Positions 1-64,000 are shown, counted from the first letter of the stretch. The stretch is 64,000 bases of DNA from Marsupella aquatica (GCA_973895155.1 OZ316893.1:6348963-6412962), one strand, 5' to 3'. Numbers and translations: made by a program. The notes: generated from the letters alone by a model not told the origin.

Positions 1-60
1 TGACGGAGGGGAATTGAACCCCTGATTGAGCATAAATCTCAATTTGCCAATCCGCCATCC
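1..60 (-). other. tRNA-like / tRNA-derived fragment (box A + box B), cut by the window edge
   Basis: Minus strand reads GGATGGCGGATTGGCAAATTGAGATTTATGCTCAATCAGGGGTTCAATTCCCCTCCGTCA. It has a box-A-like TGGCGGATTGG, a T-arm AGGGG-TTCAATT-CCCCT and a stem-loop ATTGAG-ATTTATG-CTCAAT. No proper D-arm. Confidence 0.35.
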
Positions 61-306
61 CCTACTCTACTCCCTCCCACTAACCCTACACATGCATCAC
101 ATACACACACAACAAACTACTTTTAATAAACAATAGTCAATTATATATCACAATTTACTCACACTTTGAATATATGTAGTCAAAGCTTGCAAGTCACTTG
201 CATCTAGTACATACACTTTGTCAACTGTCCCAGACTTCATTGTCAAGTTCACATTTATCAGCCTATTCATTAAAGTGTATTTTCTTTTGTTCACAAATCA
301 GTCTTG

Positions 307-386
307 AAATGTACACTTTCATGTCCCCAAATGTACACTTTAAGAAACCCAAATGTACACTTTTTGATCCCTAAATGTACACTTTA
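307..386. repeat. Four copies of AAATGTACACTTT at 22-bp spacing
   Basis: Copies start at 307, 329, 351 and 373; an inverted partial copy lies near 272. Confidence 0.8.
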
Positions 387-663
387 TAGGCCAAATCATA
401 TTAGTATTATATTAATAAATAATCTATATTATATTATTTATTAATTCACAAAGAATAATAGGATAGAGATCATTAGTTATTAATTCACAAAGAATAGTAG
501 GATAGATATCATACTTATGAGAACATTTCAGCACAAAGAAGCCCTTTAATTTGTGTGAACAAAATCATGACATAACTCCAAATAGATTATAAAATAATAT
601 ACAATTATCTCCAAATTTACAATGTATTTCTTCTATCTAAGGGGCTTAACATGAGTCAGATCT

Positions 664-1697
664 CTAAACAAAGTGCTCCTTACAATGTGTATTTGAGCAC
701 GTGCCCCTGTCTCCTTTACTATCTACCCTAGTGTCACGGTTGCAAGTCCCTTTATCTTCAGGGAGCTGAAACTTGGTGGTGTTGTTCCTAATGGCTATAA
801 TCTCCCGCAAAAAGTGTCTGGGATTTTCTCTATACGGACCTGAATAGTCTCGTCCTACAAATGCTTTAGCAAGTGAGGTGACAAGTGCATCGTCAAGTTC
901 TACCTCAGTACGTAAACTACATATACGATGCTTCACATTCCAAGGAATCTCATTGCTATTGAGGTCCAACACACTATGCGTAAACTGTGACTTCCAAATT
1001 TTTGTTGCACATCTCTTACTAAGTTGATCATAAGTAATTTCATTTTTTACCTTGTCTCTCTTTATGTTCAATAGAGACCACAGTGGAGAGTTCAGAAGAA
1101 GATAACATCTAATGTCACTTGCATGTGATAGTTTCTCAAGACAAGGCCAAAGAATTGTTAGAAGAAAATTATCTCCACGATTGGCATGCGTGTAGGGCAC
1201 TGGAAATAGTCCGGTGAATCTTGGGTTGGCAAATGCCTTAAGGGGGGAGTCATCCACAAGGAGGGTGTTGGTTTCATCATATAGATTTCCAAATCCACTC
1301 CATACCACCCGAAAATCCTTCAGTAGCACATTTGCCTTTCCGTTTGTAATGTCACGCCTTTGAATGCTTGTGTCAAAGGCTTCCACCTGTGTGAATACAA
1401 ACTTAAGTTTCAACCGCTCCTCAACAATGAACATCATGTTCAACATTTTCACTGTTCGCTGCACCCCAGCACATGTCCAAATCGCAACATCAAATTGGTC
1501 AAAAACCAACTTTAGAAACTCATGGAGCCCTGGCCTTTCTGTATACATGCGACTAATTCCATTTTTTCTATCCCAATGCACTCCACTTGGGATCACAACA
1601 TTTCTGGATTTGCCCTTGCTTTGGAATTCAACCGAATCCCAAAGTATTTTGTTAACATCCAAAATCAGCAATTTGCGCTTGATGGAAGGTCTTGGTT
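664..1697 (-). CDS. FCP1/NIF-family HAD phosphatase-like domain (probable last exon of gene A)
   Basis: RKLLILDVNKIL, RPGLHEFL...FDVAIWT, LLKDF..VW and YDETNTLLVDDSPLKAFANP match the FCP1-homology pattern (DxN variant). Acceptor ttgcag ends at 1698. Confidence 0.85.
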
Positions 1698-4356
1698 CTG
1701 CAAGTGCAACAAATACCAATCTTAGAGAGAAAACCACATTTGAAGTTTGGATAGAGATCGTCTCCATCCAAAAAACACAAGTGGCCAACCACAAAGAAAA
1801 TCTGCATACTGACCGTATTCATTGAGGAACCGTAACGAGGAAATGGATATCGATACTTATGCTCTAGTTGTTAGGCGCGCTTGAAGTAATTATACAGACT
1901 ATATTATATCAAATTGATAAGGTCCATATTCATCAATCAAGATATCATCACCGAGCTCCTGTTGGATCTCATAATTGACATCGGAGGTACTCTCCTCTAC
2001 CCAATAAGGTGCAGACCAAACTGGAGTTATCAATCCCAATTCTCCGCTTCTATAATCTGGATCTTTCTTATGCTTTTTGTAAGAGTCATTGTTCAAAATT
2101 GATTGAGCAGCATCCAATGGTACTTCGGTTCCTACATCTGGTCCACTTTTCCACACGTAACATCGGCAATCATATTCAAGTGACTTATATCCCGTTGATC
2201 CTACTCTCTTTCCTTTCTTTTTTGAGAGCGGAAGGATAACAGGACTTCTTGATTGTGACCGAACAAACACTAATTTGTCATCAGAAGCGGAAAAGAGTGT
2301 ATTAGGACAAATTGAAGCATCTGCCTGGTTGTCAGCAGTCGTGGATGCACTTGCTTCATTGACGGGAATGTCAGGTACTTGGATGGTCTCTGCTCTCAAT
2401 CCCAATGTGTCAAGTTCATTGGACTCACCATGCCTCTCCGCACCTTGATTGAGAAGGTTGTTTGAAGAAAGTTTCTCAAATGTATCAACTTCTGATTCTC
2501 TCATTTCCTCCATCTCTTGTCCAGGCACTTGTGGATGGAGACCATCTCTATCCAAGTTATCATCAAACTGGCCCTCGTTGGGGCCCATGGGGGCAACATC
2601 TGTAATTGGTGAACTACAAGGTGCAGATCCAACAATCATGTCATCTTCCACAAGGTCAATATCTTCACCCTCGCCAACTCGGTCATCCAAATTCTTCACA
2701 TATGCGCCCTCCGATGGCCCATCACCTTTGACTGATTGGTCAGCTCCATCTTCTTGATCACCATGCATCTGATTCATCATGAATAGAAACAGCGGCAGAA
2801 GAGGGTTCCCAATGTCTAGAACTTCCACCAACATAGCGATCATAACGATCTTTGATGGTGGGAACCCTCTCGCAAAGGAACGAAGCGTATGCTTCCAAAA
2901 AATGTCTCTCATGTTGAGAGTCACAATAAACAAAACATTCACGTTGAGAAAAAAGGAATGTCTTCATCACTTGACCGCCAGAGAAAAAGTCAAGAATCAA
3001 ATCCCCTGGTTCGGATAATGTTTGGATGATCTTTTGGATCATCCGGGTGGGTTTGGCATGAGGATTCACCCATCCACCACGAGCCCCAACAGTCTCAAAT
3101 TGAGGTGCCATGTGCAGAAGTATTGCCGCCTAGCTCTTCTGGGGTTATCACAATTCGTAGATCTTCATCCATTGACTCCTCGTCCGTGTTCTTTCCCTTC
3201 GTCGTTCCATTCCCTTTGATTTCTCAATGACAAAATCAGTATCCTTTTCACCATACACCCATTTTGGCTTCATTTGGTTGGGCTTGAACACTTCATCCCA
3301 ACTGACATTTTCTTCGCGAGAAATTCCGGCAAAGATAACTTCTTCTATTCCTCCCTTCCAACATGAGTCATGAGGGTGAGGTTGATCATCTCGAGAATAA
3401 CTCCCATACTCAATGTGAATGCTCAAAGTTTTTGAATGTCCTAATTTACGAAGAGCGCTTAGGACATTCCGTACAAGATAACCCGGATGGACAGTTATCA
3501 TCACAACAATGGTGGGATTCCGTGGTAGCTCTACTATATATTGGAAGAGGACCAAAATCTCTGCTTCAGTCCACTCCTTCTGTTGAAGTCGGCTGAAATC
3601 AACAATCGCAAGAGGGCATGTTGGAGATTGTTCTTCCAATGACTCCGGATCCACTGTCTTCATTAGATTGTTACTGAAAAATGTGACCCATGACTGAGTC
3701 CGAGAACTTGTCCCACCGCCAAACTTTTGATAGTAAATATCATCTAGACGCATCACCAATGTCATTGGCAATATCTCACTCTCCTTTGTATGATTAGACT
3801 TCAATAAATTTGTCAACCATACTTCACCAGCCGCTCTTCGGCACCTGTTCAACTCTGACTCGGCACTTAACAATGGGAGGACCTCAATTACTTTAACCCA
3901 TTGAGTATCTGCTGGGAAGTTTTTTGGATCCTTCTTGAAGTAGTAATCTCCAATAAGAGACTTCAATTTGATCAATATTTTCACCTCCTTTGCAAACTCC
4001 TCCATCGCTGGAACATCTAACTTATTTGTCGGATCCTTCTTCAATAAAACTTGACCTGACTTCACCTTGTTCAAAATTTTGGTCAAATCTCTATTTGAGA
4101 TTTCACCATCAAAACAACGAAACATTGCGACCGTTATTGCCTTTTCAGACCTTTTGTTTCCTTGTGTACCAGCTCCATCAGGAAGATTTCCATCAATCCA
4201 CATTTGGCACACTAACCGCCATAACTCAAAAAGATCATTCTCGGAAAAAAGCAACCAGTATACATTTTTCAAGTCTTTTCTCCCCATGGTCATCCTTGCC
4301 AGTGCCAAATAATCCTGCAATCAAAAATTGGGGGGAATGTTGTGAGTTATCTAAAT

Positions 4357-5335
4357 AAACCAAAAGTCACACTCTTGGACAGAGACCATCTCCATCCAAG
4401 TCAAAACCAAAAGTAGAATGAAGAGATATCTCTGGAACGGACGGTGACACTCTTGGACAGAGACCATCTCCATCCAAGTCAAAACCAAAAGTAGAATGAA
4501 ATAAAATCTCTAGAACGGACGGTCACACTCTTGGACAGAGACCATCTCCATCCAAGTCAAAACCAAAAGTAGAATGAAGAGATATCTCTGGAACGGACGG
4601 TGACACTCTTGGACAGAGACCATCTCCATCCAAGTCAAAACCAAAAGTAGAATGAAGAGATATCTCTAGAACGGACGGTGACACTCTTGGACAGAGACCA
4701 TCTCCATCCAAGTCAAAACCAAAAGTAGAATGAAGTAAAATCTCTAGAACGGACGGTCACACTCTTGGACAGAGACCATCTCCATCCAAGTCAAAACCAA
4801 AAGTAGAATGAAGAGAAATCTCTGGAACGGACGGTGACACTCTTGGACAGAGACCATCTCCATCCAAGTCAAAACCAAAAGTAGAATGAAGTAAAATCTC
4901 TAGAACGGACGGTGACACTCTTGGACAGAGACCATCTCCATCCAAGTCAAAACCAAAAGTAGAATGAAGTAAAATCTCTAGAACGGACGGTCACACTCTT
5001 GGACAGAGACCATCTCCATCCAAGTCAAAACCAAAAGTAGAATGAAGAGAAATCTCTGGAACGGACGGTGACACTCTTGGACAGAGACCATCTCCATCCA
5101 AGTCAAAACCAAAAGTAGAATGAAGTAAAATCTCTAGAACGGACGGTGACACTCTTGGACAGAGACCATCTCCATCCAAGTCAAAACCAAAAGTAGAATG
5201 AAGTAAAATCTTTGAAACGGACGGTCTCACTCTTGGATAGAGACCATCTCCATCCAAGTCATAACCGAAAATATATTGAACTAAAATCAATGTAACGGGC
5301 GGTCACACTCTTGGACAGAGACCATCTCTGTCCAA
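4357..5335. repeat. Array 1: ~12.5 copies of a 78-bp unit containing the imperfect palindrome TTGGACAGAGACCATCTCCATCCAA; fills intron 2 of gene A
   Basis: Unit starts every 78 bp from 4368 to 5304, inside intron 5356-4315. Confidence 0.95.
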
Positions 5336-6990
5336 ACAAGAAAATACGTTTCTCACCTGAAATTTCTGATTGTCTTGGGCGTTTGACTTGTTGTCCCCGT
5401 GCTTTGGCTTTCTTGGTGCTCCGCATTCAATGAATTGTTTCCTTGCATGAACAATTGTATCTTTGAAGCACGATTGAAACACCATCGTCGAATTGATGGC
5501 ATTTGATCTCATTGAGTGCTCAACCAATATAGCCGATGGTGTAAGGTCTGACAATAATCTAGACTTCCTGTATTTTAACTTTTTTGCCAACACTGTGAGT
5601 TTGGCATCAGTTTTGGCCCATTCGAGAACCCACTTGGCCGCCCTAGCCGAATGTTGCCCACTGATGGCAAAGAAACCAATCTCGCCTTTCTTCACACCTG
5701 CAAGAAAGTCTTTGCGGTCGTTCTCCGTGCTGTCAAAATGGAGCAACTTTCTAAGCTTTGGATTGTAAGGAAGCAGGTCCGCGACATGAGGTTCATGTCC
5801 AGGGTTTTTGACCATGGATTCGGCTATGTGCTTCACATGGGTACTATTGAGCATCCTGTAACATAATCTTGCCGGTGCAGGCATAATTTTCTCCACTGGA
5901 ATAGAAAACAGTTCATTTATCCCAAAAGTATAGTACTGCTCTATTCTTTGGAGAACATCATTTCCTTCTAAGACCTTTTTCTCCTCAGGGGCATCAAGTT
6001 TGTCTCCCTCATCTTCTGGGAGCATCTGTACTTCTGCAGGGGTTGACTGCACGATAGACTTGTCAGTCTTCTGTTTCTTCTTCCCTACTGGCTTCTTCTC
6101 GGGTTCCTTTGGCAGTGTCTCAATTTTCTCGTGCTCCTTGCTCTCTCTTTTTCTCCGCTTCCCTACCACTCTTTTGGTGCTTGTCCCAGTTCTTGTTCCT
6201 GCGGTCCCAGCTGTTGTTCTTGCAGTCCCTGTTGTCTCCTGGGATACTTTTGGTGGCTTGGGAACTTCCGTGTTCACAACTACTGGTGGAAGCTCTTTCA
6301 CCGCTACTGGTGGAACATTCGTCGGCTTGGGTAATCATCAAATGCAATGTTCTTGTCAAGCCAAACACTTAACTCTGAAGATAGGAAACCTGCCTTGTCA
6401 AGCAGATTATTTAAAACCCATATCACCGGGATTGTGTAATTCCCTTGGTTTTTATGGATATTTAGCTTCACATATTGGAAGCCATACATGATGTCGAGTG
6501 GAAGAATCCCCTTCACCCCTGCAATAACTTTCTGAGCTGAATATGATTTTGGGAAAAATCCCATTGACAACACGCCAAGTTCTCCAGCAGCAGACCACTC
6601 AATATTGAACTCGGAGGAATACGCCTTTGACGGAAGATGAAGTTTAACCCACCTTATTCTTTCATGGAGCTCAAGAATGACTGAAACAAATCCCCTTCCT
6701 TCAATTCCAACGAAGACTACAGGTCCAATTACAAGAGTCTCCCCTTCTGACGTTCTGACCTTTATGCACAACACGGGTTCCCGTCTCTTTGTTGTGCTAA
6801 GATAATCAAAATCAACTCTGGAGAACTCAAGGCCCCAACGGAAGTCTGGGTTGCTCTGCTCAACAAGACTCCCTCAGAACAATCTGCCTCTGAAATTGGT
6901 GGTTTCAATGCATTGAGAGTACTCCCTGAATTGCCACAACCATGCATAATTATTAGTTTTGTCATTGGAAATTTGGGGTTCTCTATAAGT

Positions 6991-7832
6991 TTGGACAGAG
7001 ATGATCTCTATCCGATTCTGACTAGAGGACACTCTCCCTTCCTTGGATAGAGATCATCCCTGTCCAACTGGACAGAGATGATTTCAGTCATAGGATATGA
7101 ATGATCTATATGCAATTACTAATACAAATCATCACTACCCTCTGCTTGGATAGAGATCATCTCTATCCAACTAAAAAGGGATGATCTCTATCTAGGCAGA
7201 TGATGGGGCAGAGGACGAGAAAGATCCAAAACCTTTTAAAAACTTTAAATCATCTCTACCCACTATGTGGATAGAGATCATCTCTATCCAACTAGACAGG
7301 GATGATCTCTATCCAAGTAGAGAATTACTAACATCTCTATCCAACTTTACTATCCTATGCTTGGATAGAGATCATCTCTATCCAACTGGACAAGGATGAT
7401 CTCTATAGACAGGATGGGAATGATCCGTATCGAATTACTAATAGAAATCATCACCATCCTCTACTTGGATGGAGATCATCTCTATCCAACTGGACAGGGA
7501 TGATCTCTATCCATAGACAGGATGAGAATGATCCGTATCGAATTACTAATAGAAATCATCACTATCCTCTACTTGGATGGAGATCATCTCTATCCAACTG
7601 GACAGGGATGATCTCTATCCATAGACAGGATGGGAATGATCCATATCGAATTACTAATAGAAATCATCACTATCCTCTACTTGGATGGAGATGATCTCTA
7701 TCCAACTGGACAGGGATGATCTCTATAGACAGGATGGGAATGATCCGTATCGAATTACTAATAGAAATCATCACTATCCTCTACTTGGATGGAGATGATC
7801 TCTATCCAACTGGACAGGGATGATCTCTGTCC
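6991..7832. repeat. Array 2: ~8 copies of a roughly 104-108-bp unit containing palindrome TTGGATAGAGATCATCTCTATCCAA plus a second adjacent copy; fills intron 1 of gene A
   Basis: Palindromes near 7043, 7146, 7268, 7361, 7465, 7573, 7681 and 7785, inside intron 7857-6983. Confidence 0.9.
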
Positions 7833-9143
7833 GGTGCCTAAAACTTGAGGTACTCACTTGGGTTGAGCAACTGAAAGGCTCTAGAATCCTCCAAGGCCGT
7901 GTCTACCACGTCCGCAATGGAGGAGAGATCCGTCTCCTCTGTTGGCTCTGTAGTCAAGTCCACTTGAATAGGCCTACTTGACTCCATATTTGAACACGTG
8001 GCAATCTGGACACGTGGCGGATCAAGGGGCGTTAGATCTAGGGCAACTAATGTGGCGGCGGTGGAGACTGAGTAGCAATGGAGGAGGAAGCAGAAGAGAA
8101 GCGGAAGCACATAGGAGGATCGAGATGAGCGAGAGGATCGAGCACAAGATGAGCAAGAGTAAGAGGAGCGCAACAGGAGCAAGAGTAGAGGAGGAGGAGG
8201 AGCGGAGGAGGAGGAGGAGAATCACAAGATGAGGAAATGAAGAATGAGGTCAAGAGAGGACCTCTTGCCTCCTTTACCCCCTCCCAGGGGGGAGGCCGAT
8301 GATGTACGGCCAATGATGTGAGGCCGAGGATGTACGGCCGACTATGTGAGGCCAAATGCAAAGTATGGCCACTAGTGAGGCGCAACCCTCAGACAAGCCC
8401 TAACCCTCCGCCGCTGGTGAAGGTCGATTGCGCCTTATCGCTTTGCCTCATCTTTGACAGCGAGAATTACGCTCCATCCCTCTTGAACAATGGTATAAGA
8501 ACCCCTCAAGCGACCTCATTGTTATTTTCCTTCTTAGATTTTCATTCAGTCTCTCAACGAGCTCCGTTTATTACGGAGCTCCAAACAAGAAGCCTTAAAT
8601 GATGAGTAACAAGCCCATACTTTAGGAACTCTAGCCAAAAAATCAGAAAAACAACAAAAAAGTCAAAAAAAGTGCAAAAATTAGCACCTATTTTAGAGCA
8701 AAAATATGGAGCGAACAAAATATGACATAAACTAGCTATGTTTTGACACCTAAAAATGACCAAATTCATCTGAAGTTACATTCCACCAATAAATGATCTC
8801 AAATACAACACTATTATCTACAATGGTCTCACAATTACACGAGGTGTCTTTTGAAACAACAACTAAATCACCTCCAAAAGCCATTGTCATTTAAAAACCA
8901 GAAAATAAATTACTACAACTTAACCTGATACACATTATTGTGAAAAGAAGACAAGGAGAATAGAAATGACACCATCTAATTGAACTGAAACACAACCCAC
9001 TAAGATAATATTAAACTACAAATTTCTCAAGAAACTTTAACCATGAATTCATGAATAAGTGGTAAAGGCATTTTGAAAATTTGTAAAATTTCAAGTTATC
9101 CATGTTTTTCAATGGTAATGTCACAAACAATACCTACTTTTCA

Positions 9144-12100
9144 TTACTCAGATCCAGAAGTCCTCAATTCTTGAAACGAAATATCCCTAGATTTATCTCC
9201 TAGCGGGGTTCTAGTTGATCCATTCTCTTGTTCTTGCTCTTTCTCTTCTGCCAAAAATTCAGTCAATCGGATTTTGATTCGATCTACTGTCTTTTTGTAC
9301 AATGTATCAGATTTTGTCAACATGAAGTTGTAAGCAAAAACAGTTGTTGAAGATAAATCAAGCTCTTGGTGAAACCATATTGGTTTCAAAGTTCCTTTCC
9401 CACGACCACTTTTCTTCTTTTCGTAGTTTAAGACTTCTGGTAAGTACTTGGCTTTCCAAGGATCTAACCCGGTTTTTGTAGCATGCCATAAAACATAAAT
9501 CATTTTTGGAATGTTGAACTCGTCGCGCTGGTCAATTCTTTCCACCTTGGCCACCCAAAATGTTTCCGATTCTTCTCCAGCAACAGAAATATAAGTGTTG
9601 ACTTCAAGATCCGAAAAGTCTCCTTCCATATTCTCCTTCTCTGCATCTATCTTTCCTTGATTCCGATAAGGACCCACGTATATATCTCTGGTAGGTCCGT
9701 ATACTCTCTCTTCAATTTCCTCTTCATTGACAAGGACTCTGGGAACTTCAGCAGCAACAGCAATCTCCCTTTGGGAGCGTGGCCATTGAAAAGGGAAAAT
9801 CAATGGTCTTTGATCAAGGAGCAAAGATTTATTCAATTCCCGTTACTCTTCAAAAAACATTCTCCACCAGTTCACTTCCTCTTCTGAGAATAAAGTTTCA
9901 ACTGCAAGTATTCCCTTTTGAATCTCATTTAACGAATCATCCATCTCTTTCAAAGTCATTCTTGAAGAACTAGACATATTTGGTTGAGTCCTTGTAATGT
10001 TCTTATCCCCCTTTTTGAAAAGGGGTAATCCAGGAGCACAACCCATCACCTTTTCTGGCTCCTCTTCCCTCAAAAATTTCACGCCTCCGTCAGGTTTCCA
10101 AGTTGAGTCCGTGGAAAACTTCTTCCCCCATTGGGTTGGAACTTGATTTTCCAACTTGTCAAATGCAAATTTGTACTGGTGGTGGAAGGTAACATTTCGA
10201 ATCCTTTCAATGACTAAAGGTGGATCTGAGAAGGCATATTGACGGAAATCATATGTTTCCTTTAAAAGAGTGATATTTGGTTGGGGTTGATATGATTCAC
10301 AAATAATATCACATAGGCTTTCGTATGTGAATGCCTTAAACCTTGCTAGTCGTTTAGAAAATCGACTGAACATTTGATCTATTTGGTCGTGTGTGTGTCC
10401 AACCAACAAGAATCCTAGTTTGATTTTCCGAAAAACCTTTCTTCGAATCAACATATGAAGATAGGCAAAGAGTAAATTATTTTTATTTTCTCTACTGGTA
10501 TTATCAAGTTGAAGATAGAGAACAGGCGGCAAGCCACCAGGCTTTTCTTCCCATTCGTGAAACACCCTTTGCAGGATTGTGACTGTCAAGTTTCCATCAT
10601 TATGCAATACAGGATAATTAAGAAACACTCTTGAAAATAGTGCACCATTGAAAACCAGGCATCCGACAACGTGCATTTGGATCAAACATGTTTCGTCCAC
10701 CGATTTTGGGGGCCGCGGCCAATGAGGCAACCTTGTCTTCTTCTGATCCATCCCATCAATGACAACTCCCAAATATTTATCAGAATTTGAAAAACATTTC
10801 TTATGATGCTTCGCGAGTTTCTCACGTTCTTTGGATTGTTGGTCTCTATGTTTTTGTAACATAATTTCCCCTCGCCCTGGAAAAACAACTTGTTAGTTTC
10901 TTCAAAAAAAATTAGAAATCATGTGTTAAGCCATATTCTTGAAACAAAAACTTGTCAAACTTGTAAGTAACTTACTCTTTTCGGTCTCCGAGATAGCTTT
11001 GTCACGAATTGATTTGAACTCCTCGCAATCCGCGCAAGCACTGAATCGATTTACTGGAGGAATCTTCACATGACCAAATTCTTGAACCCAAACTTTCAAG
11101 AATTGTCGATAGGATATTTTTGATGATTCATCAATCTTGGCATAGTTGGAGTCGTAGATCTTCCATACCTCCAGCTTTGAATAATTATCCGGTAAATGTG
11201 AAACTTCTTTATTTGGCAATGTTTCCACGCGTGTCTCAAAAAATGACCTAAGCCAACTGACCAAGACTAATCTTTTAACAGATGGAGGGCGTCCAACTGG
11301 TTTAGAATATCCTAAGTCTTGGTTGTCTAATTTCAAAATTCTATTTAATCTATGATTGCCAACGCAAAATATAAGCTTGAAAGCTTTCCGACAAATACTC
11401 TTTTGACCAAACGTGTAAGATATAGTCTGCCTCCCTCCTTCATTTCCGTCTCGCTTTATAAGCCACTGCAAAGATAAAGATCGATCCTGAGATTTCTGCC
11501 TCAAAAATTTAGAACGCGCCTCACGAATTTCTTTTGGAGATAGACTTAGGAGACAATGACTCTGACAACAGTACTTACTATTTGTTTTCTTGATATCCTC
11601 CTCTTTCAACTTTGTTTCACACAAAGTGGCGTTGCTCGTACGTTTGTAACGACTAGATGCCACCGGAACATCATCATCCTCCCCACTCTCCGAAGACTCG
11701 CTTTCATTGGATGATGAAATGGTCACCAACATTTGCTTCTGAACATGCCTAGATTCCAGACCTGCAGCCTCCGGAGATGGAGGCTCTTCCTTCACTCTAT
11801 GCAGCCTTGGAATACCTGGGCGTATTTCAGAAATCCCTCCATTACCGTGTAGGGACCCTTTCAATATTTTCCTAGGGTCCCTCTCCACCAGGTTCGTTTC
11901 CCTGTTTGAGTTTCCGTGACTTGATCCGCTCCCTGCCCCAACACCATGACTCCTAGGTAAAACTGAGGAACGCACATTAGAATTCTTTTCTGGAATACTT
12001 TTCAATAACACTGGTCGTCTAGTTTCTTCCCTCATCCCCCTGTGAAATGTTTCCGACGTTGGCTTACCAAAGGTTTTACTTTTTGGCATTTGCTTTAGCC

Positions 12101-12795
12101 GCTGAACACTTTGGAGACTGCAAAAATCTCTGTCATTTTCCCCACTTAGTGCCTTCTTCGTCTTTCCAAATCCAGTCTTCATAAATTCATGAGACCGTTT
12201 CCCAGACATCCAAATAGGCATTGAACCTTCCAGATTACTCCCCAATTTGTCCTTTGTTGGTGACAAAGGAGATACAACTTGACGTCCATGGGGACCAATA
12301 CTCTCCAAGGAGTCAGAGGAGCTCCCTGACCTCTCTTTACCACCGACCAATGATTTCTTCCCACTAATTGCAAGCTCGGGGGGGTCACTTCCATGGAAGT
12401 GACATATCATGTGCGACGAAGTATAGGGCCATTTAAATGGTTTTGGCGGAAGACTTATTAAGTCTTCTATGGAAATATAGGGTTGTTTAATTGCAAAATG
12501 CATACGTGTCATCACATGATTGGTGTCGTACAACTTTCTAGAAAGTGACTTAGGGGGGTCATAAATGACCCAAACCGTCGCACGTGATGTATGACCCTTC
12601 ATATAGTGACCCCCCCGAGATTGCAAGTCGTAAAGGACTACGTTTTAACTTGCTCATAGGGGTGGGGGGTGGCATATCTAAAACAGTAGTTATTCCAGGG
12701 ATATCTGGGCCAACCACTGTGCAGGGGCCATCCGGCAATGAAACATCATCAGAAACTCCATCTGAATAATCATCTGATTCGTAACATGCCGCCAT
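9144..12795 (-). pseudogene. Sola-like (DUF7869-type) DDD transposase with Cys-rich N-terminal region and an SH3/Tudor-like C-terminal extension; MITE-interrupted, one nonsense codon
   Basis: Motifs IDGMDQKKTRLP, LYLQLDNTSRENKN and FLLVGHTHDQIDQMFSRFS; Cys motifs CCQSHC, ICRKAF and CADC. Intron 10975-10877 keeps frame. In-frame TAA at 9845-9843 joins the 9144-9836 ORF. Removing the MITE plus one TSD (253 bp) restores the frame from ATG 12795. Confidence 0.8.
12375..12619. mobile_element. MITE copy 1 (245 bp), TIRs CTCGGGGGGGTCACT / AGTGACCCCCCCGAG, 8-bp TSD ATTGCAAG
   Basis: TSD at 12367-12374 and 12620-12627. Near-identical inverted copy at 20790-21037. Confidence 0.95.
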
Positions 12796-13341
12796 TCGAA
12801 AAACTAGTGCAAATTGACAAGAAACTCAGAAAATCAGTAAAATCTAACAAATCTTCTCAAAATAATGACCAAGAGTCATGAATAAACGAGCCTATTTATA
12901 GTTTTTCACGGATTGTTGTGACTTTTTAACTTCAAAAATATCAAATATTCATGAAATTTGCAAGCTTTTTCACGTTAATATCCCAAAATATTCATGAATA
13001 ATTAGCCCGAAAACATTGATTTATCATGATTCGGGGTTAATTTTACTAAGTCGCGCCTGATCCGTGATTAGTATGTATAACCAAGGAACACGGGGCAGCC
13101 CATTCATTTTCACTCAATGTCATTTGGATTTCCTTTGTAAAAGAGTGAAAAACAATCTCGTTGTCCAATTTCGTGCCATTTTCAGCACTCATCGGCGACG
13201 TGTCGCGAGTTGTCGCGGTCGCACTTCATTTCGACCCTGTTTTAGGTAGTAATTTAGGCCCTGGGTGATTTCTTCACGTCACCCCCCCCCCTCCGAACCC
13301 TATTTTAAATAGCCTTCTGCATCACCGAGGTGTACAAGAAA

Positions 13342-13413
13342 AGAGAGAGGAGACTCCCTTCATGAATTCATGAAGGTCGGAGCGAGAGGGAGACTCCCTT
13401 CATGAATTCATGA
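13342..13413. promoter_or_regulatory. Direct duplication carrying the palindrome CCTTCATGAATTCATGAAGG in the divergent intergenic region between the transposase and gene B
   Basis: Two copies of GAGACTCCCTTCATGAATTCATGA 40 bp apart. A regulatory role is inference only. Confidence 0.4.
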
Positions 13414-13578
13414 TAGGAGTCCTGGGGTGGTCGAGAGCGTTGTTAGATCCGTAAGGACACGGCTTTAGTAGCCATTTATTGGCACATTCCTTGGTTCTGT
13501 GGCACTTTGTCTCGCAGGTTGGGGTTGAAGTGGACTGATTTTGTGGTATGTTCTCAGGTTTGAAGATCAGGCAAAAAC

Positions 13579-16500
13579 ATGACAATGTCGCAAGAAGAGC
13601 TGGTGGATGACATCTTTTCGCGCCATCCTTTGACGGACTTCCACAACTCATCCTGGACAATTTCCTTAGGGACGGAAACATGGAAGAAGCCCTTCCTAAT
13701 GCTGTGTGTATTTGAGGGGCTTCCATCGGGGGCATTAGGGTGGGTAAATTACGGCCGCATCGATGTATTTCGACGGGGCGACGAAGTTGTGAACATGTTG
13801 ATCACAACGAAGGAAACATCAACTTTGATTGTCGTGGATGTGGAGAGGTTTTCTGGAACGGCTGCCACCTGCTATCTCGATGAGGACATCGATAGCATCA
13901 TTGAGACTGTCAAGTCTCTTTTGAGTGAGGAACGTTACCACGACGTCGCGGGAAAGATTTCCAGTTTTGTGTTCGAATTTCACGCTAGCACTTTAAAGAG
14001 TGCAATCCAAAAATCAAGAGAGATTCTCCGGAAAAGGTCGGCAGAGAAGGGGGTAAGTCGTACACCCAAATCTGGGGCTTCCGGTGTTCCTTCTGGATCC
14101 AGGCCTAGCATTTTACCCAATGATATTTTGACCGTGGTAGCGCCTACAACCTCCCGGGAAGCAGCAGCATCTGGAGGGGGATCTCAAGTTGGCAGATCAT
14201 CCCAGGGAACGGCTTTGACTGGTGGGTCGGCACAAGGTACGACTGGAACTCGCATTTCTTCAAAGAAGCGACCTGCTATGACTCCTGAGCCTACCGAGCC
14301 CAGTGCTACAAAGTCAAAAAAGAAGACTTTGGAGAAAATTCCAACGCATTTGGAGCAAAAGGCTCAATCAATGTCAATGGATGCACGGGTATTGTACCAG
14401 GAGGAGATTCTGGGAAGATGTGGTGTTCAAGAGGAGACCGTGACCGTTGACATTGGTCAACTTTACCCTCCAGTGAGAGAGAAGGCTGTGGGCTTGCCCA
14501 TTTACCAGGTCCGACACATCCAACCATATTTCTTGACCCAATTGACCTTGCGGATGAAGACTGTAGGTGCCAGTCCACTTGCAGCTCCGTTTGTCCTCTT
14601 GGTGGATCCAAAGGAGTGTGCTACTAGGCAAGACTTTGATTTTTCAAGGAAAGCTGATTACCATTATTATGTGATTGGGGGCAACCATTCAGCCTGTGCC
14701 AAAGCAGACCTTGCTCTTCAGTTCCCTAACAACAAGGCATTTCGGAGAGTGCAATCTTGGATATTTGCGGGATTGAGTGTGCAAGAGGCAAGAAACCTGG
14801 CGTGGAGTCACAATATTGATTCTGAATTTCGACAACAGATGACGACAATCCAGAGAGTAAATTATATTCACATGAGATTTGTTGAGAATGGATTGTCGTC
14901 CAACCAGGATTTCAAGAAAGAGTGTGCTACTGAAATCAATCTCAAGGATTGGGGTGTACGAAAGGATGCTGAGGTTCTTAATGCCAATGATAACCTATTT
15001 CAGTTGGCATTCCGACAAGATCCTGTGTGGTCATTTGTGAGGCAGATTTGTGACAAGTGGGAGATGTGTGAGATCAAAGGTCAAAAAGGAGACAAGGGCA
15101 AGAAGAAAGTCTTTAAGTCTGGAGATGCCAAATTGCCTTATGAGGACATGAAATTAACAGAGTGGAGACACATGCAGGCCTTGAAAGATCCTGATATGAT
15201 TTGCCCAGTGTTACAGAGAGTTCTTACTAAAGAACTCTCTTTACAAGAAATGGGTCACGAATTTACTCGACACAAATTTCAGATGCAGGTGCAGAAGGCC
15301 TTCCTCACATGTCTACACGAGGAGAGTTGGTCAGGTTGTAAAACCAAGTACCCTGAGCATTGCACAGACAATGTGCTTAAGAATTTTGTACCTATTTTCC
15401 AGACATGGGTAAGATTCTGTCACCTTTCTTCGAATGATTGTTTGAATTCATTTAATATTTGGAATCCTTGTTTCTAATTCTACAGTTCCTTTTTGTAGAA
15501 AGATACCACCTCCCGGAAAAAGAAGGGAGATGAGGAAGGCAAAGATCTCAAGTCATTCCCGGAAAAATTCAATGCGCATATTGTGCAAGCCCAAAATTGG
15601 CTATCCATGAAGACTTCTAGTCGGCAAACCCAAGAGGGGGAACTTCATCCAAATTCGTTTGAGCATCCAGAGTTTGGTGATGTGCACTATGATATTTTTA
15701 CTCATGATGCTCAGCAATTACATGAGGTGGTTCCGGGTCAGGCTTACACATTAGCTTTAGTGGATATTCCCTACGGGTTTGCATTGCCTGGATGTCTTCA
15801 TGAAGACACTATTGGATGGGGAACTGAGGAGATCACAAAAATGGTCCAATCGTTCAAGGTGGCTACTACTGCAAAGTTGTGGCGTATTATCATTCACCAC
15901 AGCCTTGACCAATATGAGGCCATCAAGACCGTTTTGAAAGCGGAGTGTAATGGAGGGTTCCAGAATTGTGTGTGGTAAGAAATATTTGTTTTTGAAAAAA
16001 ACAACTATTAGTTATTCATGATTTCATGAACCATGTTTCTCAGTTTAAATAACTCCTTGACTTTTTGTGACTTTTCAGGGTTAAGGATAATGTGAAGAAT
16101 GCTGGTGGACCAAGATTGAACAACAACTTTGAGTGCTTTACAATTGGCTTTCACAGCCAGGATGGTAAACGGTCATTGGAGCACTTCAATTTTGACACAA
16201 ATGAATCAAGGAACAATGTGGTTGTATGCGCAATTGTGACTAAGAAGCTGAAACACAACGGGGATAACAAGGCAGTGAATGTTTATCAGAAACCACGTGC
16301 ATTGTTAGATTGGGAAGTGAGTCATTTTAGTCAGGTTGGAGACTGGGTTTTGGATATTTGTTCATGATCAGGGACTGGGACAACCTCCTCCTTGGCCATG
16401 GGGAGACATTGCGTTGCCATTGAGATTGACGAGCGACAGAGCAGTGTGTTGAAAGGGAGGATTCTTAACCTTGCAGATAACATTGAAGAGGAAGACGGAC

Positions 16501-16640
16501 AGGGGGAGATGGATGAGGAGAGTGAGGAAGACATTCCTCAGGCCGGAGAGGATAGCGTGGTTGACGATGCCACAATTGTTCCAGAATTGACGACAGGGAC
16601 TTCCGGAACCGAGGAAGGGGAAGCGGTCCCTTTGGATTAG
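13579..16640 (+). pseudogene. Gene B: three-exon fusion of ParB/Srx-like domain and beta-class N6A/N4C DNA methyltransferase (~955 codons), with a single TGA in the SAM-binding loop
   Basis: Exons 13579-15408, 15499-15974 and 16079-16640, all in frame through canonical GTAAG..AG introns. ParB-like YYVIGGNHSACA; motif IV LALVDIPYG; VWVK..FE; YQKPRALL..FSQVGDWVLDICS*SGTGTT..GRHCVAIEID. Motif IV before motif I is the beta order. Confidence 0.88.
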
Positions 16641-17320
16641 ACTAGATAAATAGAGGGACTCGTAGCATTTGAAACCACTTGGGCTTAAGTTGGGTTATAT
16701 TTTGTAAAACTTTGAGTTTGACTTAAACTCTGATCGATGAGTTTGATTTTGATTACTTTTATAAAGTGCATATTTCAAGGTTTATACAATTGTGAGAATA
16801 TCATATAAGATATGCTTAGATTTTGGTGGTAAAATTCTCTTGAGTCTAGTTTGGAAAATACATACCATTTTTTGGTGGTTTTTTGGTATACATTTTTTAA
16901 TATCATGAAGATTTTGAAAAGAGAAATAAGGCTTTGGACTCATCCCTTAAGGCTTCTTGTTTCCATTGAGAAACTTTGGAATTTATAAAGAACCGCCAAA
17001 CATCCAGTTTTAACCTCTCCTCTTTTATTTTAGATATATGCAAGAAAATTTGTTCCTTCTACACTATTGAAGCATCTAGTTAACCAGCTTACATATAGCT
17101 ACCCTTCAACACTATATTTTAGTCATTTGGTTGACTAGTAAAATGATAGCATAAAGTCAAGTGAGTTTGGGGTTCAAGAATCATTTCCAATACAGGTAAC
17201 TCTCAATTAATTGCTCCATTGAAAAATATTCCATTGATATTTGCAAATTTTGAAATCATATAACTAAGTTACCTAGTGTTGTCTGATTTTGTTGAATTGA
17301 GAAGATCCTAGTGAAACTCA

Positions 17321-19024
17321 GGATAGGGATCATCCCTATCCACCATTTGGATAAGGATTTTATTGTCTAGAGATCAAGTCTACTTAAATACTTGCATTGT
17401 CCTTGTCAGCTGTTTGGATAGGGATCATCCCTATCCACCATTTGGACAGGGATTTTATTGTCTAGAGATCAAGTCTACTTAAATACTTGGATTATCCTTG
17501 TCAAGTGTTTGGATAGGGATCATCCCTATCCACCATTTGGACAGGGATCTTACTATCTTTAGATCAAGTTCACATACTTGGATTGTCCATGTCTGCTGTT
17601 TGGATAGACATGATCCCTATCCTCCACTTGGACAAGGATGATCCCTATCTGCCTTTTGGACAGGGATCATCTCTATCCGCCATTTGGGCAGGGATCATCC
17701 ATATCCGCTATTTGGACAAGGATCATTCCTATCAACCATTTGGACAGGGATCATTCCTATCAACCATTTGGACAGGGATCATCTCTATCCGCCATTTGGA
17801 CAGGGATCAGCCCTATCCACCATTTGGACAGGGATCATCAATATCAGCCATTTGGACAGGGATCATCCCTATCAACCATTTGGACAGGGATCATCTCTAT
17901 CCACCATTTGGACAGGGATCAGCCCTATCCGCCGTTTGGACAGGGATCATCAATATCCGCCATTTGGACAAGGATCATCCCTATCAACCATTTGGACAGG
18001 GATCCTCTCTATCCGCCATTTGGACAGGGATCAGCCCTATCCGCAGTTTGGATAGGGATCATCAATATCAGCCATTTGGACAGGGATCATCCCTATCAAC
18101 CATTTGGACAGGGATCATCTCTATCCGCCATTTGGACAGGGATCAGCCCTATCCGCCGTTTGGACAGGGATCATCAATATCAGCCATTTGGACAGGGATC
18201 ATCCCTATCAACCATTTGGATAGGGATCATCTCTATCCGCCATTTGGACAGGGATCAGCCCTATCCGTCGTTTGGACAGGGATCATCTCTTTCAGCCATT
18301 TAGACAGGGATCATCTATATCCACCTTTTTGGACAGGGATCATATGACCCTGGCTATCCATCATGTAGACAGGGATCATCCTTGTCCGCAATTTGGACAG
18401 GATCATCCCTATCTGTCTTTTGGACTCTATCATCTCTATTCGCCTTTTGGACAGGGATCATCTTCATTCGCCGTTTGGACAGGGATCATCCCTATCCGCC
18501 GTTTGGGCAGCGATCATCCATATCAGCTATTTGGACAGGGATCATCCCTATCAACCATTTGGACGGGGATCATCTCTATCCGCCATTTGGTCAGGGATCA
18601 TCCCTATCTATCGTTTGGATTGGGATCATCTATATTAGCCATTTGGACAGGGATCATTTCTATCCACATTTTTGGACAGGGATCATATAACCCTATCCAT
18701 CATGTAGACAGGGATTGACCCTGTCCACAATTTGGACAGGATCAACCCTATCTATCTTTTGGACTCTTTCATCTCTATCCGCCTTTTGGACAGGGATCAT
18801 CTTCATCCGCCATTTGGATAGGGTTTATCCCTATCCAATATTTAGACACTCACGGATCATCCCTATTAACCGTTTTGGACAACGATCATCCGTATCCGCC
18901 TTTTGGACACGGATCATCCCTATGCATTTTCACGACAAGGATCACCCTATCCAGCATTTGGGCAGGGATCATCCCTATCCGGTGTTTGGACAAGGATCAC
19001 CCTATCCTCCATTTGGACAGGGAC
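17321..19024. repeat. Array 3: satellite built on the GGAYAGGGATCATCCCTATCC palindrome; ~89-bp units, then 28-bp units with a 4x28 (112-bp) higher-order repeat, decaying rightwards
   Basis: TTTGGACAGGGATCA recurs every 28 bp from ~17750 to 18300, with cycling variants TCCC/TCTC/GCCC/TCAA. Confidence 0.95.
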
Positions 19025-19177
19025 ATGTGACATATGACAAAGATGCATGCTGATCACCAAGAACTAACATAGCAGACACTCGGTCCAATGGATTAATTGC
19101 CTTCTTGCCATTGTGAGGTGGGTCTTGGTCTCCAAAACCATATAGATCTCCATTTGGAAGTATGGACACTGAGTATT
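19025..19177. repeat. 153-bp direct duplicate of 20500-20652 (internal transposase segment)
   Basis: ATGTGACATATGACAAAG...ACACTGAGTATT is present at both positions. Confidence 0.9.
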
Positions 19178-22100
19178 CTCCTTATTAGTAGTGTAATAGG
19201 TCTTCTGGGCTATCCTAGTTAGCCTATCCTTTGACATGAAAGGATTGCAGCACAATTGACTCACAAGAGTGGACTTGTAGATAGTCCTTCCCTCATAAGT
19301 TACAGTAGACATTACTGACCAGGGTGTCTACACATCAATTAAGTCTGCTTGAACTCCAGCCAAGACATGCCTTACTTCATGTCCTAGTGTTTCCATCTCA
19401 CAAAATGGGTTAGTATCCACCTCAATCAAACAATCATCAACTGTTAGTGGCTCAATACAATCCTGACTGTCCAGAGTGTCCCATGAATCAATCTGATTGA
19501 GATCTTCTTCAGGATCTTCAAACTCTAGAAACTCTCCAATTGGGGGCTCAGGTCTAGGGCCTACAGTAGATCGATGCTCAACTGTGTCTTCAGCATCATC
19601 ACATAACACAGCCTCTTTCATGACACTTGTATCCGGCCAAGTCTCTGCCTCCACCTCCCAAGGATGAACCCACCATTGTCTTTTCGCTGCTGGCAAAGAA
19701 CTCCTTGGTGACATGTTCAGCTTGCACAACAAATCCTTTGCTTCCTGCAAACCTTCCTTTAGAGCATCAACAACCAGCTCATTAGTCAGAACTGCAGAGT
19801 AATCAAATAAATTTGGAGCTTGTTCTCCTTCATCCAAAGGATGTAAAGTTGCCCAAACATGATCCTGTTTATCATGTGATCGACGTATCTTCAATCCCTC
19901 TGGTCCATACTCTAATCCAGCTAGTCGATTCAGTCCCACTGCATTGTCCAGTAGAGATCCAAAGTCATAATTTCTCTCATGGCCACTCATGCCACCTACC
20001 TTGCTGAAAAATATCTCCCAACAATCTGATCCCAGCAAGTGAAATGGAACTTACAGATATGGGAACTTGTCCCAAAAGGCACAGACTAACAATACTACAA
20101 AATGGCAAGACATGTTGATACCATGGAAAGCCTGCACAGAAATCATGTTCTTCTCTGTGATAGATCCAGCATTCCCTGTCATAGAATGATCACCATACCT
20201 CAACCATAGCCTCCACAATCGGAAGAACCAAGATACCTTTGATGCCAAGACAACACGGGTTCTTAGGTCATGCTTAACAGAGAAGAAAATATCTATGTAG
20301 TCTACACAAACTTCCAAGTATATCATGGTCCCAAAGCTTCTGTCATGACGAACATCTCGTCGCTCATACATATGCTGTAGGCAGGCCTGCACTCTCCTAG
20401 AAGCTATTTGTTGTGGGCCAGCCCAGTTTTGTCTATCTGTCCTATTCACATCATCCCAATGCAAACCATGCTCGTGAATTGCATAATGGTTATAAACAGA
20501 TGTGACATATGACAAAGATGCATGCTGATCACCAAGAACTAACATAGCAGACACTCGGTCCAATGGATTAATTGCCTTCTTGCCATTGTGAGGTGGGTCT
20601 TGGTCTCCAAAACCATATAGATCTCCATTTGGAAGTATGGACACTGAGTATTGCCACCCAACCCATCCCACACTGTACCTAGGAAAGGAACCATTCACAG
20701 CAGTATAATCTTCCATCATCAATTTCCTGCGACAAGCATCACCATCACTAGCATGGCCCAACAAAGGACCAACACTGTCTCTGCAATGTCTCGGGGGGTC
20801 ACTATATGAAGGGTCATACATCACGTGCGACGGTTTGGGTCATTTATGACCCCCCTAAGTCACTTTCTAGAAAGTTGTACGGCACCAATCATGTGATGAC
20901 ACGTATGCATTTTGCAATTAAACAACCCTATATTAATTTCCATAGAAGACTTAATAAGTCTTCCGCCAAAACCATTTAAATGGCCCTATACTTCGTCGCA
21001 CATGATATGCCACTTCCATGGAAGTGACCCCTCCGAGTGCAATGTGTGTCCCACATAGACTTTAGCTGCACCCAATGCTCTCTTACCCAGGTAGCTTTAA
21101 ACTTGTTACATGTTGGTAGAACACACAATGCCAATTTAGGCATCTTTGCATGCAAAGGATTGACAATGATTACTCTAGCATACATGCCTTTGGCATACTA
21201 CTCAAAAGTACTTACAATCTTGTCATACCCTTCAGTACCTGCTCCAACCAGTACTTCCAAGCCAAAAGAACATGTGTGCTCTTCTAAGGGGCCACAAAAA
21301 CCAATGAGGGTGTCATATTTAGCTTCCCATCTGTCACACACAATACAATACCGACATTAGCTCATGACTTGCAAGATCACCCAACACATTCAAAAGAAGA
21401 AGCTAATTTACGGCAGAGACAAAAACACAAACCTAGGTCTCTCTTTTATCCTTGTTTCATCTGCAAACATTAATGGTACATCTCCTGAAATTCCAAGTGA
21501 CTGCTTTGATGCACATAGTGCTCTACACACCTCCTGGAATATCTCTTTGCGAATGCCAGGTCTAAAGGGTGGTAGTTTTGCTCTGTCACGTTTCAAGGTC
21601 TTCATACCTGGACCACCTAGGTTTGCCTGGAAACAATGGGCCACTTGTCTACCTCCAAACTGGAACATGGCTTGGGAAAAGGCCTTGGTTCTCTTACTAT
21701 AACAATAACCCTTAGCAATTCTCTGCAAGTTCTTGGCTACATCTGTCAAGAAATCCCACAACCCTTCCTTGCCACCAAAAGCACCACACCTATGTCCATT
21801 CACTATATTCCTCAAAAACAGTCTTAAATCTTTCCTATCATGGGCTACTCCTAATAAATCTTCTAGCTTCTTTCGCCTAACCGGGCGCCTAACACTCAGG
21901 GCACAAATTTTCTGAGCCTGTTGTGCCAACAGCCAACGTTGTTTCCTAAAGCGAGTGGTGAGGTTACCAACATGTTCCCTCAATTCGGTTTTGGTCAAGT
22001 ATGCCAACCTCATCCCACCATGTGTAGTTCTTTCTCCTCTATGCACTAAAGCTTCCGCTTCCCTGTGCACCCTGCCACGAAAATCATCTTCACGTTTTAT

Positions 22101-23537
22101 AGAATCACATAGAGTGCAAGTGAGGTTCTGAAAACCACCTCCATTAATGGACACCCTGTGACATTGCTTGTGCCTAAAACAACCTTGTATATGTACAACT
22201 GACTGGCTAGTTACATTGAAAACCTCAGCATAGGCTGTACGATCACAGTCCCAGACATTTCCTCCCTCCTGATCATCAAGTATGCCCTTCACAGCCATAG
22301 AATCCCCTGTCTACTTGACCTCTGACTCCCACATGCCCCAACAAAGCAAACTGAGACTTGGCTCAATAGAGGAATACCCACCTCTGCCTGAACTGCTCCC
22401 TGCAGCAGAGCTGTCTTCTCTAAAGAAATTCAAAATAGAATTTTGAGATGGAAACAGATCACGAGCATCAGGCTTCCTTGGTCTCCCCTTCTTCCCTGCC
22501 CTCGGTGCAGCCTGGGTACTGGTCACAACGCTCTCAAGTGCATCCATATGATCCCGACTCACCAGGTGTTATCTTAAATTGTGTTCCAAATTGGATTTCT
22601 TAGGGCACATGTCAGTATGTAGCTTGCCACAGACTGTACATCTGACCTTAAACAAGAATGACCTTTGTGAAAATGTTGGATCAGTGGGAGATGGTGTGAT
22701 AGTAAACACTTCTACCATCCCACCTACCTCTGCATTCAACTTTCCCACTATTTCCACCCCAGCCCCTATTTGCATACTATGATCAAACAATGGCTGCTGT
22801 ATAGTGTCAGTAGCTATCACCAGAACTCCAGGTAAACCCCTTCGCTTACACCAATTCTCCTTGTGTTTAGGGTTGGTCAGGTGCTTTGTCTTGAAATTGC
22901 TAAAGCAGTTGGCAATGGACTTGAGGACCTGCATGTGAATTGGCTGCATTCCCATAAGTCTCCCTACACTCTAAGCACTCTAGATGCCCTCGACACTCCC
23001 CTCCCTCATCCCACGCCCGCACTCTCCACTTGTGGTCACCGAAGCCCTTCTGGTTTACCCAGGATCGTAACTTCAACCACTCATCATTCCAGGTCTTTGA
23101 TGCAACCTCAGACATGAGGTGAGACTCAAAGGAGCCTGTCACAGGCTGTACAGTAGCCTGTACTGGCACCCCTTGAGTTTGTCCTTGAGACAATGGAGGC
23201 ATACCTGCCACATTGGACACAGTGGCAGCAGATGAATGAGAGGAACCAATAGTGACCCTCTCAGGAGGCAAGGCAAGTGAGGGTAACTGTGCAATCACAT
23301 AAACTGTCCCTTGAAGTTCAGTCACCCCAACCGTCTGAAAAGCGACGAACTCGACCACTCAGGCAACCTCTCATCCCAAAAATCAAAGTCAAACTCTACT
23401 GCACCAACACATTTGGTACGGAAGTCTGCCAAAGTCTGCCCTTCTTTGAAGGACATGACACAGATTGGCGTATCAGGCTTTCCTCCCTCCTCACCCTTTT
23501 CTACCAATCTGACAGAGCTCATGCCTAGGTTTGCCAT
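19178..23537 (-). pseudogene. P-element/THAP9-superfamily-like transposase with N-terminal C2H2-like zinc fingers; many stops, frameshifts and a MITE insertion
   Basis: RNase H-like motifs LMFADETRI, GHASDGD, DQDPPHNGKKAIN (DxxHxxKxxxN), DRQN and LGSDCWEIFFSKVGGM (resembles QDxxExFFSxIR). Zinc finger CTVCGK...NLR*HLVSRDH. Intron ~21433-21332. Removing the MITE restores frame (WDTHCRDSVG). Confidence 0.7.
20790..21037. mobile_element. MITE copy 2 (248 bp), 8-bp TSD TGCAATGT
   Basis: TSD at 20782-20789 and 21038-21045. Reverse complement of 12375-12619 apart from a few differences. Confidence 0.95.
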
Positions 23538-23728
23538 GATGGACAGTTATACAGGCTGTGAAAGTGAGGGACAGGGATCAGGTAGATGAACCTGTCATAC
23601 AATAATGGACAGAGATGGAAAAGGATCAGGACTCGTTTCAACCATTCACAACTAGCATAATTCACTCAACTCTAAACTCAATCCATTGCAATGAATAAAA
23701 CACTTCAGTGAGTCCACTTTGTTACAGT

Positions 23729-23840
23729 CCATTTTCATTTAACCAAGTACTTAAGTCCATTTCATTCAACCAAATACTTAAGTCCACATCATTCAACCAA
23801 GTACTTAAGTCCATAGCATTCAACCAAATACTTAAGTTCA
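23729..23840. repeat. ~4 copies of a 27-bp tandem repeat (CATTCAACCAARTACTTAAGTCCA core)
   Basis: Visible directly in the sequence. Confidence 0.8.
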
Positions 23841-24089
23841 TATAATTTAGGTTGCCTTATGGGTCCACTCCAAAAAAGGCGAAAGTTATAAGATGTGTCT
23901 AGTCATGGGTACTAGGGATATCAGAACCCTCTGGAATGACATGGCGATTACAGTAAATCATGCGCCACTGTCCAATGTCCCAGGTGTCTCGGCCCCTCAT
24001 CCCTCTCCTCAAGTGCCTGTCTGCTGTTGGTCCTTCATCACGACACCATGCACGAGGGCATCTACGACATTGGACAAAATCCCAAATGC

Positions 24090-24707
24090 CTCCTAATACT
24101 CCTTACAGACCTCACAGTAATGTCGTGGACATATAAGAGCATCGGGATGTGCATCAGGGTTATCTGGATGGCGAGTGAGAGGCATTTCCCCCAAACGCAG
24201 AAGTAGTCAAAGACAGCCCACATGGTAAAAAGAGTAGCAGTCATCATGAGAACACTGGACCACAAGGGGCTCGTCTGTGCTGGGTCTCAAGGTTCTGCCA
24301 AGAAGTCCACAACCAAAACATCTTCCTCTGTTTTGCTGACAGAGGTCACAAAGCCAAGCTGCAGCCCAATCATGTCCTCTGGAAATGACAATGCACTCAC
24401 ATGTAGGTCCATGGCCATCTTCTTCATTGGGGTTGTGGCCATCAACTACATAATGAAAATGGCGACCACAAGGGCCATCACAGAACAAAACAGTTCCTCC
24501 CTCATCACATTGAAAACAACAAGAGGGATCCATACGAAGGTGCTCCCTATGCCCAAATCTTGGATCTAGCAACTGACGAGCAATGTGTGCCATGCTGAAC
24601 AAGATCTGCAAAATTACCTTCAAAAATTGGGGGCAGGCATGTGATGTACCAAAAGGAGCAACAGTCCACCAGCAATCACAGCCAGTAGCCTCCACCAGGG
24701 GCATCAC
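24090..24707 (-). pseudogene. NSD/EDM2-type tandem PHD-finger protein fragment (transposon cargo)
   Basis: CFQCDEGGTVLFCDGPCGRHFH...WLCDLCQQNRGRCFGCG...VVQCSHDDCYSFYHVGC, then after a frame break LICPRHYCEVC. The Cys/His spacing matches NSD1/EDM2 PHD clusters. Confidence 0.75.
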
Positions 24708-25458
24708 TTCCCTGTGGGCTCCTTTGATCCATCCTGCAATGTGAGCAATGCAGAATTACAAGTCATCAACTTGAATGTGCATCATTATCATGGGCAGAAC
24801 CTAGACGTGTCCCACCACAGACACAATCATTGATGAAATGACAAGTATTCCATGCTAGGCAACCACCCCATGCCATTCTTGCCATGTATTGTGCAAAAGT
24901 TTGCACTCTGTTTGAGTCACCTCGCCTACAACGATCACATGTCTGGGTGTGACAATGGAGAGAAGCCTCCAAGAAGACACATTCCTCATCCAGCACCCCA
25001 GCTGTCTGTTTAACTAGACGGATACTGTTTGGGACTGGTGGGGATGTATTCAGCCTTCTATAATGGTTACGAGGCACACTTGGATAGCCCCAAGTGACAG
25101 CATAGTCTGCAGGCACGACCCCACTGTGAATCATCTTCAAATGAAATCGCTCACCCTTTTGTTGATGACCGTACTGAGAGAGTGCGCTGCGAGTCACAAC
25201 CATCTTCAATGCACCTAGACTGGGATTGTGCTTGTGAACTCCAACAAAATGACAAGGCCACAACAAACAAGGGACAAGGATCAACCTTAGCAGGGGCCTC
25301 AACAAAACCTCCACACTTCCCGCAATGTATCAATAGACCCTGCAGAAAAGAAAGTGAAGTTACTATCTCAACCATTTGAAAATCTTTGCAACAGTTTGCA
25401 ACAGACAAAGACCTCTTTATTAAAGTGCTTCAACATCATGGGACACATATACAGTAAG

Positions 25459-25917
25459 CTACACCGATTTGCGTCTGATCAAGTTCACACTCCTCCAATT
25501 GGCATTTGCTTCATCCTGTTTCATTTTCTCTCTTTCTCTCTTTCTATTATCTTTTTTTGACTCTGTCTCTGTCAACATTAAGTTGAAAAGGTCTTCTTGC
25601 AAGCGGAACCCTACCTTAAGGGATTCACACATCCATTCAAATGACACAACTTTCAATGTGTGCTTTTGAACTAGACAATTCACTTCAGACCATGACCACT
25701 TGGACATGACTGCTGCCCAAGATCCAGCAACAATGTGAGTGATGTCACTGGTTAGGTCCTTGGATTGGCCACCCTGGCGTTCCTTAAGCTTTGTGCGAAA
25801 CACTTCAAAACGAGCTCTGGAAAATCCACCTGGAACTAAGATGGCATTAACATCCCGGAAAATTGGCTTTGACACTATACTAGGCTTGGGTGCAGTCTCA
25901 AGCCTACAACCCATCAC
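25459..25917 (-). CDS. BRCT-domain ORF (resembles the X-family polymerase N-terminal BRCT) with a charged tail
   Basis: IFRDVNAILVP...KLKERQGG...DITHIVA...VVSFEWMCESLKVGFRLQEDLF shows the BRCT THxV and WxxxS/C signatures. Confidence 0.75.
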   Translation of the reverse strand: MMGCRLETAPKPSIVSKPIFRDVNAILVPGGFSRARFEVFRTKLKERQGGQSKDLTSDITHIVAGSWAAVMSKWSWSEVNCLVQKHTLKVVSFEWMCESLKVGFRLQEDLFNLMLTETESKKDNRKREREKMKQDEANANWRSVNLIRRKSV

Positions 25918-27389
25918 TAAATGCTAAATTGTCACTATGGATGTCTGTAATAGAGTGGAGCTTACGTGGGCACTCCAAGTAGGTGGGTAGTACAATCATA
26001 AGTCTTTGCACACGTCAAACACAAAAGAGACATAAGACTAAAGCAAGGAAGGATAAACATGTTCACTGAAACAGATTGAAACATCACAAATTTAAGCAAA
26101 ACCTAACAATGATACGGACATTTGAATCCACCAAATTGGGATGCAGTTCTGTTCAATATACCTATGCTTCTGGATGCACTTTGCCAAGACTTCAGACCTA
26201 TTGAAGATATTGAACTAAGCAGATGGTACCAAGGTCAACCACACAGTACCTGCATGACACAGAAATGGGAACAGACTCAATGTTCATATGTTTCAATAAA
26301 TTGAAGTGAACTCATCCTACTTAACAGCAAACAAGTTACTATTTTGCTGTCCAAATAAATTACCAAATACCTACCTCACAGTGGAAATTTGGTAGTAACA
26401 ACACTCAAAAATGCCACAGTTGATCCACCTCCTTCAAAGCTTTTCAATTGCTGCAAAGGAACTACTGTTCTGAAGCCAATCTGCCGATTTCAAGGCGGTC
26501 TATGTAATAGAAGACAAGCGGCCAAAGTTCAGAAGCAACAACCGGGAAGGGAATACAATCTGACATTTCAATCTAATTGCTTTCGACATAGACAAAAAAT
26601 CAAATCATTGACAGTTTGACAAAAGCAGGATGCACAGACATTCCACAGCAAGGCTCGGATGAAAAATTTGGCGAGAATGAATCTTAGAGCAACAAGCATT
26701 AAGGCAACAATGCTGGAGCACATTAAAAAGCAAAGCATTCTAGCAGTGATTATGCATGCAGCAAAACAGCAACAGGCAACTTCGTCACTACTGTGGTAGA
26801 GACTACATAGACATACAGTCAACGCATGCAAGAAAGAGAGAGGTCATTCCAGAATAGAAACAAAACAAAAGAGAATGTCCAGTCTTGAGAGAACTAAAGA
26901 AACTCGTATTGAGTTTAAGATTATAGATTGTTGTCCTGCAAAGGGGTGAAATGCGCCGACAAAGGATTCAACCAATAAGTACAAAAGAAACGAGAACAAA
27001 GGGGAGATTGAACGGTTACTAGTTCTAGCGGGAGCCTTTACTGAGAACGGCCGGAATCGAATGGTGGTGAAATCAAACCATGTGTTGTCGTTAAAAGTTG
27101 TAGGGGGGAAAGAGAGAGGAGAGGACGTGAGTGCAAAAAAGCTACAAATATGAAAAATGACCGACACGGACCGGAGGGCAGCTGATTGATTGGCAGTGTC
27201 TCGATATGGACTCCCTGCACAGCGCAAAGCAGAGCTGAAGAGGTGAAGGATAGCCAGCGCAAAGCATACAAGGTGAGGGATGGCCAACCGCAACACTCAT
27301 TCATACCTTCTGATGACGAGCTACAACTCAATGGCGAGCTACAACTCAATGGCGATGGCAACAACGAGAAGCGATGGTGGACAGAAACT

Positions 27390-27775
27390 CAACAGCAGCG
27401 GCAAGCAACCTGGTGGCGGCGAGTAGCACTCACAAGGCGGTGGCGAGCAGCAATGTGCGATGGTGGCAGTAGCAAAAGGAGATGGCAAGTAGCAGCAACA
27501 ACAATGGCGAGCAGCACTCACAAGGCGGTGGTGAGCAGCAATGTGCGATGGTGGCAGTAGCAAAAGGAGATGGCGAGCAGCAACAACAACTATGGCAAGC
27601 AGCACTCACAAGGCCACCCGGCAAGCAGAAATGTGCGATGGTGGCAATAGCAAAAGGAGATGGCGAGCAGCAGCAACGACAATGGTGAGCAGTAGCAACG
27701 ACAATGGTGAGCAGCAGCAATAGCAATCGAAGATGGTGAGCAACAGCAGCAGCAGCATCATCAATCAGCTTTCCT
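27390..27775. repeat. Degenerate ~90-95-bp tandem repeats with CAG/CAA-rich low complexity
   Basis: AATGTGCGATGGTGGCAGTAGCAAAAGGAGATGGC occurs three times. Confidence 0.75.
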
Positions 27776-28309
27776 CCTCAATCTCGCCCGAGCATCAAAA
27801 TGCTTTCCTCCTCTCGCCCGAGCTCACAAGCGGGAAAAGCTAGAGTGTGGCCTCCTCCCGCACAAGCTCGATGGACCCCCTCCTCCCTGCGCAAGCTCAA
27901 TCGCCCCCCTCCTCAGTCCTTACTATGACGGCCGCCCTTACCCAAGGCATTGCAGTGCGTTGGATCCAAAAACCCTAGAGATCCAACGGCTGCTAATAAC
28001 TGTGTCAAAACCCCCCAAAACACCCCTCGCCAAATTTCAAACTATACTCGTTTCAAATTGGGGCTAAACCAATACACTCCCCCTCCTCCCGTGCCCACAA
28101 AAACAATTTAAACCTAGTATGATGCCCCCAAAAACAATTTAAACCTAGTATGATATAGTATGATATTAGTAAGGGTACTACATAATTGTGTCTTGCTAGT
28201 CTCAAAAATTGGAATGAGTTGAAATGGACAAGGCGACTTCAAAACTTAGTCTCCAAACTCATTGACAATTGTTCATCATACTTCCTAGAGAATCCAGGTG
28301 TAGCAATTG

Positions 28310-28574
28310 GAAGGTGCCACATGTGCCAATTAGCAACTGCCACATGTCGCATGAAAATGTTATACATAAAACCCCTAACTTACCTAGACGCCTTCCATGG
28401 AAGGCAACCCTATTTATTGGGGCCTATAGTTCTTAAAAGTTGACGAGATAATAAAACAACCCCTATTGTTCTTCCACGAATCTTTGGAAGTCTTCCGCCC
28501 AACCCAATTAAAAGGGCCTATACTTCTTCGCACGTGATGGGTCACTTCCGCGGAAGTGACCCCCCCCCCCCGAG
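28310..28574. mobile_element. Right terminus of a large element related to the MITE (GTCACTTCCGCGGAAGTGACCCC...CGAG)
   Basis: Diverged homology to the MITE end (AACAACCCCTA, AAGTCTTCCGCC, CCTATACTTC, terminal palindrome). It abuts a truncated copia gag at 28575. Confidence 0.8.
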
Positions 28575-31117
28575 CATGGTTTAGACTGAGGGCCCAGGGT
28601 CATCAAGAGAGACTTCTTGTACAACCAATCTAAGGCATCTTTGCGATAGTACTTCTCTCTTAGGGCCTTGAACAAGGATATACAACCCTCGTAGTCGTCC
28701 AGCTTCTTGATGATGTGCGACTTCAAATATAGCATCACCGCATTAACAGTGATCACTTGCTCCTGCCTCCATTTTCTCAATGGGATCTCCTCTTCATTGC
28801 TAGACTCCTCCCGAGCAGATGGCAGATGATCTAAGCCCATGGCACAAAGAATTCCCTTGACTTGCTTCTCCCATAACAAGTAATTTGTGCCCCCATCATA
28901 CTTTTTCACCTCAAACTTGACACCTCCAAACTTGGATGTCATCTTTGTCCTCCCGACGTTCTCCACGTGTTATTTTTGTGATGCTCCCTATATCCTTTTG
29001 TCGCTTTTTTTCTTTCTTCCGTCCCATTAACTCAACTCCAAATCACGAAAAAATGTTGATTTTCACAAGTTTCCAAAAATCTTAAAACTTTTCACCGCCA
29101 CGTAGCCCACCAGCCTAGCAAGCCAATGCTGAAATCCAAAATTGAAACCGAGTTCCGACAATGAACTTTTTCATGTTTTGGTCGGGGTGGTAAAACTCAA
29201 AAATTCTCCCCCGTTTTGACCACCCCAGGGAATAACCAAAATGCCAAGTACCACCTGTCATCGGAAATGCAATTTGATTGGTGCACTGCGTTTCTAGCTT
29301 CAATGGCTACGTCCTCGACAAAAAAGATCCAAAAATAATTACCGTTTGGACCTCAAAATCTTTGACTAAGGGCCAAAAAACAGCTCTCTGCTTTTTGGGG
29401 GAATATTCCCCGCACAGTACAGCATGGCTCATAGGGGGTCGTTCCCCTTGTCAAAGCAATTAATTTGGAGGGACGGCAGGTCTTGGGAAGCGGCACAACC
29501 AAGAGGAAGTCAGGAAAAGAAATTAAAAACTGCCCTTAAGAGGGTGCTAAGCCCCTTAGCATGAAAATACGGCCCAAAAAGGCGGACGGGCCAAGCGTGG
29601 GCGGGGAGTCACCGGGCTCTTGATGAAAGAGAACCAATGGGAAAAAGGTTAAAACCAGGCCTAAAGGGGTTGTGAGGCCCCTTATGAAAATCCCGGCCCA
29701 AAGAGGCATATAGGGCCAGGCCAGGGTGCGTATGGCGGGGCAGGACGACGACTGGGGCGGCTGCATACGCAGCCGCGTACTGCAAGAGGGCCAGGCCGGG
29801 GTACAAAACCGTCACTGTGAAGTAGCGGCCGGCGATACAGGGGCGAGCAAGGGCTAAGAAGCGGGCGACCGGCAGGGCGAGTGAGGTGGCCGCGATGACG
29901 GCAAACGCGCCGGCCAGCGCTGCGGGCCGTGGCTGCCTGTATACGGGAGGGGGCACGAAGGGGGGGTATCGGGGCCGGGAGACTGTGTATACACACACAA
30001 AAAGCTCTAAACCTAAGCCAAAAATTGACTTAAAAAGAAAAATGCTGATTACAATGGCAAAAACCGGCATTCTTACCTTGCTGTTTGATGAGGAAAGTGC
30101 CGTTGATGGAAGAATTTTTTTTTTCTTGGATTTTTCCTCCTTGCCATCAGCAGGTCCTGCAGCACAAAAAATCTCCGCTGTGTCTCCCTTGCTTTGCGTC
30201 AAGTGCCAATCTCGGACTTAAAATGACCACCTCACCGCAATCTCTTCGTTGAGCCGTTGCACTTTGCGTTTCTCCCCCCAAGTCGAGTGTGACATCGAGA
30301 AAACCCGCTTCAGCCAAGGCTATGTCTCCATAGCCATGAAAAAATTCAGAAACGTATTTTTTGCTCGTTGTGTCGTACTCGATTCACCCTTGACAACAAA
30401 CCAGATACCGAAATGACCAACTTCCCCCGATCTACGATTTGAGCTATTGTATGCAACACCTCACGCACCGCCAAGCTCACACCGTCAAAAAAACAATCTC
30501 AGGTCCCTCCTCCATCGAAGAAACCGTCCAACACGAATCTCTTCTCACAAAAAAATTCCAGAACAACGAGAACTTTGATTCCTCCACACCACGAACTCCC
30601 ATCAGTGATTTCTTTGCACCGTTAGATAGCCCTTGCCCCGATCTATCCGTTGAGCCCAACACCTCCAAGATCCACGCAATGGAACTCCATAAAATCCACC
30701 GACACTAATCGTTGGAAAAATCATCACGAACACGTCACAAAAAATTCTATCGTCACTCCCAGGCTTGCTTTGATACCAATTGTTGAACTATGACATCTTC
30801 TTTCATGACGATACAATCATTACTCATACCATGCACATGTAATCAACACAATCTCTGCGTGGTTCACCTCTTCTCCAAGGCTACGTCCACACAAACACAT
30901 CAACTTTACTTCAAGAGTAGACGAACACACATGCTCTCTCTCTCTCTTCCCAAGTTGCTCTATTACAATGAGCAAGCACCACATACCAATGGCTTACACC
31001 AGCCCTGGTATATGTACAAGGTCACACACGACTAACCTAACCTCAACTAAGACCCTAATTGTGGTTAACCTAAGTGCTATAACCTATGAGTCACAAGACT
31101 AAGAGCAATCCTTAACA
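28575..31117 (-). mobile_element. Truncated Ty1/copia: LTR 30781-31117, Met-tRNA PBS, 5' leader, gag N-terminus cut at 28575
   Basis: TGTT...AACA LTR; TGGTATCAAAGC PBS; gag KFGGVKFEVKKYDGGTNYLLWEKQVKG is homologous to the intact copia gag. The leader resembles 57250-58395. Confidence 0.85.
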
Positions 31118-32147
31118 TTCCTCCCCTAATGCCCTCCTCCTCTCCCTTCCCTTGCCATCCATGCCTGATATGGGTCAGGGCATGGAAAGATTTTGAGGTT
31201 TTGTGTCAAACTCGACATAATTATTACAACTCCAATAGGAAGTGCTTTCCAGATTCCATGGCACCACATGCGGCCCACATCATTGATTTCCGTCACAAAC
31301 ACAGAGGTCTATGTTTGCGGTAACTAAGAGACACTATCATTCATGATTGATGAAAATGACAATTTAAGTTAGTCACTTATAATTGTTTTTTGAGTTTTCA
31401 GAAATGTTGTCTCTATGCTTCTAGGATACGCAAGCATACTGAGATGCATTAAACTGTCTCTATGCATAGTAGGTAGGTAAGCTTACCAATATGTATTAAG
31501 ATAAACTTTTAGCCATAATTTTGTGGCCTGAAGTCTATTTGGGGTAAGATTTTTATGCTACTGCCAGCATAAATTAAAAAATGGATTCCTAGTACTTGAT
31601 CAGCCAGCAAACCTGTGACAGGACAAGATGGTGTACATTTTTACTGTGTTAAGAACATTACTGACTAATTATGACACCCTGGAGTCACCAGGTTTTGCTT
31701 AGAATACAATGGCCCATATAAGTAGAATCAGATTCCTTACAAGCAAAGAAGCATACAGAAGGATGTTGGGGTCCATGAACTAGTTGGAATACAAATAATG
31801 ATAAGTGTATGGTCAAGAAGGCTTTCCCCCCTCGGATATTCAGTCTATTACGCTGCAAGTGTTCACAGACAGAGTTTTTCATTTGTTAAATAGTAAAAGG
31901 GGTGATTGACTCAATTATATATACAGGAATAGGTCTTTGAAAAACAAAAGAAACCCCTTCCAAATTAGGCTGATATGCAACAGAACCAACGTTTGCAATG
32001 GACTATAAACAATGATGATTTGTTTCCCCAAGGTCTTGTAAAGACCAAAATCAGGGTGGCTTTGGTGGGGCTTCCCCAGACATTAGGGGCACTTGTGAAC
32101 TTTTTCACCAAAGCAAGGTGGAGAGCCACTTCTTGTGCTATGCACAG

Positions 32148-32318
32148 ATATCTTGAAATGACATCAATAAATGCAAATCCCTTGAATGAAGGAGTGGACA
32201 CCATACCTTGATGGGGCCAGAGTCCTTGTTAACTATCTTGAAATGACATCAATAAATGCAAATCCCTTAAATGAAGGAGTGGACACCATACCTTGATGGG
32301 GCCCAGAGTCCTTGTAAA
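32148..32318. repeat. ~85-bp tandem duplication
   Basis: TATCTTGAAATGACATCAATAAATGC...AGAGTCCTTGT occurs twice. Confidence 0.85.
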
Positions 32319-32448
32319 CCCAACTGCAACATCCACTGCAACATCCTTTCCGCTCCGTACAAGGTTGAGATTTAAGCGTAGAGGGAATTAGACAAAGATA
32401 ATGTGTGCCCCATGTATTATAAAGCCACCCTCGATGTGAAAAGATTAG

Positions 32449-32478
32449 TTTAGGGTTTAGGGTTTTAGGGTTTAGGGT
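32449..32478. repeat. Interstitial plant telomere repeat (TTTAGGG)x4
   Basis: TTTAGGGTTTAGGGTTTTAGGGTTTAGGG; a second short tract lies at 32944-32961. Confidence 0.85.
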
Positions 32479-34433
32479 AATCATAAATGTGCCCAAATTA
32501 GTTAAAATGCTGTAGACTAAGATGTACTATCAAGTAGAGTTTTAAATCAAAATGGACCAAGCCAACATTTAACAGTCTAATATAATTAAGCACAATCAAA
32601 AGCTACTCAGTGGGCTTACCATCAATGGAAGCCTCTAGACCTTGATTCTAAATGAGTGCATAACTGAAAGTGAAGGAAGAGACACAAAAGAGGGACAGGG
32701 GCAAAGATATACCATGGAATGTTTTTCATGCAAGGTTTTGCTTCTCTTCCAATCTCATTACATGAAGGAATTGAAAATAGGCTAGTTGTTAGGCATTGAC
32801 TAAGGTCTAGGGCTTTAATCATATCTAAGTCTGACCTTAATCATAGACTAGGTTAGGTTAACAAAATTACAGGCTATATCTCAAACAAAATTTATTTGAT
32901 ATGACTAACTCAGGCTCATTGTTACACTATATCTCAAACAAAATTTAGGGTTTAGGGTTTAACTAACTCAGGCTCATTGTTGCAGAATCCCTTCAGAGAT
33001 ATAGATATAGAGACACAGATATAGAGATCTTGCAATAGAAACTCACTATGGCGGATGAAAATTCTTCTCCAATAATAGTTACTTTTATGTAAAGTCTCAA
33101 ACAACTAGGGAGATCTTGCTTTGGGAGACTCACTATGGCCGGTGAAAATTCTTCTCCAACAGTAGTTACTTTTGTGTAAAGTCCCAAACAACTAGAAATA
33201 GTCACACGTTTTACTGGACATCAACGGCAGTAGCAACCATTTGTACAAGACAGGTACGAAGCTCGGCCAAAGAGTAGGGTTGCTATGGTGGAACTCTAAG
33301 AGAAATGAATGTTTGCATTGTCACCAATTTCTGACAATGGGAGTCTAATTTTGATATCTCTGACAAATTACTAATTAATATTATAAATAAGATAAATAAG
33401 ATAAATAGAAGCCTTGCAGGTCATAGTAGACCAAAGCCAGTACCATCTCCTGGATCACGAGTGCGTTTTTTGATGCCTTCATGTGTATGCCTAAGATAAT
33501 GAAATGCCAAAATCAACAACTGAAAGCTGTTCAAACATGACTCACGATGCTGCACAAGATAACAAAATCCTAACATCACAGGGTAAGAAAAAACAAAATG
33601 CGGAACAAACGTAGATCAAGATTCACTCCATATCTGTGAAATAGTGACAAGAAAATCAGCAGTGGACACTGGGCTCAAAGCTCAATTCAAGGCAGGCCTA
33701 CTTTTGTAGATTAAAGATCATCACTTTTCTATTTCCAGATATTGTACAAAAGCCAAATCACCTTCCAAGCTGGCCAACCGAATCAAGTCAGTTGGATTCT
33801 TGCAGCCGGTGCAAACCTTGGCAACAGGACTGCTGCATGGAGTTGCCACACCAAACATTTTGCTAACAGCAATATTCCGACGTGGAAACATCATCAACTA
33901 CAACTTGCGTATCTAGGAGAGAGCAGACGGCGAGTAAACCTACTCATCTTCAAGAATAATCAAAATTACCTTATTACTCTAATTAAAACAAGGCATTGGT
34001 AGTGACACATCTCCAGCTGCAAGTGGAACTCATTACTACCACATTTATTTGGAGATTTGCCACCTGCCCTCAACAGCTGATCGCGGCAGTAAATGCCATA
34101 TGAAGAGAAGATTTCCAGCTCATTTCTTTGGACTCCCCCCAGATGAACCTCCAGCGTGAGCACTTAAAAGATTAACATAGGGGTGTTGTTGATCTACCGA
34201 TCAGACCCCGTTCAAGAACAGACCTCTTCAACTAACAGCTAAGTTTTTAGACCTAACACAAGCTAAATCTTGTGCAAACTATATATGTACACATCTTCCA
34301 CAAGTTGGCCCTTCTCTCATGGCAGGAACCCAGAGTCAGACCAATCACCTGCAATTTCAGTGGATTCCAGGGGGGAGAGTATGACCTATAACTTCGTATT
34401 CCTAAGGACCCAACGAAACCACGCAGGTGAATG

Positions 34434-37400
34434 CTACCTGTCAGCTCGAGGGCGTTTCATTGGAGAGGGTGGGAGAGGTGCAACCATAGTCCAAGAAGGC
34501 TGTGACTGACCACGGAGGACAGAATCTGAGGTCAAACGTACCGAATGATGATTTGCACTCCTTGTGCATGGTAACAGGCTTCCAGCTACTAGCGAATCAC
34601 TTACCAGCGCAGTACCATTGAAGTCTAGCCTACCAACGCGCCTGCAAAACACCAAGCACTAGAAAAATTGAGCAGATATACCCAAGATTACCGTTTATAC
34701 ACACATAAAGAACGTCAAATCTCATTACAGCCTTAGCGAACATGTCACGACCTGTTGTTCAAGCGGTTGTTGATAGCAGTCAGGTCCTTCGACGGGCTTT
34801 GATAGGCATGAGTACTTTCACCCACACACGCATATAGACTCCGAGTGTGAGGTGACATAATTGTATCCATCTGCAACCAAAGAAACTTGTTCAGAATCAT
34901 GCACCTTCGAAGTTCCAGCGTCTTCCAAATCCTTGCTTTGAAGGGGTGTTTTCTTTCTTTTCATATGTGTCTAGTTCATCGTGTTTAGCATCAACAAATA
35001 CTGAGATTCATGTATACTCATTGTTAGGTGCCTGCTGTTGCATCGCGGCATCATGAGATTCATACTGACTCTTGTTGAGGCATTTTCTGCCTCATAAAGT
35101 TCACCATCATAAAATGCTGGGATACATCATGATTCTTGTTAGCTCCGACAGGTTCATGAATAGACGCCAGGACCAAGGCGTCCTGCCAACCCTTTTGTCT
35201 CTGCTTGTCTGCTTTGATCAGAAGTAGTTCATCAACGTAATATCCCATTAGGACATTGGCCTTAACTTGTCTTGTGATAGCAGGCAAGCTGCATATGGTT
35301 AGGGAATATTCAACTTAAACACCGTGAAGTGTGCCATCCGTACTTCATCGCGAACACAACCTAGCCAGTGATGAAAGTCTTCAGGTCTGATAGTCGTCGA
35401 TCAAAAGGGAGTAGACCCCTTCATTGAGCACTTCCTTGAATGACAAAAAACGTACGCTCATCTTGGCGGCCAAGCAGAAATAGGGTTCGCTTCTATAAAC
35501 TGTTCTGGAGTAGGTTTCCATCAGTGCAGTATACAAATTTCAGTGTCATCTACTTAGCACTGCCGATATACTTCTCTTAGCAATTCACGATTCCTAGTGA
35601 GCTTTCTCAGGAGACCCTGTGTTACTATCACATGATAACGGCAGGCAAGTTGATGGAGACTTCACTTTGCAAACATGCTGTACTGCGAATTGTTGGTCCG
35701 TCAACTTTAGCGGTTACTACCGGTAAAAGGTTACTTACAAGCCTTACATGGGTCCTGATTAGAATGTCACTTTGGTAGTCATGTTGATATATGTTGACCA
35801 CCGTCCGTTTCACCTCCAGTTGTTTCTTTAGTACGATTTGTTTGAATAATTCTTGCACCAGAAAGACGCACTGCTATCCAATAGGATAAAGCGTAGAAAC
35901 GTACCTTTGTTGATCGAAGGGGAGACACATAAACATTGTGAGAGGCAGACACTTTCTTCGGGGACATGTCAGGAACAGCAGGGATAGAAGGCTTTGGTGA
36001 TCCTGGCCCAGAACCTGCACAAAGCACACATTACTAAGAAGAATTTTCCGAAGCAAACCGGAAAATATCATCACAGATTGTAACAGACCGGTGCATCACG
36101 TTTTTGCTCACAATCCCTTATCGGAACTGCAGAACTTGACGCTCTAGATGGGCAGGCCGTGGGGGTTAACACCCTCATGGTCGGGGGTTCGAGGGCGTGC
36201 CGAGTGTAGGGAAGACATGGGGTTGCGTATCTTCTCGTCACCTCGTCTTTGAACGCGGTAAGGTTCCATTAGCCCTCCGTTCCAGCACTCCCAAGTGCCT
36301 CCGAGGATGGGCTTTAGAGTGTTTGCTAAACCCCCTTAAACCTCAAAAGTGCTGGACTTTGAATCTGCTGTGTCATATCTCTACTACATAGGCCGTGGGC
36401 CTTCTTTTCTCTCAGCTGCTAATGCTAATCTGCAAGTACTCTCTACCGGCAACGGCAGCTCCTCTGTGTTGTGGTATCAATAGCCAGTGGGCCCCCTCTC
36501 TCAGCTGCTACTGGTAATCTGCAATTAATACTCTTCGGGCAATGGCAGCCCCTGTTGGAGAAATTGAATTTACATTCAATTTGCTATATAGCCCGTGGGC
36601 GTTCTCTCTCAGCTGCTGATCTGCAAGTACTACTCTACCGGCAACGGCAGCTCATGGTGGAGAAATCGAATCTACATTCAATCTGCGGTTGTTATCTGTA
36701 GCCCCGGGGCGTTCTCTCTCAGGAGCTAATCTGCAAGTACCACTCTACCGGCAACGGCAGCTCATGTTGGAGAAATCGAATGTACATTCAATCAACTGCT
36801 GTTATCTATAGCCCCGAGGCGTTCTCTCTCAGCTGCTAATCTGTTAGTACCACTCTACCGGCAAGGGCAACTCATGTTGGACAAATCGAACGTACATTCA
36901 ATCTACTGTTGAAATCTATAACCCGTGGGTGTTCTCTCTCAGCTCTTTCTGTCTTGGCATTTAGAAAATTGAAACGAAAAAGTGGCAAAATATTTCCTGC
37001 TGCTCAATACTAGCTACTCACAACTTTAATCTTACCGTCTTTGTCATGTCTGTCATCGTCTCCGGGACGGCCGTTCGAGGGAGCAGGTATGGGAACCAGC
37101 TGAACCAAATACTGCTTTGCCGCTGGTACGAATATTTGATTGTAGAACTTAATAATGTCTCCTACCTCCTGCGTTCTTGTTTTCTGTTATGCAGAAGACC
37201 AATTGAGATGAGAAACACATCACAAGTCGAAAAAGTAGTCGAACACACTAGAAAAAACAGGATGATCAATATTCTTGTAAAACCAAAAGGTAAGAGAGTG
37301 ACCAGAATGAATCAAGTCAAGGCAGATAATTACCCCTTCACTCTTCACTGGTGATAAATCAAGCAAGACATTGCAGAAGACTTGTCTCTTGCATTGAGGT

Positions 37401-40400
37401 TGTTTATTATAGTGTTCTATACATTTCTTGAAAGTCACATTAGCCTTGTTGACCTGCACACAAACAAGCCTCCACATATCAGCGGATCAACTCCATTTTC
37501 ACACTAGATTGATCGTAACCTGAAGGACAGATTCTTAAATTGGAACTTTCATGACAATGAAGTACAACGACCCCACACAATCATAAGCAACGTAAACTTT
37601 CATGGATCCACTGCCATCTGCATCCCGTGCAGATAGTAAACAACTGTTGAATTGCAGCTCGAGTTGCAGAAGCGTAGCAAAGGGAAAAGAAATCATGCAC
37701 AGTATGGCCAAAAAGGACAACTTGGACAGACTAGGCCTTTTCCAAATGCCTTACCCTGCAGACACCATAGATGGTGCAAAGGATGATCTGATCAATATGT
37801 CGATTAAAAAACAAAATTGTCTCCTTCTCGACTAAGTGCTTCATAGTCCGATAGACCTGCTCCCAGACCTGGTTGGGTTGATGCAGTCTTTCACATAAAT
37901 CCTTTGTTCTTACTGCAGCCAACTTAAGTACCTGCGCATAATCCAACATAGCCATAAATACCCAACGGACAGTTTCAACCATTGACGCTCCGAGCTCAGC
38001 CAATCTACACCGCGCATCCAAAAGCTTGCGCCAATTTACACCGCGCATCAAATCTCTGGAAAAACCTTAAAGCATACATACCTTCAGGAGAAAAACATTA
38101 ATGACAGTCTCCGCACAAGTCTCACCGCCACCAAGGGGCCCTGGTTTTTGAGGGCTGCATCATTGACACAGCAAATTGCCACTATCAGTTGTGTGGAACC
38201 CGTTGAAAAGACGTTGCGCCATCAAAAGCAAACAAACTTGGACATCGTTGCTGAGATAACCAACATGTACCGAGGAAACTAAACGTACCTGGCAAATACA
38301 GACTGCAGAGGAGGCGGTGGTCGACTTTTAACTGGGGAGGTGAATGCAGAGAAAGCAGAAGGACGTTCTTTTACTGTAGATAATAAATTCGCAGCTTGAT
38401 CGCCAACCCCATTTATATGTCCGGATGTACCATTCACACGACTGGGTGATGTGGCTGCTTTTGGCGGAGGTGATGGTGTGGCTGAGCCTTCTACAGTCCA
38501 CAGAAAACCGTCAGCTCAATACGGAGTTGTTCGATGTGGATACCATCATGCAATTGCAAGGAATTTCCGAGCTCAAAATTATTTTTTCAGAACGTATTCC
38601 CAATGAGCATAGCAAATCTGCAATTTCAATTATGTTGATCGTTTAATTTCCGAATAGGGAGCTCTGTGTTTCATAGCAATGCTACATGGAGCGATCTAGA
38701 TCTCTCGAGTGGATCACGCCATCAGTGATCGATGCTCTCATACGAAAGGCAAACATGAAGAATCTAGCGGGGAGGAAGATAGAGCTTAACAAGGAGTGAA
38801 ACGTCATAAATCACGTGGCGTCCTTCCGTCAACTAAAAGCGAACCTCAATCAAGTAACTAGCAAATATTAGAAAATCCCTCTTTAACAATGCTGCTCCTA
38901 ACCAGTAAATTCATCTATCACAATGTAGGGAGAAAACACACCCGCAGCACCATCAGGCTCACGTAGAGCATTTCCAGATAATTGAAGCATATGTTGAGTG
39001 AGATTGTCCAGTGACGGCAAAGGATCAGCCATAAGGCCCAGCTGGTTTATATCATGTGCCAAGTTCGGCTTAGCCACGATCAAAGAGTTATACATTGATG
39101 ACCCTTTCTCCCAGGCCATGCTCTCCAAAATTTGCTGCTCCATCGAGTTTAGATGCCGCTTAAGCTCTCTGGGCAACGTCTCTTCATGTCCAACAAAGCT
39201 TTCTATGACTTTGCTCAAGTCAAAGGCAGTGATCCCGGTAGGCTCCAAAACTGCTGGAAATGTCATAGTAACAGTTTTGTGCGTATAGAGTACTAGCTCT
39301 GCTGAGCAAGCAATCATACAGCGATGAAATCCATCATTGATGAGAAGAGCGGTTAGATTTTTGTTAGCTAGCCGCTGAGATTCAGCCCTGCACATTGCTG
39401 TCAATACCCTGTAGTACAATTTGGTTGCTTCCAGTCGCCGTTGCTCCACCCATGCACTATCTAGCAAGGCGGTACCTTGACTGGCTCTGGATTTTCTTGC
39501 CTCATCAACTGAAAATATTGCTAAAAACAAAACTTTTGCCCTACAGGTCACTTCAGCAGAGATGTCACGGTCGCACGCCCCGAAATATTTCCGGAGCTCA
39601 GATGAAGGTTCCGGAGCTAGAGGGGCTATATATGTTCGGAGCCATTTAACAGTTGACATGGTCACACTCACAGGTGTCGGCGGTGGCATCGTGCTATTTG
39701 TAACACCTGAGTTTGATTTAGGAGGAGATGAGAACGGGGAAGATGGTGAAGATGGACACGCTCCTGTTGACACCGTGGCTGCTTGGCTGGCAGAGGAGAG
39801 TGTGTCATATTTGCGCTGCAAGTCAAAAAGTTAAGAACATCAAATGGATGATCCATCTTCCGATGACAGAAAGATATAATCTCCTACAACACTGAAGATT
39901 CCAAGAATACGCAAAGCTCATACAAGCCAGTATCGGGTGAACAAGAGGTAACAGTAGATGTGCGCTACATTGACAACGTAGAGATTTAAAAGAAGAGATT
40001 ATCTAGCGATTCTTTTTATCTCCACCAATCCCGTAGTTTGGGTTGAGAGCCCCACGGCAAAGGTGCCAGAAGGAAGGGGAAACGGCATATTTCAGTGAAT
40101 GGGAGCTCTAAGGTCGTCAACTTGATCCGACTTAAATGTCATGAGGTTTAGCAATCATGCCTTGACGCCGGAGCTTGTTGGTGTGCCACCACTCGAGAGA
40201 GGTACAATCACGTTCTCATCGCCATTGATGAACATTCGTTCATCCACTTCTCCTCGGCTATGATAAGCTTCCTCGTAATCCTTCTCCACAATTCTTAGAT
40301 TGGATGTGATGGACCGCTCATCCATCAGGCCCTCAAAATATTGCAGCCCCTCTGCAATTCAAATATGTCAGAACAGACAACAGTAAAGACAAAAGTCCCA

Positions 40401-43400
40401 ACTCCAAACCTCAGAGCTTCCACCACTTCAATGCAGTCAAGCATTCAATACCCATGGGCAGATATATGTGTGGTCTCCTCAACATGGGTACCGTTACAGT
40501 AAATTAAAAACCAAGACGAGCCCGTAGAGTATACGTGGATATGCATTGTTCACAACTTTCTGAAGATATAATCGTCATGGATACATGAAGATGTGTCCAT
40601 AAGAAAGCGTCCAAGCAGAGAATAAGGCCTGTAAAAAATAACCTGTATCAATGCCACCTAGTTGCTCGGCATGGCTGCGAGTCCTAAAGCCACTGCTCTT
40701 CCTGAACAAATCCCCAATCATGTTGCTGGCCTTCTCCACCATCTTAGATACATCTTCTTCAGACGCATCATAATAAAGGGCACATAACGAGGCTATGATC
40801 TTGACATTTCCATCTCCTCCTCTAACTTCTGCTTTCAAGTCAAGCCAAGTCCTTATAAACACGTTACACCAGCAACCATGACCAAGTAGATGTAAATTGT
40901 CATGACGCAAGAACAGAACTTAAATTCTATTCCTCTTCGACACCGGCACATAGAAAAAACTCAGTGACTTACTGAAGAACAATTCATCTTCAAAACTAAA
41001 TTTCCTCAGAGAAGGTGGCATGTGCAGAATCAAGATGATCTGCAGAAGAAAAACCATTAACATCAAAATCACAAAGCACGCACAGGAAATAGCTCATTTG
41101 TTACATTCACTTGAACAAACACATCAGTGATATAGCGGACAGCTCAATCTCATCACAATTACAGTTTCAGTGCATAAGATAGTGGGCAAGCTTAGAAGAA
41201 GACGACGAAATTTTAACAACAGTTAGACGAAGTGGTGGAACATAAATTTCGGAGTGCGCACTAAAAAGTCCCAAAATTAAGCAATTAGTCTCTTCATGTA
41301 ACTCAATCAGTCCATAACCGAGTAAATGGGTGAAAAGAATGAAGACAACAGAAAACTGCACAAGCTGGTGGGAAAATTTTCATACAACAACAGCAAGAAG
41401 TCCGTTGATGTAGGTGACCAAATCAACGAACCGACCGAGGACGCGCATCCGCAGCACAAGGAAAAGCATCCATCCGAATCGCATGTGGACCGAAGGTCCT
41501 AACCCTCCATTTGTCCCGGAACACAATCCACTCGTCGAAGCACGAGATTCTTCCACTGACGAGAACAAATTTTGATATACTCGCCTGTAGTAACTGCCAG
41601 ACCCAGGGATCCAAGTCATGAACAACATGTGCTGGAACAAATCCCTCTCTAACTGCACACTGGAGGTGTGATATAGCATGCCGTTACAAGCTGATCCGAC
41701 CAAAATTCTAAAAATATTAAGCACCATCAAATAAATTATTTCTTCCTCATGATAGGAAGTGGCGAGGCAAGAGTGATGAGTAAATTTGCTATGAATAGGT
41801 GACTTACTTGAATAATACTGTCAGGTAGTAAAAGTCGACCTGAACCTCTTTAATCTGAACCAGACGACATGCCAAAACAAAAGCTCAAAATAAAAGTAAA
41901 AGTAAAAGGTCTGGTCTTTCGTCCTTCAATACCCAGCAAGACAGAGCATTTCTTCTATAGTGAAAATATTTTGTCTTGTGTAGCATAATCAGACCGGCCA
42001 ACTCACCATTAAACGTTTCTCCCAGTCGTCACCATATGTGGCTTTCAACTTAGGAGCGGCTTTCACCAAGACTTGCGGAACTTCCTTGAAAAATTCTTGT
42101 AGACTGTAAAGCTCATCCACAGAACAAGGGAGAAAATTGTCAGAACAGGAGACAACTTCCGGTACCTTAGGCGTCAAAATGGTCATGACACGAAGTGAGG
42201 GGTGATACGCCCGCTATGCATTAGCACCCACCTGAGTTTGTTCACATTCAAGATCTGAGATAGTGTAAATCCCACGAGAGGGTTGTCTTCCATTTTGTCC
42301 TCTTCGGTAGATGTACCGTTCGCCAACCTCTTTACGGCAAACAGAACGCAAGCGCTCCACAGACGCTCAGCCTCTTCCACCTGGGATTCCCACACATCCC
42401 CCAACATCCCTGGTGAGCTTCGAAAGGGCAGGACCGGACTTCACAGCCAGACAAAGGCGCCAGAAAAGAGAGAGAGGGAAATCAATAACTTGCTTCAACA
42501 ATCCGGCGTGCGTGTAGCGCCCTTCAATCAGTCAACTCGGTAGTCTCCCTTCCGAGTCCACAAGAGCAACCACCGCACGTCCGTACAAGTGCTCCGACCT
42601 GCCAACAGGAAGCAGGAATGGGTTGTTCCTGAGGCAGATCGGTGAGCAATCATGAAAATAGCCAGCCGGCGTTCGAGAGGAGCCCCGGCTGGTGATGGAA
42701 ATTTAATCACTTACAGTGCCAGTTCCTATGGTCCCAATGCTAGACATTAGAAGCGGCTTGTTCTCCTTGAACAGCTGTCGAGCCTGAGCTGATGTCTTCT
42801 GGTCCAAACAGAGGTCCACCTGCCAATAAAGAGATGAAAGCTCTGAGCCAACCAAACTCTCTCCCAATGAAATTCAAGAATACCCTCCCGATCTGAAGAA
42901 GATCAGTGTTGCCGACCATGACCACAGCTCGAGAAACACGTAGACTATCCTATCACCTGGGCTGTCTGACCACCATAATAAACCTGCCTCGCAGCTCAAG
43001 GGAGACACAGATAGCTGTCGGGCCTAGCTGCCCCACACAATACACCAAATTCCTCTGTTCAAACTTGGGACCCCCTGAGCCTCAACAGGATGACACCAAT
43101 ACTGGAAACTGACATCCTGGGTCGTGTCATAGAACTATTGCTGAATCAATCGGCTGATCTGGAGAGCATAGTGAGCATATGCTTGAGCACGCCCGCGTTT
43201 GGAGTGGCATCCAAAGGTGTGAGGGCATGAACTTCCTATGGTCAAACATAACATTGAGTGCATCCGACTATTAAGGAGATTAAGAGGTGACATAAGAAAT
43301 GGAAGCTAGAAACTATTGTCGACAGCTCGAGACCCTCTTGTGACCGCCCAGACTGATTGACTGATTTACACCAAAATGCATAGTGTCACAGGAAGTGCAA

Positions 43401-43637
43401 CCAAATGAGAGTCCCCTGCCCGATGAGCGGAGTACCAACCTCACAACGTTTCGCAAATCTGGTTTCCAACCCTTCCAAGTACTGGGTACTGGGTTTCTTG
43501 TCAATCTCCATTGCACCACCGCTATCTGCTCCTCCTCCTCCTCCTCCTCCCCCTCCTCCTGCTGCTGCTGCTGCTGCTACCGTCTGCCCCTCAAGGTTGG
43601 ACTGCTCGCTCTTCTCACTCTTCTCAATCTCCTCCAT
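34434..43637 (-). CDS. RBR: Retinoblastoma-related protein, multi-exon host gene
   Basis: N-terminal exons ([10 protein letters not shown]; [20 protein letters not shown]; [13 protein letters not shown]; [13 protein letters not shown]). Pocket A: [15 protein letters not shown]...[13 protein letters not shown]...[13 protein letters not shown]...[11 protein letters not shown]. Pocket B: GGGETCAET; [13 protein letters not shown]; YNKQPQCK; [13 protein letters not shown]-terminus: [20 protein letters not shown]; [18 protein letters not shown]. Canonical splice sites. Confidence 0.97.
36389..36945. repeat. Intronic tandem repeat, ~5-6 degenerate units of ~90-120 bp, within RBR
   Basis: TCTCTCAGCTGCTAATCTGCAAGTAC..TCTACCGGCAACGGCAGCTC recurs. 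Confidence 0.8.
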
Positions 43638-44381
43638 TGTTGACTGGAGCTACTACGTCGGTTCATGCACTGGTGAGTAACTAGAGTGCTTCCTCTTGTC
43701 CTCGGAAGAGCTCTCACTTCTCCACTTGGGGTCCTCAAGACATCCGGACCAGATTTGCCCCTACCGGTTGGGATCCACGCCGTTAGACCCCTGCTGCTGC
43801 CAAGTGCTATTGATCCCTCCTCTTCTTCCCCCAGACCAAGGCCAACGAGTAGGCTGTCCCAATTCATGTGTTCCCCAATTCTCTCGCCATCGCTTTCCTT
43901 ATTTCCGCCCACGCCCAAGATCTCCCTTCCTCTGTTCACTCCCTCCAAAACTTCGGAGCAAAAAACCAAGACCAGACCGAATTCAGTTTCCAGGATCAAG
44001 AAATAATCTCCACCTCCCTTCCCCCACCCTCTACACTAGACACTCTACGCAAGACCAGCCGCTCTTCCTCCTCCGCTGCTGCCTGCCTGCCTGCTGCCTG
44101 CCCGCCCGCCCAAATCTCCAACGTCGTCGTCGTCGTCCCCTTCCTCACCCAGGGCATCACCACCAGGCAGACCTTTCCTCAACCATTTCAATCAATCCAG
44201 CTGCTGCTGCTTCAGAACTTGCACTCACTCACTCACTCACTTACCAATTCACTAATGCGCGACTTGCCTGCCTGTTCTTCCGTCCTGCCCCGACGACTTT
44301 CCTTTGCCGCGCGAATGCAACTGTTCTTCCGTCCTGCCCCGACGACGTTCCTCGCGCGAATGCAATACGTTCCCCCTGTCT

Positions 44382-45739
44382 CTCGTGTGAAGGTCATTCA
44401 GCTCATTCCATCCATTCAGCCCATCCAGTTCTTCAGCTGAGCTCTGAGCTCAGATTACAGCAAAACAGCAGTTAGTAAGTTTTGCTCCAGCAGCTCCGGC
44501 AGCTACCTCGCTCGATCGCTGGCTCGATGGGTCTCGTGTCCCTCGTCTACTCTCGTGAGTCAGTCAAGTCTGATGATGATCACGCCACTCTAGTTGCGTC
44601 CACAAGACCACAAGTGCCCACTGTTTGCACATGATGAAGAAGCAGGAGTAGCAGTGGTGCAGTACTTTAGAAAGTTTCTTTCAACTCGTTGTTGTCGCTG
44701 TTGCTGTTTCGTCGCCATCGCCATCACCATTGGGGTCCGCAGCAGCATTTTGCGTTTGGCGGTGCTGCTGCTCTGTTGCTTACAGCACAGGGAAGGACTG
44801 TCCTTGCTTTTGCCTTGCTTGCAGTTTTTAGAAGTTTCCCCCGTTTTCGGGTAGCCGCAATCCCATTTCCCTTCCTTTCCCTGAATCCCTTGCCTTCGCG
44901 CTCTTCAACCTTCGTCACGCAACCCGAGGCTCCCACTGGAGGGATGTACCCCCATACCGCAGCAGGCCCATGCAACCCCGTGTACCCTCCTCACCCTCAA
45001 CAGGGCACTGAATCCCAATCCCCAGCTGGAGCGATGTAGCCTCATACCACAGCAAATGAAACCCGATTCCAATATATCCTCACTATAGTAGGCCATTTGG
45101 GGGGCGGGGGGGGGGGTGGTGAGGAACGGCTGGGGATCAACTGTAACCTGTGGAGTGGGGCTATTTTACAGACCACAACTCTTCCCTGCACCTTACGCAG
45201 ATGACGGTCAACAATTGGTGATGGGTGGAGGTGCTCTAACCCTCTTGCCCATTTCCCCCTTGGAGGATAGGTTATCCTATGGGTGATTCCTTCTCCAGTC
45301 CTCACCCCACCCCACCCACTTTTTAATGGCTATTGTTGTGTTTGGTGGCCAAGGGAGTAAATACACCCACTGGTGAAGACTCTCTGCAAGCCCATTTTTC
45401 CAATAGGGAATGGGTTACCATGCATACTTTAGGCCTTTTCTCAATATTTTCTTCTTGTATGAGTATTTTTACAAGTGCAAGGTAAAAACTGTTTTCTACC
45501 AGTCAGTGGCTATACTCAAATTGAAATACCTTTGGGCCAGGCTGACTGGCTCAGGCCCTCAATCTCTCATTCAAATATACAATAAAAATTTGAGAAGGTA
45601 TTTATGGGCAAATAATTGCAGGGAGGCAACGACTTCAAAGTCTTTGGTAGAGTAGGTCTGGTATGGGCAACTGGATGAGCTGACTGGATGAGCTGAATGA
45701 ATTGAATGAGCTGAATGAGCTGAATGAGCTTCACACGAG
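44382..45739. mobile_element. ~1.36-kb non-autonomous TIR element (termini CTCGTGTGAAG...CTTCACACGAG; subterminal CATTCAGCT repeats) upstream of RBR
   Basis: About 45-70 bp of inverted similarity at both ends. Flanks CCTGTCT and CCTGACT are a possible 7-bp TSD with one mismatch. Confidence 0.75.
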
Positions 45740-45799
45740 CCTGACTTTACAAAGAACATTGCAATTCATGATATTAGATATTCCCATATTATGATACCA

Positions 45800-46930
45800 C
45801 TAGCCCCATGCCCGTGCGTTGCACGAAAGACTTCGAGTGAGGGCAAGATGTCGAGGTGAGGGCAAGATTTGGAGGCAAGGGCAAGATGTCGAGGTGAGGA
45901 CAAGATGTCGAGAAGAGGGCAAGATGTCGAGAAGAGGGTAAGATTTGGAGGTGAGGGCAAGATGTCGAGGAGAGGGTAAGATTTTGAGGCGAGGCAAACA
46001 TGGTTGTGCACACGAGAGACATAGATTAAATAGATTAAATTTTGTGACGTATTGTCAATAATCTATAGTCAAGTAGATTAATACAAAAGTGATACAATCT
46101 TTATTCACCCGTTCAATAAAGAACCTCATCATATACAATTATTTTGTCAACCTTGTTTGACCCTCCTCGGAATCTGAAAGTAAAACCTTGTTAGTTGTAG
46201 GAGATATTGCCCTTGAAAATGCTGCATACAATTGTCTATGCCTAAATACAGGCTTTGAAAGTTGTAACCCTAGTACATGTTCTAAAGTCTAATAGACCTT
46301 GAGCTTTGTTGATGGCCCAGTTTATGGTCATTGCACATGCCACTCAAATGGGAAATTGGACCCTATGTAATAAAAAAGGAAGTGATTTGTCATATGTCAA
46401 CAGAATCCGTGGGATAAATGTAAGGGTCCCTACATATTTTCCTGCAATAACTCAATGCCCGTGCATTGCATGAAAGATGTCGAGGTGACAAAAGATGTCG
46501 AGGAGATAAATGATGTCAGAGTGAACAAAAGATGTCGAGGAGAGAAAACTATCAAGGTAAGCAAAAGATGTCCAAGTGATAAAAGATGTCAAAGAGAGAA
46601 AAAGATGTCAAGGTGAGCAAAGATTCAAGGCGAGCAAAAGATGTCAAGGTGATAAATGTAAGAGTACTACATGTTTTCCTGCAAGAACCCAATGCCCGTG
46701 CGTTGCACAAAAGATGTCGAGGTGACAAAAGATGTCAAAGAGAGAAAACATATGTCAATGTGATAAAAGATTCAAGGTGATAAAACATGTAAAGGAGAGA
46801 AAAGATGTCCAGGTGAGCAAAATATGTCACGGTAAGCAAAAGATGTTGAGGAGAGAAATAGATCGATGTTGAGATGAGAAAAAGATTTCAAGGAGAGACA
46901 ATTATGCCAAGGCAAAAGAAGACAAAAGTA
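45800..46930 (-). mobile_element. Non-autonomous Helitron-like element: 3' end at 45800, internal 18-19-bp AAGATGTCGAG minisatellite; 5' end undefined
   Basis: Minus strand ends CGTGCAACGCACG-GGCATGGGG-CTAG followed by T (hairpin + CTAG|T). Hairpin relics lie at ~46456 and ~46693. Confidence 0.65.
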
Positions 46931-48706
46931 TCAAGGCATGCTTAATGTACATTGCATTGAGGCAAAGATTTGGGAACATTTTGACTCGAGGCAAAGAAAT
47001 GCTATAAGATGCAAGTGAGCCAAAGAATTGTAGATAATGCAAATTAATGTAAGCGAGGCAAGAAAGTTGTTTAGACATCTCATATGTTGTTGGGACCATC
47101 TCGTCATTATGACGTTGAAGTCACTCTGGCCATGATTTTCAAAGAGAATGTTGGAGGTATAGATGGAATAACAAATTTGGGACTGATTTTCTATAAAACA
47201 TAGAACAAAAAACAAAAAAGATAATCAAAACATGTAAAAACATTTGACTTTGTGTGACGGGGTCCCCGTCACTAAAAATCCTCAATAATTGTTTACTAGG
47301 TTGTGCCATGTAAATAATCATTGTAAATAAGCAGTTTTTTTGTTTTTTAGTTAATTCCGTCATTATTGGTTGCTATGGCCCGGAGGTCTCTACTTACTTT
47401 TATACCCTTATAGTTCGGATGCCTAAGGCTCCCCAGCAAGCAAGCATGTTGGGACCTTGAAACTAGGGCCGGTCTAATCGGACACCCCTTTTCCCTAAGC
47501 CATTATTTCCTTTTTATTTTCTTGAGACCCCAATAGCCAGGTCTAAGTCGAGGAGTGCTAATTTTTAGTGTTAAGAGGTTTAAAAACAAACCAAGAAAAG
47601 GAAACCCCTGGGAAATACGGAGGTTAGGGGGGAGCATAAGGGGCAGCCCTAAACGCTGCCACGTGGAGTCCCCCAAGCCAGAGCCGGGAGCAAGAGCGGA
47701 GGCCATTAAAAGCCCCGCAAGCCATGAAGGAGATGGAGCCGAAGGGTGGCAGGTGGTGCAGGGTGGCAAGCCCTTGCATAGGGAGGAGCGTTGCGAGGTG
47801 GCAGCCGCGAGGCGCTGCCGGGCCGAGGAGCGCGCAGGCAGGGCAGGCACCGAAGGTGAAGGATAAAAGGGGGTTAAATACCCCAATAGGGCCCCGCGAG
47901 GCGAAGCCGGGGCGCGAGGTGGAGGCGCAGTGCTGCCGGGGCAAGTCAGGGCTGCTGGGGCGCAAGGGCAAGGTGGCACCCCCTGCATAGGGAGTCGTGC
48001 CCAGGCACCAACGAGTAAGCTGCCAGGTGGGGCGAGCCTCCATAGGGAGGCGAGCCGGTGAGCCCGCAAGTGGGCGTGACCCGGTGGGCCAGGAGTGGGC
48101 GCGGGGAGAAAAGGGGAGCCTAAAGGGGGGATTTTAAACCCCCATAAGGAGGCCGGGATGAGCTGCGAGGGCAGCCGCAGGGCAAGCCAGTGAGCCCGCG
48201 AGTGGGCAATGCAGGGATGGGCGTGAGCGAGCCGGGCTGGGCACGGAAGAGCCGAGAGGTATGGCCGCGAGTGATGGGCTGCCGGGATGGGCGAGCTGCA
48301 ATGGAGGAGTCGGGAGGCCATGAGCATATGGAAGGTTCCCGGGGAGGGGGCGCAGAGCCAGGGCGCAGAGCATTGGGGCGAGCCTCCATAGGGAGGCGAG
48401 CCGGGGCATAACAGGACGGAAAAAAAAGGAAAAAAAGGGAAGAGCCGGGAGTATAAGAAGGAGGCTCGGGGTGGATTCTATGTTGTTTTTTTCCCTCTCC
48501 TCTCTCTCCTACTTTGCCCATTGCCGAAAGCACTTTGCCTTGAGCAATTTCTCCCATTTGGTTTATGAGCTCTCTCTTTCTCTCTTGCAACTCTTTTTCT
48601 TTCCCAAGCTCTCTCTTGGGTGATTGTTAGAGCTTGGTGGTTTATTCGGGCATCCAGGACGGGCATGATGAGTGAAGCCAAGGGGAAGTAGAGTGGACTT
48701 GAGATC

Positions 48707-50775
48707 GTGGTACGGGGGCTATACGGGCAAGGAATTGTACAGTGTAACGAGAGATCGTGGTACGGGGGCTATACGGGCCAGGAATTGTATGGTGTAACGG
48801 GAATTGTTGTGATAGTAGAATTTTTAGTATGGATGTTTAACCCAGCTGAGTTTAGTACAGCCCGTGTTCGTCGATACAAGGCTGCTTACCGGGATTACAT
48901 TGCCACACAAATTAGGGAGCAGGGAGAGAAACGACAGTCAGCCGCCATGAGTACTGGATCTGGAACGCCTAGCACTATGGTTGTACGGAAGGTTTTCCGT
49001 AGGGTGTACCCCCGCAATTCTGCCAAGGTGATGGAAGAGGGCAAGGAGATTTTTCAGGATACAGGGCTCACCAACTTCATGGGTGTAGAGATTATGATTC
49101 CTCCCGACAGGACTTGGGACATTGCGGCTGGACTGGAGTGCCATATAGAGGGGATTTATTTTCATTGTAATAGGCAGTTGATCCCTCACGTGGAGTTGGC
49201 CAAACTCTTATTTCTCGATAACCAGGACTTCACGTTTCAGCCAGTAGAGCCACCTGGTGTTTTTACATTGGAAGAACTAGCTGAGGTGGTGAGGGACCCC
49301 ATTTCCGTAACTACCATTCCCCTCTCAACGTTCAAGGATCCAGCGTACAAGGTGTTTGTGGCCAAGGTACACCAGCGGGTACTTGGTCGGGGGCAATCTG
49401 GGACGGTGAGTGGAGATCAGTTGGCTATTGCCAACGACATCAAGACTCACCCACGTCACACGTACGGATGGTGGTATTTCGGGATGAGGAAGTCATTGGC
49501 CATGGATCCTAAGAGTGTGAAGACGGGAGGAGGCATGCACTTGATGAGGTCTTTCCTATTGGCCAGGCGGGAAGGGCTTCTTCCCTCACCGGGCATAGAA
49601 GGGGAAACAGTGCCACCCTTCACCACGGAAATATGGAGGATAGCCACCACCATATTAGGAAGCTTGGTGAAGGGGCCACCGTCTGAGCCAATAGCCCAAC
49701 CTACTACGGAAGATGACCCAGATGAGGATAGCATTATGGAGTGGTTGGAGTCACTTGTGGGGAACCCGGAGGAGTCTCTTGATTACGATGTGCCCGAGGT
49801 GTACTTGGCCGAATTACGTGATTTTTGTGATGGAGTGCATGAGGGGCTTAAGTTGTGCCGAACATTGAAGGAGGCCATCAACCAAGGCCAGGCCAAGGTG
49901 AAAATGTTACAAGTAAGTAATGAGGCCTTGAAAGAGGTAGTCAAGGCAAAGGAGGTGGTGATTCAAGAGCAAGGGAGGTCGCTCAAGGAGTCACATATTC
50001 AGGTTTTACAGCTGGAAGGAGCCTTATCTACTAAGGCTAAGGAGGCACTGGAGGTGGGAGTATTGAGAGATGAGGTGGCCAAGCTCAAGCGGGGCACTGG
50101 TGAGGTAGAGAGGCTCAAGAAGGAAGTGGTGGAGTTACGAGGTCAAGTTGGACTCCTTGAGACCAGGGCCAAGAGGAACGATAGGTTGAGGCTGAGAAGA
50201 GGAAGAGCCCATCTCCCTCTAGTCCTACCCTCTCCCCAAATTTGATCTCAAAAGCCATTGAGATGGTGGTAAGAGAAGTAACTCAACGGTATGGACCAAT
50301 GTTGGAAGCAGCCAAGAAGGAGAAGGAGAAGAGTAAGATGTTGGAGAAACAGTTGCGGGAGACCCGTAAGTCATCACGGGAAACCCAAGCCGGTCACGGT
50401 GCCACCGTATCTGCTGGTCACGGTGCCAACATTTCATCACCCTCATCATTACCAGCGGAGGCTCCACCGAGTCACGAAATCACGGTGCTAGGGATGCCAC
50501 CCCGATCTGTAAACCCGGGGACTCCTCTGGCTACCGGCCAGGTCTTACCTTTGCAGTTGCAGGGAGGTGAAGAGGCTGCCTTATGGAAGGACACTATTAG
50601 CCAAGGTTATGTGAAGGCTTGGCAAGCCTTGGCTGCATTGAGGAGGCGGAGCACTTCCGGTCGGACTCCCGCTTGGACTCCCCCGGTACGGCAGGTTAGG
50701 AGTGAGGCCTCCCCTTCTGGGGAAAGCGGTGGAGGTGAGGATTCCAGGGGGTGGAGCCCTGGTTCAATCAATTAG
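48707..50775 (+). CDS. Unknown ORF pair (probably one frameshifted ORF) with a long coiled coil, likely retroelement accessory ORF; preceded by a GC-rich repetitive region from ~47500
   Basis: 512-aa and 177-aa ORFs overlapping by 4 bp; no introns; heptad E/K/L-rich stretch; no enzyme motif recognised. Confidence 0.45.
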
Positions 50776-51717
50776 TCCGGTGAAGACTAGTGTAGGGACT
50801 TGCTTTTTATGCACTACGGATTGGATGTTAGTACCGACGAAGGCACCGTTGGTACCATAGTGGGCTAGGGTTTTTCACAGCGTGTGTGTGCCGCACGCTT
50901 TAGGTTAGTTTATCTCTTAGATGTTTTTTGGTGGCGCCGCTAGGGTTGCCGCCGTTGTTGCCACTCCGTGAGGGGTGCTTTGGTGTTTTTTTCAGTATTT
51001 AGGGGGGAGCCCCGTAGTGAAATGGGGGGGAACTCAGTCTAGTGTTTGCTTAGGGAAGTTAGCTCATAGCCAGAGGAGGGAATCAAGCCAGAGTAGTGAG
51101 GTAGAGGTGTAGCACTTGCCCCAGTGAGGCAGGAGTTGGGCAGACGGCAGGAGGCCGGTTGTCCTTGCAATGTGTTACGACGTTTTGCCAAAAGATATGG
51201 ATTTGGTTTGATTCCTCAAGTTTTGGTGTGGTGTTGCCTTTTCTGGTTCACGATTGTATTCTTTCCCCAAGAAGTGTCTAAGGAATCCTTGCACGGTTTG
51301 GTCAACCATGTGAGTAGGAGGGGTGGTGACAACACTCCACCAATGACCAGTAGGAGTGTGTGTGTGGCGTAGTCCATGGGACTTGATCAAAAGCAGAGTG
51401 GCTAGTCGGTAGACTTGATCAAAATTTACATTTCCAGGAGCAAAAATAAACATACTCATCCTACATGCAATAGAATCCTAATAGCGTCCCTCCACGTTCC
51501 CGTCATACGATAACAAACGATTTTAGTAGGAGTAAATACGTATTTGTCGTGTAAATCGTTTGATAAGCAAGTGACACTTTGCTTTTGCATTTTTATTTTA
51601 TTTTGGAAGAAAAAGTTGTTTTGTTGTGAAAACTATATTGTTGGGGAGAGCAAGGATGTGGAGGGTGAAAGCGAGTGCAAGAGAAATGATGGACCCGGGT
51701 GCTTTGATACTATTGGG

Positions 51718-51845
51718 AGGGGAATATTTTAATTTTTTCTCTCCCCATTTTTCCTAATCTGGTTTTACTACATTGCCATTGTTTTATGACATAATACATA
51801 CATTGCCATGGTTTTTTCTATTTAGCACTATGCCATGGATTTTGC
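51718..51845. mobile_element. Possible Mutator-like terminal region
   Basis: G-run start followed by spaced (A)TTGCCAT/ATGCCAT motifs typical of MULE TIRs. Partner TIR not found in the window. Confidence 0.3.
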
Positions 51846-52934
51846 TTGTGGGGTTACAAAAGTAACCCGAGTTAAGTTTTCAGGATCTTACGGCTGTAGC
51901 AACTCCGTATGCCCAGATCGAATGGCTACTCGTGCCCTCATCTTCATTGGGACCACCCTCGGATCCACTTACATACGGGTGGGTCGGCTGTCCTCGTGGT
52001 CGATCTTGCTGCCCCCGTGGTCGATCTTGCTACCCTGCCCGACTGTGCACCTAAGGACCATGTTTGGCCAATCGACTACAATTCCAGCTCCCTATGGGAG
52101 CCGTGGCCATGAGCACGCCTTCGCTCATACCCAAATTGTAGCCTCAATCCCCTGCCAGCCCGCACATAGGCCTCCCCATCGACCCCAATTTCAGCTCCCT
52201 GTGGGAGCCTTGGTCGCGGCCGCGCCTTCAATGTGGACCCAACTTGTCGATCGATGCCCCCCTATGTAGCCAGCAAGCACATAGGCTGTTGAGCATAGAC
52301 GACGATCGCAACGGCAAGCCCATGAACCATCCAACGCACAATAGTCGACACAAGAGATACGTGGTTCACCTCCTTGAGGCTACGTCCACGGGAACACACA
52401 AGAGAGCTTTACTGAACTCTAAGCCCGTCGGCTATACCGAGTCTCCACAGTGTAAGCTCTCCCTATCTCTCAAGTGGCTCCATAACAATGAGCCTTGGTT
52501 CTACCTCTCCAAGCACACATGCCTCTTATGATATAGTGTGCAACTTAGTTGTACCTAACCACATAGTTGTACCTAATCACGTAGTTGTACCTAACCACAT
52601 AGTTGTACCTAATCACGTAGTTGTACCTAACCACATAGTTGTACCTAATCACGTAGTTGTACCTAACCACGTAGTTGTACCAACCCACGTTGTTGTACCA
52701 ACCACGTCATACCTAACCTAGACGTAAGAGTAAATACCCAACAATCTTCCCCTTGACTCTGGTCTAGGGGAGAGTAATACTGCCAATGTATATGATCCCT
52801 CAGCGGGAAGTTCTGGACAGAAACCAAACCGGTTTCCCTCTCTAACTAGAGCAAACCAGAACTAAGCCGTAGCCTAATACATAGGAATGAGGAAGAGCAT
52901 ATATCAGTAATTACAATGAATGTTTAAGAAAACT

Positions 52935-55900
52935 CTACTTGTGATGCAATTGCAAAACCTGCAATACGTCACGGTGTCTAGAGAAACTCTCCAAAGGAAT
53001 CACTTTGGTAAATGCGTCAACCGGGTTGAGTTTACCATCAATCTTGACTAGCTCAAACAAATTATCAGACACAGCCTGCCTGATAAAATGGTACCTGACG
53101 TCAATGTGCTTCACTCTGCTGTCCATCACCTGGTTCACAGCAAGGTGGAGCGCACTTTGACTATCACAATGGAGCTTCACATTCCCCTGTGGCAATCCCA
53201 TTTCAGTGATAAGTCTATCCAACCAAATCGCTTCCTTTGCTGCTTCCGCAGCTGCAACATACTCCGCTTCTGTAGTAGACTGAGCAATACACTTCTGCAA
53301 AGTAGACCTCCAACTTATGCATCCACCGCCAAGTGTGAACACGTATCCTGTTGTTGATCTCCTTCGGTCCAAATCTTGTCCATAGTCAGAATCTACATAG
53401 CCAATCAATGATCTAGCATTCTTTGCATTCGCATCAAATAAAAGACCATGATCCACGGTACCCTTCAAGTACCTGATAATCCACTTCACTGCTTCCCAGT
53501 GTACCTTCCCTGGATTCGACATGTACCTGCTCACCTTGCCCATAGCCATGGCAAGATCAGGTCTAGTGCAAGTCATCAAATACATGAGACTCCCCACTGC
53601 CTTGTCATATGGAACCTTTGACATCAACCCCTTCTCTGTGTCATCCGTAGGACAGAACGCTGATGATAACTTGAAGTGTGGAGCCAACGGGGTACTTACT
53701 GGCTTGCTATTCTCCATGTTGAACCTTGCAATTACCTTCCTCGCATAACTGCTCTGCGTCAACCATAGCTTGCCAGCCTCCAAGTCCCTAGTGATCTCCA
53801 TACCCAAAATCCTCTTAGCTGGCCCTAAGTCCTTCATCTTAAACTCTGCACTAAGCAGTGCCTTGAGCTTAACAATCTCAGACCTATCCTTGGCTGCAAT
53901 TAGCATGTCATCCACATAAAGTACTAAAACAATGAACCCAAAGACAACATTCTTCACCGGTTTCAAATACACACAAGGGTCAAATACACTTCTGTGAAAA
54001 CCTTGTGACCGAATCCAATCGTCAAACCGCTTGTTCCACTGTCTTGGTGACTGCTTCAACCCATACAAGGATTTCAGCAATCTGCAAACCAATTCCTCCT
54101 GTCCTCTCTTCACAAAACCTAGCGGTTGTCTCATGAAGATCACCTCTTCCAATGTGCCATAGAGGAAAGCTGTGACAACATCCATCTGATCTAGGAGCAG
54201 ACCAAACATTACAACAAGTACACACAATAGTCGTATTGTAGAGTACTTAGCAACTGGTGAGAAGACCTCATTGTAATCCACACCTTTCTCTTGTGTGAAT
54301 CCCTTTGCTACCAATCTAGCCTTGTAGACCTTCGATCCACCTCCTATGGAATTATCCTTCAGCTTGTAAATCCACTTGCTGTCCACCACTTGCTGACCCT
54401 TAGGCAGCTTAACAAGCTCCCAAGTTTTGTTGTCCTTTAGTGACTGCATCTCCGTTTGCATTGCTGCAGTCCACTTCTGCTTCTCTTTTGAAGCACTTGC
54501 CTCATGAAATGAAGAAGGTTCTCCTTCTTCCAAAATTAACGCATCACCCTCATCATCAGCTGTAAAATCATCCTCTTGCAGTTGAGATGAATCAACCCAC
54601 TGTCCATACCTTGATGGAGCGCGTACAGTGCGACCAGATGTTCTTCTAGCCGATGACTCTGGTTGATCTGCGTGTGCTGGTACAATTTGAAGCTCAACAG
54701 CATCCACTTGTTGCTCACCAGCATCAACAAACTCCTCTGGTTCCTCTGGCACAGGAACCAGCTCCATAATTGGAGCAACTCCTTCTCTCCGGTCATGCAC
54801 CTCATAACCAATCTCCTCCTCAACGAGATCCGGGATAGGAGATTTTCCTTTGTCAGTACGGGAGACCTGAGTATTCTCCCCCTCCTTCAATAATCTGGAT
54901 TCATTGAAGGAAACATCCCTACTGACAACGAGCTTACAGGCAATAGGATCCCATAGCCTATAGGCTTTCACACCACTCTGGTACCCAAGAAAAACACATT
55001 TCTTGGAGGTAGGATCCAACTTGGTCCTATTCTGCTTTGGTGTGAGAGCATATGCATCACTTCCAAAAATTACCAAGCCATGATAGTCTGCTTGCCGCTT
55101 ATAGCGCATCTCAAACGGCGTTTTGAAATTGATAGCACTAGAAGGAGAAAGATTTACCAAATAAGCTGCGGTATTGACAGCTTCTGCCCAAAATTCTTGT
55201 GGTAAACCTGATTGGCTCAACATACTCCGTGACCGCTCCAACAATGTCCGATTGAGCCTCTCAGCGACACCATTCTGCTGCGGAGTATAAACTGTGGTAA
55301 GATGGCGAGTTATCCCCTGTTCTGAACAGTACTCTTCAAATTCCATTGAAGTGTACTCCCCGCCGTTGTCTGACCTCAGACTCTTCACCCTTGTATCCAA
55401 ACACTTGATCGTGTTTCCAGTCTGATTCTCCACCTGGGCCTTCCACTTCTTAAAAATGGACAAGACATCAGACTTATGCGTCATGAAATAAATCCACACA
55501 AATCTTGAGTAATCATCAATAAATGATACATAGTACAACTTTCCAGAGTGTGAGGGAGTCGGGGATGGACCCCACACGTCACTATGTATGTACTCAAGAA
55601 CCGCTTTGGAACGATGAGTTCCAACACCAAAAGCACGACGATGCTGCTTTCCAAGAATGCAATGCTCACAAAACTCTAATTTACAAGATTGCAAATCAGA
55701 AATGAGTCCATTCTTCCGTAAGATAGCCAAACCCTTCTCACTCATGTGGCCTAGCCGTGAATGCCACAGTTGAGTCATCTCCTCGTGAGACTTGGTTACA
55801 TTGGCCTCTCCACATACAGTATTGCCCTGTAACACATACAAATTCTTTTGTCTACTCCCCTTCAAAATCACTGTCTCTCCCGACCTGACTTGAAGTTCAC

Positions 55901-56207
55901 CATCAATAACGCTCCATTGATGACCATTTGAATCCAACACACCGAGTGAAATCAGATTCTTACGCATGCCAGGTACATACCTGACTCCGGACACTGTGCG
56001 CACAGCGCCATCAAACATTTGAATCTTCACAGACCCAATTCCCTCAATTTGACAGGAGTGATCATTTCCCATCAGAACTGAACTGTTTGAAACAGAGTAA
56101 GAACTGAAAAACTCACGAATGTAACAAATATGAAAAGAGCAAGCACAATCAAGAATCCACACATCATCTGCTCTCCTAGATGACGTGCACAGGGCATACC
56201 CCCGGCT
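52935..56207 (-). CDS. pol: copia Pol (PR-IN-RT-RNase H), in frame with gag after a single TGA
   Basis: WILDCACSFH (PR); WHSRLGH/CEHC, HSDVWGP, RSDNGGEY and QQNGVAER (IN); KARLVAKG and LYVDDM (RT); YVDSD and EAEY (RNase H). Confidence 0.97.
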   Translation of the reverse strand, partial: SRGYALCTSSRRADDVWILDCACSFHICYIREFFSSYSVSNSSVLMGNDHSCQIEGIGSVKIQMFDGAVRTVSGVRYVPGMRKNLISLGVLDSNGHQWSVIDGELQVRSGETVILKGSRQKNLYVLQGNTVCGEANVTKSHEEMTQLWHSRLGHMSEKGLAILRKNGLISDLQSCKLEFCEHCILGKQHRRAFGVGTHRSKAVLEYIHSDVWGPSPTPSHSGKLYYVSFIDDYSRFVWIYFMTHKSDVLSIFKKWKAQVENQTGNTIKCLDTRVKSLRSDNGGEYTSMEFEEYCSEQGITRHLTTVYTPQQNGVAERLNRTLLERSRSMLSQSGLPQEFWAEAVNTAAYLVNLSPSSAINFKTPFEMRYKRQADYHGLVIFGSDAYALTPKQNRTKLDPTSKKCVFLGYQSGVKAYRLWDPIACKLVVSRDVSFNESRLLKEGENTQVSRTDKGKSPIPDLVEEEIGYEVHDRREGVAPIMELVPVPEEPEEFVDAGEQQVDAVELQIVPAHADQPESSARRTSGRTVRAPSRYGQWVDSSQLQEDDFTADDEGDALILEEGEPSSFHEASASKEKQKWTAAMQTEMQSLKDNKTWELVKLPKGQQVVDSKWIYKLKDNSIGGGSKVYKARLVAKGFTQEKGVDYNEVFSPVAKYSTIRLLCVLVVMFGLLLDQMDVVTAFLYGTLEEVIFMRQPLGFVKRGQEELVCRLLKSLYGLKQSPRQWNKRFDDWIRSQGFHRSVFDPCVYLKPVKNVVFGFIVLVLYVDDMLIAAKDRSEIVKLKALLSAEFKMKDLGPAKRILGMEITRDLEAGKLWLTQSSYARKVIARFNMENSKPVSTPLAPHFKLSSAFCPTDDTEKGLMSKVPYDKAVGSLMYLMTCTRPDLAMAMGKVSRYMSNPGKVHWEAVKWIIRYLKGTVDHGLLFDANAKNARSLIGYVDSDYGQDLDRRRSTTGYVFTLGGGCISWRSTLQKCIAQSTTEAEYVAAAEAAKEAIWLDRLITEMGLPQGNVKLHCDSQSALHLAVNQVMDSRVKHIDVRYHFIRQAVSDNLFELVKIDGKLNPVDAFTKVIPLESFSRHRDVLQVLQLHHK

Positions 56208-57242
56208 TCATAAAACATACTCATCATTGAGTAAATCAGCTTCTTCATCAGCCCTAGCCACATTTGCCGATGAAGTTTCCGCTGCCTTTCCCTTACAGTC
56301 TCGCTTGAAGTGTCCAACTTGGTTGCACTTCCAACATGTCACCTGCCTCCTCTGAGGGGATTTACCCTTGGACTTAGATCTGGATTTAGATCTAAACTGG
56401 GTTCTACGGTCCCCAGTTGGTCGCTGCATACTCCTCCCACGGTTAACATTGAGGGCAGCACCAGATGATGAAGGCTGTGACGTGATGTGCATCTTCTGCT
56501 GAAGATCATCACTAAGCAGAGAACTTACCACGTCATTGTATGAAATGGTATCCCTATCACGATGCAACAACACTCGTGATAGGGACTGGTAAGATGGAGG
56601 CAATGAACTAAGAAGCTGCAGAGCCTTCGTCTCATCATTCAAAGTCTCCCCAAGGTTTTCCAAGTCAACGACCATGTCGTTGAAAGCATCCACATGGTCT
56701 TGCAACTTTGTACCAGATTTCTTCATCCTGAAACTCATCAGTTTGTAGGAAGTGTAGAGCCGGTTCGACAACTCCTTGCGGTGATACTTGCTCTGCAATT
56801 CCGCAAACAAGGACATGCAATCCTTATGTGCACCTAACTGCTTGATGATGGGAGGCATGAGATAGAGTGTAACACACCACACTCCCTGCTCCTGCATGCG
56901 GTCCCATTGTTTCTCATCAACATCGTCTTCACGAGGGCTCAGCAGTTGGCCCATCCCTGACGCATAAAGCACTCCCTTCACCTGCTTCTCCCATAGCAAG
57001 TAGTCAGAGCGCCCATCATACTTTGTCACTTCATACTTGGGTCCCCCAAGCTTGAAAGTCCCCATCTTCTTCTTTACCGTGAGCTCCGGTAGTAGTACTG
57101 CTTCCTCCACCACACGCCGCACCGGTGATGGTATCGGTGTCACGTGCTCTTCCTCCTGCTCCTCTCTCTGCCCCTGAAACCTCCGCGGTGATCCTCGTGC
57201 TTCAAGTTCCACGTCTTCAAAAAACTCCTCCGAATCACTCAT
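56208..57242 (-). CDS. gag: copia Gag with CCHC zinc knuckle
   Basis: LLSSLPPSY (UBN2-type gag) and CWKCNQVGHFKRDC. Confidence 0.95.
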   Translation of the reverse strand: MSDSEEFFEDVELEARGSPRRFQGQREEQEEEHVTPIPSPVRRVVEEAVLLPELTVKKKMGTFKLGGPKYEVTKYDGRSDYLLWEKQVKGVLYASGMGQLLSPREDDVDEKQWDRMQEQGVWCVTLYLMPPIIKQLGAHKDCMSLFAELQSKYHRKELSNRLYTSYKLMSFRMKKSGTKLQDHVDAFNDMVVDLENLGETLNDETKALQLLSSLPPSYQSLSRVLLHRDRDTISYNDVVSSLLSDDLQQKMHITSQPSSSGAALNVNRGRSMQRPTGDRRTQFRSKSRSKSKGKSPQRRQVTCWKCNQVGHFKRDCKGKAAETSSANVARADEEADLLNDEYVL

Positions 57243-59402
57243 ATGAGAGAGTCACAAAAAATGTTGTTTTTCACAACTTCTTAAAAAACTCGAAACTCAA
57301 CACCGCCGCGTAGCCCACAAAGCTAGGAGTCCAATACTGAAAACCAAAATCAAAATCAAAATTTGACGGAAAAGTTATTCAAATTTCAGTCGAGGTGGGT
57401 AAAACCTTTGGAAACTCCCCCGTTTTGACCACCTCAGGGAATAACCGAAATACCAAGTACAACCCGTTGTCGGAATTGCGATGTGATTGGTGCGCTGCAT
57501 TGCCAACTTCAATGGCTACGACCTCGCCGAAAAATAACCAAAAAAGTTATCGTTCGGCGGATGAAATCTTTGTCGGACGGTCAAAAAATAGCTCTCTGGT
57601 TTTTTGGAATATTCTATGACCCTTGTACAGGCCCTGTGGGAATTTTGGAAGAACAATCGAGGGGCTGACATGTGTCCTCGAACCCCCAAAACCCCCTACC
57701 ACCCTTCGTCGTCGAAATCTGGTCGCGCGCGCAGAAAATACACACGGTAGAATGTACCCCTCGACACCAAACGCAAGATATCTCACTCGGGTTTTGACGA
57801 AATCAAGATCCGATTTCAGATTTGGAAACTAGACTCCGAGGCGATGAAGATCGATATAAGAAGCACCCAAAACGAGGAAAGAACGAGGGAGAAAAAAATT
57901 GGTAAAGATGACAGATTTCTCTCAATTGCCATAGCCAATTTCGAATCAGTTTTTCAAAGAGAAAAAAATGGTATCTTGTCAACAACGAATGTTGATCAAT
58001 TGCACTTGGTGCCGTCACCAAGTCCAACAAGGTAATTGATTTTGCTTAGCCTTCCTCTTTGCATCAAAGAGCCAATCCCGGACTCAAAAACAATCGTCTT
58101 GCCTCAATCTCTCCGTTGAGTCAAAACACTTGACGCTTCTCCCTCCGAGTCGATTGCCAACTTTCTTCACAAAATCCAGAACGACGAAAACTTAGATCTC
58201 TCTGCACCACGAGCTCCATTCAACGATTTCTTCACACCGTTAGAAAGCTCTTGCCCTGATCTATCCGTTGAGCCCATAAACTCCAAGTTCCATGCGATGG
58301 AACTCTGGAAAATCCACCAACACTCAACGCTGGAAAAACCGTCATGAAATCCCGTCACGAACACACGTCACCTCCCAAGCATGCTCTGATACCAATTGTT
58401 GAGCATAGACGACGATCGCAACGGCAAGCCCATGAACCATCCAACGCACAATAGTCGACACAAGAGATACGTGGTTCACCTCCTTGAGGCTACGTCCACG
58501 GGAACACACAAGAGAGCTTTACTGAACTCTAAGCCCGTCGGCTATACCGAGTCTCCACAGTGTAAGCTCTCCCTATCTCTCAAGTGGCTCCATAACAATG
58601 AGCCTTGGTTCTACCTCTCCAAGCACACATGCCTCTTATGATATAGTGTGCAACTTAGTTGTACCTAACCACATAGTTGTACCTAATCACGTAGTTGTAC
58701 CTAACCACATAGTTGTACCTAATCACGTAGTTGTACCTAACCACATAGTTGTACCTAATCACGTAGTTGTACCTAACCACGTAGTTGTACCAACCCACGT
58801 TGTTGTACCAACCACGTCATACCTAACCTAGACGTAAGAGTAAATACCCAACATAGGCAACCACGAGTATGCAAATTTCTGGGCACATTTGTGCATTTTC
58901 TGTTGCAGAGGTTGTTCTTGCATCAACGCTGCCAGCCCGCCTGCAAATGCCCGACTTGAACCTGGCAATGCCTGAATCACACATTGAAGGCACGGAAGCA
59001 GCGTCCGCCATAGCCAGGAGTTGAACGGAAGCTTGGAACGATTGTGCATGACATGTGTGTCTTTCTACATCCGGCACATCTTCTCAGTAGCAGTGCTGTA
59101 GGGTTAATTGGACCATCAATCCGAGCCAAAACTCTCCATCACCAAGGCATTGTTGTTATCGTTAGGTGAAGCACTTCTCTTTTCATTTGGGCATTTCATC
59201 TCAGTATCTCTGTAGTTGGCATCATACATCAATTGCAGGGACAGGTGCAATTATCGACCCTTGCTATGCTAGCATTACTGCCAAGGAGGAGTGTATGAAT
59301 CCATGAGCCACAGTGAGGACTTGCACATTGAAATCTGCTTTTGCTTCTCGTTTAAGCTATATTGTGTTGCTCTGCTGAATTTTTGCACTTTGAATTACAA
59401 TT

Positions 59403-60033
59403 TTGCAGAGCCTAGTGCAAATGGCATTTGCTGAGAAGTTAGTCATAGCTAAGGATGCCCTTGCTGGAGTGATGTGGTCTGCGGTTGTTATCATGTTTGA
59501 GGGCGTGTTCTGGTCCTTGTTAGGACTCCTAAGTGAGTGCTTCCGCTTCTTGCATGAGATGCTAGAGCGAATCATTGCACTTGCCCATCCTCCAGCAAAT
59601 ACACCAGTGTTGAACAATGAACATGGACATGTAGTCCATCAACCAGAGCTTGAGCATTCTGCTGGACAGGTCCCCCGTCCTCTCCCTGAGGCATGTATAG
59701 CTGCATCAATGCTTCAACTGAACGAGGGACCTCAAGTACTCAAACCCCACTCTGCACAACAATTTCCGATTGTGCATCAGCGACGGGCTGGGATAGTGGA
59801 TTCTACATTGTCAAAAATTGGAGACCTGCAACAATATACTTGTACATAGCAATGGATTTCTACATTCCAGGAAGAGATTATATGCTGTGGCTAGGGGTCG
59901 GAACCCTGGTTTGTATGAATGTTGGGAGGAGGCTTTGCAGCAAGTATCAGGCTATAGTGGCAACAAGCATAAAAGCTTCACATCCAGACATGAAGCAGAG
60001 GAGGGGCTTCGCTTCCACATTCATGCCCAGTGA
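59403..60033 (+). pseudogene. Frameshifted ORF ending in an RNase H1 N-terminal hybrid-binding (Cauli_VI) domain
   Basis: LYAVARGRNPGLYECWEEALQQVSGYSGNKHKSFTSRHEAEEGL matches the YAV..GR.PG.Y..W..C..QV.GY....K.F....EA pattern. The upstream 59403-59849 ORF overlaps in another frame. Confidence 0.8.
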
Positions 60034-61585
60034 TAGACTATGTTCAGGATAAAGCACTAGGGTATACCTAGTATGGTACTGATCAGTACAATAGCAATGA
60101 TTCGATGACCTAAAGCTTTCAACACAAATTTTCCACTCAAGAGCTCTTCAAAACAGCTACCTTCATGGCCATGTGCATGGAAGCTATTTTTGTATAGTCA
60201 TGTATCAATTAAAATGACATTGAAACAGCAATTGTGGGTTAGTTGTTCTATCCAAAATCTCACTGCTTGATGAAATTCAGAGGAAACTTCTTCTCCATAG
60301 TGATTGATATCGATTATCATTATATATTACAGTCAAAATTTGACCTAGTACAGAATTGTGGCCCTACTTATGTTGCAACACATTAGCTAGCAACTTGGAA
60401 TAGAACCCATTTTGACTATCCATTGGATTATTGAAGTCTACATCATTTACTTGTGAGAGTGCTACATCTAGGACCTCCTGTGAATGCAACCTTGTGACTG
60501 AATCCCTGACTTCATCATCTGAGATGTAGGCTTCTTTCCTTGCAAAGACTGCATCAACCCTAAACTCTTCATCCTCATCCTCAATGTCTGAGTCTGCTCT
60601 AAGACTATCCTCATACTCTGAGTTGTTGTTGGAGATGTTCTCCACTTCATTGTCATGGTTTGACTCATCTTCGTCGCTGTAGTTTGCTATAGAGAACCAA
60701 AAGAACTCTTTTACGTCTCTAAACTCGGTATTCGTTCCCGTTAAGAACAAGATTGGGTTGGTTTGATGTAATAAACTAAAAATAAAGCTTTAAGCTATTG
60801 TGTCACACATAGTAATCAATCTTGACTACTTTAATTAGGTACTTTGAAGATCGCTCTACAGCGATGAGCAGTTTTTGATGATAACTCAACATCATATAAC
60901 CATCAATTAATCAAAAGGTTGCAATTAACAAAACACAAGGAAAAATCTCTTAGAGTATGCTTAAGGGAGTTTGGAATATACCAAGGTTACTCCTTAGACA
61001 TAAGCAATAATGGAATGACTTTAAGGGAATTCAAATCCACACAGCTTTTCAGATCTAAACTGCATACTAGAGTATCCTTTTAAAATGCCGGCAACATGTC
61101 TTGACCTTTCTTCCTAAGTGATACTTAGTCAAGATCTAAAAGGATAAATACTTCAGCATTTAGATGGTACTAAGCAACATGAAGGTGAAAACATCATTTC
61201 CAATGCAACTTAAACTCAATGGGTTAACTCTAAGAACTTGTGAGATTACAATGTGTCACCAAAGCGGAATCTGACATTATAATTCACGAGATTCATAACT
61301 GAGGTTTTACTTCAAGTATTTGGGTTCCAAAATACAAGAAGAAGGTAAGTCCCTCCTAGGATTGCCTGCTCTGAACTTCAAAAAGTCCAAAATCACAAGG
61401 ACAACACCAAGGGGCGACAAGTCATGTCTGACTTACTTACTTCTGTTTATTAGTAGTGGAAGATACTTATAGTGAAAAACATCGAGGAAAAACCCTTGGG
61501 GGTTGAAGAGTCATGACCCTTCAAAAAGTCAAAAATGAAAACCAAGTATGAAAAGGTCTAAAACTAACTAAGTTAAGTTTACCGT

Positions 61586-61660
61586 AGTATCGTAAGATCG
61601 TAATTCGTAAAAGCGTAGGTTCGTAAGATCATAAGATCGTAAGATCGTAAAGTCGTAGTT
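61586..61660. repeat. Short ATCGTAAG-type tandem repeats
   Basis: TCGTAAGATCGTAA...AAGATCGTAAGATCGTAAAG visible directly. Confidence 0.7.
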
Positions 61661-61883
61661 GCGAAAACTTAACGATAACCCTAAACTCAGCAAACTAAAG
61701 TATTTCTAACTTTCTAACTACAATCCAAAGTGATTGAGACTTTGCCAATGTGTTTTCCTATGTATAAGCTGTCTACTGAAAAAGACTTGATGAGTTTTGG
61801 AATCTTAAAACATGTCTAATAAAATCGAGCGGGGTACAGTAACTGAAACTGCCTCTGACACTTAACAAAATTGCAGGTCTGCT

Positions 61884-64000
61884 TCAATCTTTTGGTTGTC
61901 GAATATCCTCTGGTTCTCTAATTTCTACTTTCCAAATAGTGCGCGTCCGAATAGCTTCCCTTACTTCATCACAGTGAGGTTGATCCCGGATGTAAGGTAG
62001 ACATCTCATCTGTCTTCCCCAATACATAAGTGGCATCCTTTTCTCCAAAAAGCACTGGTTGATTCTGATTGCTTCCCGTAAGATGCCTATGACATCTAAA
62101 CAATTGCACGAGTTGGCGTAGACAGATGGGTAGAATTGTAAGAACATCTCTGTACTCAGCATCTTGTTGTAGGAGGATCGTAATTTCCACTGCACATCCC
62201 GAAAGTAGCGAGTGTAGTTTGTTAGCTGCTGCGTGCTGATGTTGTTCCATACTCGCTGCTTGTCTTCATAAGAAGTGGTTGAAGTAAGGATAACCTTGGG
62301 TCCAGTGGGAATATATGAGTGATCAGGGGTAGTAGACTTGTTGCTCTGTTTTAGAAAAATCAGTAAGAAATCTAAAGCATAAGCGGCTATATTTCCCAAA
62401 TAGGCCAGGATTAAATCCGGGTCATCAACTTCAACATCACCTTGTAGAAACAAAACGGCCAGTATAGGTCGGAAGTAGACTGAATCTGTCCAGTACTCAT
62501 CAAACTGAGCCAACTCCACGCGAGAGGTACCAATCATCCTGAGATCAAAAATGTAGCTAGCCTCTGCTTTCTTCAAATAATAAAACCTCCAGAACTCACT
62601 TATAGGCGGTGTATTGGCATGCATAACCTTACAAGTGGTGACATACTTCTGGACTTGTTGCTCTGGTGTTCTAGGCTCCATTTTATAGATGATAGCGTTT
62701 CTAGGAGTTTGGGTAGAAGAAGTGACAACTGCAACAAGGTTGGGGTTAGATCGCAAGGTTGCATTAACTCTTTCGAATCCCTGATCTGGTGAGTCACAGA
62801 CTGGAATATCATAGGGAAAGAAGTATTCTAGTGTGGATGGAGGATCAGAATCTTCAGAAAAGGGAAATCCTTGCTGAGAGAAGGGCTGTGTGGAGTGCAA
62901 AGATTTATGAGGTAGACTATCAGTAGGCTCATAATTTGAATCAGGACTATAGGGAAACTGAGAGGATGGCAGTGGGGAGCGTGAAGGTTCAGGTCTATCA
63001 AGAAATTCATCGACTATGGAGGTGACTTCTTCTGAACGGCAGCCTAACATAGTAGTTAACTCATGGACAATCTTAAGGCAGGAGTGATGTTCTACAGATG
63101 AGCAGGGAGGAGGCTCTGAATTTGTAGGTGAGGTCTCCTTCAAGTCTGTAGGGGATGGAACTGAGATTTGAGCCACAGTCTTAACAGCAAAAAGTTCCTC
63201 TGTGGAGAGCTGAATTTCTGCTGGAGGTGAAGATGATGGCGAATTCTCATGATCCGGAGATGAAAGTGCAGAAGGAGGAACCTGTGTCACTGCGTCATGG
63301 TGCAATTGCTCAATGGTCTCGTACAGTGAATGAAAGTCACAGTTGAGCAAAGCACACACCTTACTGATCAGGGTCTGATTGGAGTCGTCCTGTGCAAGTC
63401 GAATAGGAAACTTCCCAATTCCTGTGGAAAGGGGTGGTGAGGTGATCCCTGGGTAGTCTATCATCTCAGCATCTGTAGTAAGTGCTTCTAGGTCCATGGG
63501 TACCTCATCTGAAGGACTTGAATTGTGAAGACTTGCCCGGCTGCCTGGAGAAGCTGGCGATATGACGTTTGCCTCTTCTGCTGTAGTAGGCATAATTTCA
63601 TCTTGTTCCCACAACTTGGAGATTTCTTCCATAAGATAATCTCTCTCCATCACCTCCTCAGGAAGTGAGCAATCAAAAGCGGAGTATAGCTGGGCTAGAT
63701 AGTTTTGCAGTTGAGTTGATTGATTCGCCCTTAATGTCCGAAGTTGATCCCTCACAACATTGAAAAATACCAAAGCCCAATTGACCTTTACTCTACCACT
63801 GTGCGCAGCGATGATGGTATTGGCCAGAGAAATGGAGCAACCAGTTGGTTTCTTGGGATGAAAAATAGGAACCAAAAATTCCAAAAGAATTCTTAGCTCC
63901 AAATGATTGCATTGACTCACATTCCAGCCATTTCTCTTATTCCGGGTACCTGAAAAGTATGGAGTTGATGTATCATCCTTGGGCGAAAGTAGCGCTTCTC
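61884..64000 (-). CDS. Long intronless retroelement-associated accessory ORF of unknown function, open at the window edge
   Basis: ORF of at least 678 aa. The N-terminal LEFLVPIFHPKKP...SLANTIIAA..G..VNWA segment resembles bryophyte gypsy-associated ORFs (from recall). 60709-61520 may be the adjoining LTR. Confidence 0.5.
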   Translation of the reverse strand, partial: EALLSPKDDTSTPYFSGTRNKRNGWNVSQCNHLELRILLEFLVPIFHPKKPTGCSISLANTIIAAHSGRVKVNWALVFFNVVRDQLRTLRANQSTQLQNYLAQLYSAFDCSLPEEVMERDYLMEEISKLWEQDEIMPTTAEEANVISPASPGSRASLHNSSPSDEVPMDLEALTTDAEMIDYPGITSPPLSTGIGKFPIRLAQDDSNQTLISKVCALLNCDFHSLYETIEQLHHDAVTQVPPSALSSPDHENSPSSSPPAEIQLSTEELFAVKTVAQISVPSPTDLKETSPTNSEPPPCSSVEHHSCLKIVHELTTMLGCRSEEVTSIVDEFLDRPEPSRSPLPSSQFPYSPDSNYEPTDSLPHKSLHSTQPFSQQGFPFSEDSDPPSTLEYFFPYDIPVCDSPDQGFERVNATLRSNPNLVAVVTSSTQTPRNAIIYKMEPRTPEQQVQKYVTTCKVMHANTPPISEFWRFYYLKKAEASYIFDLRMIGTSRVELAQFDEYWTDSVYFRPILAVLFLQGDVEVDDPDLILAYLGNIAAYALDFLLIFLKQSNKSTTPDHSYIPTGPKVILTSTTSYEDKQRVWNNISTQQLTNYTRYFRDVQWKLRSSYNKMLSTEMFLQFYPSVYANSCNCLDVIGILREAIRINQCFLEKRMPLMYWGRQMRCLPYIRDQPHCDEVREAIRTRTIWKVEIREPEDIRQPKD

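What the first reader, a model, noticed from the sequence alone, without database searches (positions are those of the whole stretch)
300..19024. Candidate giant DNA transposon encoding a paired ParB-DNA methyltransferase system with its own palindromic site arrays
Seen in sequence: within 19 kb lie a Sola-like transposase, two intron-containing ParB-like + beta-class amino-MTase paralogues facing away from each other, an FCP1-like phosphatase domain and three arrays of one palindrome. Established knowledge: ParB proteins load on palindromic parS sites; ParB-MTase fusions occur in phages and prokaryotic mobile elements; beta-class MTases usually act as dimers; horizontally acquired beta-class 4mC MTases are known in bdelloid rotifers and Marchantia. 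Inference: this is a selfish element with a bacterial-derived, eukaryote-adapted load-and-mark module that binds its own arrays and writes 6mA or 4mC, possibly for self-marking or escape from host silencing. I do not know of this combination being described as a unit.
Basis: partly seen in the sequence, partly recalled or inferred. Interest (0 to 1): 0.95.

Follow-up and report, generated by a model that had tools for sequence, protein, structure and literature searches.

The report
Nested transposons with private DNA palindromes
This is not one giant transposon but an 8.4-kb jumping gene inserted into a second repeated element, likely in a liverwort-type plant; each element carries its own bacterial-style gene for a predicted DNA-binding methylase (catalytic motif present in one, absent in the other) and only its own DNA palindrome, which that protein likely recognises, a design already proposed for algae.

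Summary
The parts are real, but the single paired unit is not. An 8,378-bp Sola-type transposon (8584-16961; 15-bp terminal repeats, 4-bp TCCA duplication) is inserted here, and three sequencing runs hold the empty site. It carries the transposase and gene B: ParB fold fused to a beta-class amino-methyltransferase with a DIPY motif. It holds none of the array palindromes. Its own palindrome, TCATG-N4-CATGA, sits at the same promoter and intron positions in 2 of 3 related loci. The three arrays, gene A and the phosphatase-like ORF belong to a separate, more diverged multi-copy element, cut off at 19025. Gene A is 16% identical to gene B in the methylase part and lacks the catalytic motif in 4 of 4 family members. 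Both copies are broken. Likely mechanism (inferred): each family's ParB-like protein binds its private palindrome; B then writes 6mA on its own DNA, while A only binds. A ParB-methylase gene on a Sola1 element is published for Ectocarpus (PMC12477816), and ParB with arrays for red algae. This scan found both families before, elsewhere in this genome and in another. What this locus adds is the two palindromes excluding each other side by side.

The parts
8584..16961 (.). Inner element: Sola-type DNA transposon (family B), 8,378 bp including a 253-bp MITE insertion
   Evidence: Joint 8579->16962 skipping 8,382 bp with 4 shared letters in 3 of 4 runs; TIR and TSD seen in the sequence; flat depth of about 480-900 in X1 across the span, apart from three higher bins (11332-11643 and two at and beside the MITE), against 88 and 191 in the two bins to its left
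8584..8598 (+). Left TIR (15 bp perfect, 22 of 24 bp), preceded by TSD TCCA at 8580-8583
   Evidence: only two exact copies in the window
16947..16961 (-). Right TIR, followed by TSD TCCA at 16962-16965
9144..12795 (-). DDD transposase gene (DUF7869), two exons, 1,099 codons when the MITE is skipped; broken here by the MITE and by one stop at 9843-9845 that the laid runs do not share
13579..16640 (+). Gene B, 955 codons in three exons: N-terminal beta domain, linker, ParB/Srx-like domain (aa about 280-415), helical region (about 420-610), beta-class amino-methyltransferase (DIPY at 15763; motif I near 16350-16380), acidic tail. Stop at 16365-16367 not shared by the laid runs
13360..13413 (.). 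Pair of family-B palindromes TCATG-N4-CATGA, 40 bp apart, upstream of gene B; likely binding sites of gene B protein
   Evidence: Same pair, 42 and 40 bp apart, in L001 and L002; flanks and the central 4 bases diverged
16016..16029 (.). Family-B palindrome in intron 2 of gene B; further sites at up to 1 mismatch at 9041, 12179 and 15138
   Evidence: A site lies in the same intron in L001 (3215) and L002 (4375)
12375..12619 (.). 245-bp MITE with an 8-bp TSD, inserted in transposase exon 1
   Evidence: Joint 12366->12620 in 3 of 4 runs; many different flanks and 5-15 times higher depth; second copy at 20790-21037
1..8579 (.). Outer element (family A), left part; left end not found in the window
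   Evidence: Repeat-level depth from position 1 to 4360 in X1-X3, with more diverged contigs than for the inner element; no TIR partner found
16962..19024 (.). Outer element, right part, with array 3; broken at 19025 by a different element
   Evidence: Joined to 8579 in the empty-site contigs; junction
1899..7987 (-). Gene A: spliced ParB-like / helical / methylase-fold gene lacking the catalytic motif (DFSR at about 3600; shortened motif I at about 2991). Broken by stops at 3130-3150 and a 4-bp insertion at 2762. Exon structure between 6326 and 7857 is uncertain; the ParB fold is supported by profile match only
664..1818 (-). NIF/FCP1-like HAD phosphatase-like ORF downstream of gene A (separate gene or last exon; not resolved)
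   Evidence: Pfam NIF E 6e-15; HAD-IIID E 1e-15, below its cut-off
4369..5335 (.). Array 1: 12.4 units of 78 bp, one family-A palindrome each, filling an intron of gene A (4315-5356)
6991..7834 (.). Array 2: about 108-bp units with paired palindromes, behind the donor site at 7857 of gene A exon 1
17319..19023 (.). Array 3: 95-bp units, then about 50 units of 28 bp; it lies about 1 kb upstream of gene A once the insertion is removed
1747..1771 (.). Single family-A palindrome at the start of the NIF ORF; another at 2531-2555 inside gene A's acidic tail

Best explanation
The locus is an 8.4-kb Sola-type transposon inserted into a second multi-copy element, and each element likely uses its own ParB-like accessory protein to recognise a palindrome found only in its own family. 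SHOWN: the nesting, the two gene sets, the motif status of the two methylase domains, and that neither element carries the other's palindrome. INFERRED, step 1 (about 0.7): gene B protein binds TCATG-N4-CATGA as a dimer through the helical region behind its ParB domain, at the promoter shared with the transposase and in its own intron; gene A protein binds the 21-25-bp palindrome amplified in arrays. Step 2 (about 0.55): the tethered gene B methylase writes N6-methyladenine at or near these sites; gene A protein cannot, and acts as a binding or scaffold protein, possibly with the phosphatase-like domain. Step 3 (about 0.4): this keeps the family's own promoter expressible against host silencing, as VANC does for VANDAL, rather than repressing it. 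ParB-style CTP clamping and sliding is possible but not supported, because the box II arginine (recalled motif) is a histidine across the family. The outer element is probably a truncated copy of a larger Sola family whose transposase was lost at 19025; that identity rests on earlier scan notes, not on my calls. Both copies here are dead, but the majority contigs of family B lack both stops and the MITE.
For: Empty site in 3 of 4 runs, with TIR and 4-bp TSD. The termini AAC...GTT and a TSD ending in A match the supplement row for Sola1-1_Ec32. Mutual exclusion: family-A core at up to 4 mismatches gives 61 sites in the outer 10.6 kb, 0 in the inner 8.4 kb and 0 in the other 45 kb; the family-B 14-mer at up to 1 mismatch gives 6 inner, 0 outer and 1 in the other 45 kb. 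CATG-N4-CATG counts are 4, 3 and 6 in the inner element, L001 and L002, against shuffle means of 0.15, 0.08 and 0.11 (0 of 500 shuffles reach them each time), and only the 4-base spacing is enriched. Site positions are conserved while flanks diverge. ParB and Noc are the 7 of 7 Foldseek hits at E<=0.001; VIA Z 9.5 (rmsd 2.9, 96 aligned) to PadC. The family profile finds M.RsrI, M.MboIIA, DpnA and CcrM at E 8e-12 to 6e-10, and N4CMT only at 1.5e-3. DIPY and intact motif I in L001 and L002. The transposase and gene B homologues R1sor_010795 and R1sor_010796 have adjacent locus tags in Riccia; L002 has a divergent ORF whose first 21 aa are 15 identical to the transposase start.
Against: No binding, methylation or expression data. 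The helical region matches ParB-family DNA-binding domains only weakly (KorB Z 4.3, SopB Z 3.7, among unrelated rows of equal Z). Only 1 of 4 Riccia ParB-type genes looked up has an adjacent tag in my partial transposase list. L003 (1.2 kb, nearly all exon 1) has no palindrome. The L002 transposase identity rests on 21 low-complexity residues. The central 4 bases differ among relatives, so a host dimeric factor could read the conserved half-sites. The ends and the transposase of the outer element were not found. The single-sequence model of gene A's ParB region failed (pLDDT 39), and the atlas score was only 0.81.
Confidence: 0.6

Rival explanations
1. One reading: one giant transposon whose gene A and gene B products work as an active/inactive methylase heterodimer (like METTL3/METTL14) loaded on the arrays. 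It could survive only as a cross-family interaction in trans.
For: A dead and a live beta-class domain lie side by side. Beta-class methylases are often dimers (recalled), and PMC4738411 section 8 describes inactive partner domains. The B element landed in the A element's upstream region.
Against: Own TIR, TSD and empty site for the B unit. No array palindrome inside it. A-B identity 15.6%. L001, L002 and the Riccia pair show gene B with no sign of gene A in the DNA or tags seen. One nesting event in a repeat-rich region needs no special cause.
Confidence: 0.07
2. The palindromes are transposase- or host-factor-binding sites, and the ParB-methylase genes are cargo acting elsewhere (for example on host DNA or single-stranded intermediates).
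For: The half-sites are conserved while the proteins are 48-56% identical. DpnA-type relatives can act on single-stranded DNA (PMC4738411 section 8). No direct binding test exists.
Against: The sites are not subterminal. They lie in gene B's promoter and intron, and in gene A's introns. Each palindrome follows its accessory gene. The same adjacency is reported for PAG3 in red algae.
Confidence: 0.18
3. The accessory protein binds its palindromes as an autorepressor or copy-number limiter (like KorB or Noc) rather than as an anti-silencer; any methylation would tune its own promoter.
For: The conserved site pair lies 180-220 bp upstream of gene B's start codon, inside the bidirectional promoter. 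KorB is among the fold matches (Z 8.1, rmsd 10.3, 151 aligned). A catalytically dead family still keeps arrays.
Against: Amplification of sites into intronic tandem arrays resembles VANC targets (PMC5735166 section 9) more than an operator. A repressor would not need a conserved methylase active site.
Confidence: 0.15

Closest known systems
Sola1-1_Ec32 of Ectocarpus (PMC12477816; passages, reference entries and supplement rows seen, figures not seen)
   Same: Sola1 element with an opposite-strand gene for a ParB-like domain plus N4/N6 DNA methyltransferase, proposed to bind and modify its own sequence. Termini AACCG-CGGTT and a 4-bp TSD biased to end in A, against AACAAG...CTTGTT and TCCA here.
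   Different: 21.5 kb with a 282-bp TIR in a brown alga, against 8.1 kb (without the MITE) and a 15-24-bp TIR in a likely bryophyte. The passages read define no binding site, no dead-methylase family and no phosphatase. Sequence homology to the Ectocarpus protein was not tested.
Plavaka PAG cassette of Bostrychia and other red algae (10.1101/2025.02.11.637652; passages and section 8 read)
   Same: ParB-domain accessory gene next to tandem arrays of inverted repeats in giant DNA transposons; an N6-adenine methylase domain in the cassette; the same self-binding proposal.
   Different: There ParB is fused to a 2OG oxygenase (PAG3) and the methylase to a SET domain (PAG2), on EnSpm/Plavaka elements. 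Here ParB and methylase are one protein on a Sola-type element.
VANC/VANDAL anti-silencing system of Arabidopsis (PMC5735166; abstract and section 9 read)
   Same: Family-specific motifs in introns and upstream regions that amplify as tandem repeats and differ between related elements. Likely works alike.
   Different: VANC sits on other elements, has DUF1985/DUF287 domains and has shown hypomethylation activity. Nothing here is shown experimentally, and the protein is of another kind.
Bacterial ParB/Noc/KorB with parS-type palindromes
   Same: Fold of the ParB domain with a conserved pocket (R in 56 of 61, GGxH histidine in 82 of 85, N in 85 of 89), followed by a helical region; palindromic sites.
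   Different: The box II arginine (recalled) is a histidine, there is no ParA, the protein is fused to a methylase, and the gene has introns.
Beta-class amino-methyltransferases M.RsrI, M.MboIIA, DpnA, CcrM; eukaryotic N4CMT (PMC8885841, passages) and Marchantia 4mC enzymes (search listing and start of abstract only)
   Same: Motif IV ahead of motif I; N6_N4_Mtase domain in a eukaryote.
   Different: A D-x-P-Y motif as in N6A enzymes, not the SPPY of N4CMT. N4CMT and M.PvuII score far lower than the N6A enzymes. Transposon-borne rather than a host gene.
DUF3723 (PF12520) fungal proteins
   Same: Best language-model look-alikes of gene B aa 270-610 (0.95-0.97).
   Different: No alignment or E-value, so a lead only. 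Their link to fungal Starship elements is recalled; one search found no paper naming both DUF3723 and ParB.

Membership tests
Sola superfamily (inner element) | DDD transposase | tested here: met
   DGMD, LDN and GHTHDQIDQ in the window; such motifs in 47, 57 and 48 of 58 homologues. Definition from PMC10741241. That these three aspartates are the catalytic triad is recalled.
Sola superfamily (inner element) | 4-bp target site duplication and TIRs | tested here: met
   TCCA on both sides, 15-bp perfect TIR, empty site with 4 shared letters
Sola1 group (inner element) | Transposase grouping with curated Sola1 references | not testable with these tools
   No Repbase sequences are held; the termini resemble Sola1-1_Ec32
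Sola superfamily (outer element) | Transposase, TIRs, 4-bp TSD | tested here: inconclusive
   No second Sola transposase in the window (6 queries). Left end at or beyond position 1; right side broken at 19025. Earlier scan notes describe 13-kb Sola copies with such cargo (unchecked).
   Internal TIR/TSD-bounded insertion and empty site; no boundary at 300; no inverted-repeat match over 12 bp between 1-700 and 16962-64000
ParB/Srx superfamily (gene B) | ParB/Srx fold | tested here: met
   Foldseek: Noc and ParB at E 1.6e-5 to 8.8e-4; VIA Z 9.5 PadC (rmsd 2.9, 96 aligned), Z 7.4 sulfiredoxin (rmsd 3.2, 84 aligned)
Canonical ParB CTPase clamp (gene B) | Arginine motif GxxRxxA (recalled) | tested here: not met
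   GGNHS in the window; histidine in 82 of 85 family rows. A different but conserved pocket remains.
Canonical ParB CTPase clamp (gene B) | HTH domain that binds the palindrome | tested here: inconclusive
   KorB domain Z 4.3 (rmsd 4.5, 108 aligned) and SopB Z 3.7 (rmsd 4.4, 106 aligned), tied with unrelated rows. Binding cannot be tested with these tools.
ParB/Srx superfamily (gene A) | ParB/Srx fold | tested here: inconclusive
   Profile match E 7e-4, above 200 shuffles; hhalign probability 6% over 33 columns; failed single-sequence model; atlas 0.81
Beta-class amino-methyltransferase (gene B family) | Catalytic (D/N/S)PP(Y/F)-type motif IV ahead of SAM-binding motif I | tested here: met
   DIPY and motif I in the window (stop not shared by other copies), L001 and L002; D-x-P-Y/H in 13 of 165 proteins scanned, most of them fragments; PDB hits
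Beta-class amino-methyltransferase (gene A family) | Catalytic motif IV | tested here: not met
   DFSR, DFSQ, DFSR and DFGR in the window, P0163, P0164 and P0165, 4 of 4; motif I shortened by one residue in the 2 of 4 that reach it
N4-cytosine enzymes of N4CMT type | SPPY motif | tested here: not met
   DIPY in the window, L001 and L002; definition in PMC8885841
VANC-type anti-silencing system | Protein binds family-specific motifs and removes silencing | not testable with these tools
   Only the motif layout can be compared

The most novel reading that the evidence does not exclude
Land-plant Sola transposons run a diversifying address system: each family's ParB-like reader and palindrome co-evolve, and active families write bacterial-type 6mA on their own DNA. 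Families with a dead methylase (type A) amplify their sites into arrays and borrow the active enzyme of type B as a heterodimer partner. B would then be drawn to open A promoters, as at this locus: a transposon-encoded, programmable adenine-methylation system with a parasite of its own.
Probability: 0.08. Interest if true: 0.9.

Novelty: new variant of a known kind. Interest (0 to 1): 0.5.

Why it matters
A ParB-guided self-marking role for such accessory genes has been proposed from domain content in algae; the passages I read report no test. This locus gives testable parts: a defined 14-bp candidate site at conserved positions in three lineages, a second family with a different site and a consistently dead methylase, and a natural control, since the nested elements do not share a single site. 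The majority contigs of family B lack both stops and the MITE and differ from this copy by under 1% in X1, so working copies probably exist. If the enzyme proves active, this would be a transposon-encoded 6mA writer in land plants and a second solution, after VANC, to family-specific escape from silencing. The score is held down because the design is published, the claimed paired unit is an artefact of nesting, and both copies are broken.

Tried and rejected
(1) Whole-genome search: no genome is held, so copy number and family-A ends could not be mapped; contig depth is no copy number. (2) Viral or prokaryotic copies: none for gene B in viral contigs or genome contigs, none for the A-family protein P0165 in viral contigs, and no exact A palindrome in viral contigs. 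These searches use short exact patterns and are weak negatives. (3) Expression: no RNA holder listed. (4) Rfam: 0 matches in 1-24000. (5) The element at 19025-23400 as the outer element's mover: rejected as unproven. It has no A palindrome at up to 5 mismatches, a much lower CpG ratio (0.26) and a rearranged junction; Pfam gives no family, and its P-element-like look is recalled from motifs. (6) CpG observed/expected as a sign of protection from 5mC: 0.46-0.92 in both elements, against 0.26 for the neighbour, 0.49 for Copia and 0.58 for the RB gene; confounded by age and not used. (7) GAATTC inside the B palindrome as an M.RsrI-like target: rejected, because the core is CTAG in L001 and ATTT/ATAT in L002. 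(8) Fold of gene A's ParB region: the model was too poor to search. (9) Complex prediction of A with B: not run, because the methylase domains are split by introns or broken here and only stand-ins from other hosts were available. (10) The tree (20 rows, P0018 left out for lack of motif IV, two rows under half filled, midpoint root, no prokaryotic rows) shows only that A and B are far apart; it says nothing on donor or order of events. (12) Look-ups of earlier findings by relatives, sequence and near place were empty. (13) Literature: searches found no paper on this design in land plants. Iyer 2011 (cited by PMC12477816 for green-algal cases) was not read, subscription papers are not searched, and bioRxiv supplements are closed (Bostrychia Supplemental Table 6 may bear on this).
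Full report
HOST AND SETTING. No genome is held for the window. It is eukaryotic plant DNA: an RB_A domain gene at 38898-39830, Copia-type ORFs and short TTTAGGG runs. The nearest named homologues of gene B and gene A are from Calypogeia fissa (48% and 43%) and those of the transposase from Riccia sorocarpa. A liverwort-type host is therefore inferred.

OBSERVATION. All named parts exist. Pfam gives DUF7869 for 9843-10892 (E 1e-51), NIF for 664-1818 (E 6e-15), and N6_N4_Mtase for 2758-3129 (E 3e-6) and, weakly, 16071-16367 (E 0.07). Three arrays share one palindrome. A 25-bp copy finds 63 sites at up to 6 mismatches, all below 19100, and 0 in each of 5 simulations.

THE REGION IS NESTED. Contigs of four runs laid on 7900-17250 show a joint from 8579 to 16962 that skips 8,382 bp with 4 shared letters, in X1, X2 and X3 (shorter side 51, 20 and 24 letters) but not X5. 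The sequence explains it: 8584-16961 begins and ends with a perfect 15-bp inverted repeat (22 of 24 bp) and is flanked by TCCA twice. In X1 the depth is flat at about 480-900 across this span, apart from three higher bins (11332-11643 and two at and beside the MITE), against 88 and 191 just left of it. The long X1 contigs differ by under 1% (10 letters in 1,821). The stops at 9845 and 16365 are not shared by the laid contigs of any of the four runs, and the MITE at 12375-12619 is skipped in three. With the MITE skipped, the transposase reads 1,099 codons with one stop, and gene B reads 955 codons with one stop. So the inner element is a young, dead copy of a family whose majority sequence is open. 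A DDD transposase and a 4-bp TSD define Sola (PMC10741241 passage; motifs).

The rest (1-8579 plus 16962-19024) is a second repeat. Depth is at repeat level from position 1 to 4360 in X1-X3, and the longest contigs differ mostly by 3-12%, so 300 is no boundary. At 19025 the sequence switches to a 153-bp duplicate of 20500-20652 belonging to another element. No second Sola transposase lies in the window and no terminal repeat was found. Earlier scan notes describe intact 12-13-kb Sola elements with the same cargo in this genome. I could not check these, and use them only to name the likely parent.

GENE B. The AlphaFold model of exon 1 (14-row alignment, mean pLDDT 71) has an N-terminal beta domain, a disordered linker, a ParB/Srx domain and a helical region. 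All 7 Foldseek hits at E<=0.001 are Noc or ParB. VIA ranks PadC (Z 9.5), KorB, serine kinase, pNOB8 ParB and sulfiredoxin first; the helical region matches KorB and SopB DNA-binding domains only at Z about 4, and the N-terminal domain matches PH folds at Z about 4. In a profile of 111 of 162 homologues plus gene B, the pocket is conserved (R 56 of 61; GGxH histidine 82 of 85; N 85 of 89), but the arginine of the ParB box II motif (recalled) is a histidine. The C-terminal part has DIPY before motif I. A 16-sequence family profile finds M.RsrI, M.MboIIA, DpnA and CcrM at E 8e-12 to 6e-10, N4CMT at 1.5e-3 and M.PvuII at 0.97, and phage methylase families match the homologues. DPPY marks N6A and SPPY N4C enzymes (PMC8885841 passage), so 6mA is the likelier product. 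The family is wide: 234 representatives at E<=0.001, and 8 of the 53 long ones scanned carry N6_N4_Mtase. Of 30 looked up, 8 are Chara, 4 Riccia, 4 Adiantum, 1 Ginkgo, 2 Ptychodera, 2 sea anemones, 1 Clastostelium and 8 unnamed.

PAIRING WITH THE TRANSPOSASE ELSEWHERE. The best transposase hit is R1sor_010795 and a top ParB-methylase hit is R1sor_010796. That is 1 of 4 Riccia genes checked against a partial list, and the orientation was not seen. In L002 an ORF runs head-to-head with gene B and shares 15 of its first 21 residues with the transposase; the catalytic part lies off the contig.

GENE A. It has the same layout but is only distantly related. Of 162 B-family proteins, 2 hit it by tblastn. 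Its two successive exons match the family profile above all 200 shuffles, and its methylase part is 15.6% identical to gene B's, while B is 66-67% identical to L001/L002 and 26-37% to fern, Ginkgo and Chara proteins. Motif IV reads DFSR, DFSQ, DFSR and DFGR in the window and its three homologues, so the loss is a family trait. This copy also has stops at 3130-3150 and a 4-bp insertion at 2762 absent from other copies.

PRIVATE PALINDROMES. The A core (21 bp, up to 4 mismatches) occurs 32 + 29 times in the outer element and 0 times in the inner element, even at 6 mismatches. Arrays 1 and 2 fill introns of gene A, and array 3 lies upstream of it once the insertion is removed. CATG-N4-CATG counts of 4, 3 and 6 in the inner element, L001 and L002 exceed all 500 shuffles each, and only the 4-base spacing is enriched. 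In all three, a pair 40-42 bp apart lies upstream of gene B; the half-sites are 23 of the 24 invariant columns, while flanks and the central bases differ. One further site lies in intron 2 in all three. L003, nearly all exon, has none.

MECHANISM. Shown: nesting, folds for B, motif status, site positions and exclusivity. Inferred: dimeric binding of each accessory protein to its own palindrome; adenine methylation by B; a binding-only role for A; and a benefit through keeping the family's promoter active, by analogy with VANC, whose motifs amplify as tandem repeats in introns and upstream regions (PMC5735166 section 9). Autorepression, and binding by the transposase or a host factor, remain open. 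Nothing here shows clamp loading or sliding.

COMPARISON WITH WHAT IS KNOWN. PMC12477816 describes Sola1-1_Ec32 with an opposite-strand ParB-like/methyltransferase gene and proposes self-binding and self-modification, citing green and red algal cases. Its supplement row gives AACCG termini and a 4-bp TSD ending in A. The Bostrychia preprint describes ParB-domain PAG3 beside arrays of inverted repeats. PMC4738411 (passages and section 8) lists other eukaryotic N6A clades but not this one in what I read. The inner element is thus a land-plant member of a published design, and the outer a variant with a dead methylase and a phosphatase-like partner. Searches found no land-plant report; this library lacks most subscription papers. 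The scan itself noted both families repeatedly on other DNA, which is not independent support.

VERDICT. Observation partly confirmed; interpretation partly supported; new variant of a known kind; interest 0.5.

Noticed in passing
window 12375-12619, 20790-21037, about 28450-28575: A MITE family of about 245 bp with C-rich/G-rich termini and 8-bp TSDs. Two near-identical copies and one diverged piece lie in the window; depth is very high and flanks are many in the runs. The two TSDs share a TGCAA word, a possible target preference.
   Followed up: partly
window 19025-about 28150 (-): Another decayed large element: transposase-like ORFs with P-element-like motifs (recalled; no Pfam family), followed by PHD-finger (E 5e-6) and BRCT (E 1e-3) ORFs at 24207-25923. 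Low CpG; ends not defined; 153-bp internal duplicate at its junction with array 3.
   Followed up: partly
window 13579-14050 (gene B aa 1-157): A well-predicted N-terminal beta domain (pLDDT about 90) with only weak PH-fold matches (Z about 4). It may be a chromatin or protein reader added in this plant clade.
   Followed up: partly
P0142, P0116, P0161, P0104, P0120, P0071: Homologues occur in a hemichordate, sea anemones and an amoebozoan, some with degraded methylase motifs and one fused to a SAM domain. The best language-model look-alikes are fungal DUF3723 proteins, which suggests that DUF3723 is ParB-like.
   Followed up: partly
window 8559-8582: The inner element inserted at the edge of a short hairpin (9-bp arms) in the outer element's upstream region.
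   Followed up: no
L002 283-360: Family-B palindromes also lie inside the putative transposase coding sequence, and near-copies recur as an H-D-I-M peptide word.
   Followed up: partly
window 307-387: 3.7 copies of a 22-bp unit with the highest depth of the left part in X1 and X2; possibly subterminal repeats of the outer element.
   Followed up: no
window 52287-58853: A Copia-type element with identical 457-bp LTRs and long open gag and pol frames: a very recent insertion.
   Followed up: no
window 38898-39830: A long exon-like ORF with a retinoblastoma-related RB_A domain (E 2e-64), probably the host RBR gene.
   Followed up: no
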